Part shown: one piece after another, positions 1 through 46,925 of the stretch
Position numbering within the stretch: position 1 is the stretch's first letter
Layout of the letters: each line of letters begins with the position of its first letter
DNA from: Acidimicrobiia bacterium
GTDB taxonomy: Bacteria > Actinomycetota > Acidimicrobiia > Spongiisociales > JAENVV01
Reading direction: 5' to 3'
Assembly: GCA_029881355.1 (NCBI GenBank)
Contig: JAOUMT010000003.1
Location: forward strand, 1-46,925
Length of the DNA stretch: 46,925 nucleotides
Notes under the pieces: generated by a model
Seen by the model: only the letters and a program-made list of their open reading frames with translations
Told to the model about the DNA's origin: nothing
The model's database searches: none
Position numbers and translations under genes: made by a program

Positions 1-566
1 GGGATGTCAACGCCGGCTGCATCAAGCAGGTCCTGATTGACGAACATGATGGCCGAGGACGTGTTCCAAGGCATCGAATAGAAATCGCCGTCGATCGTGT
101 AGTAGTTGCGTGCCGCGGATACGACATCATCAAGAATGACCGGCTCACCGAGAATCTCGGTCCGACCATCGATCGCAGCTGTCACTGACTTGAAAATCGG
201 CGCGCCCGCCGCATCGACCGCATCGATGGCTTCCTGCGTGGCCGCTTCGAAAAAGTGAATGATCTCAGGTGGGTTACCACCATCGAGCGCCAACTGGGCC
301 TGCTCGAAGACGGTGTTATATGAATCAAAGGACTGGACGACCACGTTGAACTCCGGGTGCGCCGCATTGAAGGCAGCAGCCTTGTCCTCGGCGAATCCCA
401 GGCGAGTGTCGTCTGCAAACGCAATCCACATTTCGATGTCGGTGACTTCTCCCGACGCTGACGTGTCGCCGGTACCCCCGGCCGCCGTGGTGGTGGTGCC
501 AGACTCTCCGCATGCTGCAAGGAGCAGCGTCAACACTGTCAGTATGCCTAGCCATCGTTTGGCCAT
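1..566 (-). CDS. ABC transporter extracellular solute-binding lipoprotein (UgpB/sugar-binding family), runs off the window at its 3' end
   Basis: Not in the ORF track because it leaves the window. Manual translation from ATG 566: MAKRWLGILTVLTLLLAACGESG (lipobox LAAC), a Thr/Gly linker, then IEMWIAF...FNAAHPEFNV...YSMPWNTSSAIMFVNQDLLDAAG, typical of family 1 SBPs. GAGGAGG RBS just upstream. Confidence 0.9.
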   Translation of the reverse strand, partial: MAKRWLGILTVLTLLLAACGESGTTTTAAGGTGDTSASGEVTDIEMWIAFADDTRLGFAEDKAAAFNAAHPEFNVVVQSFDSYNTVFEQAQLALDGGNPPEIIHFFEAATQEAIDAVDAAGAPIFKSVTAAIDGRTEILGEPVILDDVVSAARNYYTIDGDFYSMPWNTSSAIMFVNQDLLDAAGVDI

Positions 567-651
567 GAATCCTCCTCGTTATATCTGGCGCCGATGCTAC
601 TCGGCCCGCTTCCGGTGTTGATCGTTCGGGTCCTCGAGAATCCCGGCGACA

Positions 652-1512
652 TCATCGCGCCAGATCGGTGATCCATCGACCAACTTCTTCGAATCTTCGC
701 CGTTCCGCAACGGTCCCCCACTGCTCAATCCGGATGGTGTCTTCGTAGAACGGCAGCCAGTCGAGCCACGATGCAGCGACCCAATGAGGGTCAAGGCGCC
801 TGGCGGCCCGACTCGCAAAAACCGCGCTGATCCGCTCGCCGTAATCGGCGGCGAGATTCAGCCAGGTCCGGCCATAGTCCTCCCCCGATGGCCCAACACA
901 TGCGTAATCCCAATCCACGATACCGGTCACCGCCTCGCCCCTAACGAGCAGGTTGCCCGGATGGAAGTCGCGATGGATGAAGACCTCGTCGCTTCGAGCC
1001 ACCGCCGACCGGGCCGCAAGCTCGGCGAACAGACCCGGATCAGAGAACCAGGATGGCGCAAACACGTCGTTCGGTTCGTTGTATCGATGGTGGGTCCAGC
1101 CGAACCCCTCTGCGGGGATCGCATGGATCTGCTCGGCGACGTCGATGATCCGATCGAACAACTTGCGGGTCGGCGCAACCATCGGTGCCCCCTGCGCCAT
1201 CGTCATCATCAGTACCGGACACCCGGCGATCCTTCCCGTTGGATCCGCCCCCACCACCGTCGGAACGGCCAACTCCGAATTCGCCTGGACATGGGCCATC
1301 GCCGAGGCGGCATGTTCGACGCAGTCGGGATACTCCCCCACGAAGCTCGGGTTGGTGAATGCCTTGATCACAAATGTTTGTTGGGCTGTCTCGAACTTCC
1401 AGAGTTGTGCCGTCGTGGCTCCTTCGATTGACGTCCACGTTCCGGTGCAATCGGCTTGGCTTGCCACCCAGTTCCGGAGGCAGGAGTCGGGACCGGCGGT
1501 CGAGGCCGTCAC
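652..1512 (-). CDS. Aminoglycoside phosphotransferase (APH)/choline kinase-like protein
   Basis: Brenner motif HRDFHPGN plus IVDWD; FVIK ATP-binding Lys. GTG start overlaps the upstream TGA (GTGA). Confidence 0.85.
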   Translation of the reverse strand: MTASTAGPDSCLRNWVASQADCTGTWTSIEGATTAQLWKFETAQQTFVIKAFTNPSFVGEYPDCVEHAASAMAHVQANSELAVPTVVGADPTGRIAGCPVLMMTMAQGAPMVAPTRKLFDRIIDVAEQIHAIPAEGFGWTHHRYNEPNDVFAPSWFSDPGLFAELAARSAVARSDEVFIHRDFHPGNLLVRGEAVTGIVDWDYACVGPSGEDYGRTWLNLAADYGERISAVFASRAARRLDPHWVAASWLDWLPFYEDTIRIEQWGTVAERRRFEEVGRWITDLAR

Positions 1513-2483
1513 AATTCAATGACGATTTTGCCCGTGGCTTTGCGATCCATGACCGACCGCAGGGCGGCACCGGTCTCCTCAAGCGGATAGCGAGCCGAGA
1601 TATAGGGCGTTATGGTGCCCGCCTCGAACATGGCAACCAGGTCGTGCAGATTCCGGGCGTTGGCCATCGGATCGCGAGCCGCGAACGATCCCCAGAAGAC
1701 CCCGCGAATATCGCACCCTTTGAGAAGCGTCAGATTGAGCGGGATCTTCGGAATGGGGCCCGCAGCAAACCCAACCACCAGCAAACGTCCCTGCCAGGCC
1801 GTGGCTCGCAGCGCCGCCTCGGTGTAGTTGCCACCAACCGGGTCGTACACAATGTCTGCGCCCGCACCGCCGGTCAATGCTTTCGTACGCGTTTTGAGGT
1901 CCTCGGTCGTGTAGTTGATGGTCTCGTCCGCTCCACGGTCGACACAAACCGCCAACTTATCTTCACTTGATGCGGCCGCAATTACCCGCAAGTCCATGGC
2001 TTTGCCCAGTTCGACTGCGGCCAGCCCCACCCCGCCCGCGGCACCGAGCACGAGGAGGGTCTCGCCGGGCTCGGGATCGGCCCGGTCTTTCAGGGCGTGG
2101 TACGACGTCCCGTAAGTCATCACGAACGCAGCCGCGACATCAGTAGGCATCGAATCCGGAATCGGGATCACCGTTTGGGCCTCCACGACAACCTGCTCGG
2201 CAAACCCGCCCCAGCCGGGGAAGGCAATGACTCGATCCCCCACCGCGACGTGCTCAACGCCGTCACCGACTCCCCCGACGGTGCCGGCCACTTCGCCTCC
2301 AGGAGAAAAGGGCAACTCAGGCTTGAACTGGTACAGATTCTGAATGATGAGCGTGTCGGGGAAATTCACCCCTGCCGCGCCAACCTGGATGACGACCTGC
2401 CCGGGACCGGGGATGGGATCGGGTACCTCAGCGATCGTCAGCGACTCGGGGAGACCATGTTCGGTGCAAAGTACTGCTCGCAT
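1509..2483 (-). CDS. NADPH:quinone oxidoreductase family protein (MDR/zeta-crystallin type)
   Basis: GVNFPD, LPFSPGGEVAG, LVLGAAGGVG, DIVYDPVGG and GRLLVVGFAAG motifs. TAGGCT-N6-ATG leaderless-type promoter. Confidence 0.92.
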   Translation of the reverse strand: MRAVLCTEHGLPESLTIAEVPDPIPGPGQVVIQVGAAGVNFPDTLIIQNLYQFKPELPFSPGGEVAGTVGGVGDGVEHVAVGDRVIAFPGWGGFAEQVVVEAQTVIPIPDSMPTDVAAAFVMTYGTSYHALKDRADPEPGETLLVLGAAGGVGLAAVELGKAMDLRVIAAASSEDKLAVCVDRGADETINYTTEDLKTRTKALTGGAGADIVYDPVGGNYTEAALRATAWQGRLLVVGFAAGPIPKIPLNLTLLKGCDIRGVFWGSFAARDPMANARNLHDLVAMFEAGTITPYISARYPLEETGAALRSVMDRKATGKIVIEL

Positions 2484-2498
2484 GGGCGCAGCCTACAG

Positions 2499-3749
2499 TT
2501 AGGCGAGAAACAGCGCAGGTTCCGCCAGGTTCTCCAACAGTCGAGCTACGAACTTGCGTCCGAGCGCCCCATCGATAACCCGATGGTCGTACGACAGGCT
2601 CAGCGGCATCATCGGCGCCACCACGACGACTCCGTTGCGGACGACTGCGCTGTCTTTGGCCCGGCCCACGGAAAGGATCGCCGTGGTGCCCAACGGAACA
2701 ATCGGCGTCCCGTGTCCTCCCCCAACCGCCCCGATATTCGAGACGGTGAACGTACCACCGGACATGTCATCGGCCCCAAGGGTGCGGTCTGCAGCTCCTG
2801 AAGCCAGTCGGGCAATCTCGGTCGCGATCTCCAGGACGGTGAGTAGGCCGGCATCGTGGACCACCGGAATCATCAGGCCATTGGGGGTATCGACTGCGAC
2901 CGCGATGTGATGGCGATGATGCACCACCATGTCGTTGCCGTTGACCGTGGCATTGAACTCCGGAAACTCGATCAGCGCTGGAACGACGGCCTTGACGACC
3001 AATGCTTCGAGCGTGATGTTCTGGCTATGACGAAGCGATAGGGCTTTGCGAGCTTGCAGGAGACGACTGGCATCCACCTCGTCGAACGTCGTGACCCGGG
3101 GAATCTCGGCCCACGACTGACTCATCCGATCGGCGATCGTCCGACGCAGCTTCGACATGGGGATGACCTCGTCGTCGGGACCGGCGACCGGAGCGGCCTG
3201 CCTGGCTACCACCGGTACGGCATCATCAGCCTTGGCCTCAATCGCAGCCATGACGTCGGCTCTTGTGATCTGGCCGTCGGGTCCGGTACCGGTCACGGAT
3301 GCCAGGTCGACACCCTGGTCCTTCGCCAGTTTTCTCACCAGCGGTAGGGCCAACACCCGAGGGGCGGCAGCGTTGACGGATTCGGTCCGGCGACCCAGCG
3401 TCGTGGTCCCCTTTCCGAAACTACCGACCAGGGGCGGGTCCACTTCCGGATCGGGGATCTCGTCGTTCGCGAGAGGTGTCGTTGCCCCGGCAGGTGATGG
3501 GCTGTCGTCTTGTGAGCCGTCGTCGATGACAGCCAACACCGAACCGACTTTGATCGTCTCGCCGGCCGCGGCACCGTGACGGACAACAACACCGGCAACG
3601 GGTGCGGGCATGACAACCACGGTTTTGTCCGTTTCAACCTCTACAAGGGGATCGTCGAGTCCAACTGATTCCCCTTCGGCTACCAGCCAAGAGACAATCT
3701 CTGCTTCAACGAGCCCTTCACCTATGTCGGGCAGCACGAAGTTGCGCAT
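2499..3749 (-). CDS. 2-oxoacid dehydrogenase E2 (dihydrolipoamide acyltransferase)
   Basis: Lipoyl domain (LPDIGEGL...VETDK), E3-binding domain (PLVRKLAKDQGVDL...GTGPDGQIT), catalytic DHRVIDGA. Start re-called at ATG 3749 (TAATG overlap with the E1-beta stop) rather than 3845. Confidence 0.93.
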   Translation of the reverse strand: MRNFVLPDIGEGLVEAEIVSWLVAEGESVGLDDPLVEVETDKTVVVMPAPVAGVVVRHGAAAGETIKVGSVLAVIDDGSQDDSPSPAGATTPLANDEIPDPEVDPPLVGSFGKGTTTLGRRTESVNAAAPRVLALPLVRKLAKDQGVDLASVTGTGPDGQITRADVMAAIEAKADDAVPVVARQAAPVAGPDDEVIPMSKLRRTIADRMSQSWAEIPRVTTFDEVDASRLLQARKALSLRHSQNITLEALVVKAVVPALIEFPEFNATVNGNDMVVHHRHHIAVAVDTPNGLMIPVVHDAGLLTVLEIATEIARLASGAADRTLGADDMSGGTFTVSNIGAVGGGHGTPIVPLGTTAILSVGRAKDSAVVRNGVVVVAPMMPLSLSYDHRVIDGALGRKFVARLLENLAEPALFLA

Positions 3750-4726
3750 TATGCGTCCAGGGTGCGACGGGCCGCCGCCACGATTGCCTCGGTGGTGGGC
3801 ATATAACGATGCTCCGCTTTCTTCAGCGGAATCGTTGTGTCCCAACCTGCGACTCGTTCAACCGGAGCGTGCAGCGAATACAGGGCGCGTTCACCAATGA
3901 GGGCGGCGATCTCGGCTCCGAAACCTGCTGTTTTGGGGGCTTCCTGGACGACCACGGCCCTTCCGGTCTTCTGGACAGAATCGATGATCGCATCTTCATC
4001 AAGGGGCCGAAGGGTCCGCAAGTCGACCATCTCGGCGGAGATTCCGTCGGCAGCCAGCACTTCGACGGCTTCGCGAACCTCGTGGGTCATCGCCCCCCAG
4101 GTAATGATCGACACATCCGACCCTTCGGTCTCGATGCGCGCCTTCCCGATCTCCACGGTGTAATAGCCCTCGGGAACTTCCTCGCGGACGAGTCGATAAA
4201 GCCGGATCGGTTCAAGGAATATGACCGGATCCGGGGAGTCGATCGCCGCCAGCAGTAATCCCTTGGCATCGTACGGGGTCGCGGGTATGACGACCTTGAG
4301 GCCCGGGATGTGCGCGTATATGGCCTCGGTGGACTCGGAGTGATGTTCGGCAGCTCCAAACCCGCCACCGCACGGCATTCGGATGACCATCGGTGCGCTA
4401 AATCGGTGTTGTGACCGATTCCGAATCCGGGCTACATGGCTCAAAATCTGGTCGTAGGCAGGATACGAGAACCCCATGAACTGAATTTCGGCAACCGGGC
4501 GAAGTCCGGCGACGGCCATGCCGAACGCCGCACCAACTATGCCCGATTCGGCCACGGGAGTATCGATGACCCGTTGGTCGCCAAATCGGCCGATGAGCCC
4601 ATCGGTGATCCGAAACACCCCACCGGTCTGGCCGACGTCTTCCCCAATAACCAGCACCCGCTGGTCCTTGTCCAACGCAGTTGCGAGGGCATCGGTCAAG
4701 GCCCCGGCGAGGGTGAGTTCGCTCAT
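3749..4726 (-). CDS. pdhB: 2-oxoacid (pyruvate/branched-chain) dehydrogenase E1 beta subunit
   Basis: GEDVGQTGGVFRIT, DTPVAESGIVG, AEIQFMGF, EHHSES, DLRTLRPLD. ATGA overlap with E1 alpha. Confidence 0.92.
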   Translation of the reverse strand: MSELTLAGALTDALATALDKDQRVLVIGEDVGQTGGVFRITDGLIGRFGDQRVIDTPVAESGIVGAAFGMAVAGLRPVAEIQFMGFSYPAYDQILSHVARIRNRSQHRFSAPMVIRMPCGGGFGAAEHHSESTEAIYAHIPGLKVVIPATPYDAKGLLLAAIDSPDPVIFLEPIRLYRLVREEVPEGYYTVEIGKARIETEGSDVSIITWGAMTHEVREAVEVLAADGISAEMVDLRTLRPLDEDAIIDSVQKTGRAVVVQEAPKTAGFGAEIAALIGERALYSLHAPVERVAGWDTTIPLKKAEHRYMPTTEAIVAAARRTLDA

Positions 4727-5742
4727 GACGTCACCTGTTCAAATTGACGTCTGAGGTCCGGCGACATCTCCTCGTACACCGCCCCGAAGATATCTTCGGG
4801 TGATGGCGGTAGCAAGGATTCGGCCAACTCGACCGCCCGCTCGATGGTGGTCGAGGCTTTGGCCTGGACCGCCTCCTCCCAGTCGGCATCCCAGGCCCCT
4901 TCGTGCTCGAGATACCGGCGCACCCGCTCGATGGGATCCCGGTCCAGCGCCAACCGTTCCTCTTCGGGATCGCGGTAGCGCCCCGGATCGTCGTTGGTCG
5001 TGTGGGGGCCGACCCGGTAGGTAACCGCCTCGATGAGCGTCGCTCCCTCGCCGGCTCTGGCCCGATCAACCGCTTCTTTGGTTGCTTCGTAGACCGCAAA
5101 GAGGTCGTTGCCGTCGACTTGTTCGCCGACCATGCCATACGCATCCGCCTTTTGGGCGATCGTATCTGAAGCGGTTTGGCGCTCGCGCGGCATGGAGATC
5201 GCGTACCCGTTGTTCTGACACAGGAATACGGTGGGCGTCTTGAAAACCCCGGCAAAGTTCATGGCCTCGTGAAAATCCCCCTCAGACGTGGCCCCATCGC
5301 CAAAGTACGTTATCGCGATTCGGTCCGTCCCTTGCAGCTTTTCAGCCCAGCTGATCCCGACCGCATGGATCATATGGGCGCCCACGGTGATCGAAGGCGG
5401 AAGCACATCAACATGAACTGGTGGCCGTCCTCCCCGTTCGTCACCTGAGCGAGACAACAGCAGGACCTCCCACGGATACCCCTGCATCCACATTGCGCCG
5501 GCATCGCGGTAGGTCGCCACCATCCAGTCATGCGGATCCAGTGCGGCGGCCGAACCAACCTGGGCAGCCTCCTGACCGAGCAACGGTGCGTAAGTAGCCA
5601 GGCGACCCTGGCGCTGAAGGGTCGTGCCCTTCTTGTCATAAGCCCTTGTCTCGATAAGAGCCCGGTAGAGCCGACGGGTGGTTTCGATGTCGATTGGGGC
5701 TTCCCCGACGAGACGCCCCTCCAAATCAAGAATGTTTCGCAT
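4723..5742 (-). CDS. pdhA: 2-oxoacid (pyruvate/branched-chain) dehydrogenase E1 alpha subunit
   Basis: LQRQGRL, GQEAAQVG, TPP motif FGDGATSEGDFHEAMNFA...CQNNGYAIS, YRVGPHTTNDDP. Start re-called at ATG 5742 (MRNILDLEG). Substrate (pyruvate vs branched-chain) cannot be resolved by eye. Confidence 0.9.
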   Translation of the reverse strand: MRNILDLEGRLVGEAPIDIETTRRLYRALIETRAYDKKGTTLQRQGRLATYAPLLGQEAAQVGSAAALDPHDWMVATYRDAGAMWMQGYPWEVLLLSRSGDERGGRPPVHVDVLPPSITVGAHMIHAVGISWAEKLQGTDRIAITYFGDGATSEGDFHEAMNFAGVFKTPTVFLCQNNGYAISMPRERQTASDTIAQKADAYGMVGEQVDGNDLFAVYEATKEAVDRARAGEGATLIEAVTYRVGPHTTNDDPGRYRDPEEERLALDRDPIERVRRYLEHEGAWDADWEEAVQAKASTTIERAVELAESLLPPSPEDIFGAVYEEMSPDLRRQFEQVTS

Positions 5743-5820
5743 ATTGGGCCAGGCTACTCGGCGCGAGTCACCTCCAAACCACCAGACCGCGACGATATCC
5801 TTCAACTAGATCCTTCAACT

Positions 5821-6224
5821 ATGAGCCGATTCCTTCGAATTCACAGCCCCCTGCTGGATCCCTCGTCTTGGGCCCACACCGCGAATGCCCTCTCGCTGGC
5901 TGGCCACGTTGCGAACGTACCGGACCTGCGGGCCTTTGCGGCTGCGACGACCCGCCTGCGGCCTTCCAGCTAGACGTCCACGGGCAGCCCGTATCCGGGT
6001 TTGCGAGCCGAGTCGGAGGCCGATGCCCCGGCGGTACCTATGCGTCAACGACTCACCGATCGACACCTCTGACCGATGGAAGCCTCGCGGCGGTGGCCTA
6101 TGTGCAACTCAGCACGGCATACGACAAAGACCGGATCGAGGCAGAACGGCGAGGCTGGAGGACCTTCATCGGGAAGAGAAACCACATGGCGACGCTGAAT
6201 GATCCTGAGAACGTGGCGGCATGA
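5821..6224 (+). pseudogene. Degraded alpha/beta-hydrolase (frameshift/stop plus large internal deletion)
   Basis: N-terminal piece MSRFLRIHSPLLDPSSWAHTANALSLAGHVANVPDLR (stop at 5971-5973) and, in another frame, C-terminal piece AYVQLSTAYDKDRIEAERRGW...HMATLNDPENVAA. These resemble the two ends of actinobacterial alpha/beta hydrolases; the central nucleophile region is absent. Confidence 0.6.
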
Positions 6225-6295
6225 GAACAGAGATCGCCAACTCCTAGCCGAATCTCACTGTGGCATCGGCGGGCGGACCCAATGCCGACGGACGA

Positions 6296-7228
6296 TCACG
6301 CCTCGCTCGACGCGGCGCCTGCTATCACCGCGTCGACGATCATTTCCACAACCTGTTGGATCGCATCATCGAGCTGTTCCATCGAGATAATCGGAACACC
6401 GTGTTGTCTCGCGCACGATTGGACATAGCGGTCAATTCGGCGCACCTCGTCGAAGGCATCGAGGTACCGATCCGCGCTGCGCTGCGTAGCTTGTTCGGCG
6501 CGCGCCCGAAAGTGAGCCCGGTGGACTTCCGCATCGTTGACGACCAAGACGGTTTGGCAAATTACGGCGCGCTTGGACCACAGTTCCACTCCGTCGTCAT
6601 AGAGACCAGGAACCATGTGAACGCCCTCTACCACCAGCCCCGTGCCTTCCTTTATGGCACGATCAATCAGGCCGCGCACGCCGGTCGAGACCATGTCGAC
6701 CTGACTCTGGAAACCGACGATGACGGGATCGTGGTCGGGAGGAACGGGTGAGCGGAGTGCCTGGTGGGCTTCGAATGACGAAACGTGCAACATGGGAGCC
6801 AAAGTGTCCGCCACGAGCTGGCGCATCACTTGGCGCACCGCGTCGGTCGGAATCACGCTGGAGATCCGGAGCCGAGCCCCAACCTCCCCGGCTACAGAGG
6901 ACTTACCGACTCCAGGAGCACCGCCGAGCAGGACGATGATGGGCTTGCCGCGCCGGCGGGCCTCCAACCAGGCAACATATCGATCGGCCGAACCAACTCC
7001 CAGGTGAGACTCGATAGATCTCGTGGTGATGTCCATCAGGTCCTCAATGGCGATTTCGGGAAGTCTTCGTTCCAAGAGTCGCGCCTCCGTCTCTTCCGCA
7101 ATCGTGTAGGCGGTCTCGGGCTCGATCCCCACAACAATCATGGACGATGCCGCGACGAACTTGGAAAACGGCAGCGGGTTCTCTCGCCGGTCAAGTACCC
7201 AGATGTAGTGTCCCGCCTGGCTAACCAT
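6296..7228 (-). CDS. pgk2: 2-phosphoglycerate kinase (ATP-cone plus P-loop; cDPG pathway)
   Basis: N-terminal ATP-cone-like PLPFSK...AYTIAEE, then PIIVLLGGAPGVGKSSVA, IPTDAVRQVMR, LHVSSFEAH and VVEGVHMVPG, as in archaeal 2PGK. Start re-called at ATG 7228 with a GGAG RBS. Confidence 0.85.
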   Translation of the reverse strand: MVSQAGHYIWVLDRRENPLPFSKFVAASSMIVVGIEPETAYTIAEETEARLLERRLPEIAIEDLMDITTRSIESHLGVGSADRYVAWLEARRRGKPIIVLLGGAPGVGKSSVAGEVGARLRISSVIPTDAVRQVMRQLVADTLAPMLHVSSFEAHQALRSPVPPDHDPVIVGFQSQVDMVSTGVRGLIDRAIKEGTGLVVEGVHMVPGLYDDGVELWSKRAVICQTVLVVNDAEVHRAHFRARAEQATQRSADRYLDAFDEVRRIDRYVQSCARQHGVPIISMEQLDDAIQQVVEMIVDAVIAGAASSEA

Positions 7229-7291
7229 AGGACTCCATTGGTTTCGGTGATGCCGGAATGCACCCTGCCATACGGCTAGTATGACACCCCG

Positions 7292-8128
7292 ATGGCTTCT
7301 CTGACGATCGCCCAACTCTCTGATCTTCATTGCGGTTCACCCTTTTTCGACCCCGCACTGCTATCAGCGGCGGTCAACGAGATTCTCGATCTGAAACCCG
7401 ACCTCGTTGTGGTAGCCGGCGACCTAACACAGGAGGGCTACGCCGAGGAGTTCGAGATGGCTCGTGACTTCCTGCGGCCCTTGCGACAAGCCTTCACCAC
7501 GGTCATCGTGCCCGGCAACCACGATTCGAAAAACGTCGGATATCTCCACTTTCACGACCATTTCGGGAAAGGCAACACAGACTCCAAAGGCGACTTTTCA
7601 CTTTCCCTGACCACGGACGCCTATCCACGGTCGACCAAGATCGTGGCAGTGGACAGTTCCAAGCCTGACCTGGCCGAAGGAGAAATCGGTAGGTCTCGAT
7701 ACGAGTGGATCCGCCAGGAATTCGACGACCCGGCCGACCTGCGGCTCTTCGTCATGCACCACCACCTCGTGTCGGTGCCGGGCACCGGCCGGGAACGAAA
7801 CATCGTCTGGGACGCCGGTGACGTCATGGCCCTGCTCGAGGACGTCGACGTCGACATCGTCCTGGCCGGTCACAAGCATGTCCCCCACGTCTGGCAGGTA
7901 GACCGGATGTTGATCATCAACAGCGGAACGGTTTCGTCGTATCGCCTGCGTGGCTACACCCGACCGTCGTACAACGTGGTTCGAATTGACGAAGCCAGCG
8001 TCGAAGTCACGCTCGTGTACCCGGGCTCTGGCCAGCAAACGGCTGCCTATTTTGACCGGGTAACCACCGAACTCACCCGTAACCCCGACATGGCAGGCAT
8101 GTTCTCGAAAGCCGCTTGGCGATGGTGA
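7292..8128 (+). CDS. Calcineurin-like metallophosphoesterase (CpdA/Icc-like)
   Basis: All five motifs present: SDLH, GDLT, GNHD, HHH, GHKH. Confidence 0.92.
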   Translation: MASLTIAQLSDLHCGSPFFDPALLSAAVNEILDLKPDLVVVAGDLTQEGYAEEFEMARDFLRPLRQAFTTVIVPGNHDSKNVGYLHFHDHFGKGNTDSKGDFSLSLTTDAYPRSTKIVAVDSSKPDLAEGEIGRSRYEWIRQEFDDPADLRLFVMHHHLVSVPGTGRERNIVWDAGDVMALLEDVDVDIVLAGHKHVPHVWQVDRMLIINSGTVSSYRLRGYTRPSYNVVRIDEASVEVTLVYPGSGQQTAAYFDRVTTELTRNPDMAGMFSKAAWRW

Positions 8129-8424
8129 TCCGCCTATTTCTCTCGGCAGTATCGGCGGCCGATTTGGACAAGCTGATCGCCATGTTCAAAGAAGATGTTA
8201 TTCCAGCCTTCGAGTCCGCTCCCGGATGCCTGGGCATCGAACTGATTCGCGCCGAAAAGGCCGGAGTTGGCGGCCTCATCGAAGGAGGCGTGATTATCCG
8301 ATGGGAGTCCGCCGAACACATGGAGTCGGCACTCAACGATCCGGCCATCATCCAGAGTCAGCACCGGGTCAGGGCGTTGCTGCGGCGCGAGCCATTACGC
8401 AAGGTCTACGAGGTTATCTCCTAG
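8122..8424 (+). CDS. Antibiotic biosynthesis monooxygenase (ABM)-like dimeric alpha/beta barrel protein
   Basis: About 100 aa with APGCLG...IRWESAEH...YEV pattern. Start overlaps the phosphoesterase stop (translational coupling). Confidence 0.7.
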   Translation: MVIRLFLSAVSAADLDKLIAMFKEDVIPAFESAPGCLGIELIRAEKAGVGGLIEGGVIIRWESAEHMESALNDPAIIQSQHRVRALLRREPLRKVYEVIS

Positions 8425-9708
8425 TCTCCGGTCCACAACCCTGGCCAGTTCACCGGTCCCACCGGCGACGGCAACCCGATTGTGGATGAGGCCGGCTTCA
8501 ATCCCCCGACTGGATGCCCACGGCAGAACCAGATCAACTGCCGCGGCTTTCACTTCGACGAGTATCAGGTCCGTCGTGGCTGCAGCCGCCAGATCGTCGC
8601 CGAGCCTGGTCCGATCGGACAAACTGTGAATCACCTCGACCGACGACGCTCCGAGTCGCGACAGATCGCTCGTCAGATGATCCTGGGCGAACTCCGGTGC
8701 GGTCGTAACAGCCAACACCCGCCGGCCCTCGACCGGCAATGATGGCTCAAGCTCATATCCCGCCGACAGGACTTTCATATCCGGATTCAGGTCGCTCAGG
8801 ACCTGTCGGAGGCGCCCAACCCGGCCTACCGATTGTTGATCGGGATCGACAATCACGACTGCGGTTGCCTGTTTGACCCGGAACGGACCCAGGTAGCCGT
8901 CGAGATATCCCGGATCGATATCGACGGGCATGACGAGCACATGGGCCTGTGCCTCAGCAGGAGGAAGGGCGGTGCCGCTCCCTTCGAAGATCATACGTTC
9001 GGGACCGAGCAGCTCAGCCGCGCTGACTCCGGCTGCAAAATTGTGGATATCGGTCTCACCAGAAATGCCTGCGCCGCATCGAAACGTACCGATGGTGTCG
9101 ACTCCGGCGAAGACGGCATCCTCGACGTAGTCGGAGGCTGCGTGCATGCCCAGCGCTGACAGTTCCGCGAGTCCCTCAATCGACGCGGTGAACTCCCCAG
9201 CTCGCAGAACCGTTGGCAACGCCGGACCGCCACGCCCCATCGTGACGATTGCCAGCTTGAGTCCGGTGTCCCGCCAATATCTCGCCAGTTCGATCGCGAC
9301 CGCCGTCTTACCGGTTCGTTTCCCGGTACCGCTTACCGCCACGGCAGGTATATCGGTAAGACGGGGGAATGTTGGAGGATCGAAACGGTAACCGGCTCCC
9401 TGATATCGGACATTCCTGGCCAACGCCAACGAAATCAGGGCGAATCGTTTCCGATGGTCGAGGACGGGTTCGTCACTGAGATCAATGACCACGTCCGGCG
9501 CCAGTGCATCGATGGTGTCGGCCAGCGCCTGTTCCGGATCGCCGACGACTACGGGCACCGAGAGATCCGGCGGGCGATCGGTTTTTTCGGTGCCTCCGAG
9601 GAACACTGCACCGACAATCTGATAACCGTCACTTGCGAGAGCGGAGAGCGCGCGTTCGACCACCGGCGGGTAATGCTGACCGTCGATGAGTACGAGGCAT
9701 CTCTGCAT
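8395..9708 (-). CDS. cpgS: Cyclic 2,3-diphosphoglycerate synthetase
   Basis: LIDGQHYPPVV, FLGGTEK, DLSDEPVLD, GTGKRTGKTAV, TMGRGGP, GMHAASDYVEDA, RCGAG, EGSG and VEVKAAAVD match the cDPGS family signature. Start re-called at ATG 9708 (TACGCT-N6-ATG). Confidence 0.9.
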   Translation of the reverse strand: MQRCLVLIDGQHYPPVVERALSALASDGYQIVGAVFLGGTEKTDRPPDLSVPVVVGDPEQALADTIDALAPDVVIDLSDEPVLDHRKRFALISLALARNVRYQGAGYRFDPPTFPRLTDIPAVAVSGTGKRTGKTAVAIELARYWRDTGLKLAIVTMGRGGPALPTVLRAGEFTASIEGLAELSALGMHAASDYVEDAVFAGVDTIGTFRCGAGISGETDIHNFAAGVSAAELLGPERMIFEGSGTALPPAEAQAHVLVMPVDIDPGYLDGYLGPFRVKQATAVVIVDPDQQSVGRVGRLRQVLSDLNPDMKVLSAGYELEPSLPVEGRRVLAVTTAPEFAQDHLTSDLSRLGASSVEVIHSLSDRTRLGDDLAAAATTDLILVEVKAAAVDLVLPWASSRGIEAGLIHNRVAVAGGTGELARVVDRRLGDNLVDLA

Positions 9709-9748
9709 CTGTGGAGCGTACCCTGGCCGGAATCCAAGCCGGGGCGGA

Positions 9749-12010
9749 TCAGTCCGAAACGCCGACCATTTGCTCGAGGTCATCGACGGTGACGAGTACG
9801 TCCCGGGCTTTGGAACCGTGTGACGGGCCGACTACCCCACGATTCTCAAGGACGTCCATGAGGCGTCCTGCCCTGGCAAACCCCACCCGGAGCTTGCGCT
9901 GCAGCATCGACGTCGACCCGAGCCCCGACCGGACCACCAGTTCGATTGCCTGGCGAATCAACTCGGCGTCTTCATCGTCGTCTTCGGCAGCTTGGACTTT
10001 GGCCTTCTCGGTCGAAGCCTCGATGACCTTGTCCTCATACTGAGCTTCCTTCTGCTTCTTCACCCAATTGACAACGGAGCGCACTTCTTCTTCCGACACC
10101 CAGGCACCTTGCACCCGGGCCGGTTTGGGATCCTTGGCGGTGACCAACAAAAGGTCACCCATGCCAACCAGCTTCTCGGCCCCGATGGTGTCAATGATGA
10201 CGCGACTGTCGGTCTGGGAAGCTACCGAAAAGGCCATCCGGGATGGGATGTTGGCTTTGATGACACCGGTGATGACATTCACCGACGGACGTTGAGTAGC
10301 AATCACCAGGTGGATGCCGACCGCTCGGGCCATTTGGGCGATCCGGACGATCGACGCTTCAACATCGCGACCCGCCACCATCATGAGGTCGTTGAGCTCG
10401 TCAATGAGGATCACGAGATACGGGAAACGATCGAAGCCGTCCTCGTCGACACCGCCAGCATCCCACTTTTCGTGATAGCCCCCGATGTCACGCACTCCGG
10501 CGTCTGCCAGGAGGTCGTAGCGGCGATCCATCTCCTCGACCGCCCACTTGAGCACCTCATTGGCTTTCTTCGGGTTGGTGATGACCCGGGTAAGGAGATG
10601 AGGAACTCCGTTGTACTGACCAAGCTCGACCCGTTTCGGATCAACCATGATCATCCGGAGCTCGTCCGGGTGAGTGCGCATAAGCAACGACGTGATCAAT
10701 GAGTTCATGCACGACGACTTACCAGCACCGGTCGCTCCGGCGATCAGAACATGTGGGAGTTCGGAGAGGTTCACCAGCGACGCACGACTGTTGATGTCCA
10801 TCCCCACGCCGACCACGGTGGGATGCGTCTCGTCCTTGGCTTCTTGGGATCGAAGTATGTCGCCGAGCGTGACCATGCGTCGTTTTCGGTTGGGTACCTC
10901 GACCCCGATGGCTGACTTGCCCGGGATTGGCGCCAGCAGTCGCACGTCCGGAGTCGCCATGGCGTAGGCGATGTCCGTCGCCAGATTGGTCACCCTGGAG
11001 ACCTTGACACCGGCCGCCAACTCGATTTCATAGCGAGTCACCGTCGGGCCGGGGACGATCTTGGTGAGCTTGGCGTCGACCCCATGCTGGCGAAGCGTTT
11101 CCTCAAGGTCGGCAGCGGTCTCTTCCAACGCCCTCCGGTTCTGACCTTCGGCTTTGCTCTCTCGCAGCAATTCGATCGGGGGCAGTTGATAGGTGCTGTC
11201 GGCTACCCGCCGGGGTGCCGGAGTCGACTCTTTCTTGGATTTCTTGGCCGGCTCGGGACGCGACTTGTCGGGGGTGCCCGATGGCTTCATCGGCTTGGGG
11301 CGGTGGGCCGACGGAGTCTTTTTCGCGACGTGTCGGGGCCGGGCCACTGGAAGTTTCGCTGGAATTTCGGACGTCAGGCCGCCCACCCATCCCTTGATTC
11401 TCGTCCCCACGGCTCGGAAACCGATGAACACTTCCCGCACACTGGTGCGAGTGGCGAGGAGAACCCCCATCGACGTAACGGCCGAAAGCACCACGAACGA
11501 GCCCCAAAAACCGATAACTCGACTCATTGGAAAGGCGACTAGCGACCCGATGGCTCCGCCCCTGGCGCGAACCAGGTCGGCATTGCCGAACAACTCAACC
11601 GCACCAGTGAGTAGATGGAAAAGCGAGAGCGCCCCGAAGTACGAGAGCGTGGTGCCGATACCAATCTTGCCGTAATCGTTGCGCGGATTCCCGATGATCA
11701 AAACGATGCCGACGGTGGCGAAAAGAATGGGAATGAAGTACGCCCACACGCCAAACAGCAGCGTCAGTCCCCCGTGGATCCAGTCTCCGAACGGTCCGGC
11801 CTTCCCGAAGAATGCCAGAGCCACGAGAATGCCAACAACGAGCAGGGCGACGCCCCACACATCATCGGTTTGGGATCCCAGCCTGCGCCGAAGCGATTCA
11901 AAAACGGAAGCCAGCGTGGTCCGTTTTTTGGCGGGGGTTTTTCTTTTGTTTGTCGAAGACACCCGTTTCCGACCGTTTGCCCCTGGACGGGTGGGTGTCC
12001 GTTTTGCCAT
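9749..12010 (-). CDS. ftsK: DNA translocase FtsK
   Basis: N-terminal transmembrane domain, GPTVTRYE, PHVLIAGATGAGKS, LIDELNDLMM, ATQRPSV, gamma domain STSMLQRKLRVGFARAGRLMD. Confidence 0.97.
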   Translation of the reverse strand: MAKRTPTRPGANGRKRVSSTNKRKTPAKKRTTLASVFESLRRRLGSQTDDVWGVALLVVGILVALAFFGKAGPFGDWIHGGLTLLFGVWAYFIPILFATVGIVLIIGNPRNDYGKIGIGTTLSYFGALSLFHLLTGAVELFGNADLVRARGGAIGSLVAFPMSRVIGFWGSFVVLSAVTSMGVLLATRTSVREVFIGFRAVGTRIKGWVGGLTSEIPAKLPVARPRHVAKKTPSAHRPKPMKPSGTPDKSRPEPAKKSKKESTPAPRRVADSTYQLPPIELLRESKAEGQNRRALEETAADLEETLRQHGVDAKLTKIVPGPTVTRYEIELAAGVKVSRVTNLATDIAYAMATPDVRLLAPIPGKSAIGVEVPNRKRRMVTLGDILRSQEAKDETHPTVVGVGMDINSRASLVNLSELPHVLIAGATGAGKSSCMNSLITSLLMRTHPDELRMIMVDPKRVELGQYNGVPHLLTRVITNPKKANEVLKWAVEEMDRRYDLLADAGVRDIGGYHEKWDAGGVDEDGFDRFPYLVILIDELNDLMMVAGRDVEASIVRIAQMARAVGIHLVIATQRPSVNVITGVIKANIPSRMAFSVASQTDSRVIIDTIGAEKLVGMGDLLLVTAKDPKPARVQGAWVSEEEVRSVVNWVKKQKEAQYEDKVIEASTEKAKVQAAEDDDEDAELIRQAIELVVRSGLGSTSMLQRKLRVGFARAGRLMDVLENRGVVGPSHGSKARDVLVTVDDLEQMVGVSD

Positions 12011-12052
12011 GTGGCTTTTACGTTACACGGTTGTGCGGGTAGGTCCAACCAC

Positions 12053-12085
12053 CTCCGCGCGATCATTCGCGCGGAGCGCGCGAAT
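12053..12085. terminator. GC-rich inverted repeats between rnj and ftsK (possible terminator or processing hairpin)
   Basis: CTCCGCGCGA-tcat-TCGCGCGGAG (12053-12076) and an overlapping alternative ATTCGCGCG-gag-CGCGCGAAT (12065-12085). No clear U-tract. Confidence 0.45.
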
Positions 12086-12104
12086 CACCACTCGACGCGG
12101 CTCG

Positions 12105-13733
12105 CTACACCTCGAGTACCACCGGGATCACCACGGGCTTGCGACTCGTTTCAGCCCGGATCACCTGCTGGGCGGCCAGCCGGACGGCTTTCTGATATTG
12201 GCCGAGCTCTGATTGCGGGTCCAATTCGGTAACGGCCGAACGGACCGCCTCGGCTGCTTTGGCCAAGATCCGGCGCGGGTCATCAGCGAAGCCGTGCGAG
12301 TCGATGTCCGGGCCGAGGATCACGCTGCTGTCCGAGCGCTGAACCCCCACGGTCACCACCACCACTCCGTCATCGGACAGGTGACCACGGGCTCTGAGCA
12401 CCGAGTTATTGACGTCGCCGGTCCCGTCGAAGTACACGTAACTTGCGTCAACCGCCCGGTTCGTCACATGGGTGCGATCGCCCTTGATCTCGATCATGTC
12501 GCCGTCCTCGAGGATGTTCACGTCGGGGACTTTCATCTGATCGGCAAGTTCGGCATGGGCTCGAAGATGTCGGTATTCGCCATGGACCGGAACAAAGCTC
12601 TTCGGGCGGATCACGTTGAGGAATGTGGTTAGTTCATCCCGAGCGGCGTGACCGGATACGTGGACCTTGGCGTTGCGGCCGTGATATACCCGGGCACCAG
12701 TCCGATTCAGCTTGCTGATTACCTTGGACACGGCCGCTTCGTTTCCCGGGATCGGCGTCGCCGAGATCAGCACCGTATCGTCTGGCTCGAGCGTTACCCA
12801 TTTGTGCCTGCCGGCCGCCATCAGCGACAGCGCCGCAAACGGTTCGCCTTGACTTCCGGTGGTTATCAGCAACTGTTTCTTGGCAGGAAGTTTCGTCAGT
12901 TCCTGAATCTCGACGATCTTGTCAGCCGGAATGTCGAGGACACCCAGCTCGGTTCCCACACCAGAAACCCGGTGCATTGACCGTCCGGCGAAGGCCACCG
13001 TCCGCCCGGCGGCGATCCCGGCGTCGGCGATCTGCTGAACCCGATGGACGTGGGACGCAAAGCAGGCCGCCACGACTCGCCCACCGGCCTTGGCGATGAT
13101 CTCCCCGATCTCGGAAGCGAGTGAGGTTTCCGATGGCACGAAACCAGGAATCTCGGCGTTCGTCGAGTCGGCCATGAGCAGGCGGACACCTTCCCGGCCG
13201 AAGTGCGCGAACTGCTGAAGGTCGGTCGGGCGACCGTCCACGGGGGTTGGGTCGAGCTTGAAGTCACCTGAATGGACGATGAAGCCCTCAGGCGTATCGA
13301 AGACGATACCGGCACCCTGCGGGATCGAGTGTGAGACCGGGACAAACATGAACCCGAAAGGCTTGTGTTCGATCCACCGATTGTCTTCACAACCGATGAA
13401 CTCGGCTTCGACACCGATCTCATCGACGCGCCCCCGTGCAAGAGCCACCGAGAGTTGGGTTCCGTACACCGGAACACCAGGGAACTCCTTGAGGAAATAG
13501 GCCAGAGCCCCGACATGGTCTTCGTGTCCGTGGGTCACGATGACACATTCGACATCCTGTTTACGCTCGATGAGCCACTCCCAGTTTGGGAACACCAGGT
13601 CGACGCCCAGCATGTCTGCTTCGGGGAACATGAGTCCGCAATCGATAAGGGCGATTTTGCCATCGTGCTCGATGGCCGCGCAGTTCCGACCGATCTCGCC
13701 CAGTCCGCCCAGGAATGTGATCTTCACACTCAC
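12105..13733 (-). CDS. rnj: Ribonuclease J
   Basis: FLGGLGEIGRN, THGHEDHVG, SHSIP, HSGDFKLD, DSTNAE, TGSQGEP, HVSGHA, PVHGEYRHL. Confidence 0.97.
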   Translation of the reverse strand: MSVKITFLGGLGEIGRNCAAIEHDGKIALIDCGLMFPEADMLGVDLVFPNWEWLIERKQDVECVIVTHGHEDHVGALAYFLKEFPGVPVYGTQLSVALARGRVDEIGVEAEFIGCEDNRWIEHKPFGFMFVPVSHSIPQGAGIVFDTPEGFIVHSGDFKLDPTPVDGRPTDLQQFAHFGREGVRLLMADSTNAEIPGFVPSETSLASEIGEIIAKAGGRVVAACFASHVHRVQQIADAGIAAGRTVAFAGRSMHRVSGVGTELGVLDIPADKIVEIQELTKLPAKKQLLITTGSQGEPFAALSLMAAGRHKWVTLEPDDTVLISATPIPGNEAAVSKVISKLNRTGARVYHGRNAKVHVSGHAARDELTTFLNVIRPKSFVPVHGEYRHLRAHAELADQMKVPDVNILEDGDMIEIKGDRTHVTNRAVDASYVYFDGTGDVNNSVLRARGHLSDDGVVVVTVGVQRSDSSVILGPDIDSHGFADDPRRILAKAAEAVRSAVTELDPQSELGQYQKAVRLAAQQVIRAETSRKPVVIPVVLEV

Positions 13734-14638
13734 AGAGATTGCGCCTTACCAACGGCCGCGACCAACGCGGCGGTCGTGGCATCCAAAGCCGGAAGCAGCG
13801 GTAGACGCGGCGCGCCCATTGGTTCCCAAAGCGCCGCCATGGCTCCTTTGAGCGGTACCGGATTTGGTTCGATAAAACACCCCTCAAAGGTAGGCATGAG
13901 CTGGTCGTGTAGCCGGGTAGCTTCGGGGAGATCGCCGGCCGCAGCTGCGCTCACCATCGCCTTGATCTGATTTCCAACAAGATGACTCGCCACCGAAACG
14001 ACCCCGCAGCCGCCTACGGCCATCATCGGTAGCGTCATGGAGTCGTCGCCCGAGTAGATGGCAAATCCTTCAGGCAGTCGCTGCCGGGCTCTCGTCGAGA
14101 ACCCGATATCGCCAACGGCGTCCTTGGTCGCGACGATGCGGGGGTGCCGGGCGAGCTCGACCAACGTTGGGATCTCCACAAGACACGACGTCCGACCCGG
14201 GATGTTGTAGACGATCACCGGTAGCTCTGTGGCATCGGCAATCGCGTTGAAATGAGCTACGAGCATCCGCTGGCTCGGTTTCGAATAATATGGTGTGACC
14301 GCCAGGATCGCATCGACGCCGTGGTCGGCCGCAGCCTTCGATGCCTCGACTGACGCCCTCGTGTCGTACGTGCCGGTTCCAGCGATGACGGGTGCCTTCC
14401 CGCCAACGGCGTCGACGGCAGCGGCGTACAGCGCCAGCTTCTCGGCTGCGGTCAACGTCGGAGATTCGCCGGTCGTGCCAGATACCAGCAGGCCATCTGA
14501 GCCGTGTGACGTCAGAAACCGACACAGTCGGTGGAACTGGTCAAAGTCGATCGCGCCATCGGATCCGAACGGAGTGATCATGGCCGTGATGACAGCACCA
14601 AAAGGTGCCTGAGTGGGGGTCGGGGTTCCGGCTGGCAT
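13730..14638 (-). CDS. dapA: 4-hydroxy-tetrahydrodipicolinate synthase
   Basis: TAMITPF, GTTGESPTL, VTPYYSKP, YNIPGRT, Schiff-base KDA, YSGDD, PNPVPLK. Start placed at 14638 (TAACCT-N7-ATG); 14644 is possible. Confidence 0.95.
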   Translation of the reverse strand: MPAGTPTPTQAPFGAVITAMITPFGSDGAIDFDQFHRLCRFLTSHGSDGLLVSGTTGESPTLTAAEKLALYAAAVDAVGGKAPVIAGTGTYDTRASVEASKAAADHGVDAILAVTPYYSKPSQRMLVAHFNAIADATELPVIVYNIPGRTSCLVEIPTLVELARHPRIVATKDAVGDIGFSTRARQRLPEGFAIYSGDDSMTLPMMAVGGCGVVSVASHLVGNQIKAMVSAAAAGDLPEATRLHDQLMPTFEGCFIEPNPVPLKGAMAALWEPMGAPRLPLLPALDATTAALVAAVGKAQSL

Positions 14639-14723
14639 TGCCATGAGGTTACACGCATTGCTCGCTCGTTCCGGCGCGTTGCCACCGAAAAACCATCTCA
14701 GGACGGCCACTAGAGTTCTGACT

Positions 14724-15554
14724 ATGGCAAATCCTTATGTAAAAGATGTCTCCGAAGCACAATTCATGACGGAGGTCGTTGATCGATCGACGCAGGTCCC
14801 TGTCCTCGTCGATTTTTGGGCAGAGTGGTGCGGCCCCTGCAAAACGCTCAGCCCTCTGCTTGAGGCCGCCGCGGCGGAATACGCAGGTGCGTTTGAGCTG
14901 GTCAAAATCGACGTTGACGCCAACCAGGCACTGTCACAACAAATGAAGGTGCAGGGCATTCCGACGGTGGTGGCGTTCGTGGGTGGCCAACCAGTAGGTC
15001 AATTTTCTGGCGCAGTGTCCGAAGCCGAGCTCCGAGCCTTCATCGAACAATTCGTCGGGCCGACCACCGATCCCGAAGTCGACGCGGCACTCGATCTCCT
15101 CGACACCGGCGACGTCGCCGGAGCCGAAGCCGCCCTGCGGTCGATTTTGACGGTTCGTGCCAGCGAGGATGCAGCCAAGACCCTCGCCATGATCTACATC
15201 GATACCGATCGTATGCCGGAAGCCCTGGAGGTTCTCTCAACGCTGACGCCTGACGACGAAACCAAACGACTCATCGCCATGGCCAATATGTCGACGGCGG
15301 CTGCGAATCTGGACTCGTACGCAACGGCCTTCTCGGAGGATCCCAATATCGAGAACCGCGTTTCGTACGCCAAAGCTCTCGCTGGTGCTGGTCAAGCCGA
15401 GATCGGCTTCGATGTTTTACTCGACGCGGTGGCAGAACGCGACGACGACAGTGACCCGGCTCGACTGGCGATGATCGAGATCTTCGAAATGCTCGGTTCG
15501 GAGGATCCGTTGGTCGGCGTATATCGGAAACGTTTGGCCAACGCCCTCTATTAG
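14724..15554 (+). CDS. cnoX: Thioredoxin-TPR co-chaperone (YbbN/CnoX family)
   Basis: Thioredoxin domain VDFWAEWCGPCK followed by helical TPR-like repeats and C-terminal YRKRLANALY. Start re-called at 14724 (TAGAGT-N7-ATG). Confidence 0.9.
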   Translation: MANPYVKDVSEAQFMTEVVDRSTQVPVLVDFWAEWCGPCKTLSPLLEAAAAEYAGAFELVKIDVDANQALSQQMKVQGIPTVVAFVGGQPVGQFSGAVSEAELRAFIEQFVGPTTDPEVDAALDLLDTGDVAGAEAALRSILTVRASEDAAKTLAMIYIDTDRMPEALEVLSTLTPDDETKRLIAMANMSTAAANLDSYATAFSEDPNIENRVSYAKALAGAGQAEIGFDVLLDAVAERDDDSDPARLAMIEIFEMLGSEDPLVGVYRKRLANALY

Positions 15555-15663
15555 GCGCACTTATTGAACGCCAGCTCGCCAGGGTCGCTTTCTCAAACGG
15601 ACCCACAGGTGGCTAATGTCCCCGGTTCGGTTTCCAACCGACTCCCTACCATGAAAGGCCGTC

Positions 15664-16173
15664 ATGGCTACCCAGTACGATGCCGCTCCAGCGCTCACCA
15701 TCGATCTCAACAAGTCCTACACCGCCAAGCTTGAGACGAACCACGGTGACATCACCGTGGAACTCGACGCGGTAAACGCTCCACAGACCGTCAACAACTT
15801 CGTGTTCTTGGCCAGAGACGGCTTCTACGACGGCGTCATCTTCCACCGCGTCATCGAGTCGTTCATGATTCAGGGGGGCGACCCGACCGGCACCGGTCGC
15901 GGCGGACCCGGTTACAAGTTCCGCGACGAACTCGACTCGGGCGGTTCATACAGTCGGGGTACCCTGGCGATGGCCAATGCGGGGCCCAATACGAATGGCA
16001 GCCAGTTCTTCATCGTCCACAAAGACGCCGGCCTTCCCAACGACTACACCATCTTCGGCAAGGTACTCGACGGGATCGAGACCGTCGACGCGATTGCCGC
16101 GACCCCCACCGGCCCTGGCGACCGTCCGCACACCGATTGTGTCATTTCGTCGGTGGAGATCATCGAGAGCTAA
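15664..16173 (+). CDS. Cyclophilin-type peptidyl-prolyl cis-trans isomerase (cytoplasmic)
   Basis: APQTVNNF, FHRVI..FMIQGGDP.GTG.GGPGY, LAMANAGPNTNGSQFFI. Confidence 0.96.
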   Translation: MATQYDAAPALTIDLNKSYTAKLETNHGDITVELDAVNAPQTVNNFVFLARDGFYDGVIFHRVIESFMIQGGDPTGTGRGGPGYKFRDELDSGGSYSRGTLAMANAGPNTNGSQFFIVHKDAGLPNDYTIFGKVLDGIETVDAIAATPTGPGDRPHTDCVISSVEIIES

Positions 16174-16175
16174 TC

Positions 16176-16862
16176 ATGGCCACGCGCATCCTCTGGTTTA
16201 CCCTGTTCGCGGCCGCCTTGACGGCGTGTGGGGCGGGCGAGACCGTCGACCAATTTGACGCAACCGGTGCCACTTCCGACGCGGTTCAGACCACGGCAAC
16301 CGTCTCGCCGTTGCCGCCCACGACGGTCGGGACAACCGATGCGACGAACGATGCACCGAAGTCGTACGGTGCGCCACCTGACTTGATGATCGACCCGGCG
16401 GCTCAGTACACGGCAACGATGAGCACGAACCTGGGCGACATCGTAATCGCCCTGTTCGCCGACACCGCCCCCAACACCGTGAACAACTTCGTGTTCCTGG
16501 CGAATGAGGGGTACTACGACGGCGTCATCTTCCATCGGGTGATTCCGGGGTTCGTTGCCCAGGCCGGCGACCCGACGGGGACCGGCCGGGGCGGTCCTGG
16601 CTACGCCTTCGATGACGAACTCAACGACCCGCGCCCCTACACAAGGGGTATCGTCGCCATGGCCAACTCAGGTCCCAATACGAACGGAAGTCAGTTCTTC
16701 ATCGTCCACGAAGACGTCGGACTTCCCTACGCGTATACGATTTTCGGGGAGGTAATCTCCGGATTGGATGTCGTCGATGCGATCGCCGCCACACCCACCG
16801 AACCGGGTGACCGACCAACCACTGACATCGTGATCGAGTCCATAGCGGTCGAGGAGAGCTAA
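16176..16862 (+). CDS. Cyclophilin-type PPIase, lipoprotein
   Basis: Start re-called at ATG 16176. Signal peptide with lipobox LTAC, Thr/Pro linker, then a cyclophilin domain colinear with the upstream paralog. Confidence 0.93.
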   Translation: MATRILWFTLFAAALTACGAGETVDQFDATGATSDAVQTTATVSPLPPTTVGTTDATNDAPKSYGAPPDLMIDPAAQYTATMSTNLGDIVIALFADTAPNTVNNFVFLANEGYYDGVIFHRVIPGFVAQAGDPTGTGRGGPGYAFDDELNDPRPYTRGIVAMANSGPNTNGSQFFIVHEDVGLPYAYTIFGEVISGLDVVDAIAATPTEPGDRPTTDIVIESIAVEES

Positions 16863-16903
16863 CAATCCGTGGCGTAGTCGCCCCGAGCGCGTAGCCTGGG
16901 GCC

Positions 16904-17635
16904 ATGGCTGAGTACTACTACACACAGGGAACAGACCGACACGGACCAATCGACCTTGCAGAACTGCAGAGTTTGGTGAGCAGTGGTCAGGTGGCTGGAA
17001 CCGAGTATTACTGGACGACGGGAATGGCCGATTGGGCCACCGTCAATACGTCCAGCCTCTTTTCCACCCAGGATGTGCCGTCGCCGTCCGGTGGCTACCC
17101 GCCACGTGTGGACGCGCCAGAACCTGCCGCGGATGTGCCCGCCCCCGGCGATCCCATCCCATCGACGCTCACCGGAGTACCTCCCGGCGATGCGAGTCCG
17201 AGCCCCACCGTCCCGGCGGCCGGAGCACCCGGAGCATCCACCACAGCCACCTGGTCCCCGAGTCCGATGTCGGCGACGCCGACGACTCAGTCGGACCAGG
17301 GCACCGTGCAACGAGTAGCCGCAAAGATGCCGAAGCCCCTATGGCTGATAGTCAATGGCATCGTGACCGGCCTGAGCGGAGTGTTTCTCATCCTCGGCAT
17401 CTTCACGATCCCGTTCGCGGCGGTCGTGATCTGGATGGCTGTCATGCTGTTCAAAGCCAATACGGCTTTGGAGAATGCCCGTCGAACCGGCTCCCTCGAG
17501 TCGCTAGAGAAGGCTGCCAGTAACCTCAACACGTACTTCGCCATCATCACCATCATGACAATTCTCAGTATCGTGATCACCCTCGTTGCGTTCGTGGCGA
17601 TCGGGGCGAGCCTGTCGGAATTCAACCGGTTCTGA
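16904..17635 (+). CDS. GYF_2 (DUF4339) domain membrane protein with DUF5362-like C-terminus
   Basis: YYY...HGPIDLAELQSLVSSGQV...YWTTGMADW is a GYF_2 pattern, followed by a Pro-rich linker and about 3 TM helices. TAGCCT-N6-ATG. Confidence 0.8.
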   Translation: MAEYYYTQGTDRHGPIDLAELQSLVSSGQVAGTEYYWTTGMADWATVNTSSLFSTQDVPSPSGGYPPRVDAPEPAADVPAPGDPIPSTLTGVPPGDASPSPTVPAAGAPGASTTATWSPSPMSATPTTQSDQGTVQRVAAKMPKPLWLIVNGIVTGLSGVFLILGIFTIPFAAVVIWMAVMLFKANTALENARRTGSLESLEKAASNLNTYFAIITIMTILSIVITLVAFVAIGASLSEFNRF

Positions 17636-17636
17636 G

Positions 17637-17993
17637 TTGTCTGAACCCGCCGAGTTCGCCGACGACCCGGCTGGCGGATGCGGTCCGGCGTTGGCCGTCC
17701 TGCTGACGTTTGTGACCTTCTCGATCGTCACTGCGTGGATCGGGATAGCCACCACGAATCTCGCAATGTATTTTGCCGGCCTGCCCGTCTCCGGCGTGTT
17801 TGCGCTATTCGGCTCCGAACTGGTACTCGCCTGGCCGCTCGACGCCCTCGTCTGGATATCGGCGGCCTGGATGGTCGGCCAGCGAGTTCCGTCATCGCGT
17901 TACGTTCGAGTGGTGCTGATCATTCTCGGTGCGGCGATCGCCTACGGGTACACCCTCAGCCAGTTTGTGGAACCAACCGGATCGATCCTCTAG
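17637..17993 (+). CDS. Hypothetical membrane protein (about 3-4 TM)
   Basis: Hydrophobic ORF filling the gap to dapB. TTG start immediately after the upstream stop. Confidence 0.65.
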   Translation: MSEPAEFADDPAGGCGPALAVLLTFVTFSIVTAWIGIATTNLAMYFAGLPVSGVFALFGSELVLAWPLDALVWISAAWMVGQRVPSSRYVRVVLIILGAAIAYGYTLSQFVEPTGSIL

Positions 17994-17994
17994 A

Positions 17995-18753
17995 TCAAAG
18001 CAGCCCGTCCAGGCCGACGGTCACCCGGTCGCCAAGGCTCCCGACGCGCCGAACCGCCAATTCGATCCCGGGTCCGAAGGCGGTCCGGTCGGTGGTGTCG
18101 TGGCGAATGGTCAGAGTCTGGCCGACGGCTCCGAAGATGACCTCCTGGTTGGCGATAATCCCGGGAAGACGCACCGAGTGAACCCGAACACCGTTGACCT
18201 CCGCTCCGATCGCCCCTTCTGCAGCGCCGGCGGACTCGACTGATCGAACCTGGTTGGGCTGGGCGGCGGCAATCCGCTCGGCGGTATTGAGCGCAGTCCC
18301 CGACGGTGCGTCGGCTTTGCGATCGTGGTGTAGCTCGATGATTTCGGCGGCCGGGAAGTGCGGTGCGGCAAGTTCGGCAAACCGCATCATCAAGACCGCA
18401 CCGATGGCGAAGTTGGGAACGATCAGACAGCGGGAGATTTCGCCAGTCCAAATCTCGATGACTTTGGCGACCCTAGCTTCATCGAACCCCGAGGTTCCTA
18501 CGACGGCATGGACGCCCATGTCGTGCCACTTGGCGAGGTTGTCGACCACGGCCCCGGGAGTACAAAACTCGACCACCACGTCGGCGTCGGCCACTCGGGC
18601 AGCAGTATCGGTCACCGGTTGCCCGAACAACTCCTCACCGGCATGCCCGGGGGCATACAGCGGCCCAAGCAACAAATCCGGGGCGGCGTCGACCACCGCA
18701 CAGGCAAGTTGCCCCATGCGGCCGTAGGCGCCTGAAACCGCCACGCGCATCAT
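17995..18753 (-). CDS. dapB: 4-hydroxy-tetrahydrodipicolinate reductase
   Basis: VAVSGAYGRMG, VVGTSG, PNFAIGA, ELHHDRKADAPSGTA, HSVRLPG. Confidence 0.96.
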   Translation of the reverse strand: MMRVAVSGAYGRMGQLACAVVDAAPDLLLGPLYAPGHAGEELFGQPVTDTAARVADADVVVEFCTPGAVVDNLAKWHDMGVHAVVGTSGFDEARVAKVIEIWTGEISRCLIVPNFAIGAVLMMRFAELAAPHFPAAEIIELHHDRKADAPSGTALNTAERIAAAQPNQVRSVESAGAAEGAIGAEVNGVRVHSVRLPGIIANQEVIFGAVGQTLTIRHDTTDRTAFGPGIELAVRRVGSLGDRVTVGLDGLL

Positions 18754-20000
18754 GTCAGGTACGACTCCAGATTGGCTTTTTCAAACGGTCCCACTGCACC
18801 GATTACGCGAGGGCCACCCAACAACGCCTGGGCAACCCCCATGACATCGCCACGAGTTACCTCGTCGACCCGGGCGATGTGTTCGGAGATGGAGATATGG
18901 TCGCCGCCAGTCAACTCCCGCTTGCCCAGTCGCACCATCCGCGAATTCGCATCCTCGAAGCCCAACGCCATCGAACCGCGCATGTTCGACTTGGCTCGAT
19001 CGAGTTCTTCTTCCGTGATCCCTTCGACCATCATGGCGTTCAGTTCAATGTTGACGAGATCCATGACCGTGTCGATCTGATCTGGAGTCGTACCCACGTA
19101 AACGCCCCAGGCCCCGGTGTCGGCGAAGGGAAGAGCAAAACTGTAAACGGAATATGCCAGGCCCCGCTCTTCGCGGATCGTCTGAAACAGCCGGGAAGAC
19201 ATGCCCCCACCGAGGACATGATGGAGCACATCAAAGGCAAAACGCCGCTCGTCCCCTCTGGCGATGCCTTCGCCTCCCACCACCAGATTGGCTTGTTCGG
19301 TGTCTTTCACGTCGACCTTCACGGTCGGCCGGAAGGTATGGTCAGCCCATTCGTGCGCCACCGCGGCACCACTCCAATCACCAAAGTACTTGCTCGCTAC
19401 TTCGACGGCTTGCTCGTGTTCGATGGCTCCGGCAATGGCCAGAACCGTAGATCCGGCCCCATACCGGCGCTTCCAATATCCAACGATGTCGTCCCGGCTC
19501 ATCCCGATGATCGACTCGCGAGTTCCAAGAATCGGCATCTCCAGGACGTGTCCCGAGAAGGCCGCTTCGGTGAATCGTTCGAACACAACATCCTGCGGAT
19601 CGTCCTCGGACATGTTGATCTCTTCCATCACCACATGGCGCTCAGAATCGATTTCGTCCGACCGGAACGCGGGGCGCTGCAGCATCTCCCCGAGCATTTC
19701 CATTCCGACATCGAGGTCTTCGTCGAGGAGCCTTGCCCAAAAGCAGGTGTATTCCTTGGAGGTGAATGCGTTTGATTGAGCGCCCATCCGATCAAAGGTA
19801 TGCGAAATCTCGACCGCTGACACCTGCTCGGAACCTTTGAACAGGAGGTGTTCGAGGAAGTGGGACGAGCCGGCCTCGTTGGCCAATTCGTCACGGGTTC
19901 CGGTGTCGACCCAAGCGCCTGCGGCGACTGATCGAATACCCGGCATGGTCTCGGTGATGACGCGTAGCCCGTTAGGAAGCGTCGTTAGGTCATAGTGCAT
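18750..20000 (-). CDS. M16 family (pitrilysin-like) zinc metallopeptidase
   Basis: HFLEHLLFKGS (HxxEH), NAFTSKEYT, LGGGMSSRLFQTIREERGLAYSV. Conserved position upstream of dapB. Confidence 0.95.
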   Translation of the reverse strand: MHYDLTTLPNGLRVITETMPGIRSVAAGAWVDTGTRDELANEAGSSHFLEHLLFKGSEQVSAVEISHTFDRMGAQSNAFTSKEYTCFWARLLDEDLDVGMEMLGEMLQRPAFRSDEIDSERHVVMEEINMSEDDPQDVVFERFTEAAFSGHVLEMPILGTRESIIGMSRDDIVGYWKRRYGAGSTVLAIAGAIEHEQAVEVASKYFGDWSGAAVAHEWADHTFRPTVKVDVKDTEQANLVVGGEGIARGDERRFAFDVLHHVLGGGMSSRLFQTIREERGLAYSVYSFALPFADTGAWGVYVGTTPDQIDTVMDLVNIELNAMMVEGITEEELDRAKSNMRGSMALGFEDANSRMVRLGKRELTGGDHISISEHIARVDEVTRGDVMGVAQALLGGPRVIGAVGPFEKANLESYLT

Positions 20001-20105
20001 GGCTCGTCATGATAGATCGCCAGGCAGTTGAGCAGTCCAGCGCCCCGCAGAAACCGCCCAATCCAGTTTTCCCGAACTTGACGGGCATGAGACAATGGGC
20101 GACTA

Positions 20106-22190
20106 ATGCGCGACCGCTCCATGTTGACTGAGATCCTGCCGGCCGAGGACCGGGCCATCGAAAAGGTGGTCGAACGGTACCAACGCGTCGCTCCGGCGGT
20201 GACCCGTTTCGCTCGCACGCTCTGCGGCAATCAAGAACTGCGAGTTCGCCTCGGTTCGGAGGCCCGGAGTTCTGACAGCGAGATCGTGGTCAACCCCGGT
20301 ATCTTCCAAGCCGCCTATTCACGGCGGGCTCCCGTCACGCCCGAAGAAGTCGCCCTGGCGTCGGCTCTGCACGAAGTCGTGCATCTCGTTTCGACCAACC
20401 TCGACGAACGCCGGCCACTTCCCCGCCAGTGGTTCACTGAAAGCGACGACATTCCCGAGGGTGAATTTGACCTGCTCGATGCCCTCGGACGAGCGGGCGG
20501 CGGAGCGGCCGAGGCGCTGTTCTTCGCACTGGAAGACGCCCGCCAGGAGAGACAAGGCCTTGAAATGTATCCGGGAGCGCGGTCGGTCCTGACGGATATG
20601 TACGTCGCAGCACTCAGCCAGGCGTTGTCAGAAGCCAAACCACTGACCCAGTTCGGGATCGCCTGCTTCATGCTGTTGGGCGGCCATGTGGACCGTGACT
20701 ACCTCGAAAAGAAGACGGACGGCCGGGTGGCGGTCGCCCTGGCCGACGCGGCTCCCTTCATTGAGGCAGCGGCCGAGAGCACCGATCCGTGGGAGATCGG
20801 AACGTTGGCGCTCCAACTGTTGAACGTCGCCAAACTCCACAAGATCGCGACACCCACATCGGAGACCGAAACTTCAGGTCAGAAGAAGGCCCGCGAGGAA
20901 CTCGACGAGTCATCGATCGCCGACGGCGTCGACGAGGTTCGCCTCCTCACCCCGATCCTGCAAGATAGCGAGACCTACGAAAAGACTCGCAAGGCTTCCG
21001 ATGCGCGAGCCGGGGAATCCATGCGCCGGGCCCCATCGGAAGTGGCCAGTCAGGAGTCCACCGATCAGATCCTCAAGGTGTCCCAGGCGCCGACGGTGTA
21101 CCTTCCCTCAGGGCAGGGGGGCAAACTCATCGTCGTACCGTTCCCCGACCGTTTCCGCCAGTGGGCTCCTGACGGTCGGGACCGACTGAAGGAGGCCACC
21201 CGACGCTGGCATATGGCCCAGGGACGGATCTCAGGCGAGTTGTTTCCGCTGTTCGCAGCCAACCAACGACGAGGTCTCCAGTCTGGCTTCGATGCCGGGG
21301 ACCTGTCACCGCACGCCCCGCTCCTGCTGGCTGGCGGCCTGTATGAGCGGATGTACGAACGACGAGCCAGGAGAACTCGGCGCTCATATGCCGTCAGCCT
21401 GTTGATCGACGGTTCGGCCTCGATGCTTCAGCCGCGCTCGATCGACGGAACGAGCAGGAAGTCACCGTGGGGGCTGGCGGCCGCCACCCTGGGCGCCTGG
21501 TCACTCGCCCAACTGTGCGACGAACTTCAGATCGATTTTGAGGTGGCGTTGTTCAATCGATCATTCGTCGCCGAACCACTCGACAACGAGTACGAATACA
21601 CCCGCCGATCGTCGCGAACGACTAGCGGCTTGCGTCGGACTCAGGGATCGAGTGCCGATCGGCTTTCGTCAACGGTCAATCACTACATGATCAAGTCGTT
21701 TCAGCAACGCTGGAGGTCAGTCAGCGACGTAATGGCAGGGTTGTTCTTTTCGGCCGCTGATGCCAGAACGGCGGCCGAGTACGCCCGGCGTGAACCTCGC
21801 GAAGCGCCACCTATTTCGATGTTCTCGAAAGGGGCGAACGTGGACGAATACAACGTCACCCACGCCGCCGAACGGATGGCCCGCCTGGGAGCGACCGTCC
21901 GGGTCCTCGTGGTCCTGGCGGACGGGATGACCCGCGGCTCGAGTGCCGAGCTTCAGGCGGCGGTCAAGCGGGCCGAGGGCAACGGAACGATCGTCTTGGG
22001 TATCGGGATTGGTGAAGACACGGTCGAGACGGTGTACCCCCGCTATCAGATTGTCGACCGCCCCGAAACGCTGGCCAGATCGGTGATCGAGGGAGTCAAG
22101 GGCTCGCTACGCAAATCACTCATCACCGAAGGATTTTCAAGCCGGACGTTCGCGTCCGAATTTAACTGGAAGGAAACGACCCATGTCTGA
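20106..22190 (+). CDS. CobT/NorD-like vWA-domain protein with N-terminal HExxH
   Basis: LHEVVH and LEDARQE in the N-terminal part; C-terminal vWA with LLIDGSAS (MIDAS), VLVVLADG and LGIGIG. Confidence 0.75.
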   Translation: MRDRSMLTEILPAEDRAIEKVVERYQRVAPAVTRFARTLCGNQELRVRLGSEARSSDSEIVVNPGIFQAAYSRRAPVTPEEVALASALHEVVHLVSTNLDERRPLPRQWFTESDDIPEGEFDLLDALGRAGGGAAEALFFALEDARQERQGLEMYPGARSVLTDMYVAALSQALSEAKPLTQFGIACFMLLGGHVDRDYLEKKTDGRVAVALADAAPFIEAAAESTDPWEIGTLALQLLNVAKLHKIATPTSETETSGQKKAREELDESSIADGVDEVRLLTPILQDSETYEKTRKASDARAGESMRRAPSEVASQESTDQILKVSQAPTVYLPSGQGGKLIVVPFPDRFRQWAPDGRDRLKEATRRWHMAQGRISGELFPLFAANQRRGLQSGFDAGDLSPHAPLLLAGGLYERMYERRARRTRRSYAVSLLIDGSASMLQPRSIDGTSRKSPWGLAAATLGAWSLAQLCDELQIDFEVALFNRSFVAEPLDNEYEYTRRSSRTTSGLRRTQGSSADRLSSTVNHYMIKSFQQRWRSVSDVMAGLFFSAADARTAAEYARREPREAPPISMFSKGANVDEYNVTHAAERMARLGATVRVLVVLADGMTRGSSAELQAAVKRAEGNGTIVLGIGIGEDTVETVYPRYQIVDRPETLARSVIEGVKGSLRKSLITEGFSSRTFASEFNWKETTHV

Positions 22191-23184
22191 AACTGTTGTA
22201 TTCGAGGATCCCACCGGCGAAGGAAAGGTCATCGAACTCGAAACCTTCCAGGTTCCCAAGTCCATTCCGGACTACGAGCACCGTATGAACAAGATTCCCG
22301 ACCCCGACCCTCACTACGTTGACCTCGGGATGCTGTACCGCTTTGCACAGGTCGAAAAGGTTCGACGCGAGAACTCAGACGCGTTTGTCCCGCTCCATGT
22401 GGCAGTTCGAGGCCATATGGGCACCGGCAAGGATCACGACATCGAGCAATTCGCCGCCCTCATCAAACTCCCGTACTTCCGAATCCCCCTGACTGGTGAA
22501 GTCCGCGACATCACTCTGATCGGATCGACGAAGCTGCACGGCGACGGGAAAGGTGGGACCGAATCACGCTGGGAGGACGGCGACATCACCAGGGCCTTGC
22601 GGGGACCCGCACTGGTGAACCTTTCCGAACTCAATGCGGCAGGGGCCGAGACCTTGTTCGCTCTCCACGGGTTGCTCGACCGGTACCAGGCGATCGACTT
22701 GCCGAACGGTGAGAACGTCGAACTGCGCGCCGACGTGCGACTCTTCGGCACGATGAACCCGACCGACCTGCGGGACTATGCCGGAACCCAGACCCTCAAT
22801 AAGGCATTCGCCGACCGGTGGGTTATCTGGCACAAACGGTTCCCGAATGCCGATCAGTTGCGGGCCATGATCACCAGACGCTATCCAACTCTGGCCGACC
22901 CATACGTCGAGGCGATCGCCCGTTTGGCAAGCGAAATCAACGAATCGTTCGAACAATCCGACGCCGGAACCCGCGTCGAAACCCCCATGAGCTTGCGTGG
23001 GACACTCGACCGCCTCCCGACCGGCCTGCAGATGTTTTCGGAGGCGGCCGATCCCCTCCGCAGGTCCTGGGAGGAGTTCGTACTTCCGCACGTCGACGAA
23101 TACGACCAGGATCACTACGAAACGGTCTGGAATGCCGTCGTGCGCAAGGGGCCAACGGAAAAACCCTATGGAGGGCTAGCCTAA
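22183..23184 (+). CDS. MoxR-family AAA+ ATPase (CobS/CbbQ/NirQ/NorQ-like)
   Basis: Walker A GHMGTGK, WEDGDITRA, Walker B-like VNLSELN, sensor FGTMNP, YAGTQTLNKAFADRW. Overlaps the vWA stop. Confidence 0.85.
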   Translation: MSETVVFEDPTGEGKVIELETFQVPKSIPDYEHRMNKIPDPDPHYVDLGMLYRFAQVEKVRRENSDAFVPLHVAVRGHMGTGKDHDIEQFAALIKLPYFRIPLTGEVRDITLIGSTKLHGDGKGGTESRWEDGDITRALRGPALVNLSELNAAGAETLFALHGLLDRYQAIDLPNGENVELRADVRLFGTMNPTDLRDYAGTQTLNKAFADRWVIWHKRFPNADQLRAMITRRYPTLADPYVEAIARLASEINESFEQSDAGTRVETPMSLRGTLDRLPTGLQMFSEAADPLRRSWEEFVLPHVDEYDQDHYETVWNAVVRKGPTEKPYGGLA

Positions 23185-23188
23185 GTCG

Positions 23189-24277
23189 ATGCGCAAATAC
23201 GAGATGGGTAACGAAGAAATCGACGCGGCGGTGGCCGCCCTCGTGGCCCAAGCCGATTCCAAACCCAACGAAGACCTGACCGCCGAAATCATCATCACCG
23301 CCTTGAAGTTGTACCGCGATGGCGCCGAACGTGGTGATCTGAAGCTGGTGAATACCGCACTCAAAGAAATGCGTTACTCGATGCTGGTCTTCTCGCGAGA
23401 TCGGCACCGCCCGAAAGTAACGATGTACGGATCGGCCAGAACCCCGAACAGCGACATCGAGTATCAGCTGGCGAAACGTTTCGCCGAAGTCATGGTCCAA
23501 CGCAGCTGGGCGGTCATCACCGGTGCCGGACCCGGCATCATGGAAGCCGGCAACGAAGGCGCCGGGATGGATGCCTCCTACGGGGTAAACATTCGGTTGC
23601 CGTTCGAATCGAACGCCAACCCATTCGTGTCCCCGGATCAGCTGATCAACTTCAAGTATTTTTTCACCAGGAAGCTCGGGTTCGTCAAAGAGTCGTCGGC
23701 CTTTGCCTTGTTCCCTGGCGGATTTGGCACCATGGACGAAGCTTTCGAGCTGCTCACGCTCACCCAAACCGGTAAATCCGACCTCCATCCGATCGTGATG
23801 GTCGGCTCCGAGCAGTCCACGTATTGGCAACGATGGAACGAATTCGTCGTCGACGAGCTCGTGGGGTCCGAATTGATTGCCCCCGAAGACCAGAACCTGT
23901 ATCGGATCACGGACGACCCGATCGTGGCAGCGGACGAGATATGCCACTTTTACGCCAACTACCGCTCCCAGCGCTATGTCGACGGCAAGCTCGTCCTACG
24001 GGTCACGCAAGGTCCCACCCCGGACCAGCTGACCGAACTGAACGATGAGTTCAGCGACATCCTGGTCTCTGGCGCCATCGAGTCAGTCGACCCGAGCAAC
24101 GCCGAGGTGCGTGACGGCGACGACCTGGAGGCGAGCCGACTCCAGCTGCATTTCGATCGTCGCCACTACGGGCGGCTGCGTTCGGTCGTGAACATGGTCA
24201 ACGACTGGGTCGCCACGCCCGAAATCGTGCATCCGGGCACCGCATTTACCGACGAGCAACAGGACCGCCCCTGGTAG
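23189..24277 (+). CDS. LOG family (TIGR00730) Rossmann-fold protein, long form
   Basis: YGSART, ITGAGPGIMEAGN, FKYFFTRK, PGGFGTMDE. Confidence 0.92.
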   Translation: MRKYEMGNEEIDAAVAALVAQADSKPNEDLTAEIIITALKLYRDGAERGDLKLVNTALKEMRYSMLVFSRDRHRPKVTMYGSARTPNSDIEYQLAKRFAEVMVQRSWAVITGAGPGIMEAGNEGAGMDASYGVNIRLPFESNANPFVSPDQLINFKYFFTRKLGFVKESSAFALFPGGFGTMDEAFELLTLTQTGKSDLHPIVMVGSEQSTYWQRWNEFVVDELVGSELIAPEDQNLYRITDDPIVAADEICHFYANYRSQRYVDGKLVLRVTQGPTPDQLTELNDEFSDILVSGAIESVDPSNAEVRDGDDLEASRLQLHFDRRHYGRLRSVVNMVNDWVATPEIVHPGTAFTDEQQDRPW

Positions 24278-24323
24278 CCGACGTCCGGCGGGATGTAGCG
24301 GATCCGACTACCATATTCGTGCC

Positions 24324-25070
24324 TTGAGAGAAATATTGTCCGACCTCGTTGCCGAAGAACAGGCACTTGACCAGCTGTTGCAGCGGATCAATCCGCGCGA
24401 CTGGCACAAGAAAAAGATTCGCAACGGCTGGACGATCCACGAACTGGTCAGCTATCTGTCCGAATCGGAACGCTATGCCTACAACGCTCTCGCCGAGGGA
24501 GGCACGGCCCTCGCCGATTTCGACACTCTCGGCGGCATAGACGGGATTCGCAAGAAGGCGATCCGGGTGGGCGACGGCATGCGCTCCCAGGACATCATCG
24601 AGGTCTGGCGTGGAGCTCGAGCCAAGGTCATCGAGGAACTGTTTCGCGCCAAACCCACTGACCGGATTCCGACGTTTATTGGCACGATGAGCGCTCGAAC
24701 CTTCGCTACCGCCAAGCTGGTTGAAGCCTGGTCGTTCGCGCTGGAGGTCGACGAGACGATCGTCTCGGAAGAGGAGATCGAGGACACGCTGCGCCTCCGG
24801 CACATCGCCTGGTTCGCCTGGGCCTGCTTGCCGTATGCGTTCAGCAAGGCCGGCGTCGAATACGACGGGTCAGTGCGGGTCGAGGTAATGGGTCCGAAGT
24901 ATTCGAAGTGGGTATTTGGCCCAACCGACTCCGATCAACTCATTCGGGGCCAGGCAGCCGATTGGTGCCGGGTGGCCGTCGGATTCATCCAACCCGAGGA
25001 CGCACCAACCATCAAGACAGAAGGCGATATGGCGGCGACCGCCCTTGAGTTGGTCAACGTCGAGCTGTGA
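24324..25070 (+). CDS. TIGR03084-like / mycothiol maleylpyruvate isomerase (DinB superfamily) protein
   Basis: ILSDLVAE...GWTI..., MSARTFATAKLVE, TLRLRHIAW...PYAF, W.FGP, G.AADWCRVA follow the TIGR03084 pattern. Metal-binding His residues appear substituted. Confidence 0.75.
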   Translation: MREILSDLVAEEQALDQLLQRINPRDWHKKKIRNGWTIHELVSYLSESERYAYNALAEGGTALADFDTLGGIDGIRKKAIRVGDGMRSQDIIEVWRGARAKVIEELFRAKPTDRIPTFIGTMSARTFATAKLVEAWSFALEVDETIVSEEEIEDTLRLRHIAWFAWACLPYAFSKAGVEYDGSVRVEVMGPKYSKWVFGPTDSDQLIRGQAADWCRVAVGFIQPEDAPTIKTEGDMAATALELVNVEL

Positions 25071-25273
25071 CGCTCCCGCGTCGCTGAATCTCCTCTCGCC
25101 AAGCCTCCTTCGTGACACTGAAGCCAGTCTTGGCCAACAGACGCAACAACGCCTGAGCGCTTCTTTGAACTGAGCTGGTCGGAGGACGTCGCCGAACGCA
25201 TCCATGAATCGAACCACTCCCTGAACGATGTGACACAGCGAACCACCACATCAGATCCTCCTACGATATGAGC

Positions 25274-28200
25274 ATGCAACTACCGTTCAGTCCGGCTACC
25301 ACTGCGTGGTTCGAGGCGTCCTTTCCGGCACCAACCGTCGCGCAGTCGGCCGGTTGGAAGGCGATCGCCGATGGCACCCATACATTGATCCACGCCCCGA
25401 CTGGATCCGGAAAAACCCTGGCGGCATTTCTCTGGGCTCTGGACGGGCTACTCCATGCACCGATCCCCGAACGTGCGGAGCGATGCAGGGTGCTCTACAT
25501 CTCTCCGCTGAAAGCGCTCGCCTACGACGTCGACCGCAATCTCAGAGCCCCTCTCCGCGGGATCCGGCACGCCGCAGCCCGACTCGAACTAGACGAACTT
25601 CCCGAAGTCACCACCGCGCTGCGTACGGGCGATACGCCTGCCAATGAACGGCAACGAATGCGTCGCACGCCGCCAGACATTCTCATCACGACGCCCGAAT
25701 CTCTCTTTCTCTTGCTTACTTCCCAGGCCAGGGAGTTCCTCCGCTCTGTCGAAACAGTGATCATCGACGAGGTCCACGCTGTGGCGGGAACCAAACGAGG
25801 CGCCCATCTTGCCCTCTCGCTCGAACGATTGGAGGAGATCTGCGCACGCCCACCCCAGCGGATCGGCCTCTCGGCAACTCAGCGACCTCTCGAAACCATC
25901 GGCAGATTCCTGGCCGGCGGGGAGATCGTCCGTGACACATGGCGGGCCCGTCCAGTGATCATCGTCGACGACACGACCGAAAAGGACCTCGACATCGACG
26001 TGGTGGTGCCGGTCGAAGACATGACGTCGCCGGTTCCACTCGATGGCGAACCGTCAGAGCCCCAAGACACCCGATCGATCTGGCCGGCGGTGTATCCGAG
26101 AATCCTCGAAACGATCAGAAAGAACACTTCGACGATCGTCTTTGCGAACAGTCGTCGCCTCGCCGAGCGACTATCGAACGAACTCAACCGAATCGCCGAC
26201 GAATCGCTGACAAGAGCCCACCACGGATCGGTCGCCCGTGAGCAACGCGTCGAGATCGAAGAAGCGCTTAAAGGCGGACATCTTCCTGCCGTAGTCGCAA
26301 CGTCAACCCTCGAACTTGGGATCGACATGGGCGCCGTGGATCATGTGGTTCAGGTCGAGGCTCCTATCAGTGTGGCCTCGGGTTTGCAGCGGGTCGGCCG
26401 GGCAGGCCACCACGTTGGAGCGACGTCGTCCATGACGATTTTCCCAAAATATCGCGGCGATCTGCTGGTGAGCACTGTGATCGCCGACCTCATGCGAAAG
26501 CGGCACGTCGAAGCCACAAAAATCCCGCGGAATCCCCTGGACGTGCTGGCCCAACAAATAGTGGCCATGGTGTCGATCGACGAATCGACCGTGGACGACG
26601 TGTACCGCACCATCAGGCGGGCCGCCCCGTACGCGGACCTCGGCCGTGGTCCCTTTGAAGCAACGCTGGACATGCTGGCCGGGCGCTACCCCTCCGACCT
26701 GTTCGCCGAGTTACGTCCCCGAATCACTTGGGATCGGGTGACGGGCGCCCTGGAGGCCCGTCCAGGTGCTCAGCGACTCGCTGTCCAGAATGCGGGGACC
26801 ATCCCTGACCGCGGTCTCTACATCGTGACGCTTCCAGAAGGCGGGAAAGTCGGCGAACTCGACGAAGAGATGGTCTATGAATCGCGCGTGGGTGACGTCT
26901 TCCTGCTCGGAACCACCGCATGGCGAATCACCGACATCACCCACGATCGGGTCATCGTCCTTCCCGCCCCCGGCGCTCCTGGTGCCAAAATGCCGTTCTG
27001 GCATGGCGACCAAGCGGGACGACCTCTGTCCACCGGGCGGGCCCTCGGTGCGTTCGTACGCGAAATCGCCGCGGCGGATCCCGACGAGGCCTTCGGGCGC
27101 CTCCAGTCCGAGTATCGACTCGACGCCCTGGCCGCCAGGAATCTGCTCGCCTACATTGCCGAAGAACGAGAAACCGTCGGCGCCCTACCAACCGACCGCA
27201 CGATCGTGATCGAACGCTTTCGAGACGAGATCGGCGACTGGCGCCTCGTGCTGCTCTCGCCGTTCGGGGCCAAAGTCCATGCACCCTGGGCGATGGCACT
27301 TGGCAAACGGTTCGCCGAGCAATATGGGCATGACCCGAATGTCATCTGGGCCGACGATGGAATCGCTTTCCGGTTCCCCGACGCGGACGAACCTCCCAAT
27401 CCCCAGGATCTGCTCATCGACCCCGAGGAGATCGAGGCCATGGTGGTCGACCGGGTTGCCGAATCGGCGCTGTTCGCCGCCCGGTTCCGGGAGGCGGCTG
27501 CCCGGGCTCTTCTCCTCCCCCGACGTCGTCCTGGCAACCGAACTCCCCTATGGCTTCAACGCCGAAAGTCCGCTGACTTGCTGTCCGTCGCTCGAGAATT
27601 CGGTTCGTTCCCAATCATGCTGGAGACCTATCGCGAGATTCTCCAGGATGATTTCGACCTTCCTGCGCTTGTCGAGGTCCTCGGCGACATCCGCTCTCGC
27701 AAGGTGCGCGTGGTCGAGACCGATGTTGATCTCCCCTCACCGTTCGCCGCTTCACTCCTGTTCTCCTTTATCGCTGCCTACCTGTACGAAGCCGACACTC
27801 CACTCGCCGAACGGCGGGCGGCGGCACTAACCCTGGACCGGGACCTGCTGCGAGAACTGCTCGGGGAGGGAGAGCTCCGAGAACTACTGTCAATCGAGGT
27901 AGTAGCCGAGGTCGAACTGGAGTTGCAACGTTTGGCCGACGGGTACCGAGCCAAGGGCACCGAAGGAATCGCCGACCTTCTACGACTCCTCGGGCCATTG
28001 ACCACCACCGAAGTCGACGTCAGAACCGAGGACACGCCCCGCGACGCTCTCGGTACGTTGGAGGATGCCCGACGAATCATCCGTGTCACGATTGACGGCG
28101 CGCAACATTGGGCAAGTATCGAAGATGCCTCGCGCTTGCGCGACGGTCTCGGGGTGCAAATGCCACCCGGAGTTCCACACACCTTTCTTGAACCGGTCAG

Positions 28201-29638
28201 CGACCCTCTCGGCGATCTGGTCGGCAGATTTGCCAGAACCCACGGACCGTTCACCAATGAGCATGTCGCCCATCGACTCGGCCTACCGATCGCGGTGGTG
28301 AGCACGACCCTCGAGCGCCTCGAGGCGGCCGGGCGGGTGACTGCCGGCGAGTTTCGTCCAGGCGGCAACGAACGTGAGTGGGTCGACAACGAGGTTCTGC
28401 GCAGACTGAAACGGAGATCGCTGGCCGTCCTTAGAAAAGAGATCGAACCGACCGAACCTGAGGCCCTGGCTCGGCTCGCCGTCAGTTGGAATGGCCTGAC
28501 CACAAAACGCCGGGCAGGGATCGGTCCCCTGCTTGACGCGATCCGCCGGCTCCAGGGAGCCATCGTCCCTGCGTCGGTCCTCGAAACCGACGTCCTCGCC
28601 AGTCGGGTCGGCTACTCCCCTGCCGATCTGGATCAGCTTATGGTCACCGGTGATGTGGTGTGGATGGGACGTGGCACATTGGGAGGCCGCGACGGCAAAA
28701 TATCGCTCTACCTTCGCGAGCAACTACCCCTCTTGGCGTTGCCGTCCACCGACGAGCCACTCGACGGTCAACTCCACAGAACCATCAGGCAACACCTGAG
28801 CGACCGCGGGGCGTCGTTCTTTCGTGACTTGTATGAAACCAGCGGTGGTGGCGATCCCGCAGAACCGCTTGACGCACTCTGGGATCTGGTTTGGCACGGT
28901 GAAGTCACGAACGACACGCTCGCCCCGGTGCGGGCTCTGTTGACGTCGCGGCCGAGGAAAGCCAGCAAGGGTCGCCCGTCCGTGTCGAGTAGTTTTCCTC
29001 CGTCAGCGGCCGGGCGCTGGTATCTGGTATCTGACCTGATCGAACACGCCGCACAACCCACGGTGCGCGCCACAGCATGGGCAGACCAACTGCTCGACCG
29101 GCACGGGGTGTTGACCAGGCGAGCGGTGCTTGGCGAGAACTTCCCCGGAGGCTTCTCCGCCCTCTACCCGGTCCTCAGCCAGATGGAGGACATCGGCAAG
29201 GTCCGACGCGGGTACTTCGTTGAAGGACTGGGCGGCTCCCAGTTCGCCTTGCCGGGAGCCGTCGATCGACTCCGCAGCGATGGCGGGAGTGATCCAATCC
29301 TCATTGCCGCAACCGATCCTGCCAACCCGTTCGGAGCGGCACTGGATTGGCCGACGCATGAAGACGGCCGGGCCGCTCGAACGGCCGGTGCCTATGTGAT
29401 TCTCTCGGCCGGCCGCCTTATCGTCTACTTCGAGAATCGCAGACTGCTCACCTTCACCGACGACCTGAACCTTCTGGCCGACGCTGCCGGTCAGATCGCC
29501 GAGGCAGCCAGGCGCCGCAAAGGATTGAAGCTTCTGACTGCGGACAACGAACCGATCAGCCAGACTCCTCTCGGTGGCTTGCTGAGGGAGGCCGGCTTTG
29601 TTCTCGGCCACCGCGGGCTGACCTTCCGTAATGCCTGA
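25274..29638 (+). CDS. lhr: Lhr ATP-dependent helicase, full length with C-terminal winged-helix/glycosylase-associated domain
   Basis: APTGSGKTLAAF, YISPLKAL, ITTPESL, DEVH, HHGS, ATSTLELGID, QRVGRAGH, and RRGYFVEGLGGSQFA near the C-terminus. Start 25274 (TACGAT-N6-ATG) or 25268. Confidence 0.96.
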   Translation: MQLPFSPATTAWFEASFPAPTVAQSAGWKAIADGTHTLIHAPTGSGKTLAAFLWALDGLLHAPIPERAERCRVLYISPLKALAYDVDRNLRAPLRGIRHAAARLELDELPEVTTALRTGDTPANERQRMRRTPPDILITTPESLFLLLTSQAREFLRSVETVIIDEVHAVAGTKRGAHLALSLERLEEICARPPQRIGLSATQRPLETIGRFLAGGEIVRDTWRARPVIIVDDTTEKDLDIDVVVPVEDMTSPVPLDGEPSEPQDTRSIWPAVYPRILETIRKNTSTIVFANSRRLAERLSNELNRIADESLTRAHHGSVAREQRVEIEEALKGGHLPAVVATSTLELGIDMGAVDHVVQVEAPISVASGLQRVGRAGHHVGATSSMTIFPKYRGDLLVSTVIADLMRKRHVEATKIPRNPLDVLAQQIVAMVSIDESTVDDVYRTIRRAAPYADLGRGPFEATLDMLAGRYPSDLFAELRPRITWDRVTGALEARPGAQRLAVQNAGTIPDRGLYIVTLPEGGKVGELDEEMVYESRVGDVFLLGTTAWRITDITHDRVIVLPAPGAPGAKMPFWHGDQAGRPLSTGRALGAFVREIAAADPDEAFGRLQSEYRLDALAARNLLAYIAEERETVGALPTDRTIVIERFRDEIGDWRLVLLSPFGAKVHAPWAMALGKRFAEQYGHDPNVIWADDGIAFRFPDADEPPNPQDLLIDPEEIEAMVVDRVAESALFAARFREAAARALLLPRRRPGNRTPLWLQRRKSADLLSVAREFGSFPIMLETYREILQDDFDLPALVEVLGDIRSRKVRVVETDVDLPSPFAASLLFSFIAAYLYEADTPLAERRAAALTLDRDLLRELLGEGELRELLSIEVVAEVELELQRLADGYRAKGTEGIADLLRLLGPLTTTEVDVRTEDTPRDALGTLEDARRIIRVTIDGAQHWASIEDASRLRDGLGVQMPPGVPHTFLEPVSDPLGDLVGRFARTHGPFTNEHVAHRLGLPIAVVSTTLERLEAAGRVTAGEFRPGGNEREWVDNEVLRRLKRRSLAVLRKEIEPTEPEALARLAVSWNGLTTKRRAGIGPLLDAIRRLQGAIVPASVLETDVLASRVGYSPADLDQLMVTGDVVWMGRGTLGGRDGKISLYLREQLPLLALPSTDEPLDGQLHRTIRQHLSDRGASFFRDLYETSGGGDPAEPLDALWDLVWHGEVTNDTLAPVRALLTSRPRKASKGRPSVSSSFPPSAAGRWYLVSDLIEHAAQPTVRATAWADQLLDRHGVLTRRAVLGENFPGGFSALYPVLSQMEDIGKVRRGYFVEGLGGSQFALPGAVDRLRSDGGSDPILIAATDPANPFGAALDWPTHEDGRAARTAGAYVILSAGRLIVYFENRRLLTFTDDLNLLADAAGQIAEAARRRKGLKLLTADNEPISQTPLGGLLREAGFVLGHRGLTFRNA

Positions 29639-30443
29639 GGGTGACACCATTTATCGGGCCGCCGAACGGGTCGGTGCGGCACTTACCGGACGTCGACTGA
29701 GCGGGGTCAGCGGCTCGGCTCCTCCCATCCGCGCCACCTCGTCCCAGCTAACGGGCGCCCGGGTCAAACGGGTTCGGAGTGCTGGCAAGCACCTGCTGAT
29801 CGAGACCGACGCGAACCTGGTGATCCGGACCCACCTTCGTATGTCGGGCGTGTGGGACGTCTATGCAAAAGGCGCCAGATGGCGACACCCGATCGGCGCC
29901 GCCCGAGTGGTCCTCGAACACGACGAAACCACGGTCGTGTGCTTCAGCGCTCCGGACGTATCGGTCGACAGCCCGGTCTCGATCCAGCTGGAGATCAACC
30001 ACCTTGGTCCGGATCTCTGCGCTGACCGGTTCGACCGGGATGAGGCCGTCCGACGAATGGAGGCGCCGCACAAAGCCACGATCGCCGAACACATCGCCGA
30101 TCAACGGGTGATGGCCGGAATCGGCAATGTGTACAAGTCGGAAATCCTGTTTCTGGAACGGATCCATCCGGAAGCCCCTGCGTCATTGACGGAAACCGAA
30201 ATCGAGCGGGTGGTCGACCGTTCCAGGCAGCTGCTCATGCTCAATCGGTCACGCCCCAAGCGGATCACAACTGGTGAGACTCGTCGGGGGGCCGAGCTCT
30301 GGGTCTACGGGCGGGGCAACCAACCTTGCCGCCGCTGCCGGACCAAAATCGATACTGCCTGGATCGGCGACCTGGAGCGGATCACGTATTGGTGCCCGAA
30401 CTGCCAGCCCAGCATCCCGACGGGACACATTGATCGCAAGTAG
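29631..30443 (+). CDS. nei: Fpg/Nei family DNA glycosylase (endonuclease VIII)
   Basis: N-terminal MPEGDT, GKHLL, HLRMSG, H2TH DQRVMAGIGNVYKSE, zinc finger CRRC...WCPNCQ. Coupled to lhr. Confidence 0.95.
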   Translation: MPEGDTIYRAAERVGAALTGRRLSGVSGSAPPIRATSSQLTGARVKRVRSAGKHLLIETDANLVIRTHLRMSGVWDVYAKGARWRHPIGAARVVLEHDETTVVCFSAPDVSVDSPVSIQLEINHLGPDLCADRFDRDEAVRRMEAPHKATIAEHIADQRVMAGIGNVYKSEILFLERIHPEAPASLTETEIERVVDRSRQLLMLNRSRPKRITTGETRRGAELWVYGRGNQPCRRCRTKIDTAWIGDLERITYWCPNCQPSIPTGHIDRK

Positions 30444-30472
30444 CCTGCGTGGGTCCCATCCAAGGAGCGTCA

Positions 30473-30658
30473 ATGCCGGTTTTCAGGATCAAATCACGAA
30501 CGTCTGGCCGGACCATCCGGATTGAGGGCGCCGCGCTAAGCGTCGAGGGTAACTGGCTGTTCATCAAGTCTGACAAAAAGGAAACGATCGCCGTGTTCGA
30601 AGCCGGCGCCGTCGACTACGCACTCGACGAGACGATTGCGCAAGTCTTGGACAACTAG
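30473..30658 (+). CDS. Small hypothetical protein (61 aa)
   Basis: AAGGAG RBS before ATG 30473. Beta-rich sequence PVFRIKS...IEG....VEGNWLFIK...IAVF. Confidence 0.65.
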   Translation: MPVFRIKSRTSGRTIRIEGAALSVEGNWLFIKSDKKETIAVFEAGAVDYALDETIAQVLDN

Positions 30659-30662
30659 CCCT

Positions 30663-30956
30663 TCATCGCGGCCGGGACATCGCCCGAAGCTGGGCGAACG
30701 TGAAGATCCCGGTGCTGTGGGCGTCGGGGAGAAACGTAAAGTTGATGCCGTAGCTGCCCACTAGATGGGCATCGCCGATGCGGGTCAAGGTCGGAGCCAT
30801 GAGCCGGAGCGGATTGGCTTCCCTGGTTCGACAATCCGCGCAATTGCAGGCGTTGCGGATCTGCGATGCCGGCCACGAGTCCACAAGGCCATCGGACCAC
30901 TCCAACGTAAGGATGGATCCTTCGTCACTAACTTCAATTCGAACGGGAACATCCAA
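30663..30956 (-). CDS. DUF971 / gamma-butyrobetaine hydroxylase-like N-terminal domain protein
   Basis: LEWSDG, IRNACNCADC, VGSYGINFTF.D.HSTGIFTF. Confidence 0.85.
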   Translation of the reverse strand: MDVPVRIEVSDEGSILTLEWSDGLVDSWPASQIRNACNCADCRTREANPLRLMAPTLTRIGDAHLVGSYGINFTFLPDAHSTGIFTFAQLRAMSRPR

Positions 30957-30987
30957 AGCCTGAACAGCCTACCGGTAGTGTGGCGGA

Positions 30988-32172
30988 ATGCCAGAGCTCA
31001 CGATTCGTCCGGGAAACCCCGATTTTCTCGACTTGCCCTGGGACATCCCCCTGGCCGAATGGGAGGTTGACGAGCTGATCGATCTGCCAAAAGGCATCTC
31101 GCGCCACACTGTTCGGTTTGTAGCGTTTGACCAGGGCATCTACGCCATCAAAGAGCTACCGGCCGTTCCGGCCAAACGTGACTATGACATCCTCCGGACC
31201 CTCGAACCCCTGGCGGTACCGTCCGTCACGGCCGTCGGACTCGTTGAAGGGCGCTCGGCCGATCCGACCGAGGAACGATCCGCCGCTTTGATCACCCAAT
31301 ATGTCGATTTTTCGTTCTCATACCGCGAGCTCCTCCAGGGCGCCGGTTTCGGTACCCGACGCAATCAAATGCTCGATGCTTTCGCCAACCTGCTCGTCGA
31401 ACTACACCTGGCTGGGTGCTTCTGGGGCGACTGTTCCCTGTCCAATGTGCTGTATCGCTATGACGGTCCAGCAATCGAAACGATCATGGTCGACGGAGAA
31501 ACTGCCTCGATTCACGAAAACCTCAGCCGCGGCAAGCGCGAAGAAGACCTGGCGATCATGGAACTCAACGTAGCGGGCGGAATGGCTGACATCGCGGCGC
31601 GGTCCGGTCAGGATATCGACCTGGCGGACCTAGCCCTTGGCGAGGACATCTCCCGACGATATGAGGCCCTCTGGAACGAATTGACGACTCCCGTGTCGGT
31701 CGGACCGAACGAACGACACCAGATAGATGCCCAGATCGACCGCTTGAACAACCTCGGCTTTACCGTCGACGAGATCGAGGTCCAGCCAGAAGATCATCGC
31801 TTGACGATTCGAGCCAAAGTCGTCGGTAGGACGTATCACCATGACCGACTACGGGAACTCACCGGGATCGACGCCCTCGAGAACCAGGCCCGTCAGATCC
31901 TGTCCGATGTCTACTACTACCAGGCCCGCCACGCGGAGAAGAAAAGCGCCGGCAAATCGGTCGCAGCGATCCGATGGCGCGTTGCGGAATTCGAACCAAT
32001 GATCACAAAACTCCGCCAGACCGAGGGCGTGCTCGATCCCTTACAGGCTTTCTGTGACGTACTCCACCACCGATATCTGGCGTCTCAGCAGGCGGGGGCT
32101 GATATCGGCACCAAGCAGGCGTATGAAAGCTGGCTCGCCGAGGGTCGCCCTGGCTACAAGATTTCCCGCTAA
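30988..32172 (+). CDS. DUF4032 domain / LPS-kinase-like protein
   Basis: LDLPWDIPLAEW, GISRHTVRFV, FWGDCSLSNVL, VDGET, ENQARQIL, as in the actinobacterial DUF4032 family. Confidence 0.88.
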   Translation: MPELTIRPGNPDFLDLPWDIPLAEWEVDELIDLPKGISRHTVRFVAFDQGIYAIKELPAVPAKRDYDILRTLEPLAVPSVTAVGLVEGRSADPTEERSAALITQYVDFSFSYRELLQGAGFGTRRNQMLDAFANLLVELHLAGCFWGDCSLSNVLYRYDGPAIETIMVDGETASIHENLSRGKREEDLAIMELNVAGGMADIAARSGQDIDLADLALGEDISRRYEALWNELTTPVSVGPNERHQIDAQIDRLNNLGFTVDEIEVQPEDHRLTIRAKVVGRTYHHDRLRELTGIDALENQARQILSDVYYYQARHAEKKSAGKSVAAIRWRVAEFEPMITKLRQTEGVLDPLQAFCDVLHHRYLASQQAGADIGTKQAYESWLAEGRPGYKISR

Positions 32173-32199
32173 AACGAACGCCTATGTACGATCGTCAGG

Positions 32200-32688
32200 A
32201 TGCAACGAATCGAACCAGGACCTGGCCAGCAGTCGGTATGGGATTACCCTCGCCCCCCGGCCCTAGCGCCCGATTCTCGCCGGATCGTCATCGAATTCAA
32301 CGGGTCGGTAATCGCCGATTCGGTCGACTCCGTGCGAGTCCTCGAAACCTCTCATCCTCCGGTTTTCTACATCCCTGGTTCAGATATCGACATGGACGCG
32401 TTGTATCCGACGTTGTCGACCTCGTGGTGCGAATTCAAGGGCCGGGCCGCCTATTGGACGGTCGCTGTCGACGATCGCCAGGCCGTCGATGCCGTCTGGA
32501 GCTATCCAGCTCCGGTCGGGGCCTACGCCGAGCTCGCGGGCCGGTTTGCGTTCTATCCGTCACGGATGGACCGTTGCACGGTGGCGGGCATGGAGGTTCA
32601 ACGTCAGGAGGGTGACTTCTATGGTGGCTGGATCACGCCTGAGGTCGTCGGCCCGTTCAAAGGCGCACCGGGAACGCGGGGCTGGTAG
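32200..32688 (+). CDS. DUF427 domain protein
   Basis: SVWDYPRPP, VLETSHPPVFYIP, SWCEFKGRAAY, WSYP, GDFYGGWIT...GPFKG.PGT.GW. Confidence 0.92.
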   Translation: MQRIEPGPGQQSVWDYPRPPALAPDSRRIVIEFNGSVIADSVDSVRVLETSHPPVFYIPGSDIDMDALYPTLSTSWCEFKGRAAYWTVAVDDRQAVDAVWSYPAPVGAYAELAGRFAFYPSRMDRCTVAGMEVQRQEGDFYGGWITPEVVGPFKGAPGTRGW

Positions 32689-33960
32689 CTAGTCCCAGAT
32701 GAGGAGGCGACCGTCGGAGGTCACGGCAGTGAGGATGACTGAACCATCAGCGGCGGCAACCGCCATGAGGTTGCTCGACAACACGCCTCCGAGCGGCAAC
32801 GTTGTGACAACTTCCACGTCGTCGCCCACACGCTTGAGGACGGCTAACTCGTCTTTGCGCTGGTTGGGGACGACGAGCTCTACCTGGCCGTCACCATCGG
32901 CGTCAAAGGCCACGGCCATGTCCAGGTTGCGGCTCCGAATCGTATGCGACGAATACCCCTCGAGCGACGCGACAAGCACAAGGCGGCCGCTTCGCATTGA
33001 GAAGTACTCCACGACGCCCCGGATGTGAGGCGTGCGCACGGCCACCAGTTCGATCTCACCCTCGGGCCCGAAGGGCGCCACGGCGATCTGATGGCGCCAC
33101 CGGCCACCTTGACCGATCGGATCGGACTCCGCAACAACGCTGGCGTGAGCGTCGAGCACAACCAGGCGGGCGCCGGACTCAACGTTCGAAACGGTCATGA
33201 TGAATTCGTCAACACCGTCTGAATCAAGGTCGGCGAACATACCGACCATGCCTTCAATCACGTCTTCGTCGTAGGTCATCTCACTAACGACCTCCTGGGT
33301 GTCGAGGGAGACGAAAACAACTCCGGCCGCCTCGAACCGATCCCCCACGACGCCGTGGTTGTAGCGATCGGTTGGATTTACCAGTACGGCCATCCGCCGG
33401 TCAGAGGAGACGGTAAGCCGCCCATCGACCAGCGCATTGACCTCCAGCCGACGATTTCCGGTCCCATCAGAAATAATGACTGCTCCGTCGGACGAGACAA
33501 AAGCCAAGCCGCCTGTCTTGAGAGCCAGCGCATTCGTACCAAGGGCGCCGCTGGTCGCAGGCGGGACAATTACCAGCGCTCCATCGCCTGCCACAAGCGC
33601 AGGCGGAGTGCCTGGCGACGTCAGGGAGATGTTCAACGTCTCCGATGCCATTGCACCAGCGGACCTGCGGAATCCTTCGAGGGTGCCGTCGGCATCGGCG
33701 AGCGCCAGGACCACATCATCCCCATCTGCGACGCCGACGATCCAACCAACCGGTTCCTGGATGGTCTCACCAAGAGGACGTTCGAGAACGCGTTCCGTGG
33801 CGATTGTGGCGTGACCGGCCACGTATCGGTTTCCATCGGCATCTCCGAAGGTCGTGGCAAAGCGAAGTCCCGGATCCAGGCCGGGTGAGGGATCGGCGGC
33901 AGGTGGCGGGACACAGGCAACCACGGCCAGACTGGCTACCACCCACCAGCCTCTAACCAA
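32689..33960 (-). CDS. Putative lipoprotein with FG-GAP/VCBS-like repeats
   Basis: Lipobox VVAC; Ca-binding-like DLDSDGVDE and DADGDGQVE motifs; RYNHGVVGD, GGRWRHQIAVAPFGP. Confidence 0.75.
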   Translation of the reverse strand: MVRGWWVVASLAVVACVPPPAADPSPGLDPGLRFATTFGDADGNRYVAGHATIATERVLERPLGETIQEPVGWIVGVADGDDVVLALADADGTLEGFRRSAGAMASETLNISLTSPGTPPALVAGDGALVIVPPATSGALGTNALALKTGGLAFVSSDGAVIISDGTGNRRLEVNALVDGRLTVSSDRRMAVLVNPTDRYNHGVVGDRFEAAGVVFVSLDTQEVVSEMTYDEDVIEGMVGMFADLDSDGVDEFIMTVSNVESGARLVVLDAHASVVAESDPIGQGGRWRHQIAVAPFGPEGEIELVAVRTPHIRGVVEYFSMRSGRLVLVASLEGYSSHTIRSRNLDMAVAFDADGDGQVELVVPNQRKDELAVLKRVGDDVEVVTTLPLGGVLSSNLMAVAAADGSVILTAVTSDGRLLIWD

Positions 33961-34729
33961 GAATACCGCCCGCTCCGGTTACGCCTCCGTCAACCGGCAG
34001 GGTGACCCCCGTGATCCACGTAGCCTTATCTGAGCACAGAAAAACGATCGCGTTCGCTACGTCTTGGGGAACGCCGAGCCGTTTTAGGGGATGGGTGTTC
34101 GCGGCGGCTTCTTCATCGGCTTCCCACAACAGTCGCGAGATTCTGGTCTTGACAACGGCGGGCGCCACACAATTCACGGTGACGGTCGGGGCCATCTCGA
34201 GCGCCAGCTGCCGGGTGGTGTGGATAAGGGCCGCCTTGGCGATGTTGTAGGCACCGATCACGCGGGCGGGTTGTATGCCACCGACAGATGCGACGTTGAC
34301 AATCGACCCGCCGTTGGCCGCCATGTACTGGTTCCACGCTTGAGCCGCCCACAGGATCGGGCCGCGCTGGTTCACCGACCACGTCTTGTCTAGCGCTCCG
34401 AGGTCGACATCGGCCAGGTTCCCAGGGGCCGGGTTGGTGCCTGCATTATTGATCAAGATGTCGCACGCGCCGAAGTGTCCAATCGCTTCAGCGACTCCAA
34501 AGCGAGCCTGGTCGGGGTCATCGGCTGCCGCCACGATCCCATGGATGGACTCGGGCCGTCCCGTCAGTTCGGCGATTTCCTTGACGGCTGCCTCGACATT
34601 GTCCGGCTTGCGTGAGGTGATGACCACGCCCCTGGCGCCGGAATTGATCAGCTCTGCGGCGGTAGCCAGTCCGATGCCGCGCGATCCTCCTGTCACGATC
34701 GCAACCTGGTCGTCTACTCGTGCATCCAT
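33953..34729 (-). CDS. Short-chain dehydrogenase/reductase
   Basis: TGGSRGIG, NNAG, YNIAK. GGAGGA RBS. Confidence 0.93.
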   Translation of the reverse strand: MDARVDDQVAIVTGGSRGIGLATAAELINSGARGVVITSRKPDNVEAAVKEIAELTGRPESIHGIVAAADDPDQARFGVAEAIGHFGACDILINNAGTNPAPGNLADVDLGALDKTWSVNQRGPILWAAQAWNQYMAANGGSIVNVASVGGIQPARVIGAYNIAKAALIHTTRQLALEMAPTVTVNCVAPAVVKTRISRLLWEADEEAAANTHPLKRLGVPQDVANAIVFLCSDKATWITGVTLPVDGGVTGAGGILG

Positions 34730-34765
34730 CGTCTTTCCTCCGAGGCGATCTTAGGCGACGGTGTG

Positions 34766-35275
34766 TTAGTCAGACTCGTGGCCGCCCCGCGGAACCCCGC
34801 CGTACTTCATCCGGGTGTCCGACATGGCAGCCGGACGGGCATCATCATCGACGATGTCGCAGTGCTGGAGCTCTCCAAGAAACAATGTGTGGGTACCGCA
34901 GTCAATGGACTGGCGCACGACGCAGTCCATCCAGGCAATGGCTTCTTCGAATATCGGCGCACCGGACGGCGCTTCCCGAATCGCCCATCCGTTTAGGGAC
35001 ATCCCATCCTTTTCGGCTGGTTTGGAAAACTTGCGGAAAGGTTTCGTGTCGTCGGACGACCATAGGTTTACGGTGAAGGACCCCCCGGTTGCAATAAGGC
35101 GATGCGTGACCGCAGAGTTGTCGACGCCCACTGCGATCAGCACCGGTTTCATGGAAACCTGGGTAACCCACGATGTCGTCATGGCGTTCCACTCGTCACC
35201 GGATCTCGATCCAACCAAAACCAGAGCGTTCGGAATCTTCCACGTGATCCGGTTGATCAGCTCATTGTCGGGCAT
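34766..35275 (-). CDS. Flavin reductase family protein
   Basis: NAMTTSWVTQVS..P.LIAV, GAPIFEEAIAW.DC, GTHTLFLGE. Confidence 0.9.
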   Translation of the reverse strand: MPDNELINRITWKIPNALVLVGSRSGDEWNAMTTSWVTQVSMKPVLIAVGVDNSAVTHRLIATGGSFTVNLWSSDDTKPFRKFSKPAEKDGMSLNGWAIREAPSGAPIFEEAIAWMDCVVRQSIDCGTHTLFLGELQHCDIVDDDARPAAMSDTRMKYGGVPRGGHESD

Positions 35276-35781
35276 CAGCCAACTCCCTCGTTGTCACCGA
35301 GGTCGTCAGGGGTTCGAATGAGGCCCGGGACCATCACAACGGGAATCGTCGAACCCTGCATGACTTTCACGGCCACGCTCTGCCAAACGTCCTCGGTGAA
35401 TATCGGCCGGGTCGCCCCCATCACGATGATGTCGATCTGCCCTTCGGTGACCGTTTCCAGAATTGCCGCGGCCGGATCGGCCGACTCGACGAAGAGTGGT
35501 CGAGCAACCAAACCAGCTGCGTCGAGCCCGGCCAAGATGGGCTGAATAAGTCGACGGCCGCGTTCGTCGACGTAGCGAGCCACTTGACGTTCCGATTCTG
35601 GACTCATCGAGTTGTCGGCGAACGGGCGCCATTCCTCGGTCTCGAGTTCCTCCAGGAACGAGCGAGGGACTTCGATGCTCGTCATGACCGTGATTGAACT
35701 CCCGGACGACCACAGCGCGGTAACCAGATCCACGACGGCTGCCGGAGGCAGCGCTCCGGCAGTGGCGATAAGAATGTGCAC
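35275..35781 (-). CDS. Universal stress protein family
   Basis: HILIAT, DPAAAIL, IDIIVMGA, SVAVKV...IPVVMVP. Confidence 0.82.
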   Translation of the reverse strand: MHILIATAGALPPAAVVDLVTALWSSGSSITVMTSIEVPRSFLEELETEEWRPFADNSMSPESERQVARYVDERGRRLIQPILAGLDAAGLVARPLFVESADPAAAILETVTEGQIDIIVMGATRPIFTEDVWQSVAVKVMQGSTIPVVMVPGLIRTPDDLGDNEGVG

Positions 35782-35896
35782 CTGCCCACAATAGGACGCC
35801 CGACAACCAGGCGCGTCGAAAGGTGCCCGGCGACCGACCGACCACCGAGGCCGCGAAAATATTCCTCAAATCACGTTTGAGAAATTGGCCGCCGCT

Positions 35897-35904
35897 GCCG
35901 ATAA
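35897..35904 (+). promoter_or_regulatory. Putative sigma-28 (FliA/WhiG/SigD) -10 element GCCGATAA
   Basis: Exact match to the sigma-28 -10 consensus, starting 44 nt before the ATG. The -35 match (TGAG at N15) is weak. Confidence 0.5.
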
Positions 35905-35940
35905 CAAACACAGGACACCACGCAGGGATGAGGAACAGTT

Positions 35941-36138
35941 ATGAAGCAAACATTTGGATTGTCGTGGGACCACGGAAAACGCAAACTCGCCGCCGCCGTC
36001 GCCCTCCTGGTTATCACCATCACACTGGCTCTTGCTCCGGCAAACTCCAGTCTCGAAGCAGGACGGTCCGCCGATACCGGCATCACCGTCGGAGTTGAAA
36101 GCACCAGTTTCACCCTCCGGGGATCCACCTGGGGCTAG
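35941..36138 (+). CDS. Small secreted/membrane peptide precursor A (65 aa, ends LRGSTWG)
   Basis: GAGGAA RBS; basic n-region and hydrophobic h-region. About 70% identical to 36318-36518 (46/66 by hand), with many synonymous changes. Confidence 0.85.
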   Translation: MKQTFGLSWDHGKRKLAAAVALLVITITLALAPANSSLEAGRSADTGITVGVESTSFTLRGSTWG

Positions 36139-36158
36139 GCCCAGCCAAGTCACAACGA

Positions 36159-36187
36159 AAAGGCACCCTTCCTCCGAGGGTGCCTTT
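36159..36187 (+). terminator. Intrinsic terminator-like hairpin after peptide A
   Basis: AAAGGCACCCT-tcctccg-AGGGTGCCTTT (11-bp stem) followed by CTCGTTTCT. Confidence 0.75.
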
Positions 36188-36272
36188 CTCGTTTCTGGGA
36201 CGTCGTCGCCCGAACAAGTGACTAGTCATTTGATGGGTGGCGAGTTTGGTTCTCGGGTTTTTGCGACCGGCG

Positions 36273-36280
36273 GCCGATAC
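36273..36280 (+). promoter_or_regulatory. Putative sigma-28-type -10 element GCCGATAC
   Basis: Same position relative to the ATG as in unit 1 (45 nt); preceded by TCGGGTTT-N12. Confidence 0.45.
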
Positions 36281-36317
36281 ATAACTCAAGACACCATCGC
36301 CAGGGTAAGGGATTGAC

Positions 36318-36518
36318 ATGAATCAAACATTTGGGTTGTCGTGGGATCACGGAAAACGCAAACTTGCTGCCGCTATCGCCTTGCTCGCGATCGCCGTCAG
36401 CCTGGCACTGACGCCGGCGACTACCAGCCTCGAAGCCGGCAAGAAGACCGGCAACGGCGCGGTCACCGTCGAAGTCCAGTCAACCAGCTTCTCTCTCCGG
36501 GGATCCACCTGGGGCTAG
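36318..36518 (+). CDS. Small secreted/membrane peptide precursor B (66 aa, ends LRGSTWG)
   Basis: AAGGGA RBS; paralog of 35941-36138. Confidence 0.85.
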   Translation: MNQTFGLSWDHGKRKLAAAIALLAIAVSLALTPATTSLEAGKKTGNGAVTVEVQSTSFSLRGSTWG

Positions 36519-36538
36519 GCCCAGCCAAGTTACAACGA

Positions 36539-36570
36539 GAAAAGGCACCCTTCCTCCTGGGTGCCTTTTC
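36539..36570 (+). terminator. Intrinsic terminator-like hairpin after peptide B
   Basis: GAAAAGGCACCC-ttcctcct-GGGTGCCTTTTC (12-bp stem). Confidence 0.78.
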
Positions 36571-36599
36571 TGCTGTGATGAGCCAGCAATACCCGTTTT

Positions 36600-36621
36600 T
36601 GTCACCCTGCGTTGGCATGAT
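36600..36621 (+). promoter_or_regulatory. Possible RecA-NDp/PafBC-type DNA-damage promoter (leaderless)
   Basis: TGTCAC-N10-CATGAT, then 6 nt to ATG 36628. The consensus is TGTCRG-N10-TAnnnT, so there is one mismatch in each box. Confidence 0.35.
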
Positions 36622-36627
36622 GTCCTC

Positions 36628-36984
36628 ATGCACATATGCGACGTTGCCCCCGCTCCCCTAGGTCAGGTCAGCCTGAGCGTCTGCGCCGATTGTGCCCACT
36701 ATGCATGGACCGACGCGGCCGGATCACCCGTCGATCCTGCCGAAGGGATTGCATCTGTGTTCGGTCCGTTCCCACTCATTGAGCGACTGACGGCCATCGG
36801 CGCCCCCGGCGGACTGGCACTCATCTACCAGGTACCGGCCCGCTACCGCTCGCGACTCAGCGTCCTACCAATCGGCGTCTGGACCCAGATTCACCCGGCA
36901 CTATTCGCCAGCCAGGATGGGATGAACTTGATGCTGGCACCGACCGATCCAGCCGTCTCACGCTCTGTCGCCGCTACCGGCTAG
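36628..36984 (+). CDS. Hypothetical protein (118 aa, N-terminal His/Cys cluster)
   Basis: ORF fills the gap before the convergent ABC gene. Contains MHIC...CADCAH. No family recognised. Confidence 0.65.
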   Translation: MHICDVAPAPLGQVSLSVCADCAHYAWTDAAGSPVDPAEGIASVFGPFPLIERLTAIGAPGGLALIYQVPARYRSRLSVLPIGVWTQIHPALFASQDGMNLMLAPTDPAVSRSVAATG

Positions 36985-37074
36985 CCAAGCGGCGGAACAA
37001 CGAGCCGAAAGCCAGCCGGGTTTCGCCACGGTCGATGGTGCGGGCCGCCCGCAACCCATCGGCACGACCACGTA

Positions 37075-38970
37075 TCAAGCGATCGGCTGGTTGCGGAACT
37101 GGGTTTCGAACAGAGCGGCGTAGAGTCCACCGTCATCGAGCAATTCGTTGTGGGTCCCGGCCTCGACCAGCCGGCCGTCTTGGAGGACCAAAATCCGGTC
37201 GGCGGCCAGAATCGTCGACAGCCGGTGGGCGATAACGATCGAGGTCCGCCCCTCCATGACGCGTTCCAGGGCATCTTGGATGAGTGCCTCCGATTGCGAA
37301 TCAAGGTGTGAGGTGGCCTCATCGAGAATCAAGATCCGGGGATTCTTCAGGATGACGCGGGCGATGGCCATTCGCTGCTTTTCGCCACCCGACAAGCGGT
37401 AGCCGCGCTCGCCTACCAGCGTCTCGAAACGATTTGGCAGGGAATCGATGAAGTCAAGGATGTTGGCTGCCCGACAGGCCTCGACCAGTTCATCCTCGGT
37501 GGCGTCGGGTTTGGCATAACGGAGGTTGGCACCGATGGTGTCGTGGAACAAGTAGCTCTCCTGAGTGACGATGCCGATCGCGTCTGCGATCGACCCCAGC
37601 GTGAGGTCCCGCACGTCGTGCCCGTCGATGCAGATGGCTCCCTCGGTGACGTCATACAACCGGGGAACCAGGTAGGAAATCGTGGTCTTGCCTGCGCCGG
37701 ACGGCCCGACGAGGGCGATCATCTGACCAGGCAAAGCGTCGAACGAGACGTCACGGACCGCCCAGGGTCTCCCGATTGGACCGTCCATGGTTTCCGGAGT
37801 GTCTGGCGTGCCACCACCAAACGCGCGAAATCGCTTGACAGCTTCCAGGCCTTCGCCCGTGTCATATCGGAACGAGACGGACTGGAAAGTGATCCGCCCG
37901 TCAACTCGTCCGAGGTGAACTGCACCGTCTTTCTCACCGATATCCAGCGGCAAGTCGAGCACCTCGAATACCCGCTCGAAGCTAACCAGTGAAGTGGCGA
38001 ACTCGACCCGGGCGTTCGACAATGCCGAAAGGGGCCCATAAAGCTGGGCGGTAAGCGTCGAGAACATCACCAACTCGCCGATCTCGATGACCCCATTGAT
38101 GACCATCGCACCACCAACCCAGAACACACCTGCGGTCCCCACGGCCGTCACCAGGCCGAGGGCAGCGAAAAACCACCGACCTACCAGAGCCCGTCGAACT
38201 CCGAGGTCGCGTACGGCAGCAGCCTCGACCGCAAACTTGTCTTGCTCCATGCGGGATCGGTTGAAGAGCTTGACGAGCAACGCCCCGCTCACGTTGAACG
38301 TCTCCTGAAGGATGCTCGACATGTTGGCGTTGTGCTCCATCGCCTGTTCGGTAACCCGTCGTAGGACCTTGGCCACCCGTCTGGCCGGATAAACGAACAA
38401 CGGCAATGCAGCAACGGCCAGCACCGTAAGACGCCACTCGGTGCCGAGCATCACGACGAGTATCACCACGACCGACACCAGATTCGACACGATGGTGACA
38501 AAGGTCCCGGTGATGGCTGACTGGGCTCCGACGACGTCGTTGTTCAGGCGGGAAATCAACTCGCCGGTTCGGGTGTTGGTGAAAAACCGGAGTGACATGG
38601 CCTGCAGGTGGGCATACGACTGGCGGCGGAGATCGAAGATGATTCCCTCGCCAACCCGAGCCGACAGCCAGCGTTGGAAACCCCCCACGATGGCGTTGCC
38701 GAAAGGAACCGCCACCATCGCCAACCCGAGGATCGTCAGGTAGCCGAAGTCCTTGTCAGGAATTGCCCGGTCGAGCAGCTCCCGAATGAGGATGGCCGGC
38801 AGGACGGTGAGGCCCGAAATCACCAGGATCGTGGCGAAGACGCCGACCAGCGCCAACCGGTACGGACGGGCATAGGCAAAAACCCGCTTCAGTAGCCCCC
38901 GATCGACCTTGGGTTTGTCTTGGTCTTCGTCGTATTGGAGCCGGGCGTACCAGCCACCACCGTGAAACAT
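37075..38970 (-). CDS. ABC exporter, fused permease/ATP-binding (MsbA/multidrug type)
   Basis: TM domain; Walker A GPSGAGKTT; signature LSGGEKQR; ILDEATSHLD; IAHRLST. Confidence 0.95.
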   Translation of the reverse strand: MFHGGGWYARLQYDEDQDKPKVDRGLLKRVFAYARPYRLALVGVFATILVISGLTVLPAILIRELLDRAIPDKDFGYLTILGLAMVAVPFGNAIVGGFQRWLSARVGEGIIFDLRRQSYAHLQAMSLRFFTNTRTGELISRLNNDVVGAQSAITGTFVTIVSNLVSVVVILVVMLGTEWRLTVLAVAALPLFVYPARRVAKVLRRVTEQAMEHNANMSSILQETFNVSGALLVKLFNRSRMEQDKFAVEAAAVRDLGVRRALVGRWFFAALGLVTAVGTAGVFWVGGAMVINGVIEIGELVMFSTLTAQLYGPLSALSNARVEFATSLVSFERVFEVLDLPLDIGEKDGAVHLGRVDGRITFQSVSFRYDTGEGLEAVKRFRAFGGGTPDTPETMDGPIGRPWAVRDVSFDALPGQMIALVGPSGAGKTTISYLVPRLYDVTEGAICIDGHDVRDLTLGSIADAIGIVTQESYLFHDTIGANLRYAKPDATEDELVEACRAANILDFIDSLPNRFETLVGERGYRLSGGEKQRMAIARVILKNPRILILDEATSHLDSQSEALIQDALERVMEGRTSIVIAHRLSTILAADRILVLQDGRLVEAGTHNELLDDGGLYAALFETQFRNQPIA

Positions 38971-39000
38971 GTTTGATCTCCTCGGGTTGGTCGAACCCGA

Positions 39001-39768
39001 TTACGGATCAGTTTGTTCCGCTGCATCGACGTCCCGTAACAAGATCATAGAGCTCGCCAGGTCCACCAACGCCTCACGTCCGAACTTCTGGCGATCCAGC
39101 AACTCGTATCGGAAACCGCTGTCGTACCAAACAAGTACCGGTCCATCGAGCGTGGTGATCCACCAGGCTCTGGCGGCCGACACACTCGTCGGATCACACG
39201 AGGTGATGTCCCGGTTGTTGAACCGATTACAACCAAGGCTCGCATCATCGGCGGCCGGAGCGGGATCAGCATCGTCCTCGGCTACTTTGAGCTGGAGCAG
39301 TTGTGAGACTGAACGACTCGACACGTATGGCTCAGACTTCCAGAACCCAAACGCGGCGACGTAGGCATTGGTAAGCCGACCTGTGGAGACCCCGTAGACA
39401 ATCTGGGAAGTCACATAGCTCGTTTCAGGAGGCAGGACCCTCGGTACTTTGATACCCGGGATTGCGACACTGATCTCGTTGGCGGCCGCCTGCACAAATG
39501 CGTCAGTCCCCGAGGAACGCTCCCAGATCGACTCGATGACAACAGCTGGATCAGGATCAACAGAATCAGCCCACGGGTTATACCAGATGAGTGTTTCGAT
39601 CGGGCGGTTCACCCGCACCGGGACGGTGGTGGCGAATCCAGCCGCACCGTCACCCCGGTCGCCCAACCACTCCTCGGTCACCCCGAAGTCGGCCAGCGGA
39701 CTGTCCCCACAAGCCGATAAAAGAAAGGCGCATGCCAGCGCCAATAGCCCAATCCGAACGGTCACCAT
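39001..39768 (-). CDS. Hypothetical lipoprotein
   Basis: Signal peptide with lipobox LSAC; no family recognised. Confidence 0.75.
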   Translation of the reverse strand: MVTVRIGLLALACAFLLSACGDSPLADFGVTEEWLGDRGDGAAGFATTVPVRVNRPIETLIWYNPWADSVDPDPAVVIESIWERSSGTDAFVQAAANEISVAIPGIKVPRVLPPETSYVTSQIVYGVSTGRLTNAYVAAFGFWKSEPYVSSRSVSQLLQLKVAEDDADPAPAADDASLGCNRFNNRDITSCDPTSVSAARAWWITTLDGPVLVWYDSGFRYELLDRQKFGREALVDLASSMILLRDVDAAEQTDP

Positions 39769-39830
39769 GTATTGCGTATAACGCTAGCGGCTGGCAAACG
39801 GTTTCCTTGGTCGGTCGATAAGATCCAGTC

Positions 39831-40580
39831 GTGACCCCAACTGCGCTCCTCCTTGACAGCTTTGATGCCCCGCCCGAACTCAACACCGCTGTTTCGGCCG
39901 CCACACTCAAAGCGGTGGCTTCGGGGGAACTTCCCGACCTCTTCCGAATTCACGTCCCCGCCCGGGTTGTGGCGTTCGGGCGCCAGGACACGCACACGAC
40001 CGGATTCAACCGGGCTGTGGCGGCGTGCAGATCCGAAGGCTTCACGCCGGTCATCCGCCTAGCCGGTGGACGGGCGGCGGTTTTTCACGAAGGCACCCTT
40101 GCGTTTTCCTGGCAGACCAGAACCGACCAGCCCAAGCTGGGCGTGTCCGAGCGCTTCGAGTTCATGACGTCGATTCTTGTGGCCGCCCTCGCGTCATTGG
40201 GCTACGACTCCAATGTCGGGGAGGTACCGGGTGAGTATTGCCCTGGCCGCTACAGCGTCCATATCGGCCAGAAGAAGATCGCCGGGGTCGGGCAGCGACT
40301 GGTTAGTGGGGCGGCTCATGTGGGTGGCGTGCTGGCCGTCACCGACGGGGCCGCTATCAACCGGGTGCTTACACCTGTATACGAGGCCATGGAATTCGCC
40401 TGGGATCCGAACGTGACGGGGGCGGTTGGCGATTTCGGAACCGTAACTCCCAGTATGGTCTCGGACGCCGTCGCGGCCCAACTGGGCGAACGGGTGAACC
40501 TCACCGAGACGTCGCTGCCGGCCTATCTGGTTAGGGAGGCTGCCGGACTGGTCCCGGACCATCGGCCCCAGGCGGGTTAG
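39831..40580 (+). CDS. Lipoate-protein ligase family protein (LipL-like lipoyl/octanoyl amidotransferase)
   Basis: VAFGRQD, RLAGGRAAVFHEG, GEYCPGRYSV, KKIAGVGQR. TAAGAT-N6-GTG. Confidence 0.85.
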   Translation: MTPTALLLDSFDAPPELNTAVSAATLKAVASGELPDLFRIHVPARVVAFGRQDTHTTGFNRAVAACRSEGFTPVIRLAGGRAAVFHEGTLAFSWQTRTDQPKLGVSERFEFMTSILVAALASLGYDSNVGEVPGEYCPGRYSVHIGQKKIAGVGQRLVSGAAHVGGVLAVTDGAAINRVLTPVYEAMEFAWDPNVTGAVGDFGTVTPSMVSDAVAAQLGERVNLTETSLPAYLVREAAGLVPDHRPQAG

Positions 40581-40607
40581 GCTCTCGATCAGCGTCAGCG
40601 AATCACC

Positions 40608-41774
40608 ATGCCAAAACTCTTGCTCATCAATGGACCCAATCTCAATCGGCTCGGATTCCGGGATCCAGAGACTTATGGGTCCACCACGATGGCCGAACTG
40701 GAGGAGCTCTGTCGCGGCTGGGCAGGTTCGGTTGGTTTCGATCTCGAGGCGATGCAATCAAACCATGAGGGAGACCTCATCGATGCGATCCAACAACACG
40801 GGGCCGACGGGATCGTCATAAACCCTGGTGCTTTCACCCACTATTCCTACGCGCTACACGACGCGTTGGCCGATTCACCACTTCCCAGCGTCGAAGTCCA
40901 TATTTCGAACATCAAGGAACGCGAGGCCTGGCGGGCGAACTCGGTGGTCAGCGCGGCGTGCCTGAGCACCATCTACGGCCGCGGAATCAAAGGATACGCC
41001 GACGGTATATACCGGCTGGCGGCGCATCTGGAGATGCCGGCGACGACGCACACCTTCGGCCCGGACCCAGACCAGGTCGGCGACCTGCGGGTGCCGGCTC
41101 CCAACAGCCCCGTCATGGTGTTCTTGCACGGGGGATTCTGGCGCCATCAGTGGACCAGGGACCTCATGGACCGGCTTGCAGTAAACGTTGCGAAAGCCGG
41201 GTGGGCAAGTTGGAACATCGAATACCGGAGGGTGGGAACCGGGGGCGGTTGGCCGACCACCGCCGTCGACGTCGGACTGGCCATCGACCACCTCGCCGTA
41301 CTCTCGGAGGACCACACCCTGGACCTTTCGAGGGTGGTGCTGGTGGGTCACTCGGCCGGAGGCCAATTGGCACTGTGGGCCGGTTCCCGGGGGCACCGGA
41401 CATCCATGTCACCGGGCGCCGATCCCCTCGTCCCGGCCACGGATGTGATCGGCCTTGCCCCCATCAGCGATTTGCGGGGCGCACGATCTTTGAGCGATGG
41501 CGCAGTCGACCAATTCCTGGCATCGGCTCGGACCCACACCGACGTGTATCGGGAAGCATCACCGATAGACTTCATCCCGGTCGGTGTAAACCAAATCATC
41601 GTGCACGGCACGGCTGATACCGACGTACCAGTGGAGCAAAGTCAGGCGTATGCCCGAGCAGCCCGCCAAGCCGGAGATGCGGTCGTATATCACGAATTCG
41701 ACAACGTTGACCACATGACGCTGATTGATCCTGCTTCGGAGGCCTGGCAGACCGCCCTCGACGCACTGACATGA
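40608..41774 (+). CDS. aroQ: Type II 3-dehydroquinate dehydratase fused to an alpha/beta hydrolase (esterase/formamidase-like)
   Basis: Residues 1-140: NGPNLNRLG.R....YG, QSNHEG, NPGAFTHYS, EVHISN. Residues about 145-388: HGGFW, GHSAGG, HGTADTDVP, catalytic H, all in one uninterrupted frame. Confidence 0.92.
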   Translation: MPKLLLINGPNLNRLGFRDPETYGSTTMAELEELCRGWAGSVGFDLEAMQSNHEGDLIDAIQQHGADGIVINPGAFTHYSYALHDALADSPLPSVEVHISNIKEREAWRANSVVSAACLSTIYGRGIKGYADGIYRLAAHLEMPATTHTFGPDPDQVGDLRVPAPNSPVMVFLHGGFWRHQWTRDLMDRLAVNVAKAGWASWNIEYRRVGTGGGWPTTAVDVGLAIDHLAVLSEDHTLDLSRVVLVGHSAGGQLALWAGSRGHRTSMSPGADPLVPATDVIGLAPISDLRGARSLSDGAVDQFLASARTHTDVYREASPIDFIPVGVNQIIVHGTADTDVPVEQSQAYARAARQAGDAVVYHEFDNVDHMTLIDPASEAWQTALDALT

Positions 41775-42388
41775 ATTCCATCCACGAGGGTGGTCCGGTA
41801 ATCTTCACGGCCATCGCCGTGGCCGCCCTGCTCATAGCCGAGAAGACCAACCGACCGACGCTGGGCTGGAAGACTCTCGCATCGCTGGGTTTCATGTGGG
41901 CGGCGCTGGGCGGCGGAGTTCCCGACACGTTCGGCGGTTGGTTGCTGCTCGGCGGATTGGCATTGTCGATGGTCGGAGACATCGCTCTCGTCTTCGAGCG
42001 AGGGTTCCTGGCCGGGTTGGCGGCTTTTGCCGGAGCCCACCTCCTCTATAGCGGGGCGTTTCTCAGTTTCGGGATCCGGTGGGCGACCATCATCCCAACC
42101 GCCCTCATCGCGGCCGTGGCTTTCCTTGCGGTGAAACGATGGCTGATCGGCGATGTTCCCCCGAACCTTCGAAGGCCAGTCGTCGCCTATATGGCCATCA
42201 TCACCGTCATGCTGGTCACCGCCTCAGGCTCGGCAAGGTTGGTCCTGTATGCGGGCGCCGCATTGTTCTACCTGTCAGATCTGGCCGTGGCGAGGCATCG
42301 GTTCGTTGCGCCTGGCTTGGAAAACAAAATCGTCGGCTTGCCGTTGTATTACGCGGGCCAGTTGTTGCTGGCATCTGCGGTGACGTGA
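41771..42388 (+). CDS. YhhN/TMEM86 lysoplasmalogenase family membrane protein
   Basis: LSMVGDIAL, FLAGLAAFAGAHLLY, PVVAYM, LFYLSDLAVA, LYYAGQ. ATGA overlap with the upstream gene. Confidence 0.9.
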   Translation: MNSIHEGGPVIFTAIAVAALLIAEKTNRPTLGWKTLASLGFMWAALGGGVPDTFGGWLLLGGLALSMVGDIALVFERGFLAGLAAFAGAHLLYSGAFLSFGIRWATIIPTALIAAVAFLAVKRWLIGDVPPNLRRPVVAYMAIITVMLVTASGSARLVLYAGAALFYLSDLAVARHRFVAPGLENKIVGLPLYYAGQLLLASAVT

Positions 42389-42396
42389 GCGTAGAC

Positions 42397-43068
42397 CTAA
42401 CCAATCACGCGGTAGACAACCGAGTTTCCAACCTTGCCGGTCATCGCAATCGATCCCATCTTCCGCAGGCAGTAGGCCGCTTGTTGGGCTGATCTCCGAC
42501 TCACCGAACCGAGGTCTGAAATCATGGCCGTCGTGAATTCCACGGGCAGGTCGGGCAGGAGGTTCAGATAATCGGCAGCACAACTAAACAGGTGTGTTTC
42601 CTGAACTTCCAGGAGATGTCGTTCTTGGGTGACCCACCCGCGCCGGCGCCGCCGCTCTCGCTTTGCGTCAAACACCCGGTCCTCCTGTTCTTCGATCAGC
42701 ACAACCTCAATGCTGAGATTCGGGCGGTCGATGAGGTGCGGGAGATAAACCACTTCGCCAAAGATATCGAAGATGTGCCCTCGCTTCGGTGACTTGCGAC
42801 GGTTCGTGGGAGGGTCCGTGAGCTTGTTCAACCACTTCGTGACGGCAATCGGGTGAACCACGGTGACCTGGTGGTCTCGGGTAAGCCGATCCAGCTTGGT
42901 CTTCATCGCCGAGAAGTTGCGGGTCTGAATCTCGATGAGATGATCTCCGCGGACCAGATCGATCACATAGCCATCGAGCGGGACCTCAAACCGATCGCCG
43001 GGCCGGGCATACCAATGCTTCAGTTGGGCATGAAGGGACTTCTCATTCAGCGTGCCGACACCAGACAT
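42397..43068 (-). CDS. Putative PD-(D/E)XK nuclease-fold protein with C-terminal winged-helix-like region
   Basis: NEKSLH..LK, EVP..GYVIDL....LIEIQT (E...D...ExQ core); C-terminal FTTAMI...AQQAAYCLRKMG.I...GK.GN...Y. Confidence 0.65.
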   Translation of the reverse strand: MSGVGTLNEKSLHAQLKHWYARPGDRFEVPLDGYVIDLVRGDHLIEIQTRNFSAMKTKLDRLTRDHQVTVVHPIAVTKWLNKLTDPPTNRRKSPKRGHIFDIFGEVVYLPHLIDRPNLSIEVVLIEEQEDRVFDAKRERRRRRGWVTQERHLLEVQETHLFSCAADYLNLLPDLPVEFTTAMISDLGSVSRRSAQQAAYCLRKMGSIAMTGKVGNSVVYRVIG

Positions 43069-43087
43069 GGGGCTTCATCGTGGCAGG

Positions 43088-44296
43088 TCAACTGTCGCTA
43101 GTGGTGGACCTGCTCCGCAATCGGTCGTCGGCTCGCCCGGCAGCCATCGTCAACACCGCCGCCAACGCGACTGCCACGGTCAGCGCCAACAGGATAGGAA
43201 CATAGGAACCCGCCAGGTCACGAGATGCGCCGACGACGGTGGCTCCGAATGCCGCCACGAAGAACATCACCGACGATTGAGTGCCCGATATCTCCCCATA
43301 TTCGCGACCGGCATACCACCGGGTCATCACCATCGCCCGCAGTGGTGTGATGGCCCCAAATGCCACGCCAAAGAGCACGAAGTGGCCGATCATCGAAGCA
43401 TTCGAACTCCCGGGGACCGCCACCAAGATGGCCAACGCCATGACTCCGAATACCCCCGCAGTAAGCGCCGTCGCTCTGATTCGGGCGACGAGCAATGGGG
43501 CGATGTAGCGACCCGGCATGGAGATGACCGAGGCCAGGCCCGCCCATACGGCCACCGTAGAGAGTGGAAATCCTGCTTCGGTAAATCGATCAACCCGATG
43601 AGCCACGAGACCCTGAACCGACAGGTACGCCAGCACCAACGCCAGGGTGAAATAGACGAACCGTCGATCGCCCACCAGGGCCCTGATGGCGGTCGGGACG
43701 GGACTCGATTGAGACGCGTACCGTCCCTGACCGGCCGGGATCGCCCACCTGGCGGCAATCAAGGCGGTCAAGAGAATGGCCACGCCGAGGAGCTGTACGG
43801 TGGTACGCCACCCGAACGCCGAAACCAACCGCTCTGTCAGCGGAATGAAGATCGCCCCGGCCAGACCACCTAGCAGTGTCAAGGCACCAAACGCCCGGGG
43901 TTGGCTGGTCGGGGCAACCCAGGCAGCGATCCCGACCATCGAGGGCTCGTAGTAGACCGCAGCGGTCCCAGGACCGATGAGGAGCCACCAGGCCGCGAAC
44001 ACCTGCCACGGCTCGTTTGCGAACGAGAAGGCCACCAGCCCGGAGCACGCCAACAAGGCACCGACGACGGTAACCGACCGAACTCCGCGCCGGTCCATGT
44101 ATCTACCCAATGGGCGAGCCATCAACGCCGCGACGATCCCGGACCCGGTGATACCCAGCGACAGGACGGTCGTTGAGAAGTCAGCCCCGGCCGCATCGTC
44201 GGTAACCAGGACGCTGAACCCGTACATAATCGAGCCGAACGCGACGATGATGACTGCCGAGAAACCCAGGACGATACGTCGATTCGAATAGGTCAC
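43088..44296 (-). CDS. MFS transporter
   Basis: About 12 TM helices, motif A GRYMDRRGVR. TAATCT-N6-GTG. Confidence 0.9.
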   Translation of the reverse strand: MTYSNRRIVLGFSAVIIVAFGSIMYGFSVLVTDDAAGADFSTTVLSLGITGSGIVAALMARPLGRYMDRRGVRSVTVVGALLACSGLVAFSFANEPWQVFAAWWLLIGPGTAAVYYEPSMVGIAAWVAPTSQPRAFGALTLLGGLAGAIFIPLTERLVSAFGWRTTVQLLGVAILLTALIAARWAIPAGQGRYASQSSPVPTAIRALVGDRRFVYFTLALVLAYLSVQGLVAHRVDRFTEAGFPLSTVAVWAGLASVISMPGRYIAPLLVARIRATALTAGVFGVMALAILVAVPGSSNASMIGHFVLFGVAFGAITPLRAMVMTRWYAGREYGEISGTQSSVMFFVAAFGATVVGASRDLAGSYVPILLALTVAVALAAVLTMAAGRADDRLRSRSTTSDS

Positions 44297-44320
44297 CGGG
44301 GCAGATTAGGTGTTGTTTTC

Positions 44321-46925
44321 CTACCGAAAGTTTCGGGACTGCGTGTGCAGCGTGGAGAACGGGGTAAAGGACCGAGCTACCAGGTTCGTGACTCCGTCGC
44401 GATACTCGAGCACCCCATCAATCACCAGTCCGGGATTCCGGCGGGCGATCAAATGATTGGCTGACCAAACATCCGGCAACACAACCACGTTCAAAAGGCC
44501 GGTCTCGTCTTCGAGGTTGAAGAAGATGACGCCAGACGCCGTTCCCGGTCGCTGACGATGGGTAACGATGCCTCCGACTCGAACGACTGTCCCATGCTTC
44601 TGTTTGGCCAGGGCCTGAGCGGTGGTCAAACATCCTTCTTCAACCAACCAGTCCCGGATGAACACCACCGGGTGGTTGACCGAGATACCGGTAGCCCACC
44701 GTTCCGCAGCTGACGCCTCCTCAGGTGTCATGCCGGGAAGTGTGGGGGCTTCGACTCCCGGAGCCAGAGGAAGTCGATCTGGTCCGATCTCGGCGAGGGC
44801 ACCGGCCGCCCATAATCCGTCACGTTTGCCAAGGCCGATCGACTGTAATGCCCCTGATACGGCCAGCGCCTCAAACGCTTCAACCCCCAGGCCGGTCCGA
44901 TGGGCAAGCTCTTCAGGAGAGCCAAAAGGTCCTCCAATCTGACGGGCAGCCTCGATACGAGTGACTTCGGCATCACCCAGGTTACGCACATATCGGAGGC
45001 CAAGTCGGACTGCCACCGCTACCCGGATCGGATCGTCGACGGGACCCCTCCCCCGCCTCCACGACTTTCCCATAAACGTGACAATGTCTTCGGGGTCGGC
45101 GTCCTGTACTTCAATGGTGCAGTCATGCCACGACCGATTGATATCCGGCTGGTTGACAACCACCCCGTGGCGTTGGGCGTCATGTACCAACGAATTGGGA
45201 CTGTAGAACCCCATCGGTTGGGCGTTGAGTAGTCCTGCAAGGAACTCGGCCGGCCAGTGATACCGCAGCCAGGCGGACATGTACACAATGTAGGCAAACG
45301 AAACCGAATGACTTTCGGGAAACCCGAACGAACCGAACCCCTGCAGCTTTTCCCAAATCTCATCGGCGGCGGCTCCGACCACACCTTGCCCGTCCATCCC
45401 TTCGTACACTTCCGTTTTCAGCTTCTCCATGGCTTGCTCGGATCGTTTATGGGTCATCGCCTGGCGCAACCGATCACATTGCCCTGGATCAAAGCCGGCA
45501 CATACCCGGGCGAGTTCCATGAGCTGCTCTTGAAAAATGGGAACACCGAGGGTCTTGGCAAGCACCGGTTCCGCCAGAGGATGCGGATACCTCACCGGTT
45601 CTTCGCCATTGCGCCTACGCAAATATGGATGGACCGAGCGACCTTGAATCGGGCCAGGTCGGATAAGGGCAACCTCGACCGCCAGGTCGTAGAACGTCTT
45701 GGGTTTCATCCGCGGCAACGTTGCCATCTGCGCCCGGGATTCGATCTGAAACAACCCGACCGTATCTGCGGCAGTCAACGACTCATAAATCGCCGGTTCC
45801 TGCTCGATCGTGGCTAGGTCAATGGACACGCCATGCATCTCCCGGATGCCATCAACCGTCAGATGTAACGAGTTGAGCATGCCAAGACCCAGCAGATCGA
45901 ATTTTACGATGCCAATCATCCCACACGATTCTTTGTCCCATTGCAGGATCGACCGACCCTCCATCCTCCCCCATTCGAGCGGGACCACTTGCCAGAGGGG
46001 CCGGTCGGCGATGACCATACCTCCGGAGTGGATTCCCATATGACGGGGAAACCCGTCGAGCCGCCAGCACACGTCGTAAATCTGATCAGCGGTCAAACCT
46101 TCGGGTAGTGGCGCTTCGAGACGCAACTTGGCTGGATTACGCGTGTCGATGTATTTAGAAAGACCATCCACCTGGGATTGGGTAAATCCGAAGGTTTTGG
46201 CTACGTCACGCAGTACTGAGCGGGCCCGATAGGTCACAACATTGGCGACCATGGCCGCCCGTTCTCGGCCATAGCGGCGATAACAATATTGGATCACTTC
46301 CTCGCGGCGGTCGGCTTCCAGATCCAGGTCAATATCGGGAGCCCGACCTCGTTCCTCTGATAAGAACCGCTCGAAGGGCAGATTGAGGCGGATCGGGTCG
46401 ACCTGAGTCAGGCCGATACATCGGCAAATCGCCGAGTCGCCCCCCGAACCACGGATCTGACAGTAGATGTCCCGGGATCGGGCGAACTGCACAATGTCCC
46501 AAACAATAAGGAAATACCCGGGGAAGTTGAGCCGGTCGATCACTCCCAATTCGTGGTCGAGCCGTGACAACGCCCGCGGGTCGATCCCGCCCGAACCATC
46601 CGAATAGACCTGGCGGGCCCCTTCCAGCGTGAGATGGCGAAGAAACTCCATCTCCGATCGGAAATGTCCTGGCATGGGAAAGTCCGGTAACTCCGGGGCG
46701 ATCAAGTCGAGATCGAAGGCCAGGTCGCTACCCAGCTCACCAGCTCGCTCCACCGAACCGGGATAGCGACGAAACCGAGAGGCCATTTCGGCAGGAGTCT
46801 TGAGATGGCGTTCGTCAGTCGCTGGTCGAAAACCATCATTGGTGCCAAGCGTCCGACGACCGGCAACAGCAGCCAAAACTTCGGATAGGTCAGCCTTGGA
46901 GGGACTGTCGTAGTGGACGTTGTTC
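44321..46925 (-). CDS. dnaE2: Error-prone DNA polymerase DnaE2 (5' end outside the window)
   Basis: The frame continues to the window edge (NNVHY of the PHP domain). Motifs GYFLIVWDIV, RGSG, PDIDLD, HSGGMVI, KFDLLGLGML, GFPESH, HRQRPGTA, and the DnaE2-specific C-terminus SRNFR. Confidence 0.95.
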   Translation of the reverse strand, partial: NNVHYDSPSKADLSEVLAAVAGRRTLGTNDGFRPATDERHLKTPAEMASRFRRYPGSVERAGELGSDLAFDLDLIAPELPDFPMPGHFRSEMEFLRHLTLEGARQVYSDGSGGIDPRALSRLDHELGVIDRLNFPGYFLIVWDIVQFARSRDIYCQIRGSGGDSAICRCIGLTQVDPIRLNLPFERFLSEERGRAPDIDLDLEADRREEVIQYCYRRYGRERAAMVANVVTYRARSVLRDVAKTFGFTQSQVDGLSKYIDTRNPAKLRLEAPLPEGLTADQIYDVCWRLDGFPRHMGIHSGGMVIADRPLWQVVPLEWGRMEGRSILQWDKESCGMIGIVKFDLLGLGMLNSLHLTVDGIREMHGVSIDLATIEQEPAIYESLTAADTVGLFQIESRAQMATLPRMKPKTFYDLAVEVALIRPGPIQGRSVHPYLRRRNGEEPVRYPHPLAEPVLAKTLGVPIFQEQLMELARVCAGFDPGQCDRLRQAMTHKRSEQAMEKLKTEVYEGMDGQGVVGAAADEIWEKLQGFGSFGFPESHSVSFAYIVYMSAWLRYHWPAEFLAGLLNAQPMGFYSPNSLVHDAQRHGVVVNQPDINRSWHDCTIEVQDADPEDIVTFMGKSWRRGRGPVDDPIRVAVAVRLGLRYVRNLGDAEVTRIEAARQIGGPFGSPEELAHRTGLGVEAFEALAVSGALQSIGLGKRDGLWAAGALAEIGPDRLPLAPGVEAPTLPGMTPEEASAAERWATGISVNHPVVFIRDWLVEEGCLTTAQALAKQKHGTVVRVGGIVTHRQRPGTASGVIFFNLEDETGLLNVVVLPDVWSANHLIARRNPGLVIDGVLEYRDGVTNLVARSFTPFSTLHTQSRNFR

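What the first reader, a model, noticed from the sequence alone, without database searches (positions are those of the whole stretch)
6296..9708. Archaeal-type cyclic 2,3-diphosphoglycerate (cDPG) biosynthesis locus in an actinobacterium
Seen: 2-phosphoglycerate kinase (6296-7228) and cDPG synthetase (8395-9708) within 3.4 kb, directly downstream of ftsK. Established: these two enzymes make cDPG, a compatible solute and thermoprotectant characterised in methanogenic archaea such as Methanothermus fervidus. Inference: this bacterium can make cDPG as an osmolyte, stress protectant, or phosphate/energy store. Bacterial homologs are annotated in some genomes, but I know of no characterised bacterial pathway. 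The synthetase has DGQHY where I recall DGEHY as usual.
Basis: partly seen in the sequence, partly recalled or inferred. Interest (0 to 1): 0.75.

Follow-up and report, generated by a model that had tools for sequence, protein, structure and literature searches.

The report
Bacterial cyclic-diphosphoglycerate gene set with two partners
A sediment actinobacterium carries intact-looking copies of the two enzymes that methanogens use to make the solute cyclic 2,3-diphosphoglycerate, together with a phosphoesterase and a small partner protein that are always inherited with them and may be the solute's still-unidentified breakdown enzyme.

Summary
The 2-phosphoglycerate-kinase-like gene (6296-7228, minus) and the cDPG-synthetase gene (8395-9708, minus, 40 nt after ftsK) are real. 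DGQHY is present.

The synthetase matches the solved Methanothermus fervidus enzyme (E 1.8e-68). It keeps 10 of the 12 ligand-contact residues named for that enzyme.

The reading is only partly right:
- The pair is not a rarity. Relatives occur in 148 of 251 sampled genomes of the phylum and in at least 570 species genomes, and many are already machine-named.
- All four genes occur in exactly the same 18 of 41 related genomes.
- Across the phylum sample, synthetase and phosphoesterase co-occur in 145 genomes, stand alone in 3 and 1, and are both missing in 102.
- DGQHY is a substitution confined to this family.

Best reading (about 0.55): a four-gene cDPG synthesis-and-turnover module, in which the phosphoesterase, with its ABM partner, hydrolyses cDPG or 2,3-DPG. 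Nothing here is biochemically shown.

This scan has reported the kinase-synthetase-phosphoesterase trio before, on other genomes. I saw no ABM partner in those eight summaries.

The parts
6296..7228 (-). 2-phosphoglycerate-kinase-like P-loop kinase, 310 aa
   Evidence: NCBIfam NF003259 E 3.4e-84, 282.8 bits (below the cut-off of 343), model positions 10-294 of 306. Pfam AAA_33 1.3e-6. P-loop GAPGVGKS seen in the translation. Start at 7228 supported by relatives. Found in 18 of 41 relatives and 148 of 251 phylum genomes.
7229..7291 (.). 63-nt divergent intergenic region between the kinase and the phosphoesterase. It holds a TAGTAT -10-like box at 7277-7282, 9 nt before the phosphoesterase ATG.
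   Evidence: Sequence read. The box is kept at the same distance in 8 of 11 aligned rows (WIN, L093-L099), with looser versions in the other 3. A promoter, and a leaderless or near-leaderless mRNA, are inferences and are not shown.
7292..8128 (+). Calcineurin-like metallophosphoesterase, 278 aa; candidate cDPG / 2,3-DPG hydrolase
   Evidence: Pfam Metallophos 1.2e-19. Metal-site motifs D11, H13, D44, N76-H77, H156-158, H194, H196 and arginines R134, R167, R169, R220 are invariant in 20 aligned relatives. AF2 model pLDDT 82.9. Best fold matches are GpdQ 2DXL, Rv0805 and purple acid phosphatases. Found in the same 18 of 41 relatives as the synthetase, and it is the most conserved of the four genes.
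8122..8424 (+). ABM-fold small protein, 100 aa. It overlaps the phosphoesterase stop by 7 nt and the 3' end of the synthetase gene by 30 nt (convergent).
   Evidence: Pfam ABM PF03992 E 1.8e-4, 22.1 bits (cut-off 23.1). Atlas feature score 0.96 to ABM clusters. AF2 pLDDT 86.0, with fold matches to LsrG, Rv0793, TT1380 and IsdG at TM 0.7-0.8. Found in the same 18 of 41 relatives, always directly after the phosphoesterase. The same holds in 5 of 5 genomes of another family.
8395..9708 (-). Cyclic 2,3-diphosphoglycerate synthetase homologue, 437 aa
   Evidence: PDB 8ORK/8ORU E 1.8e-68 and 9SXB 2.4e-62. E41, K42, K130, R131, K134, T135, D193, T336, E385 and K387 are identical to E45, K46, K145, R146, K149, T150, D208, T353, E404 and K406 of the solved enzyme and invariant in 16 relatives. 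PF27272.1 is precomputed on 119 of the 120 listed relatives.
9749..12010 (-). ftsK, upstream neighbour on the same strand (context only)
   Evidence: Pfam FtsK_SpoIIIE 3.4e-59, FtsK_alpha and FtsK_gamma. Adjacency is kept only within the genus (L093-L097). No ftsK was found in the stretches held for the other genera.

Best explanation
The locus is a four-gene module for making and turning over cyclic 2,3-diphosphoglycerate (cDPG).

Inferred from homology:
- The kinase phosphorylates 2-phosphoglycerate to 2,3-diphosphoglycerate.
- The synthetase uses a second ATP to close the intramolecular pyrophosphate ring.

Inferred from co-inheritance and fold only:
- The divergently transcribed metallophosphoesterase opens the ring again (cDPG to 2,3-DPG) and/or dephosphorylates 2,3-DPG. 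This returns carbon and phosphate to glycolysis.
- It works with the translationally coupled ABM-fold protein in a role that is not yet clear.

The solute would then be a regulated anionic pool (osmotic balance, phosphate and carbon store) rather than a dead-end product. The arrangement resembles synthesis and breakdown genes kept together for other storage compounds.
For: Synthetase:
- Full-length match to the solved M. fervidus enzyme, E 1.8e-68.
- 10 of the 12 residues that the structure paper names for ATP, Mg and 2,3-DPG binding are identical. E305 is D here (section 8 of PMC10690619; mapping).

Kinase:
- Its best family is 2-phosphoglycerate kinase, matched over the whole model.
- It lies next to a synthetase gene in 70 of 80 loci from other species genomes.
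- In the phylum sample it co-occurs with the synthetase in 147 genomes, with 1 holding only the synthetase and 1 only the kinase.

Phosphoesterase:
- It is found in exactly the same 18 of 41 relatives. The pattern is patchy at genus level within one family: g1 6/7, g2 2/2, g3 0/4, g4 1/1, g5 2/2, g6 0/2, g7 0/3.
- In the phylum sample at E <= 1e-40: both genes 145, synthetase only 3 (one of these a weak 1e-4 hit), phosphoesterase only 1, neither 102.
- It sits directly upstream of the synthetase on the same strand in 26 of 80 loci.
- In 5 of 5 tested genomes where it is not adjacent, it is encoded elsewhere.
- All metal-binding motifs are intact, and four further arginines are invariant.
- Its fold neighbours are phosphodiesterases and phosphatases.

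ABM protein:
- Same 18 of 41 genomes, always directly behind the phosphoesterase, even where that pair lies on a different contig from the synthetase.
- The same pairing is seen in 5 of 5 genomes of another family, at 27-31% identity.

Literature:
- A cDPG hydrolase activity exists in M. thermautotrophicus. It is membrane-bound and inhibited by K+ and phosphate (section 24 of PMC1224877).
- The phrase 'cDPG hydrolase' occurs in no held paper.
Against: - No bacterial member has been assayed in any paper I could find. No RNA holder was listed for this DNA.
- The kinase fails NCBIfam's curated cut-off (282.8 against 343). Its family includes kinases with other substrates, for example mevalonate-3-phosphate 5-kinase NF008996, which is also hit.
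- The synthetase carries Q where 80 of 92 relatives have E. The role of that residue is not described in the structure paper.
- In a sample of 71 Methanobacteria genomes the coupling is loose: both 61, synthetase only 5, phosphoesterase only 3, neither 2.
- In this window the phosphoesterase is on the opposite strand, so co-expression is not implied.
- Related genomes are not independent, so the co-occurrence may rest on few gain or loss events.
- The known archaeal hydrolase is membrane-bound. I saw no hydrophobic segment in this protein by eye and ran no predictor.
- The counts include unpublished genomes: G025 and G036 in the 41, and ten genomes in the 251.
Confidence: 0.55

Rival explanations
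1. This is a two-gene biosynthetic locus that makes cDPG as an end-product osmolyte or thermoprotectant. The phosphoesterase and the ABM protein are unrelated neighbours.
For: The two known enzymes suffice for synthesis in archaea (abstract of 10.1101/2025.02.21.639460). In 50 of 80 loci no phosphoesterase lies within the stretch held.
Against: All four genes share an identical presence/absence pattern in 41 relatives. The coupling in the phylum is near-perfect: 145 / 3 / 1 / 102. The phosphoesterase was found elsewhere in 5 of 5 genomes where it is unlinked.
Confidence: 0.1
2. The bacterial enzymes act on another substrate or stop at another product. For example, they may make 2,3-DPG only, or a different cyclic pyrophosphate. 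In that case 'cDPG pathway' is a misnomer carried over from archaea.
For: The kinase is below the curated equivalog cut-off and also hits relatives of other specificity. There is an E-to-Q change in a motif that is otherwise nearly invariant. Identity to the solved synthetase is moderate, by my reading of the alignment roughly 40%. No bacterial cDPG measurement turned up in my searches.
Against: All residues named as contacting 2,3-DPG (E45, K46, K145, R146) and Mg (T150, D208) are identical. In 14 loci of other Actinomycetota an archaeal-type phosphoglycerate mutase gene, which makes 2-phosphoglycerate, lies just upstream. The kinase-synthetase pairing is kept in 70 of 80 loci.
Confidence: 0.2
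3. The phosphoesterase and the ABM protein belong to the pathway but are not catabolic. They might remove a toxic side product (metabolite repair), serve as a sensor or regulator of the pool, or carry out a further conversion of cDPG into an unknown derivative.
For: ABM-fold proteins include cofactor-free isomerases of small phosphorylated compounds. LsrG is the top fold match, but only marginally ahead of many others. Strict co-inheritance says the proteins need the pathway's metabolites. It does not say which reaction they perform.
Against: The metal site is intact and the fold neighbours are phosphodiesterases and phosphatases, which points to hydrolysis. A hydrolase activity on cDPG is already known to exist without a gene.
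Confidence: 0.15

Closest known systems
cDPG biosynthesis of Methanothermus fervidus: 2-phosphoglycerate kinase plus cyclic 2,3-diphosphoglycerate synthetase (PDB 8ORK, 8ORU; PMC10690619)
   Same: Same two protein families. The synthetase aligns over nearly its whole length, including the N-terminal domain. The Walker A lysines and arginine, the Mg ligands and the E/K pair supplied by the other subunit are identical.
   Different: The host is a bacterium whose DNA is held by runs labelled sediment. The protein is about 20 residues shorter. It has Q instead of E in DGEHY, and D instead of E305. The genes are co-inherited with a phosphoesterase and an ABM protein. The activity is untested.
Membrane-bound cDPG hydrolase activity of Methanothermobacter thermautotrophicus (Sastry et al. 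1992, as cited in PMC1224877 section 24 and in the reference list of PMC10690619)
   Same: It catalyses the reaction proposed here for the phosphoesterase (cDPG to 2,3-DPG). The phosphoesterase family is also present in 64 of 71 sampled Methanobacteria genomes.
   Different: My searches found no gene assigned to that activity. It is described as membrane-bound, whereas the protein here has no obvious membrane segment. The link is a hypothesis only. I could not read the 1992 paper.
Class III phosphodiesterase-like metallophosphoesterases: GpdQ of Enterobacter aerogenes (2DXL, 2ZO9, 3D03) and Rv0805 (2HY1, 3IB7)
   Same: These are the best sequence matches (E 2.4e-10) and fold matches (E 3.6e-14, TM about 0.6). 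The two-metal motif set is the same.
   Different: Only about 20% identity. The protein has its own invariant blocks (PGTGRERN, DAGD, RLRGYTRPSYN) and, in this lineage, a conserved C-terminal tail and an insert at about residues 97-111. The substrate is unknown.
ABM / dimeric alpha-beta-barrel proteins such as LsrG (2GFF, 3QMQ), Rv0793 (1Y0H) and IsdG
   Same: Same fold and size. There is a weak Pfam ABM match.
   Different: 10-24% identity. No solved relative was found by sequence profile (0 hits at E <= 1). I know of no other ABM protein coupled to a phosphoesterase (recalled, not searched).
Kinase-synthetase-phosphoesterase operons of other Actinomycetota, noted earlier in this scan
   Same: Same three families. 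In 26 of 80 loci the order is phosphoesterase, synthetase, kinase on one strand.
   Different: Here the phosphoesterase lies between the other two on the opposite strand. It belongs to a longer subtype and brings an ABM gene with it. tblastn with the window's ABM protein found that gene in none of the 26 single-strand operon loci.

Membership tests
Cyclic 2,3-diphosphoglycerate synthetase (PDB 8ORK/8ORU; PF27272 as precomputed) | Full-length similarity to the characterised enzyme, including its unique N-terminal domain | tested here: met
   E 1.8e-68, residues 3-405 of 437 against 6-424 of 460. PF27272.1 is listed for the window's own protein P0001. That model is not in the local Pfam copy, which gave no hit.
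Cyclic 2,3-diphosphoglycerate synthetase (PDB 8ORK/8ORU; PF27272 as precomputed) | Walker A loop GxxGxGK[T/S] with K145, R146, K149, T150 | tested here: met
   GTGKRTGKT with K130, R131, K134, T135. These are invariant in 16 relatives. Residue roles come from section 8 of PMC10690619.
Cyclic 2,3-diphosphoglycerate synthetase (PDB 8ORK/8ORU; PF27272 as precomputed) | Mg ligand D208, and the substrate contacts E45/K46 from the partner subunit | tested here: met
   D193, E41 and K42 are identical and invariant.
Cyclic 2,3-diphosphoglycerate synthetase (PDB 8ORK/8ORU; PF27272 as precomputed) | Nucleotide contacts E305, P335, T353, E404, K406 | tested here: inconclusive
   T336, E385 and K387 are identical. 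E305 aligns with D288. By my count of the chain printed, position 335 is F, so the paper's P335 could not be mapped.
Cyclic 2,3-diphosphoglycerate synthetase (PDB 8ORK/8ORU; PF27272 as precomputed) | N-terminal DGEHY motif (a conserved feature; the structure paper describes no role for it) | tested here: not met
   The window has DGQHY. Q occurs in 11 of 92 loci, all in the window's family. The paper does not mention this residue.
Cyclic 2,3-diphosphoglycerate synthetase (PDB 8ORK/8ORU; PF27272 as precomputed) | ATP-dependent cyclisation of 2,3-DPG | not testable with these tools
   Needs an enzyme assay.
2-phosphoglycerate kinase (NCBIfam NF003259 / NF008994) | Score at or above the curated equivalog cut-off | tested here: not met
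   282.8 bits against 343 for NF003259, and 256.6 against 603 for NF008994. These are nonetheless the best families, matched over positions 10-294 of 306.
2-phosphoglycerate kinase (NCBIfam NF003259 / NF008994) | P-loop kinase core | tested here: met
   GAPGVGKS in the translation. Pfam AAA_33 1.3e-6.
2-phosphoglycerate kinase (NCBIfam NF003259 / NF008994) | Genomic pairing with a cDPG synthetase gene | tested here: met
   70 of 80 loci. 18 of 18 synthetase-positive relatives. 147 of 148 synthetase-positive phylum genomes.
Calcineurin-like metallophosphoesterase (PF00149) | Motifs DxH, GD, GNH[DE], H, GHxH | tested here: met
   D11-H13, G43-D44, G75-N76-H77-D78, H156-158 and G193-H194-K195-H196 are all invariant in 20 sequences. 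Pfam 71.9 bits against a cut-off of 21.5.
Antibiotic biosynthesis monooxygenase domain (PF03992) | Pfam gathering score | tested here: not met
   22.1 bits against 23.1.
Antibiotic biosynthesis monooxygenase domain (PF03992) | Ferredoxin-like beta-alpha-beta fold of about 100 residues | tested here: met
   AF2 pLDDT 86.0 with strand-helix-strand-strand-helix order. 114 PDB matches at E <= 0.001, led by ABM-family entries with TM 0.7-0.8. Atlas score 0.96.

The most novel reading that the evidence does not exclude
The phosphoesterase and its ABM partner are the long-missing cDPG hydrolase system. cDPG, described in print as exclusive to hyperthermophilic methanogens, would then be a regulated phosphate, carbon and osmotic pool used by a large share of uncultured Actinomycetota from habitats labelled sediment and soil.
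Probability: 0.35. Interest if true: 0.8.

Novelty: new variant of a known kind. Interest (0 to 1): 0.6.

Why it matters
The abstract of the 2023 structure paper (PMC10690619, listed) says cDPG is found exclusively in hyperthermophilic archaeal methanogens. The gene distribution seen here says otherwise. The synthetase occurs in 148 of 251 sampled genomes of this bacterial phylum, and in 66 of 71 sampled Methanobacteria. If the bacterial enzymes work as their conserved active sites suggest, cDPG is a common bacterial metabolite that nobody has measured.

The strictly co-inherited phosphoesterase, here with an ABM partner, gives a concrete gene candidate for the cDPG hydrolase. That activity was described in 1992, and my searches found no gene assigned to it. 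The candidate can be tested with two or three recombinant proteins and 31P-NMR. It also bears on biotechnological production of cDPG, where an unrecognised hydrolase would matter.

Tried and rejected
- Complex prediction, phosphoesterase plus ABM protein: no answer (score 0.00, below the mark). I draw no conclusion for or against binding.
- The look-up of sequencing runs: no RNA holder listed, so there is no evidence on expression. I did not lay the DNA holders. Rows with a small share of the words are not used.
- Minus-strand ORF 8073-8351. It looked conserved by tblastn, but its translation is low-complexity and has no family. I reject it as the antisense shadow of the plus-strand ABM gene.
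- Longer ORF starts (7330 for the kinase, 9783 for the synthetase): rejected because relatives carry stops there.
- Rfam on 5600-9900 at E <= 1: no match.
- PDB profile search with the ABM alignment: no hit at E <= 1.
- A 98-aa ORF upstream of the synthetase in 9 other loci is not an ABM relative (hhalign probability 0.14) and has no Pfam hit.
- A recent transfer from archaea is not supported. In the quick tree the window sits in a 17-row clade of its own order (support 100). The 4 archaeal rows form one clade inside a 20-row group that is otherwise bacterial. The tree has a midpoint root only, and L021 was left out as too short. The careful tree search did not finish.
- Paper search was badly framed and gave nothing relevant.
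- The source of PDB 9SXB could not be found.
- Sastry et al. 1992 is not held.


Full report
WHAT IS THERE

The window is contig C96 of a 3.08-Mb, 319-contig assembly rated 99.87% complete. A genome of the same genus bears the record title 'uncultured Acidimicrobiia bacterium' (L013, identical to L095 = G004).

On the minus strand lie, in order:
- RNase J (12105-13733);
- ftsK (9749-12010);
- the synthetase gene (8395-9708);
- the kinase-like gene (6296-7228);
- three pyruvate-dehydrogenase genes (2499-5805).

- a calcineurin-like metallophosphoesterase (7292-8128; Pfam Metallophos 1.2e-19);
- a 100-aa ABM-fold protein (8122-8424). It overlaps the phosphoesterase stop codon by 7 nt and the 3' end of the synthetase gene by 30 nt.

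A minus-strand ORF at 8073-8351 first looked conserved. Its translation is low-complexity and has no family. It is the antisense shadow of the ABM gene.

Upstream of M at 7228 and M at 9708, relatives carry stop codons or a changed frame.

THE TWO KNOWN ENZYMES

The synthetase matches the solved M. fervidus enzyme at E 1.8e-68 over residues 3-405. Section 8 of the structure paper (PMC10690619) names these residues:
- E45 and K46, supplied by the partner subunit;
- K145, R146, K149 and T150 of the Walker A loop;
- D208 as Mg ligand;
- E305, P335, T353, E404 and K406 around the nucleotide.

In the alignment their counterparts are E41, K42, K130, R131, K134, T135, D193, T336, E385 and K387. All ten are identical, and all are invariant in 16 diverse relatives. 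E305 aligns with D288. I could not map P335, because position 335 of the printed chain is F by my count.

The kinase's best NCBIfam family is 2-phosphoglycerate kinase (NF003259, E 3.4e-84, positions 10-294 of 306). Its 282.8 bits are below the curated cut-off of 343. It has a P-loop, GAPGVGKS.

DGQHY

The motif is there. In 92 related loci (90 distinct sequences) the third residue is E in 80, Q in 11 and D in 1. All 11 Q rows belong to the window's own family, down to 54% identity. It is an old, fixed, lineage-specific change, not damage. The structure paper does not mention the residue, so its effect is unknown.

HOW COMMON IT IS

- The protein search found 884 relatives at E <= 0.001 among the 8000 candidates scored. 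Of the 120 listed, many are named 'cyclic 2,3-diphosphoglycerate synthetase' by JGI, or '2,3-diphosphoglycerate synthetase' by NCBI for Acidimicrobiia and Actinomycetota MAGs.
- In an even sample of 251 genomes of the phylum (at least 90% complete), 148 hold the synthetase and 148 the kinase. 147 hold both, one only the synthetase (G166) and one only a weak kinase hit (G129).
- In a sample of 71 Methanobacteria, 66 hold the synthetase.

The pair is therefore widespread and already machine-annotated. What is missing is any experiment. Only 15 held papers contain 'diphosphoglycerate synthetase', and judged by their titles and abstract starts none concerns a bacterial enzyme. Searches agree. I read only passages of three of these papers.

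THE PARTNERS

Among 41 genomes of the window's genus, family and order, each of the four genes was found in exactly the same 18. Two of these, G025 and G036, are unpublished; without them the count is 16 of 39.

The pattern is patchy at genus level inside one family: g1 6/7, g2 2/2, g3 0/4, g4 1/1, g5 2/2, g6 0/2, g7 0/3.

The phosphoesterase is the best conserved of the four:

| Gene | Identity within the genus | Identity across the order |
|---|---|---|
| Phosphoesterase | 91-97% | 64-68% |
| Synthetase | 71-90% | 53-56% |
| Kinase | 84-87% | 40-46% |

In the phylum sample at E <= 1e-40 the phosphoesterase is in 146 genomes:
- both it and the synthetase: 145;
- synthetase only: 3 (G058, G226, and G210, whose synthetase hit is a weak 1e-4);
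- phosphoesterase only: 1 (G155);
- neither: 102.

Ten of the 145 are unpublished genomes. Without them the figures are 135 / 3 / 1 / 102 of 241.

In 80 loci from other species:
- the kinase is within the held stretch in 70 (66 directly downstream on the same strand);
- the phosphoesterase is within the held stretch in 30 (26 directly upstream on the same strand, 4 convergent as here).

In 5 of 5 tested genomes without an adjacent copy, the phosphoesterase is encoded elsewhere.

The ABM gene follows the phosphoesterase in all 18 relatives, even where that pair lies on a different contig from the synthetase. It also follows it in 5 of 5 genomes of another family, whose phosphoesterase is 57-58% identical and unlinked to the synthetase. 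tblastn with the window's ABM protein found it in none of the 26 single-strand operon loci.

WHAT THE PARTNERS LOOK LIKE

Phosphoesterase:
- All metallophosphoesterase motifs are invariant in 20 sequences, as are R134, R167, R169 and R220 and several family-specific blocks.
- The window's lineage adds an insert at about residues 97-111 and a conserved C-terminal tail.
- The AF2 model (pLDDT 82.9) is nearest to GpdQ, Rv0805 and purple acid phosphatases.
- The best sequence match in the PDB is GpdQ, at 2.4e-10.

ABM protein:
- The model (pLDDT 86.0) matches many ABM-family structures at TM 0.7-0.8. LsrG is first, by a narrow margin.
- Pfam ABM scores 22.1 bits, just under the cut-off of 23.1.

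Upstream region: a TAGTAT box 9 nt before the phosphoesterase ATG is kept in 8 of 11 aligned relatives. This suggests a promoter of its own and a near-leaderless mRNA. That is an inference.

READING

The simplest account is a synthesis-and-turnover module.
- Steps resting on homology: kinase makes 2,3-DPG from 2-phosphoglycerate, and the synthetase cyclises it.
- Step resting only on co-inheritance, an intact hydrolytic site, arginine-rich conservation and fold: the phosphoesterase hydrolyses cDPG and/or 2,3-DPG.
- Open: what the ABM protein does.

A review (PMC1224877, section 24) records a membrane-bound cDPG hydrolase in M. thermautotrophicus, inhibited by K+ and phosphate. It reads cDPG there as a carbon and phosphate store as well as an osmolyte. 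I found no gene for that activity in print.

AGAINST

- The kinase is below its curated cut-off.
- The E-to-Q change is unexplained.
- The phosphoesterase is on the opposite strand here.
- In Methanobacteria the coupling is loose: both 61, synthetase only 5, phosphoesterase only 3, neither 2 of 71.
- Related genomes are not independent.
- There are no expression data.

ORIGIN

A quick tree (SH-aLRT only, midpoint root; 92 rows, 90 of them different; L021 dropped as too short) shows three things:
- The window sits in a 17-row clade of its own order (support 100) on a long stem.
- Inside that clade, branching follows genus and family.
- The 4 archaeal rows form one clade within a 20-row group that is otherwise bacterial.

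This does not support a recent transfer from archaea into this organism. It cannot give a direction of transfer.

EARLIER NOTES OF THIS SCAN

One search lists eight earlier reports of the kinase-synthetase-phosphoesterase set on other genomes (Gaiellaceae, Thermoleophilia, haloarchaea). They make the same suggestion that the phosphoesterase is the breakdown enzyme. I had reached that reading beforehand. They agree with me but are not independent evidence.

New in this window:
- the ABM partner;
- the longer phosphoesterase subtype;
- the rearranged, two-strand layout behind ftsK;
- the family-wide Q for E;
- the looser coupling in Methanobacteria.

VERDICT

This is a variant of a known pathway, in a widespread but unstudied bacterial form. 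The gene candidate for the hydrolase can be tested directly.

Noticed in passing
window 5806-6295: A 490-nt stretch lies between the start of the pyruvate-dehydrogenase E1-alpha gene and the kinase stop. In four of the five same-genus loci (L093, L095-L097) the two genes lie within about 100 nt by tblastn coordinates (L094 not worked out). The stretch is single-copy in the genome, its ORFs have no Pfam family and it has no Rfam match. Its origin is unknown.
   Followed up: partly
window 8073-8351 (minus): This 92-aa ORF gives tblastn hits at 42-86% identity in all relatives, yet it is only the antisense frame of the real plus-strand ABM gene. It shows how shadow ORFs in G+C-rich DNA can look conserved.
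   Followed up: yes
G286-G359 (class of the genome holding L065): The cDPG synthetase is present in 66 of 71 sampled Methanobacteria genomes, including records titled Methanobrevibacter. The gene is far more widespread than the 'hyperthermophiles only' wording in print suggests.
   Followed up: partly
L032, L025, L040 (genome contigs): Records titled Burkholderiales (L032) and Eubacteriales (L025, L040) carry synthetases that branch with Acidimicrobiia and Coriobacteriia rows. This could be mis-binned or mislabelled MAG contigs, or gene transfer.
   Followed up: no
L101 (G014:C8:14643-15971): The synthetase match in this same-family genome has one in-frame TGA. This could be a sequencing error or a broken copy.
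   Followed up: no
L033 and 13 other loci, just upstream of the synthetase: In 14 loci of other Actinomycetota an archaeal-type 2,3-bisphosphoglycerate-independent phosphoglycerate mutase gene (PF10143) lies directly upstream of the synthetase. A transaldolase-family gene lies downstream in 61 loci. A mannosylglycerate-hydrolase-like gene lies nearby in 9 loci.
   Followed up: partly
window 20106-24277: A 694-aa ORF without any Pfam family is followed by an AAA_5 (dynein-related) ATPase and a LOG/SLOG-family protein on the same strand. This may be an uncharacterised three-gene unit.
   Followed up: no
window 15664-16862: Two cyclophilin-type peptidyl-prolyl isomerase genes lie in tandem. The second has an extra N-terminal stretch of about 90 residues.
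   Followed up: no
G025 (unpublished genome): This genome shows four kinase-like matches, three of them strong, where most relatives have one. The claim rests on an unpublished genome.
   Followed up: no

What the first reader, a model, noticed from the sequence alone, without database searches (positions are those of the whole stretch)
35897..36570. Tandem pair of small secreted peptide genes ending in invariant LRGSTWG: candidate undescribed peptide-signal system
Seen: two 65/66-aa ORFs, each with its own putative promoter, RBS and terminator. They share the n-region QTFGLSWDHGKRK, a hydrophobic h-region, SLEAG (possible signal peptidase site), a variable linker, and the conserved C-terminus STSF(T/S)LRGSTWG. 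Codon changes in the conserved parts are largely synonymous (GGA/GGG, GAC/GAT, CTC/CTT), which supports real coding selection. A GxxW motif occurs at both ends (GLSW, GSTW). Established: signal peptide plus variable spacer plus conserved C-terminal few residues is the architecture of Phr/PapR/AimP-type pheromone precursors, and Bacillus ComX (ADPITRQWGD) has a modified Trp near its C-terminus. Inference: these are precursors of an exported short peptide (for example RGSTWG) used in signalling, or RiPP precursors modified in trans. No receptor or modifying enzyme is visible next to them.
Basis: partly seen in the sequence, partly recalled or inferred. Interest (0 to 1): 0.85.

Follow-up and report, generated by a model that had tools for sequence, protein, structure and literature searches.

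The report
Small secreted proteins mimicking subtilase tails
Two neighbouring genes encode small exported proteins whose two conserved ends are also found in the secreted subtilisin-like proteases of the same bacterium, and whose last five residues change together with the proteases' tail repeat from genus to genus, so they probably work with those proteases rather than as a stand-alone signalling system.

Summary
There are two real, selected genes of 65 and 66 aa (35941..36138 and 36318..36518), each with its own promoter region, ribosome-binding site and strong terminator hairpin. Relatives occur only in uncultured Acidimicrobiia, as 1-3 tandem copies, with no Pfam, NCBIfam or Rfam match.

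The new result is that both conserved ends are modules of S8 subtilases.
- In this genome at least three subtilases end in 12-14 GSTWS repeats followed by GLTWDHGKR. The small proteins end in one unit (GSTWG) and begin with GLSWDHGKRK.
- In other lineages the subtilases carry the GLSWD(H/G)G motif in their own signal peptide.
- In all 10 genomes (5 genera) where both were read, the small protein's last unit matches the subtilase repeat unit: STW, SSW, VTW, LSW or VSW. The codons differ, so this is co-variation of the proteins.
- Both gene sets share a promoter layout: an ACTAGTCA palindrome, about 53 nt, then GCCGATA, the -10 of sigma-28/WhiG promoters. The genome has a WhiG orthologue and no flagellin.

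Best reading: exported single-unit partners of the pentapeptide-repeat subtilase tails. A pheromone role is not excluded but is untested. How they act is inferred, not shown.

The parts
35877..35904 (+). Promoter region of gene A. The -10 element is GCCGATAA (35897..35904). The conserved upstream block is TTGAGAAAT (35877..35885). There is no ACTAGT palindrome.
   Evidence: Read. The same blocks are conserved upstream of the first gene of the array in 5 genomes of the genus. The -10 is a full match to the sigma-28/WhiG consensus quoted in PMC8325347. The -35 is a poor match: 2 of 4 to CTCA or T(A/C)AA, read by eye.
35930..35935 (+). Ribosome-binding site GAGGAA of gene A
   Evidence: Lies 5 nt before the ATG at 35941.
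35941..36138 (+). Gene A, 65 aa. It consists of the n-region motif FGLSWDHGKRK, a hydrophobic segment, S-L-E-A, a variable linker and the C-terminal unit GSTWG.
36159..36197 (+). Intrinsic terminator of gene A, with the loop UUCCUCC
   Evidence: 12 pairs followed by a T-rich tail. (-24.5 kcal/mol, z -4.30).
36219..36228 (+). Palindrome TGACTAGTCA, a candidate operator or activator site. Its ACTAGT starts 52 nt upstream of the -10 of gene B.
   Evidence: ACTAGTC-N40-50-GCCGATA occurs once in the window, against 0.00 expected in 100 shuffles. The palindrome is conserved at the same distance before 11 of the 16 family genes that have enough upstream sequence, and before 11 of 11 subtilase genes. 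It is also present before the G045 family gene.
36245..36280 (+). Promoter of gene B. The conserved block is TTTGGTTCTCGGG (36245..36257; CTCG at 36252..36255). A 17-nt spacer follows, then the -10 GCCGATAC (36273..36280).
   Evidence: CTCG-N17-GCCGA differs by one base from the CTCA-N16-17-GCCGA consensus in section 8 of the 2026 bioRxiv preprint.
36307..36312 (+). Ribosome-binding site AAGGGA of gene B
   Evidence: Lies 5 nt before the ATG at 36318.
36318..36518 (+). Gene B, 66 aa, with the same architecture as gene A and ending in GSTWG
36538..36579 (+). Intrinsic terminator of gene B, with the loop CUUCCUCC
   Evidence: -27.3 kcal/mol, z -6.53. Not flagged by the simple scan.

Best explanation
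The two genes encode small exported proteins of an undescribed family found in Acidimicrobiia. The family works together with the organism's secreted S8 subtilases, which carry a C-terminal tail of Trp-containing pentapeptide repeats, (G-x-x-W-S)n.

Shown:
- The genes are under purifying selection.
- Their N-terminal motif GLSWDHGKRK and their C-terminal unit GSTWG are the same modules that flank or build the subtilase tails.
- The C-terminal unit changes in step with the subtilase repeat unit from genus to genus.
- The small genes and the subtilase genes share one promoter layout: an ACTAGTCA palindrome, about 53 nt, then a sigma-28/WhiG-type -10.

Inferred:
- Transcription is by the genome's WhiG orthologue, probably gated by an RsiG-like anti-sigma factor and c-di-GMP, and modulated by an unknown protein that binds the palindrome.
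- The N-terminus is an export signal, cut after the conserved aliphatic-x-Ala site. This would release a peptide of about 25 residues that ends in one repeat unit with a free carboxylate.
- That unit is read by the same partner that reads the tail units.
- I commit to direct unit-to-tail contact. The single unit would stack on or cap the pentapeptide-repeat tail, and so set where the proteases sit or how active they are. If the leader is not cleaved, the same contact would tether the proteases to the membrane.
For: 1. Real genes. dN/dS is 0.23 overall, 0.08 for the N motif and 0.03 for the C motif, over 78 pairs. The frame is kept in 17 genes from 5 genera, with indels in whole codons. There are 10 cluster representatives among 1.84 billion proteins, and all 10 keep the pattern W then one residue then the end.

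2. Shared modules.
- The own genome's subtilases on C122 and C62 carry 12-14 GSTW(S/G) units (regex count; the 620-aa C122 protein lists 11 GSTWS plus one GSTWG) and then end in GSNWT-GLTWDHGKR plus 2-3 residues.
- Subtilases of L044-L046, G045 and G046 start with GLSWD(H/G)G plus a hydrophobic region and end in W-pentapeptide repeats.
- A profile-profile match of the family to the subtilase N-termini gives probability 89.9%, E 1.7e-6, over 28 columns.

3. Co-variation in 10 of 10 genomes where both were read. G000, G001, G002, G004 and G006 have STW in both. G010 has SSW. G008 and G014 have VTW. G011 has LSW. G045 has VSW. The codons differ; for example, in G011 Ser is AGC in the small gene and TCN in the repeats. 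Within one subtilase the units use many synonymous codons.

4. Co-occurrence. Of the 11 genomes with the small gene (out of 61 searched), 10 have the repeats; G007 has none found and is 90% complete. Within family f1, genera g1, g2, g4 and g5 have both, and g3, g6 and g7 have neither.

5. Promoter.
- G(C/T)CGATA or ACCGATA lies 35-56 nt before the start codon in 17 of 17 family genes (GCCGATA in 14).
- The palindrome sits at a constant distance before 11 of 16 family genes and 11 of 11 subtilase genes.
- The same composite precedes a GAF-GGDEF-EAL gene in G014 and a type-IV-pilin-like gene in G011, both with CTCA-N17-GCCGA. These are the gene classes reported as WhiG targets (PMC8325347 passages; preprint section 8).

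6. Sigma factor. A WhiG/FliA sigma factor scores 273.7 bits (cut-off 189.6) and lies between a xerC-like gene and rpsB-tsf. No flagellin was found. There is an RsiG-like ORF with the published c-di-GMP motif.

7. The tail resembles pentapeptide-repeat proteins. The best PDB sequence matches are QnrB1 (E 0.0043) and Qnr (E 0.01). Of 120 listed relatives, 2 carry PF13576.
Against: - No direct evidence of expression, export, cleavage or binding.
- The small genes are never adjacent to a subtilase gene in the loci read. In G000 they are on different contigs, and in the closed genome G045 they are 0.4-2.4 Mb apart.
- Subtilases with W-repeat tails are far more widespread than the small genes. There are 913 proteins with E <= 0.001 among the 8000 scored, and repeats occur in families f6, f12, f9 and f4 where the small gene was not found (f4 apart from G045). 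The tails therefore do not need the small proteins.
- The tail does not fold in AlphaFold2: pLDDT about 23 in the full model and 41 alone. The stacking idea rests on weak sequence likeness only.
- The -35 region is not a canonical match, and for gene A it is poor (read by eye).
- WhiG is present in 57 of 61 relatives, so its presence does not discriminate.
- Why the N-terminal motif, expected to stay on the cytoplasmic side or in the cleaved leader, equals the extracellular C-terminal end of the g1 and g4 subtilases is unexplained.
Confidence: 0.55

Rival explanations
1. Pheromone precursors, which is the first reader's idea in an extended form. After export, the co-expressed subtilases or other proteases would trim the pro-peptide to a short C-terminal Trp peptide. 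This peptide would be sensed by a receptor encoded elsewhere. The subtilase tails could be a second, multi-copy source of the same lineage-specific peptide.
For: - The architecture matches Phr-type pro-peptides: signal peptide, variable spacer and conserved C-terminal pentapeptide. This comparison is from my own knowledge of the family, not from a tool.
- There are 1-3 paralogues, each with its own promoter and terminator.
- The genes are co-regulated with S8 proteases.
- The unit varies between genera but is uniform within a genome across every source, like pherotypes.
- Both the small proteins and many subtilases end exactly one residue after W.
Against: - No receptor, Opp-type importer or kinase was found beside any locus.
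- No cleavage site is conserved in front of the unit. The preceding residue is R, L, M or Q.
- A repeat tail serving as a poly-pheromone has no precedent that I know of.
- Nothing shows that a peptide is released.
Confidence: 0.2
2. Active-site ligands of the subtilases. In this reading G-x-x-W occupies positions P4-P1 of the protease, and the small proteins are dedicated substrates, decoys or product-like inhibitors that time protease activity.
For: - The I9 propeptide ends in G-W-(D/E/Q) at the position where subtilisin propeptides are usually self-cleaved. This is seen in 6 of the 9 aligned subtilases; the expected position comes from my knowledge of subtilisin maturation.
- The catalytic residues D197, H235 and S422 are invariant.
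- The tails would present many such sites.
Against: - The propeptide-end motif (GGGW, GDGW, SAGW, AAGW, GAGW, LLGW) does not follow the tail unit from lineage to lineage. Active-site specificity alone therefore cannot explain the co-variation of the two middle residues.
- Cleavage after W in the small proteins would remove only the last residue.
Confidence: 0.12
3. The leader is not cleaved. The products would then be single-pass membrane proteins, with the N-terminus inside and the C-terminus outside. Their conserved cytoplasmic N-terminal motif would signal to, or be bound by, a cytoplasmic partner. The link to the subtilases would be only shared ancestry of the signal peptide.
For: - The n-region is far more conserved than ordinary signal peptides need: dN/dS 0.08, with G6, L7 and W9 invariant.
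- The hydrophobic stretch is long (18 residues) and is preceded by KRK or RR.
Against: - The conserved aliphatic-x-Ala site lies at a fixed distance after the hydrophobic stretch.
- The same leader sits on subtilases that carry an I9 propeptide and must be exported.
- This reading does not explain the co-variation of the C-terminal unit.
Confidence: 0.1
4. Decaying remnants of subtilase genes, in which an internal deletion has left only the leader and the last repeat unit, with no function of their own.
For: The genes look like a subtilase reduced to its two ends. The leader is homologous to subtilase leaders.
Against: - There is purifying selection.
- The genes are conserved in 5 genera at two different genomic positions.
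- Each has its own RBS and terminator.
- The last unit tracks the subtilase unit using different codons.
Confidence: 0.03

Closest known systems
Phr-type pro-peptides of Bacillus (RRNPP quorum sensing)
   Same: - A small precursor with a Sec-type leader, a variable spacer and a conserved C-terminal pentapeptide.
- Transcription by an alternative sigma factor.
- Subtilisin-family proteases are present in the same regulon. That Phr peptides are matured by subtilisin, Epr and Vpr is recalled, not taken from a call.
   Different: - There is no adjacent Rap- or TPR-type receptor gene.
- There is no sequence similarity to any Pfam or NCBIfam model.
- The pentapeptide is also the repeat unit of the proteases' own tails, which Phr systems do not show.
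- The n-region is strongly conserved.
Sigma-28 (FliA/SigD/WhiG) regulons of Actinomycetota, including the RsiG-c-di-GMP-WhiG switch
   Same: - The -10 element is GCCGATA(A/C/T) at the expected distance from the start codon.
- The -35 is close to the CTCA type.
- The genome has a WhiG orthologue above the TIGR02479 cut-off and an RsiG-like ORF.
- The same promoter type stands before a GGDEF-EAL gene and a type-IV-pilin-like gene in related genomes (papers).
   Different: - An additional conserved palindrome, TGACTAGTCA, lies about 53 nt upstream of the -10. It is not mentioned in the passages and sections I read.
- The target classes, subtilases and small secreted proteins, are not named in the main text of the 2026 preprint: 'protease', 'peptidase', 'subtilisin' and 'Acidimicrobi' each occur 0 times. 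Its supplementary tables could not be opened.
Pentapeptide-repeat proteins (Qnr, MfpA; Pfam Pentapeptide families)
   Same: - Period-5 repeats with a small residue at i-2, a large hydrophobic residue at i, and Gly or Ser at i+2.
- The best PDB sequence matches of the subtilase tail are QnrB1 and Qnr.
- PF13576 is recorded on 2 of the 120 listed relatives.
   Different: - Trp replaces Leu or Phe at the central position.
- Pfam finds no pentapeptide family on the two tails scanned here.
- AlphaFold2 gives no fold.
- The repeats are fused to a secreted protease, and the small proteins carry only one or two units.
Signal peptides with a conserved n-region motif (YSIRK-G/S and KxYKxGKxW of Gram-positive surface proteins; recalled)
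   Same: A conserved motif ahead of the hydrophobic core, shared by a defined set of exported proteins (small proteins and subtilases).
   Different: - The motif is different.
- It also occurs as the extreme C-terminus of the subtilases in two genera.
- Its role is unknown.

Membership tests
Phr/RRNPP-type signalling pro-peptide | Gene adjacent to, or overlapping, a cytoplasmic TPR-type receptor gene (Rap, NprR, PlcR, PrgX or AimR) | tested here: not met
   Pfam on the flanking genes in the window gives Flavin_Reduct, Usp, no family for the 118-aa ORF, an ABC exporter, SDR, DUF427, DUF4032 and Lhr. In genera g2 and g5 the flanks are GAF-GGDEF-EAL, CoA_binding_2 and SDR. No TPR regulator was found.
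Phr/RRNPP-type signalling pro-peptide | Sec signal peptide with a signal-peptidase site, and a mature peptide taken from the C-terminal end | tested here: inconclusive
   The sequence pattern fits: a basic n-region, an 18-residue hydrophobic core, and aliphatic-x-Ala (or Ser) at a fixed distance in most of the 23 rows (the G010 row is ambiguous). No signal-peptide predictor was available, and there are no proteomic data.
ComX-type or RiPP precursor | A neighbouring tailoring enzyme (prenyltransferase, radical SAM, lanthionine synthetase, cyclodehydratase, etc.) | tested here: not met
   None was found among the 16 flanking proteins of the window that were scanned. The protein has no Cys. A genome-wide search for such enzymes was not made.
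Sigma-28/WhiG-dependent promoter | -10 element GCCGATAA | tested here: met
   GCCGATA is present in 14 of 17 family genes, GTCGATA in 2 and ACCGATA in 1, lying 35-56 nt before the start codon. The consensus is taken from PMC8325347.
Sigma-28/WhiG-dependent promoter | -35 element TAAA, T(A/C)AA or CTCA, 15-17 nt upstream of the -10 | tested here: inconclusive
   Read by eye. Of the 11 palindrome-type promoters, 8 have at most 1 mismatch to CTCA at N16-18. The 5 first-gene promoters have 2 mismatches. The exact form CTCA-N17-GCCGA is seen in one family gene and in the GGDEF-EAL and pilin-like genes.
Sigma-28/WhiG-dependent promoter | The cognate sigma factor is present, and the transcription start depends on it | tested here: inconclusive
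   A WhiG/FliA orthologue is present at 273.7 bits against a cut-off of 189.6. Dependence on it cannot be tested here, and no RNA run was listed.
Pentapeptide-repeat family (for the shared unit) | Tandem A(D/N)LXX-like pentapeptides recognised by the Pfam Pentapeptide models | tested here: inconclusive
   No Pentapeptide hit was found on the L044 and L046 subtilases at E <= 0.1. Precomputed PF13576 is recorded on 2 of the 120 listed relatives. Qnr chains are the best PDB matches, at E 0.004-0.01.
Type IV / Flp pilin | Class III signal: a short basic leader, Gly at -1, and a hydrophobic N-terminus with Glu at +5 | tested here: not met
   Read from the alignment. There is no G|(F/M)xxxE motif, and the basic residues directly abut the hydrophobic core.

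The most novel reading that the evidence does not exclude
The Trp-pentapeptide is a lineage-specific 'word' (STW, SSW, VTW, LSW, VSW, ...). [quoted passage not shown] The proteases would cut themselves and the small proteins to release one common short Trp peptide that serves as a cell-to-cell signal. A protease would then carry its own poly-pheromone, with pherotype-like divergence between genera of non-sporulating Acidimicrobiia.
Probability: 0.15. Interest if true: 0.9.

Novelty: new variant of a known kind. Interest (0 to 1): 0.68.

Why it matters
- It gives an unannotated small-protein family a concrete, testable partner. That partner is a very widespread but uncharacterised class of actinobacterial S8 proteases with Trp-pentapeptide tails: 913 relatives with E <= 0.001 among the 8000 scored, named only 'AprX' or 'S8 family peptidase'.
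- The residue-level co-variation between a 5-residue C-terminus and a repeat array encoded elsewhere in the genome is an unusual and clean signal. It says the identity of the unit is read by something.
- It suggests what the WhiG sigma factor may control in non-flagellated, non-sporulating Acidimicrobiia: secreted proteases, a giant surface protein, small secreted proteins and, in relatives, a c-di-GMP enzyme and a pilin-like protein.
- It reveals a conserved palindrome that marks this regulon.
- If the pheromone reading were true, it would be a new way of encoding a peptide signal.

Tried and rejected
Searches that found nothing for the small proteins:
- Rfam on 34500..38000 gave only a sub-threshold miRNA match, 22.3 bits against a gathering score of 64.
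- Pfam and NCBIfam gave no family.
- The ESM Atlas gave no hit of 0.9 or more, and its structure rows name no family.
- A PDB profile search with the family alignment gave nothing below E 0.1.

Structure and binding predictions that gave no usable answer:
- AlphaFold2 of the C122 subtilase with a 9-row alignment had mean pLDDT 50.1, with the tail at about 23.
- AlphaFold2 of the tail alone had pLDDT 41.3 and no secondary structure. Neither is usable for a fold search, so none was run.
- Complex prediction with the peptide ectodomain (residues 35-66) against subtilase residues 185-620 returned 'no answer', scores 0.16 and 0.11 against a mark of 0.32. This is evidence neither way.

Expression:
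- The look-up of sequencing runs listed no RNA holder, only sediment-metagenome DNA contigs.

Conserved-neighbour analysis:
- The synteny around the genes in g1 and g4 is general synteny.
- The context in g2 and g5 is different.
- No gene is shared by both contexts at BLASTP 1e-8, apart from generic ABC and SDR similarity.
- The stop-to-stop ORFs in all frames make this table noisy.

WhiG presence as a discriminator was rejected, because WhiG is in 57 of 61 relatives. This tally, and those, include the unpublished genomes G025 and G036. G025 and G036 count among the WhiG-positive genomes, and they give no credible peptide match or repeat match. No positive claim about the small proteins or the subtilases rests on them.

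Other ideas considered and dropped:
- A read-through of TGA after the subtilase repeats ('1 TGA inside') was checked and dropped. Nothing motif-like follows the stop.
- The neighbours of the subtilase array on C122 are LppM, a DNA methylase, APH, LysM-M23, RlmN-like and a permease. None gives a lead.

Literature:
- Strings of the repeat units were found in 0 papers.
- Strings of the family motifs were found in 0 papers.
- 'pentapeptide repeat' + 'subtilisin-like' + 'Actinobacteria' + 'C-terminal' was found in 0 papers.
- WhiG + RsiG + regulon gave 21 papers. Of these I read passages of PMC8325347 and PMC7005675. For bioRxiv 10.64898/2026.01.14.699351 I read the abstract, sections 8 and 18, and a term search.
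- The supplementary tables of these papers were not available. The preprint's Tables S4-S6 may list subtilases or small proteins among the predicted WhiG targets.
Full report
THE OBSERVATION

The window holds two ORFs on the + strand, 35941..36138 (65 aa) and 36318..36518 (66 aa). They are 72% identical. Both have this layout:
- M-x-Q-T-F-G-L-S-W-D-H-G-K-R-K
- an 18-residue hydrophobic stretch ending in Pro
- S-L-E-A
- a variable linker
- S-T-S-F-(T/S)-L-R-G-S-T-W-G

Each has a purine-rich ribosome-binding site 5 nt before the ATG. Each is followed by a strong hairpin and a U-rich run: -24.5 kcal/mol (z -4.30) and -27.3 kcal/mol (z -6.53), with 0 of 200 shuffles folding as well. The simple scan flags the first of them and finds no sigma-70-type promoter in 35700..36700.

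The last 21 coding bases and roughly 40 bases of the 3' UTR, including the terminator, are nearly identical. Within the window, then, the 'invariant' C-terminus could simply reflect a recent duplication or gene conversion. For that motif pS is 0 in the window pair.

ARE THEY REAL GENES?

A six-frame search of 61 related genomes finds credible relatives in 11 of them: G000, G001, G002, G004, G006 and G007 of the same genus; G008 and G014; G010; G011; and G045 of another family. They occur as 1-3 tandem copies, and I read them out.

The word-indexed search of 5.8 billion clusters gives 14 proteins, none with a Pfam domain and one named 'hypothetical protein'. A full HMMER profile search of 1.84 billion representatives gives only 10 with E <= 0.001. 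All 10 keep the N-terminal motif and end one residue after a Trp. The named records that hold relatives are all MAGs of uncultured Acidimicrobiia or Actinomycetota.

Nei-Gojobori estimates over 13 genes of the genus (78 pairs):

| Region | dN/dS |
|---|---|
| whole gene | 0.23 |
| FGLSWDHGKRK | 0.08 |
| hydrophobic stretch | 0.19 |
| linker | 0.32 |
| RGSTWG | 0.03 |

Synonymous differences (pS) range from 0.34 to 0.64. Across genera the invariant residues are M1, G6, L7, W9, A19 and W65.

These are protein-coding genes under purifying selection. Pfam, NCBIfam and Rfam give nothing.

THE KEY RESULT: BOTH CONSERVED ENDS BELONG TO SUBTILASES

The scan of species genomes also returned loci in which the N-terminal motif starts a long protein. 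In L044, L045 and L046 a 613-679-aa S8 subtilase (PF00082) begins with ...F-G-L-S-W-D-H-G-K-R-(T/V)-R, then a hydrophobic stretch and A-S-A. It ends in a run of (S/G)-A-S-W-S pentapeptides.

I then scanned all six frames of the window's own genome for G-x-x-W-x units.
- Three ORFs stand out, all subtilases: one on contig C122 (620 aa), one on C62 (632 aa), and a fragment at the start of C62.
- A further subtilase gene begins at the end of C122.
- They carry 12-14 G-S-T-W-(S/G) units (regex count; the 620-aa C122 protein lists 11 GSTWS plus one GSTWG), then G-S-N-W-T, then G-L-T-W-D-H-G-K-R and 2-3 more residues.

So the small proteins end in one unit of this repeat (GSTWG) and start with the sequence that closes the subtilase tail (GLSWDHGKRK). 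Inside one subtilase the units are written with many synonymous codons, including both TCN and AGY for Ser, so the repeat is kept at the protein level. The catalytic Asp, His and Ser are invariant in an alignment of nine of these subtilases. The best NCBIfam match is mycosin, below its cut-off (154 bits against 278.75).

CO-VARIATION

I looked up the subtilases in the other genomes that hold a small gene.

| Genome(s) | Small protein ends in | Subtilase repeat |
|---|---|---|
| G000, G001, G002, G004, G006 | GSTWG | GSTWS |
| G010 | GSSWS (twice) | GSSWS |
| G008 | LVTWG | GVTWS |
| G014 | AVTWG | GVTWS |
| G011 | GLSWG | GLSWS |
| G045 | SVSWS | GVSWS |

That is 10 of 10 genomes, in 5 genera, where both could be read. 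In G007 the repeats were not found; its assembly is 90% complete.

The codons differ between the small gene and the repeats. In G011, for example, Ser is AGC in the small gene and TCN in the repeats. In G014, Val-Thr is GTC ACC against GTG ACG. The match is therefore not a recent DNA copy.

Other subtilases in the order and in the protein collection use further units: ASW, NTW, ATW, TTW, MSW and NSW. The unit is therefore free to vary, yet the small protein follows it.

DISTRIBUTION

A degenerate DNA pattern for four consecutive units finds such repeats in 21 of 61 genomes.
- Within the window's family, genera g1, g2, g4 and g5 have both the repeats and the small gene. Genera g3, g6 and g7 have neither.
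- Repeats without a small gene occur in families f6 (4 of 4 genomes), f12 (3 of 3), f9 and f4. In at least G046 and G045 the subtilase itself carries GLSWDGG plus a hydrophobic stretch at its N-terminus.
- In the four genomes behind L044-L047, a profile search finds only the subtilase N-termini and no small gene.
- A search with the tail alone finds 913 proteins with E <= 0.001 among the 8000 scored. All 120 listed carry PF00082, and they are named only 'serine protease AprX' or 'S8 family serine peptidase'.

The subtilase class is broad. The small proteins are a narrow, lineage-specific addition to it. A profile-profile comparison aligns the small-protein family to the subtilase leaders (probability 89.9%, E 1.7e-6, 28 columns). 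This fits an origin from a subtilase gene reduced to its two ends.

REGULATION

Upstream of all 17 family genes read, G(C/T)CGATA or ACCGATA lies 35-56 nt before the start codon. It is GCCGATA in 14 of them. This is the -10 of the 'flagellar' sigma-28/WhiG promoter class. The published consensus forms are -35 TAAA with -10 GCCGATAA (PMC8325347, passages), T(A/C)AA-N16-GCCGATAA, and CTCA-N16-17-GCCGAACT (2026 bioRxiv preprint, section 8).

Eleven of the 16 genes with enough upstream sequence also carry the palindrome (G)TGACTAGTCA(C), about 53 nt upstream of the -10. These are every gene except the first of each tandem array, plus the single genes of the other genera. The G045 gene has the palindrome too.

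The same three blocks stand before 11 of 11 subtilase genes read, in the own genome, three genomes of the genus and L044-L046. The blocks are the palindrome, a TTGGTTC(T/G)CG(A/G)G-like block, and G(C/A/T)CGAT(A/G).

In the window the composite ACTAGTC-N40-50-GCCGATA occurs once, before gene B, against 0.00 expected.

In the whole genome the looser composite is found at 10 places. Two of them (C24 and C241) are the same sequence at overlapping contig ends. The places include:
- gene B
- three subtilase genes
- the gene for a surface protein of more than 1441 aa
- a 58-aa ORF

In related genomes the composite also precedes a GAF-GGDEF-EAL gene (G014) and a 561-aa type-IV-pilin-like gene (G011), both with an exact CTCA-N17-GCCGA. 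c-di-GMP enzymes and type IV pili are the target classes reported for WhiG outside Streptomyces.

Reading by eye, the -35 of the palindrome-type promoters is within one mismatch of CTCA at N16-18 in 8 of 11. The five first-gene promoters, gene A among them, have two mismatches.

The genome encodes a WhiG/FliA sigma factor at 273.7 bits (cut-off 189.6). It lies between a xerC-like gene and rpsB-tsf. No flagellin was found. There is also a 177-aa ORF with the published RsiG c-di-GMP motif plus a near-copy of it.

WhiG is present in 57 of 61 relatives, so its presence alone says little. That WhiG reads these promoters is an inference from the sequence. No RNA data were available.

WHAT THE PRODUCT IS LIKELY TO BE

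- The basic residues directly before the hydrophobic core put the N-terminus inside the cell.
- In most of the 23 aligned sequences (the G010 row is ambiguous), an aliphatic-x-Ala (or Ser) triplet follows the core at a fixed distance: L-E-A, I-E-A, V-E-A, L-Q-A or F-D-A. A-M-A and A-Q-A are seen in more distant members.
- The same leader heads subtilases with an I9 propeptide, which must be exported.

I therefore expect signal-peptidase cleavage and a mature peptide of about 24-30 residues that ends in the unit with a free carboxylate. No predictor or proteomic data were available, so this is inferred.

Many subtilases of this class also end exactly one residue after a Trp.

The tail resembles pentapeptide-repeat proteins only weakly: QnrB1 at E 0.0043, Qnr at E 0.01, and PF13576 on 2 of 120 relatives. 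If the likeness is real, the variable first middle residue of the unit is the inward-facing i-2 position. That would give a structural reason why a unit stacking on the tail must match it.

HOW IT MOST LIKELY WORKS, AND THE RIVALS

The co-variation means the identity of the unit is read by something that also reads the tails. The end of the I9 propeptide (G-W-D/E/Q in 6 of 9 subtilases) looks like a unit, but it does not follow the tail unit between lineages. Active-site specificity alone is therefore a poor explanation of the co-variation.

I favour direct contact between the single unit and the repeat tail, as capping, docking or competition, which would tune where the proteases sit or how they act.

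A pheromone reading remains open. In it, the unit is released as a short peptide, with the tails as a second source, and the differences between genera are pherotypes. It is the most novel possibility.

Unexplained: the N-terminal motif, expected to stay in the leader, is identical to the extracellular C-terminal end of the subtilases in two genera.

VERDICT

The finding is real and more interesting than a pair of hypothetical ORFs, but its proposed function needs revising. These are not a free-standing peptide-signal system with a hidden receptor. They are a small-protein family tied by sequence modules, co-variation, co-occurrence and promoter architecture to an uncharacterised class of Trp-pentapeptide-tailed subtilases, probably within a WhiG regulon. 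None of this was found in print in the searches. The supplementary tables of the WhiG papers could not be read.

Noticed in passing
window 36588..36605: The motif AATACCCGTTTTTGTCAC lies just after the terminator of the last small gene and before the 118-aa ORF 36628..36984, which has no family match. It is conserved at the same place in four other genomes of the genus. It may be a promoter or operator of the downstream gene.
   Followed up: no
window 36171..36177 and 36551..36558; same position in related loci: The terminator loops keep the sequence (C)UUCCUCC, while the stems co-vary between genomes (GGCACCC, GGCGCCC, GAGCGCCC, GGCGTCCA). The loop is complementary to a Shine-Dalgarno-like GGAGGAA.
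   Followed up: no
G000 contig C314:13658-14326 (L033) and contig C281, minus strand (177-aa ORF): A WhiG/FliA sigma factor above the curated cut-off lies between a xerC-like recombinase gene and rpsB-tsf. A candidate RsiG-like anti-sigma factor carries one exact E-x3-S-x2-R-x3-Q-x3-D motif and one with His in place of Gln. No flagellin was found.
   Followed up: partly
G000 contig C24:78-4561 (L070); the same sequence is at the end of C241: A secreted protein of more than 1441 aa, with repeated surface-protein-like segments and an N-terminus R-R-I-S-W-G-A-R-R followed by a hydrophobic stretch. It is preceded by GGTGACTAGTCACC and GGCCGATG, the same composite promoter. The first 500 residues have no Pfam family.
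   Followed up: partly
G000 contig C12:758 (L051) and C246:11105 (L052): Two further copies of the palindrome-plus-GNCGATA composite. One precedes a 58-aa ORF without a signal sequence. The other has no clear ORF after it.
   Followed up: no
L024 (G011), 12736 in the peptide's orientation; L025 (G014) 4727: The composite promoter, with an exact CTCA-N17-GCCGA, stands before a 561-aa protein with a prepilin-type G-F-T-L-P-E N-terminus. It also stands before the GAF-GGDEF-EAL gene that lies upstream of the small gene.
   Followed up: partly
L073 (G001 contig C78): One genome of the genus holds, besides the GSTWS-type subtilases, a contig end with GASWS repeats written with nearly identical codons. 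This may be a second subtilase type or contamination (2%).
   Followed up: no
G000 contigs C122 and C62: The subtilase genes form a tandem array that the assembly breaks inside or next to the repeats. C122 ends within a subtilase gene and C62 starts within a repeat tail. The copy number of at least 3 is therefore a lower bound.
   Followed up: partly
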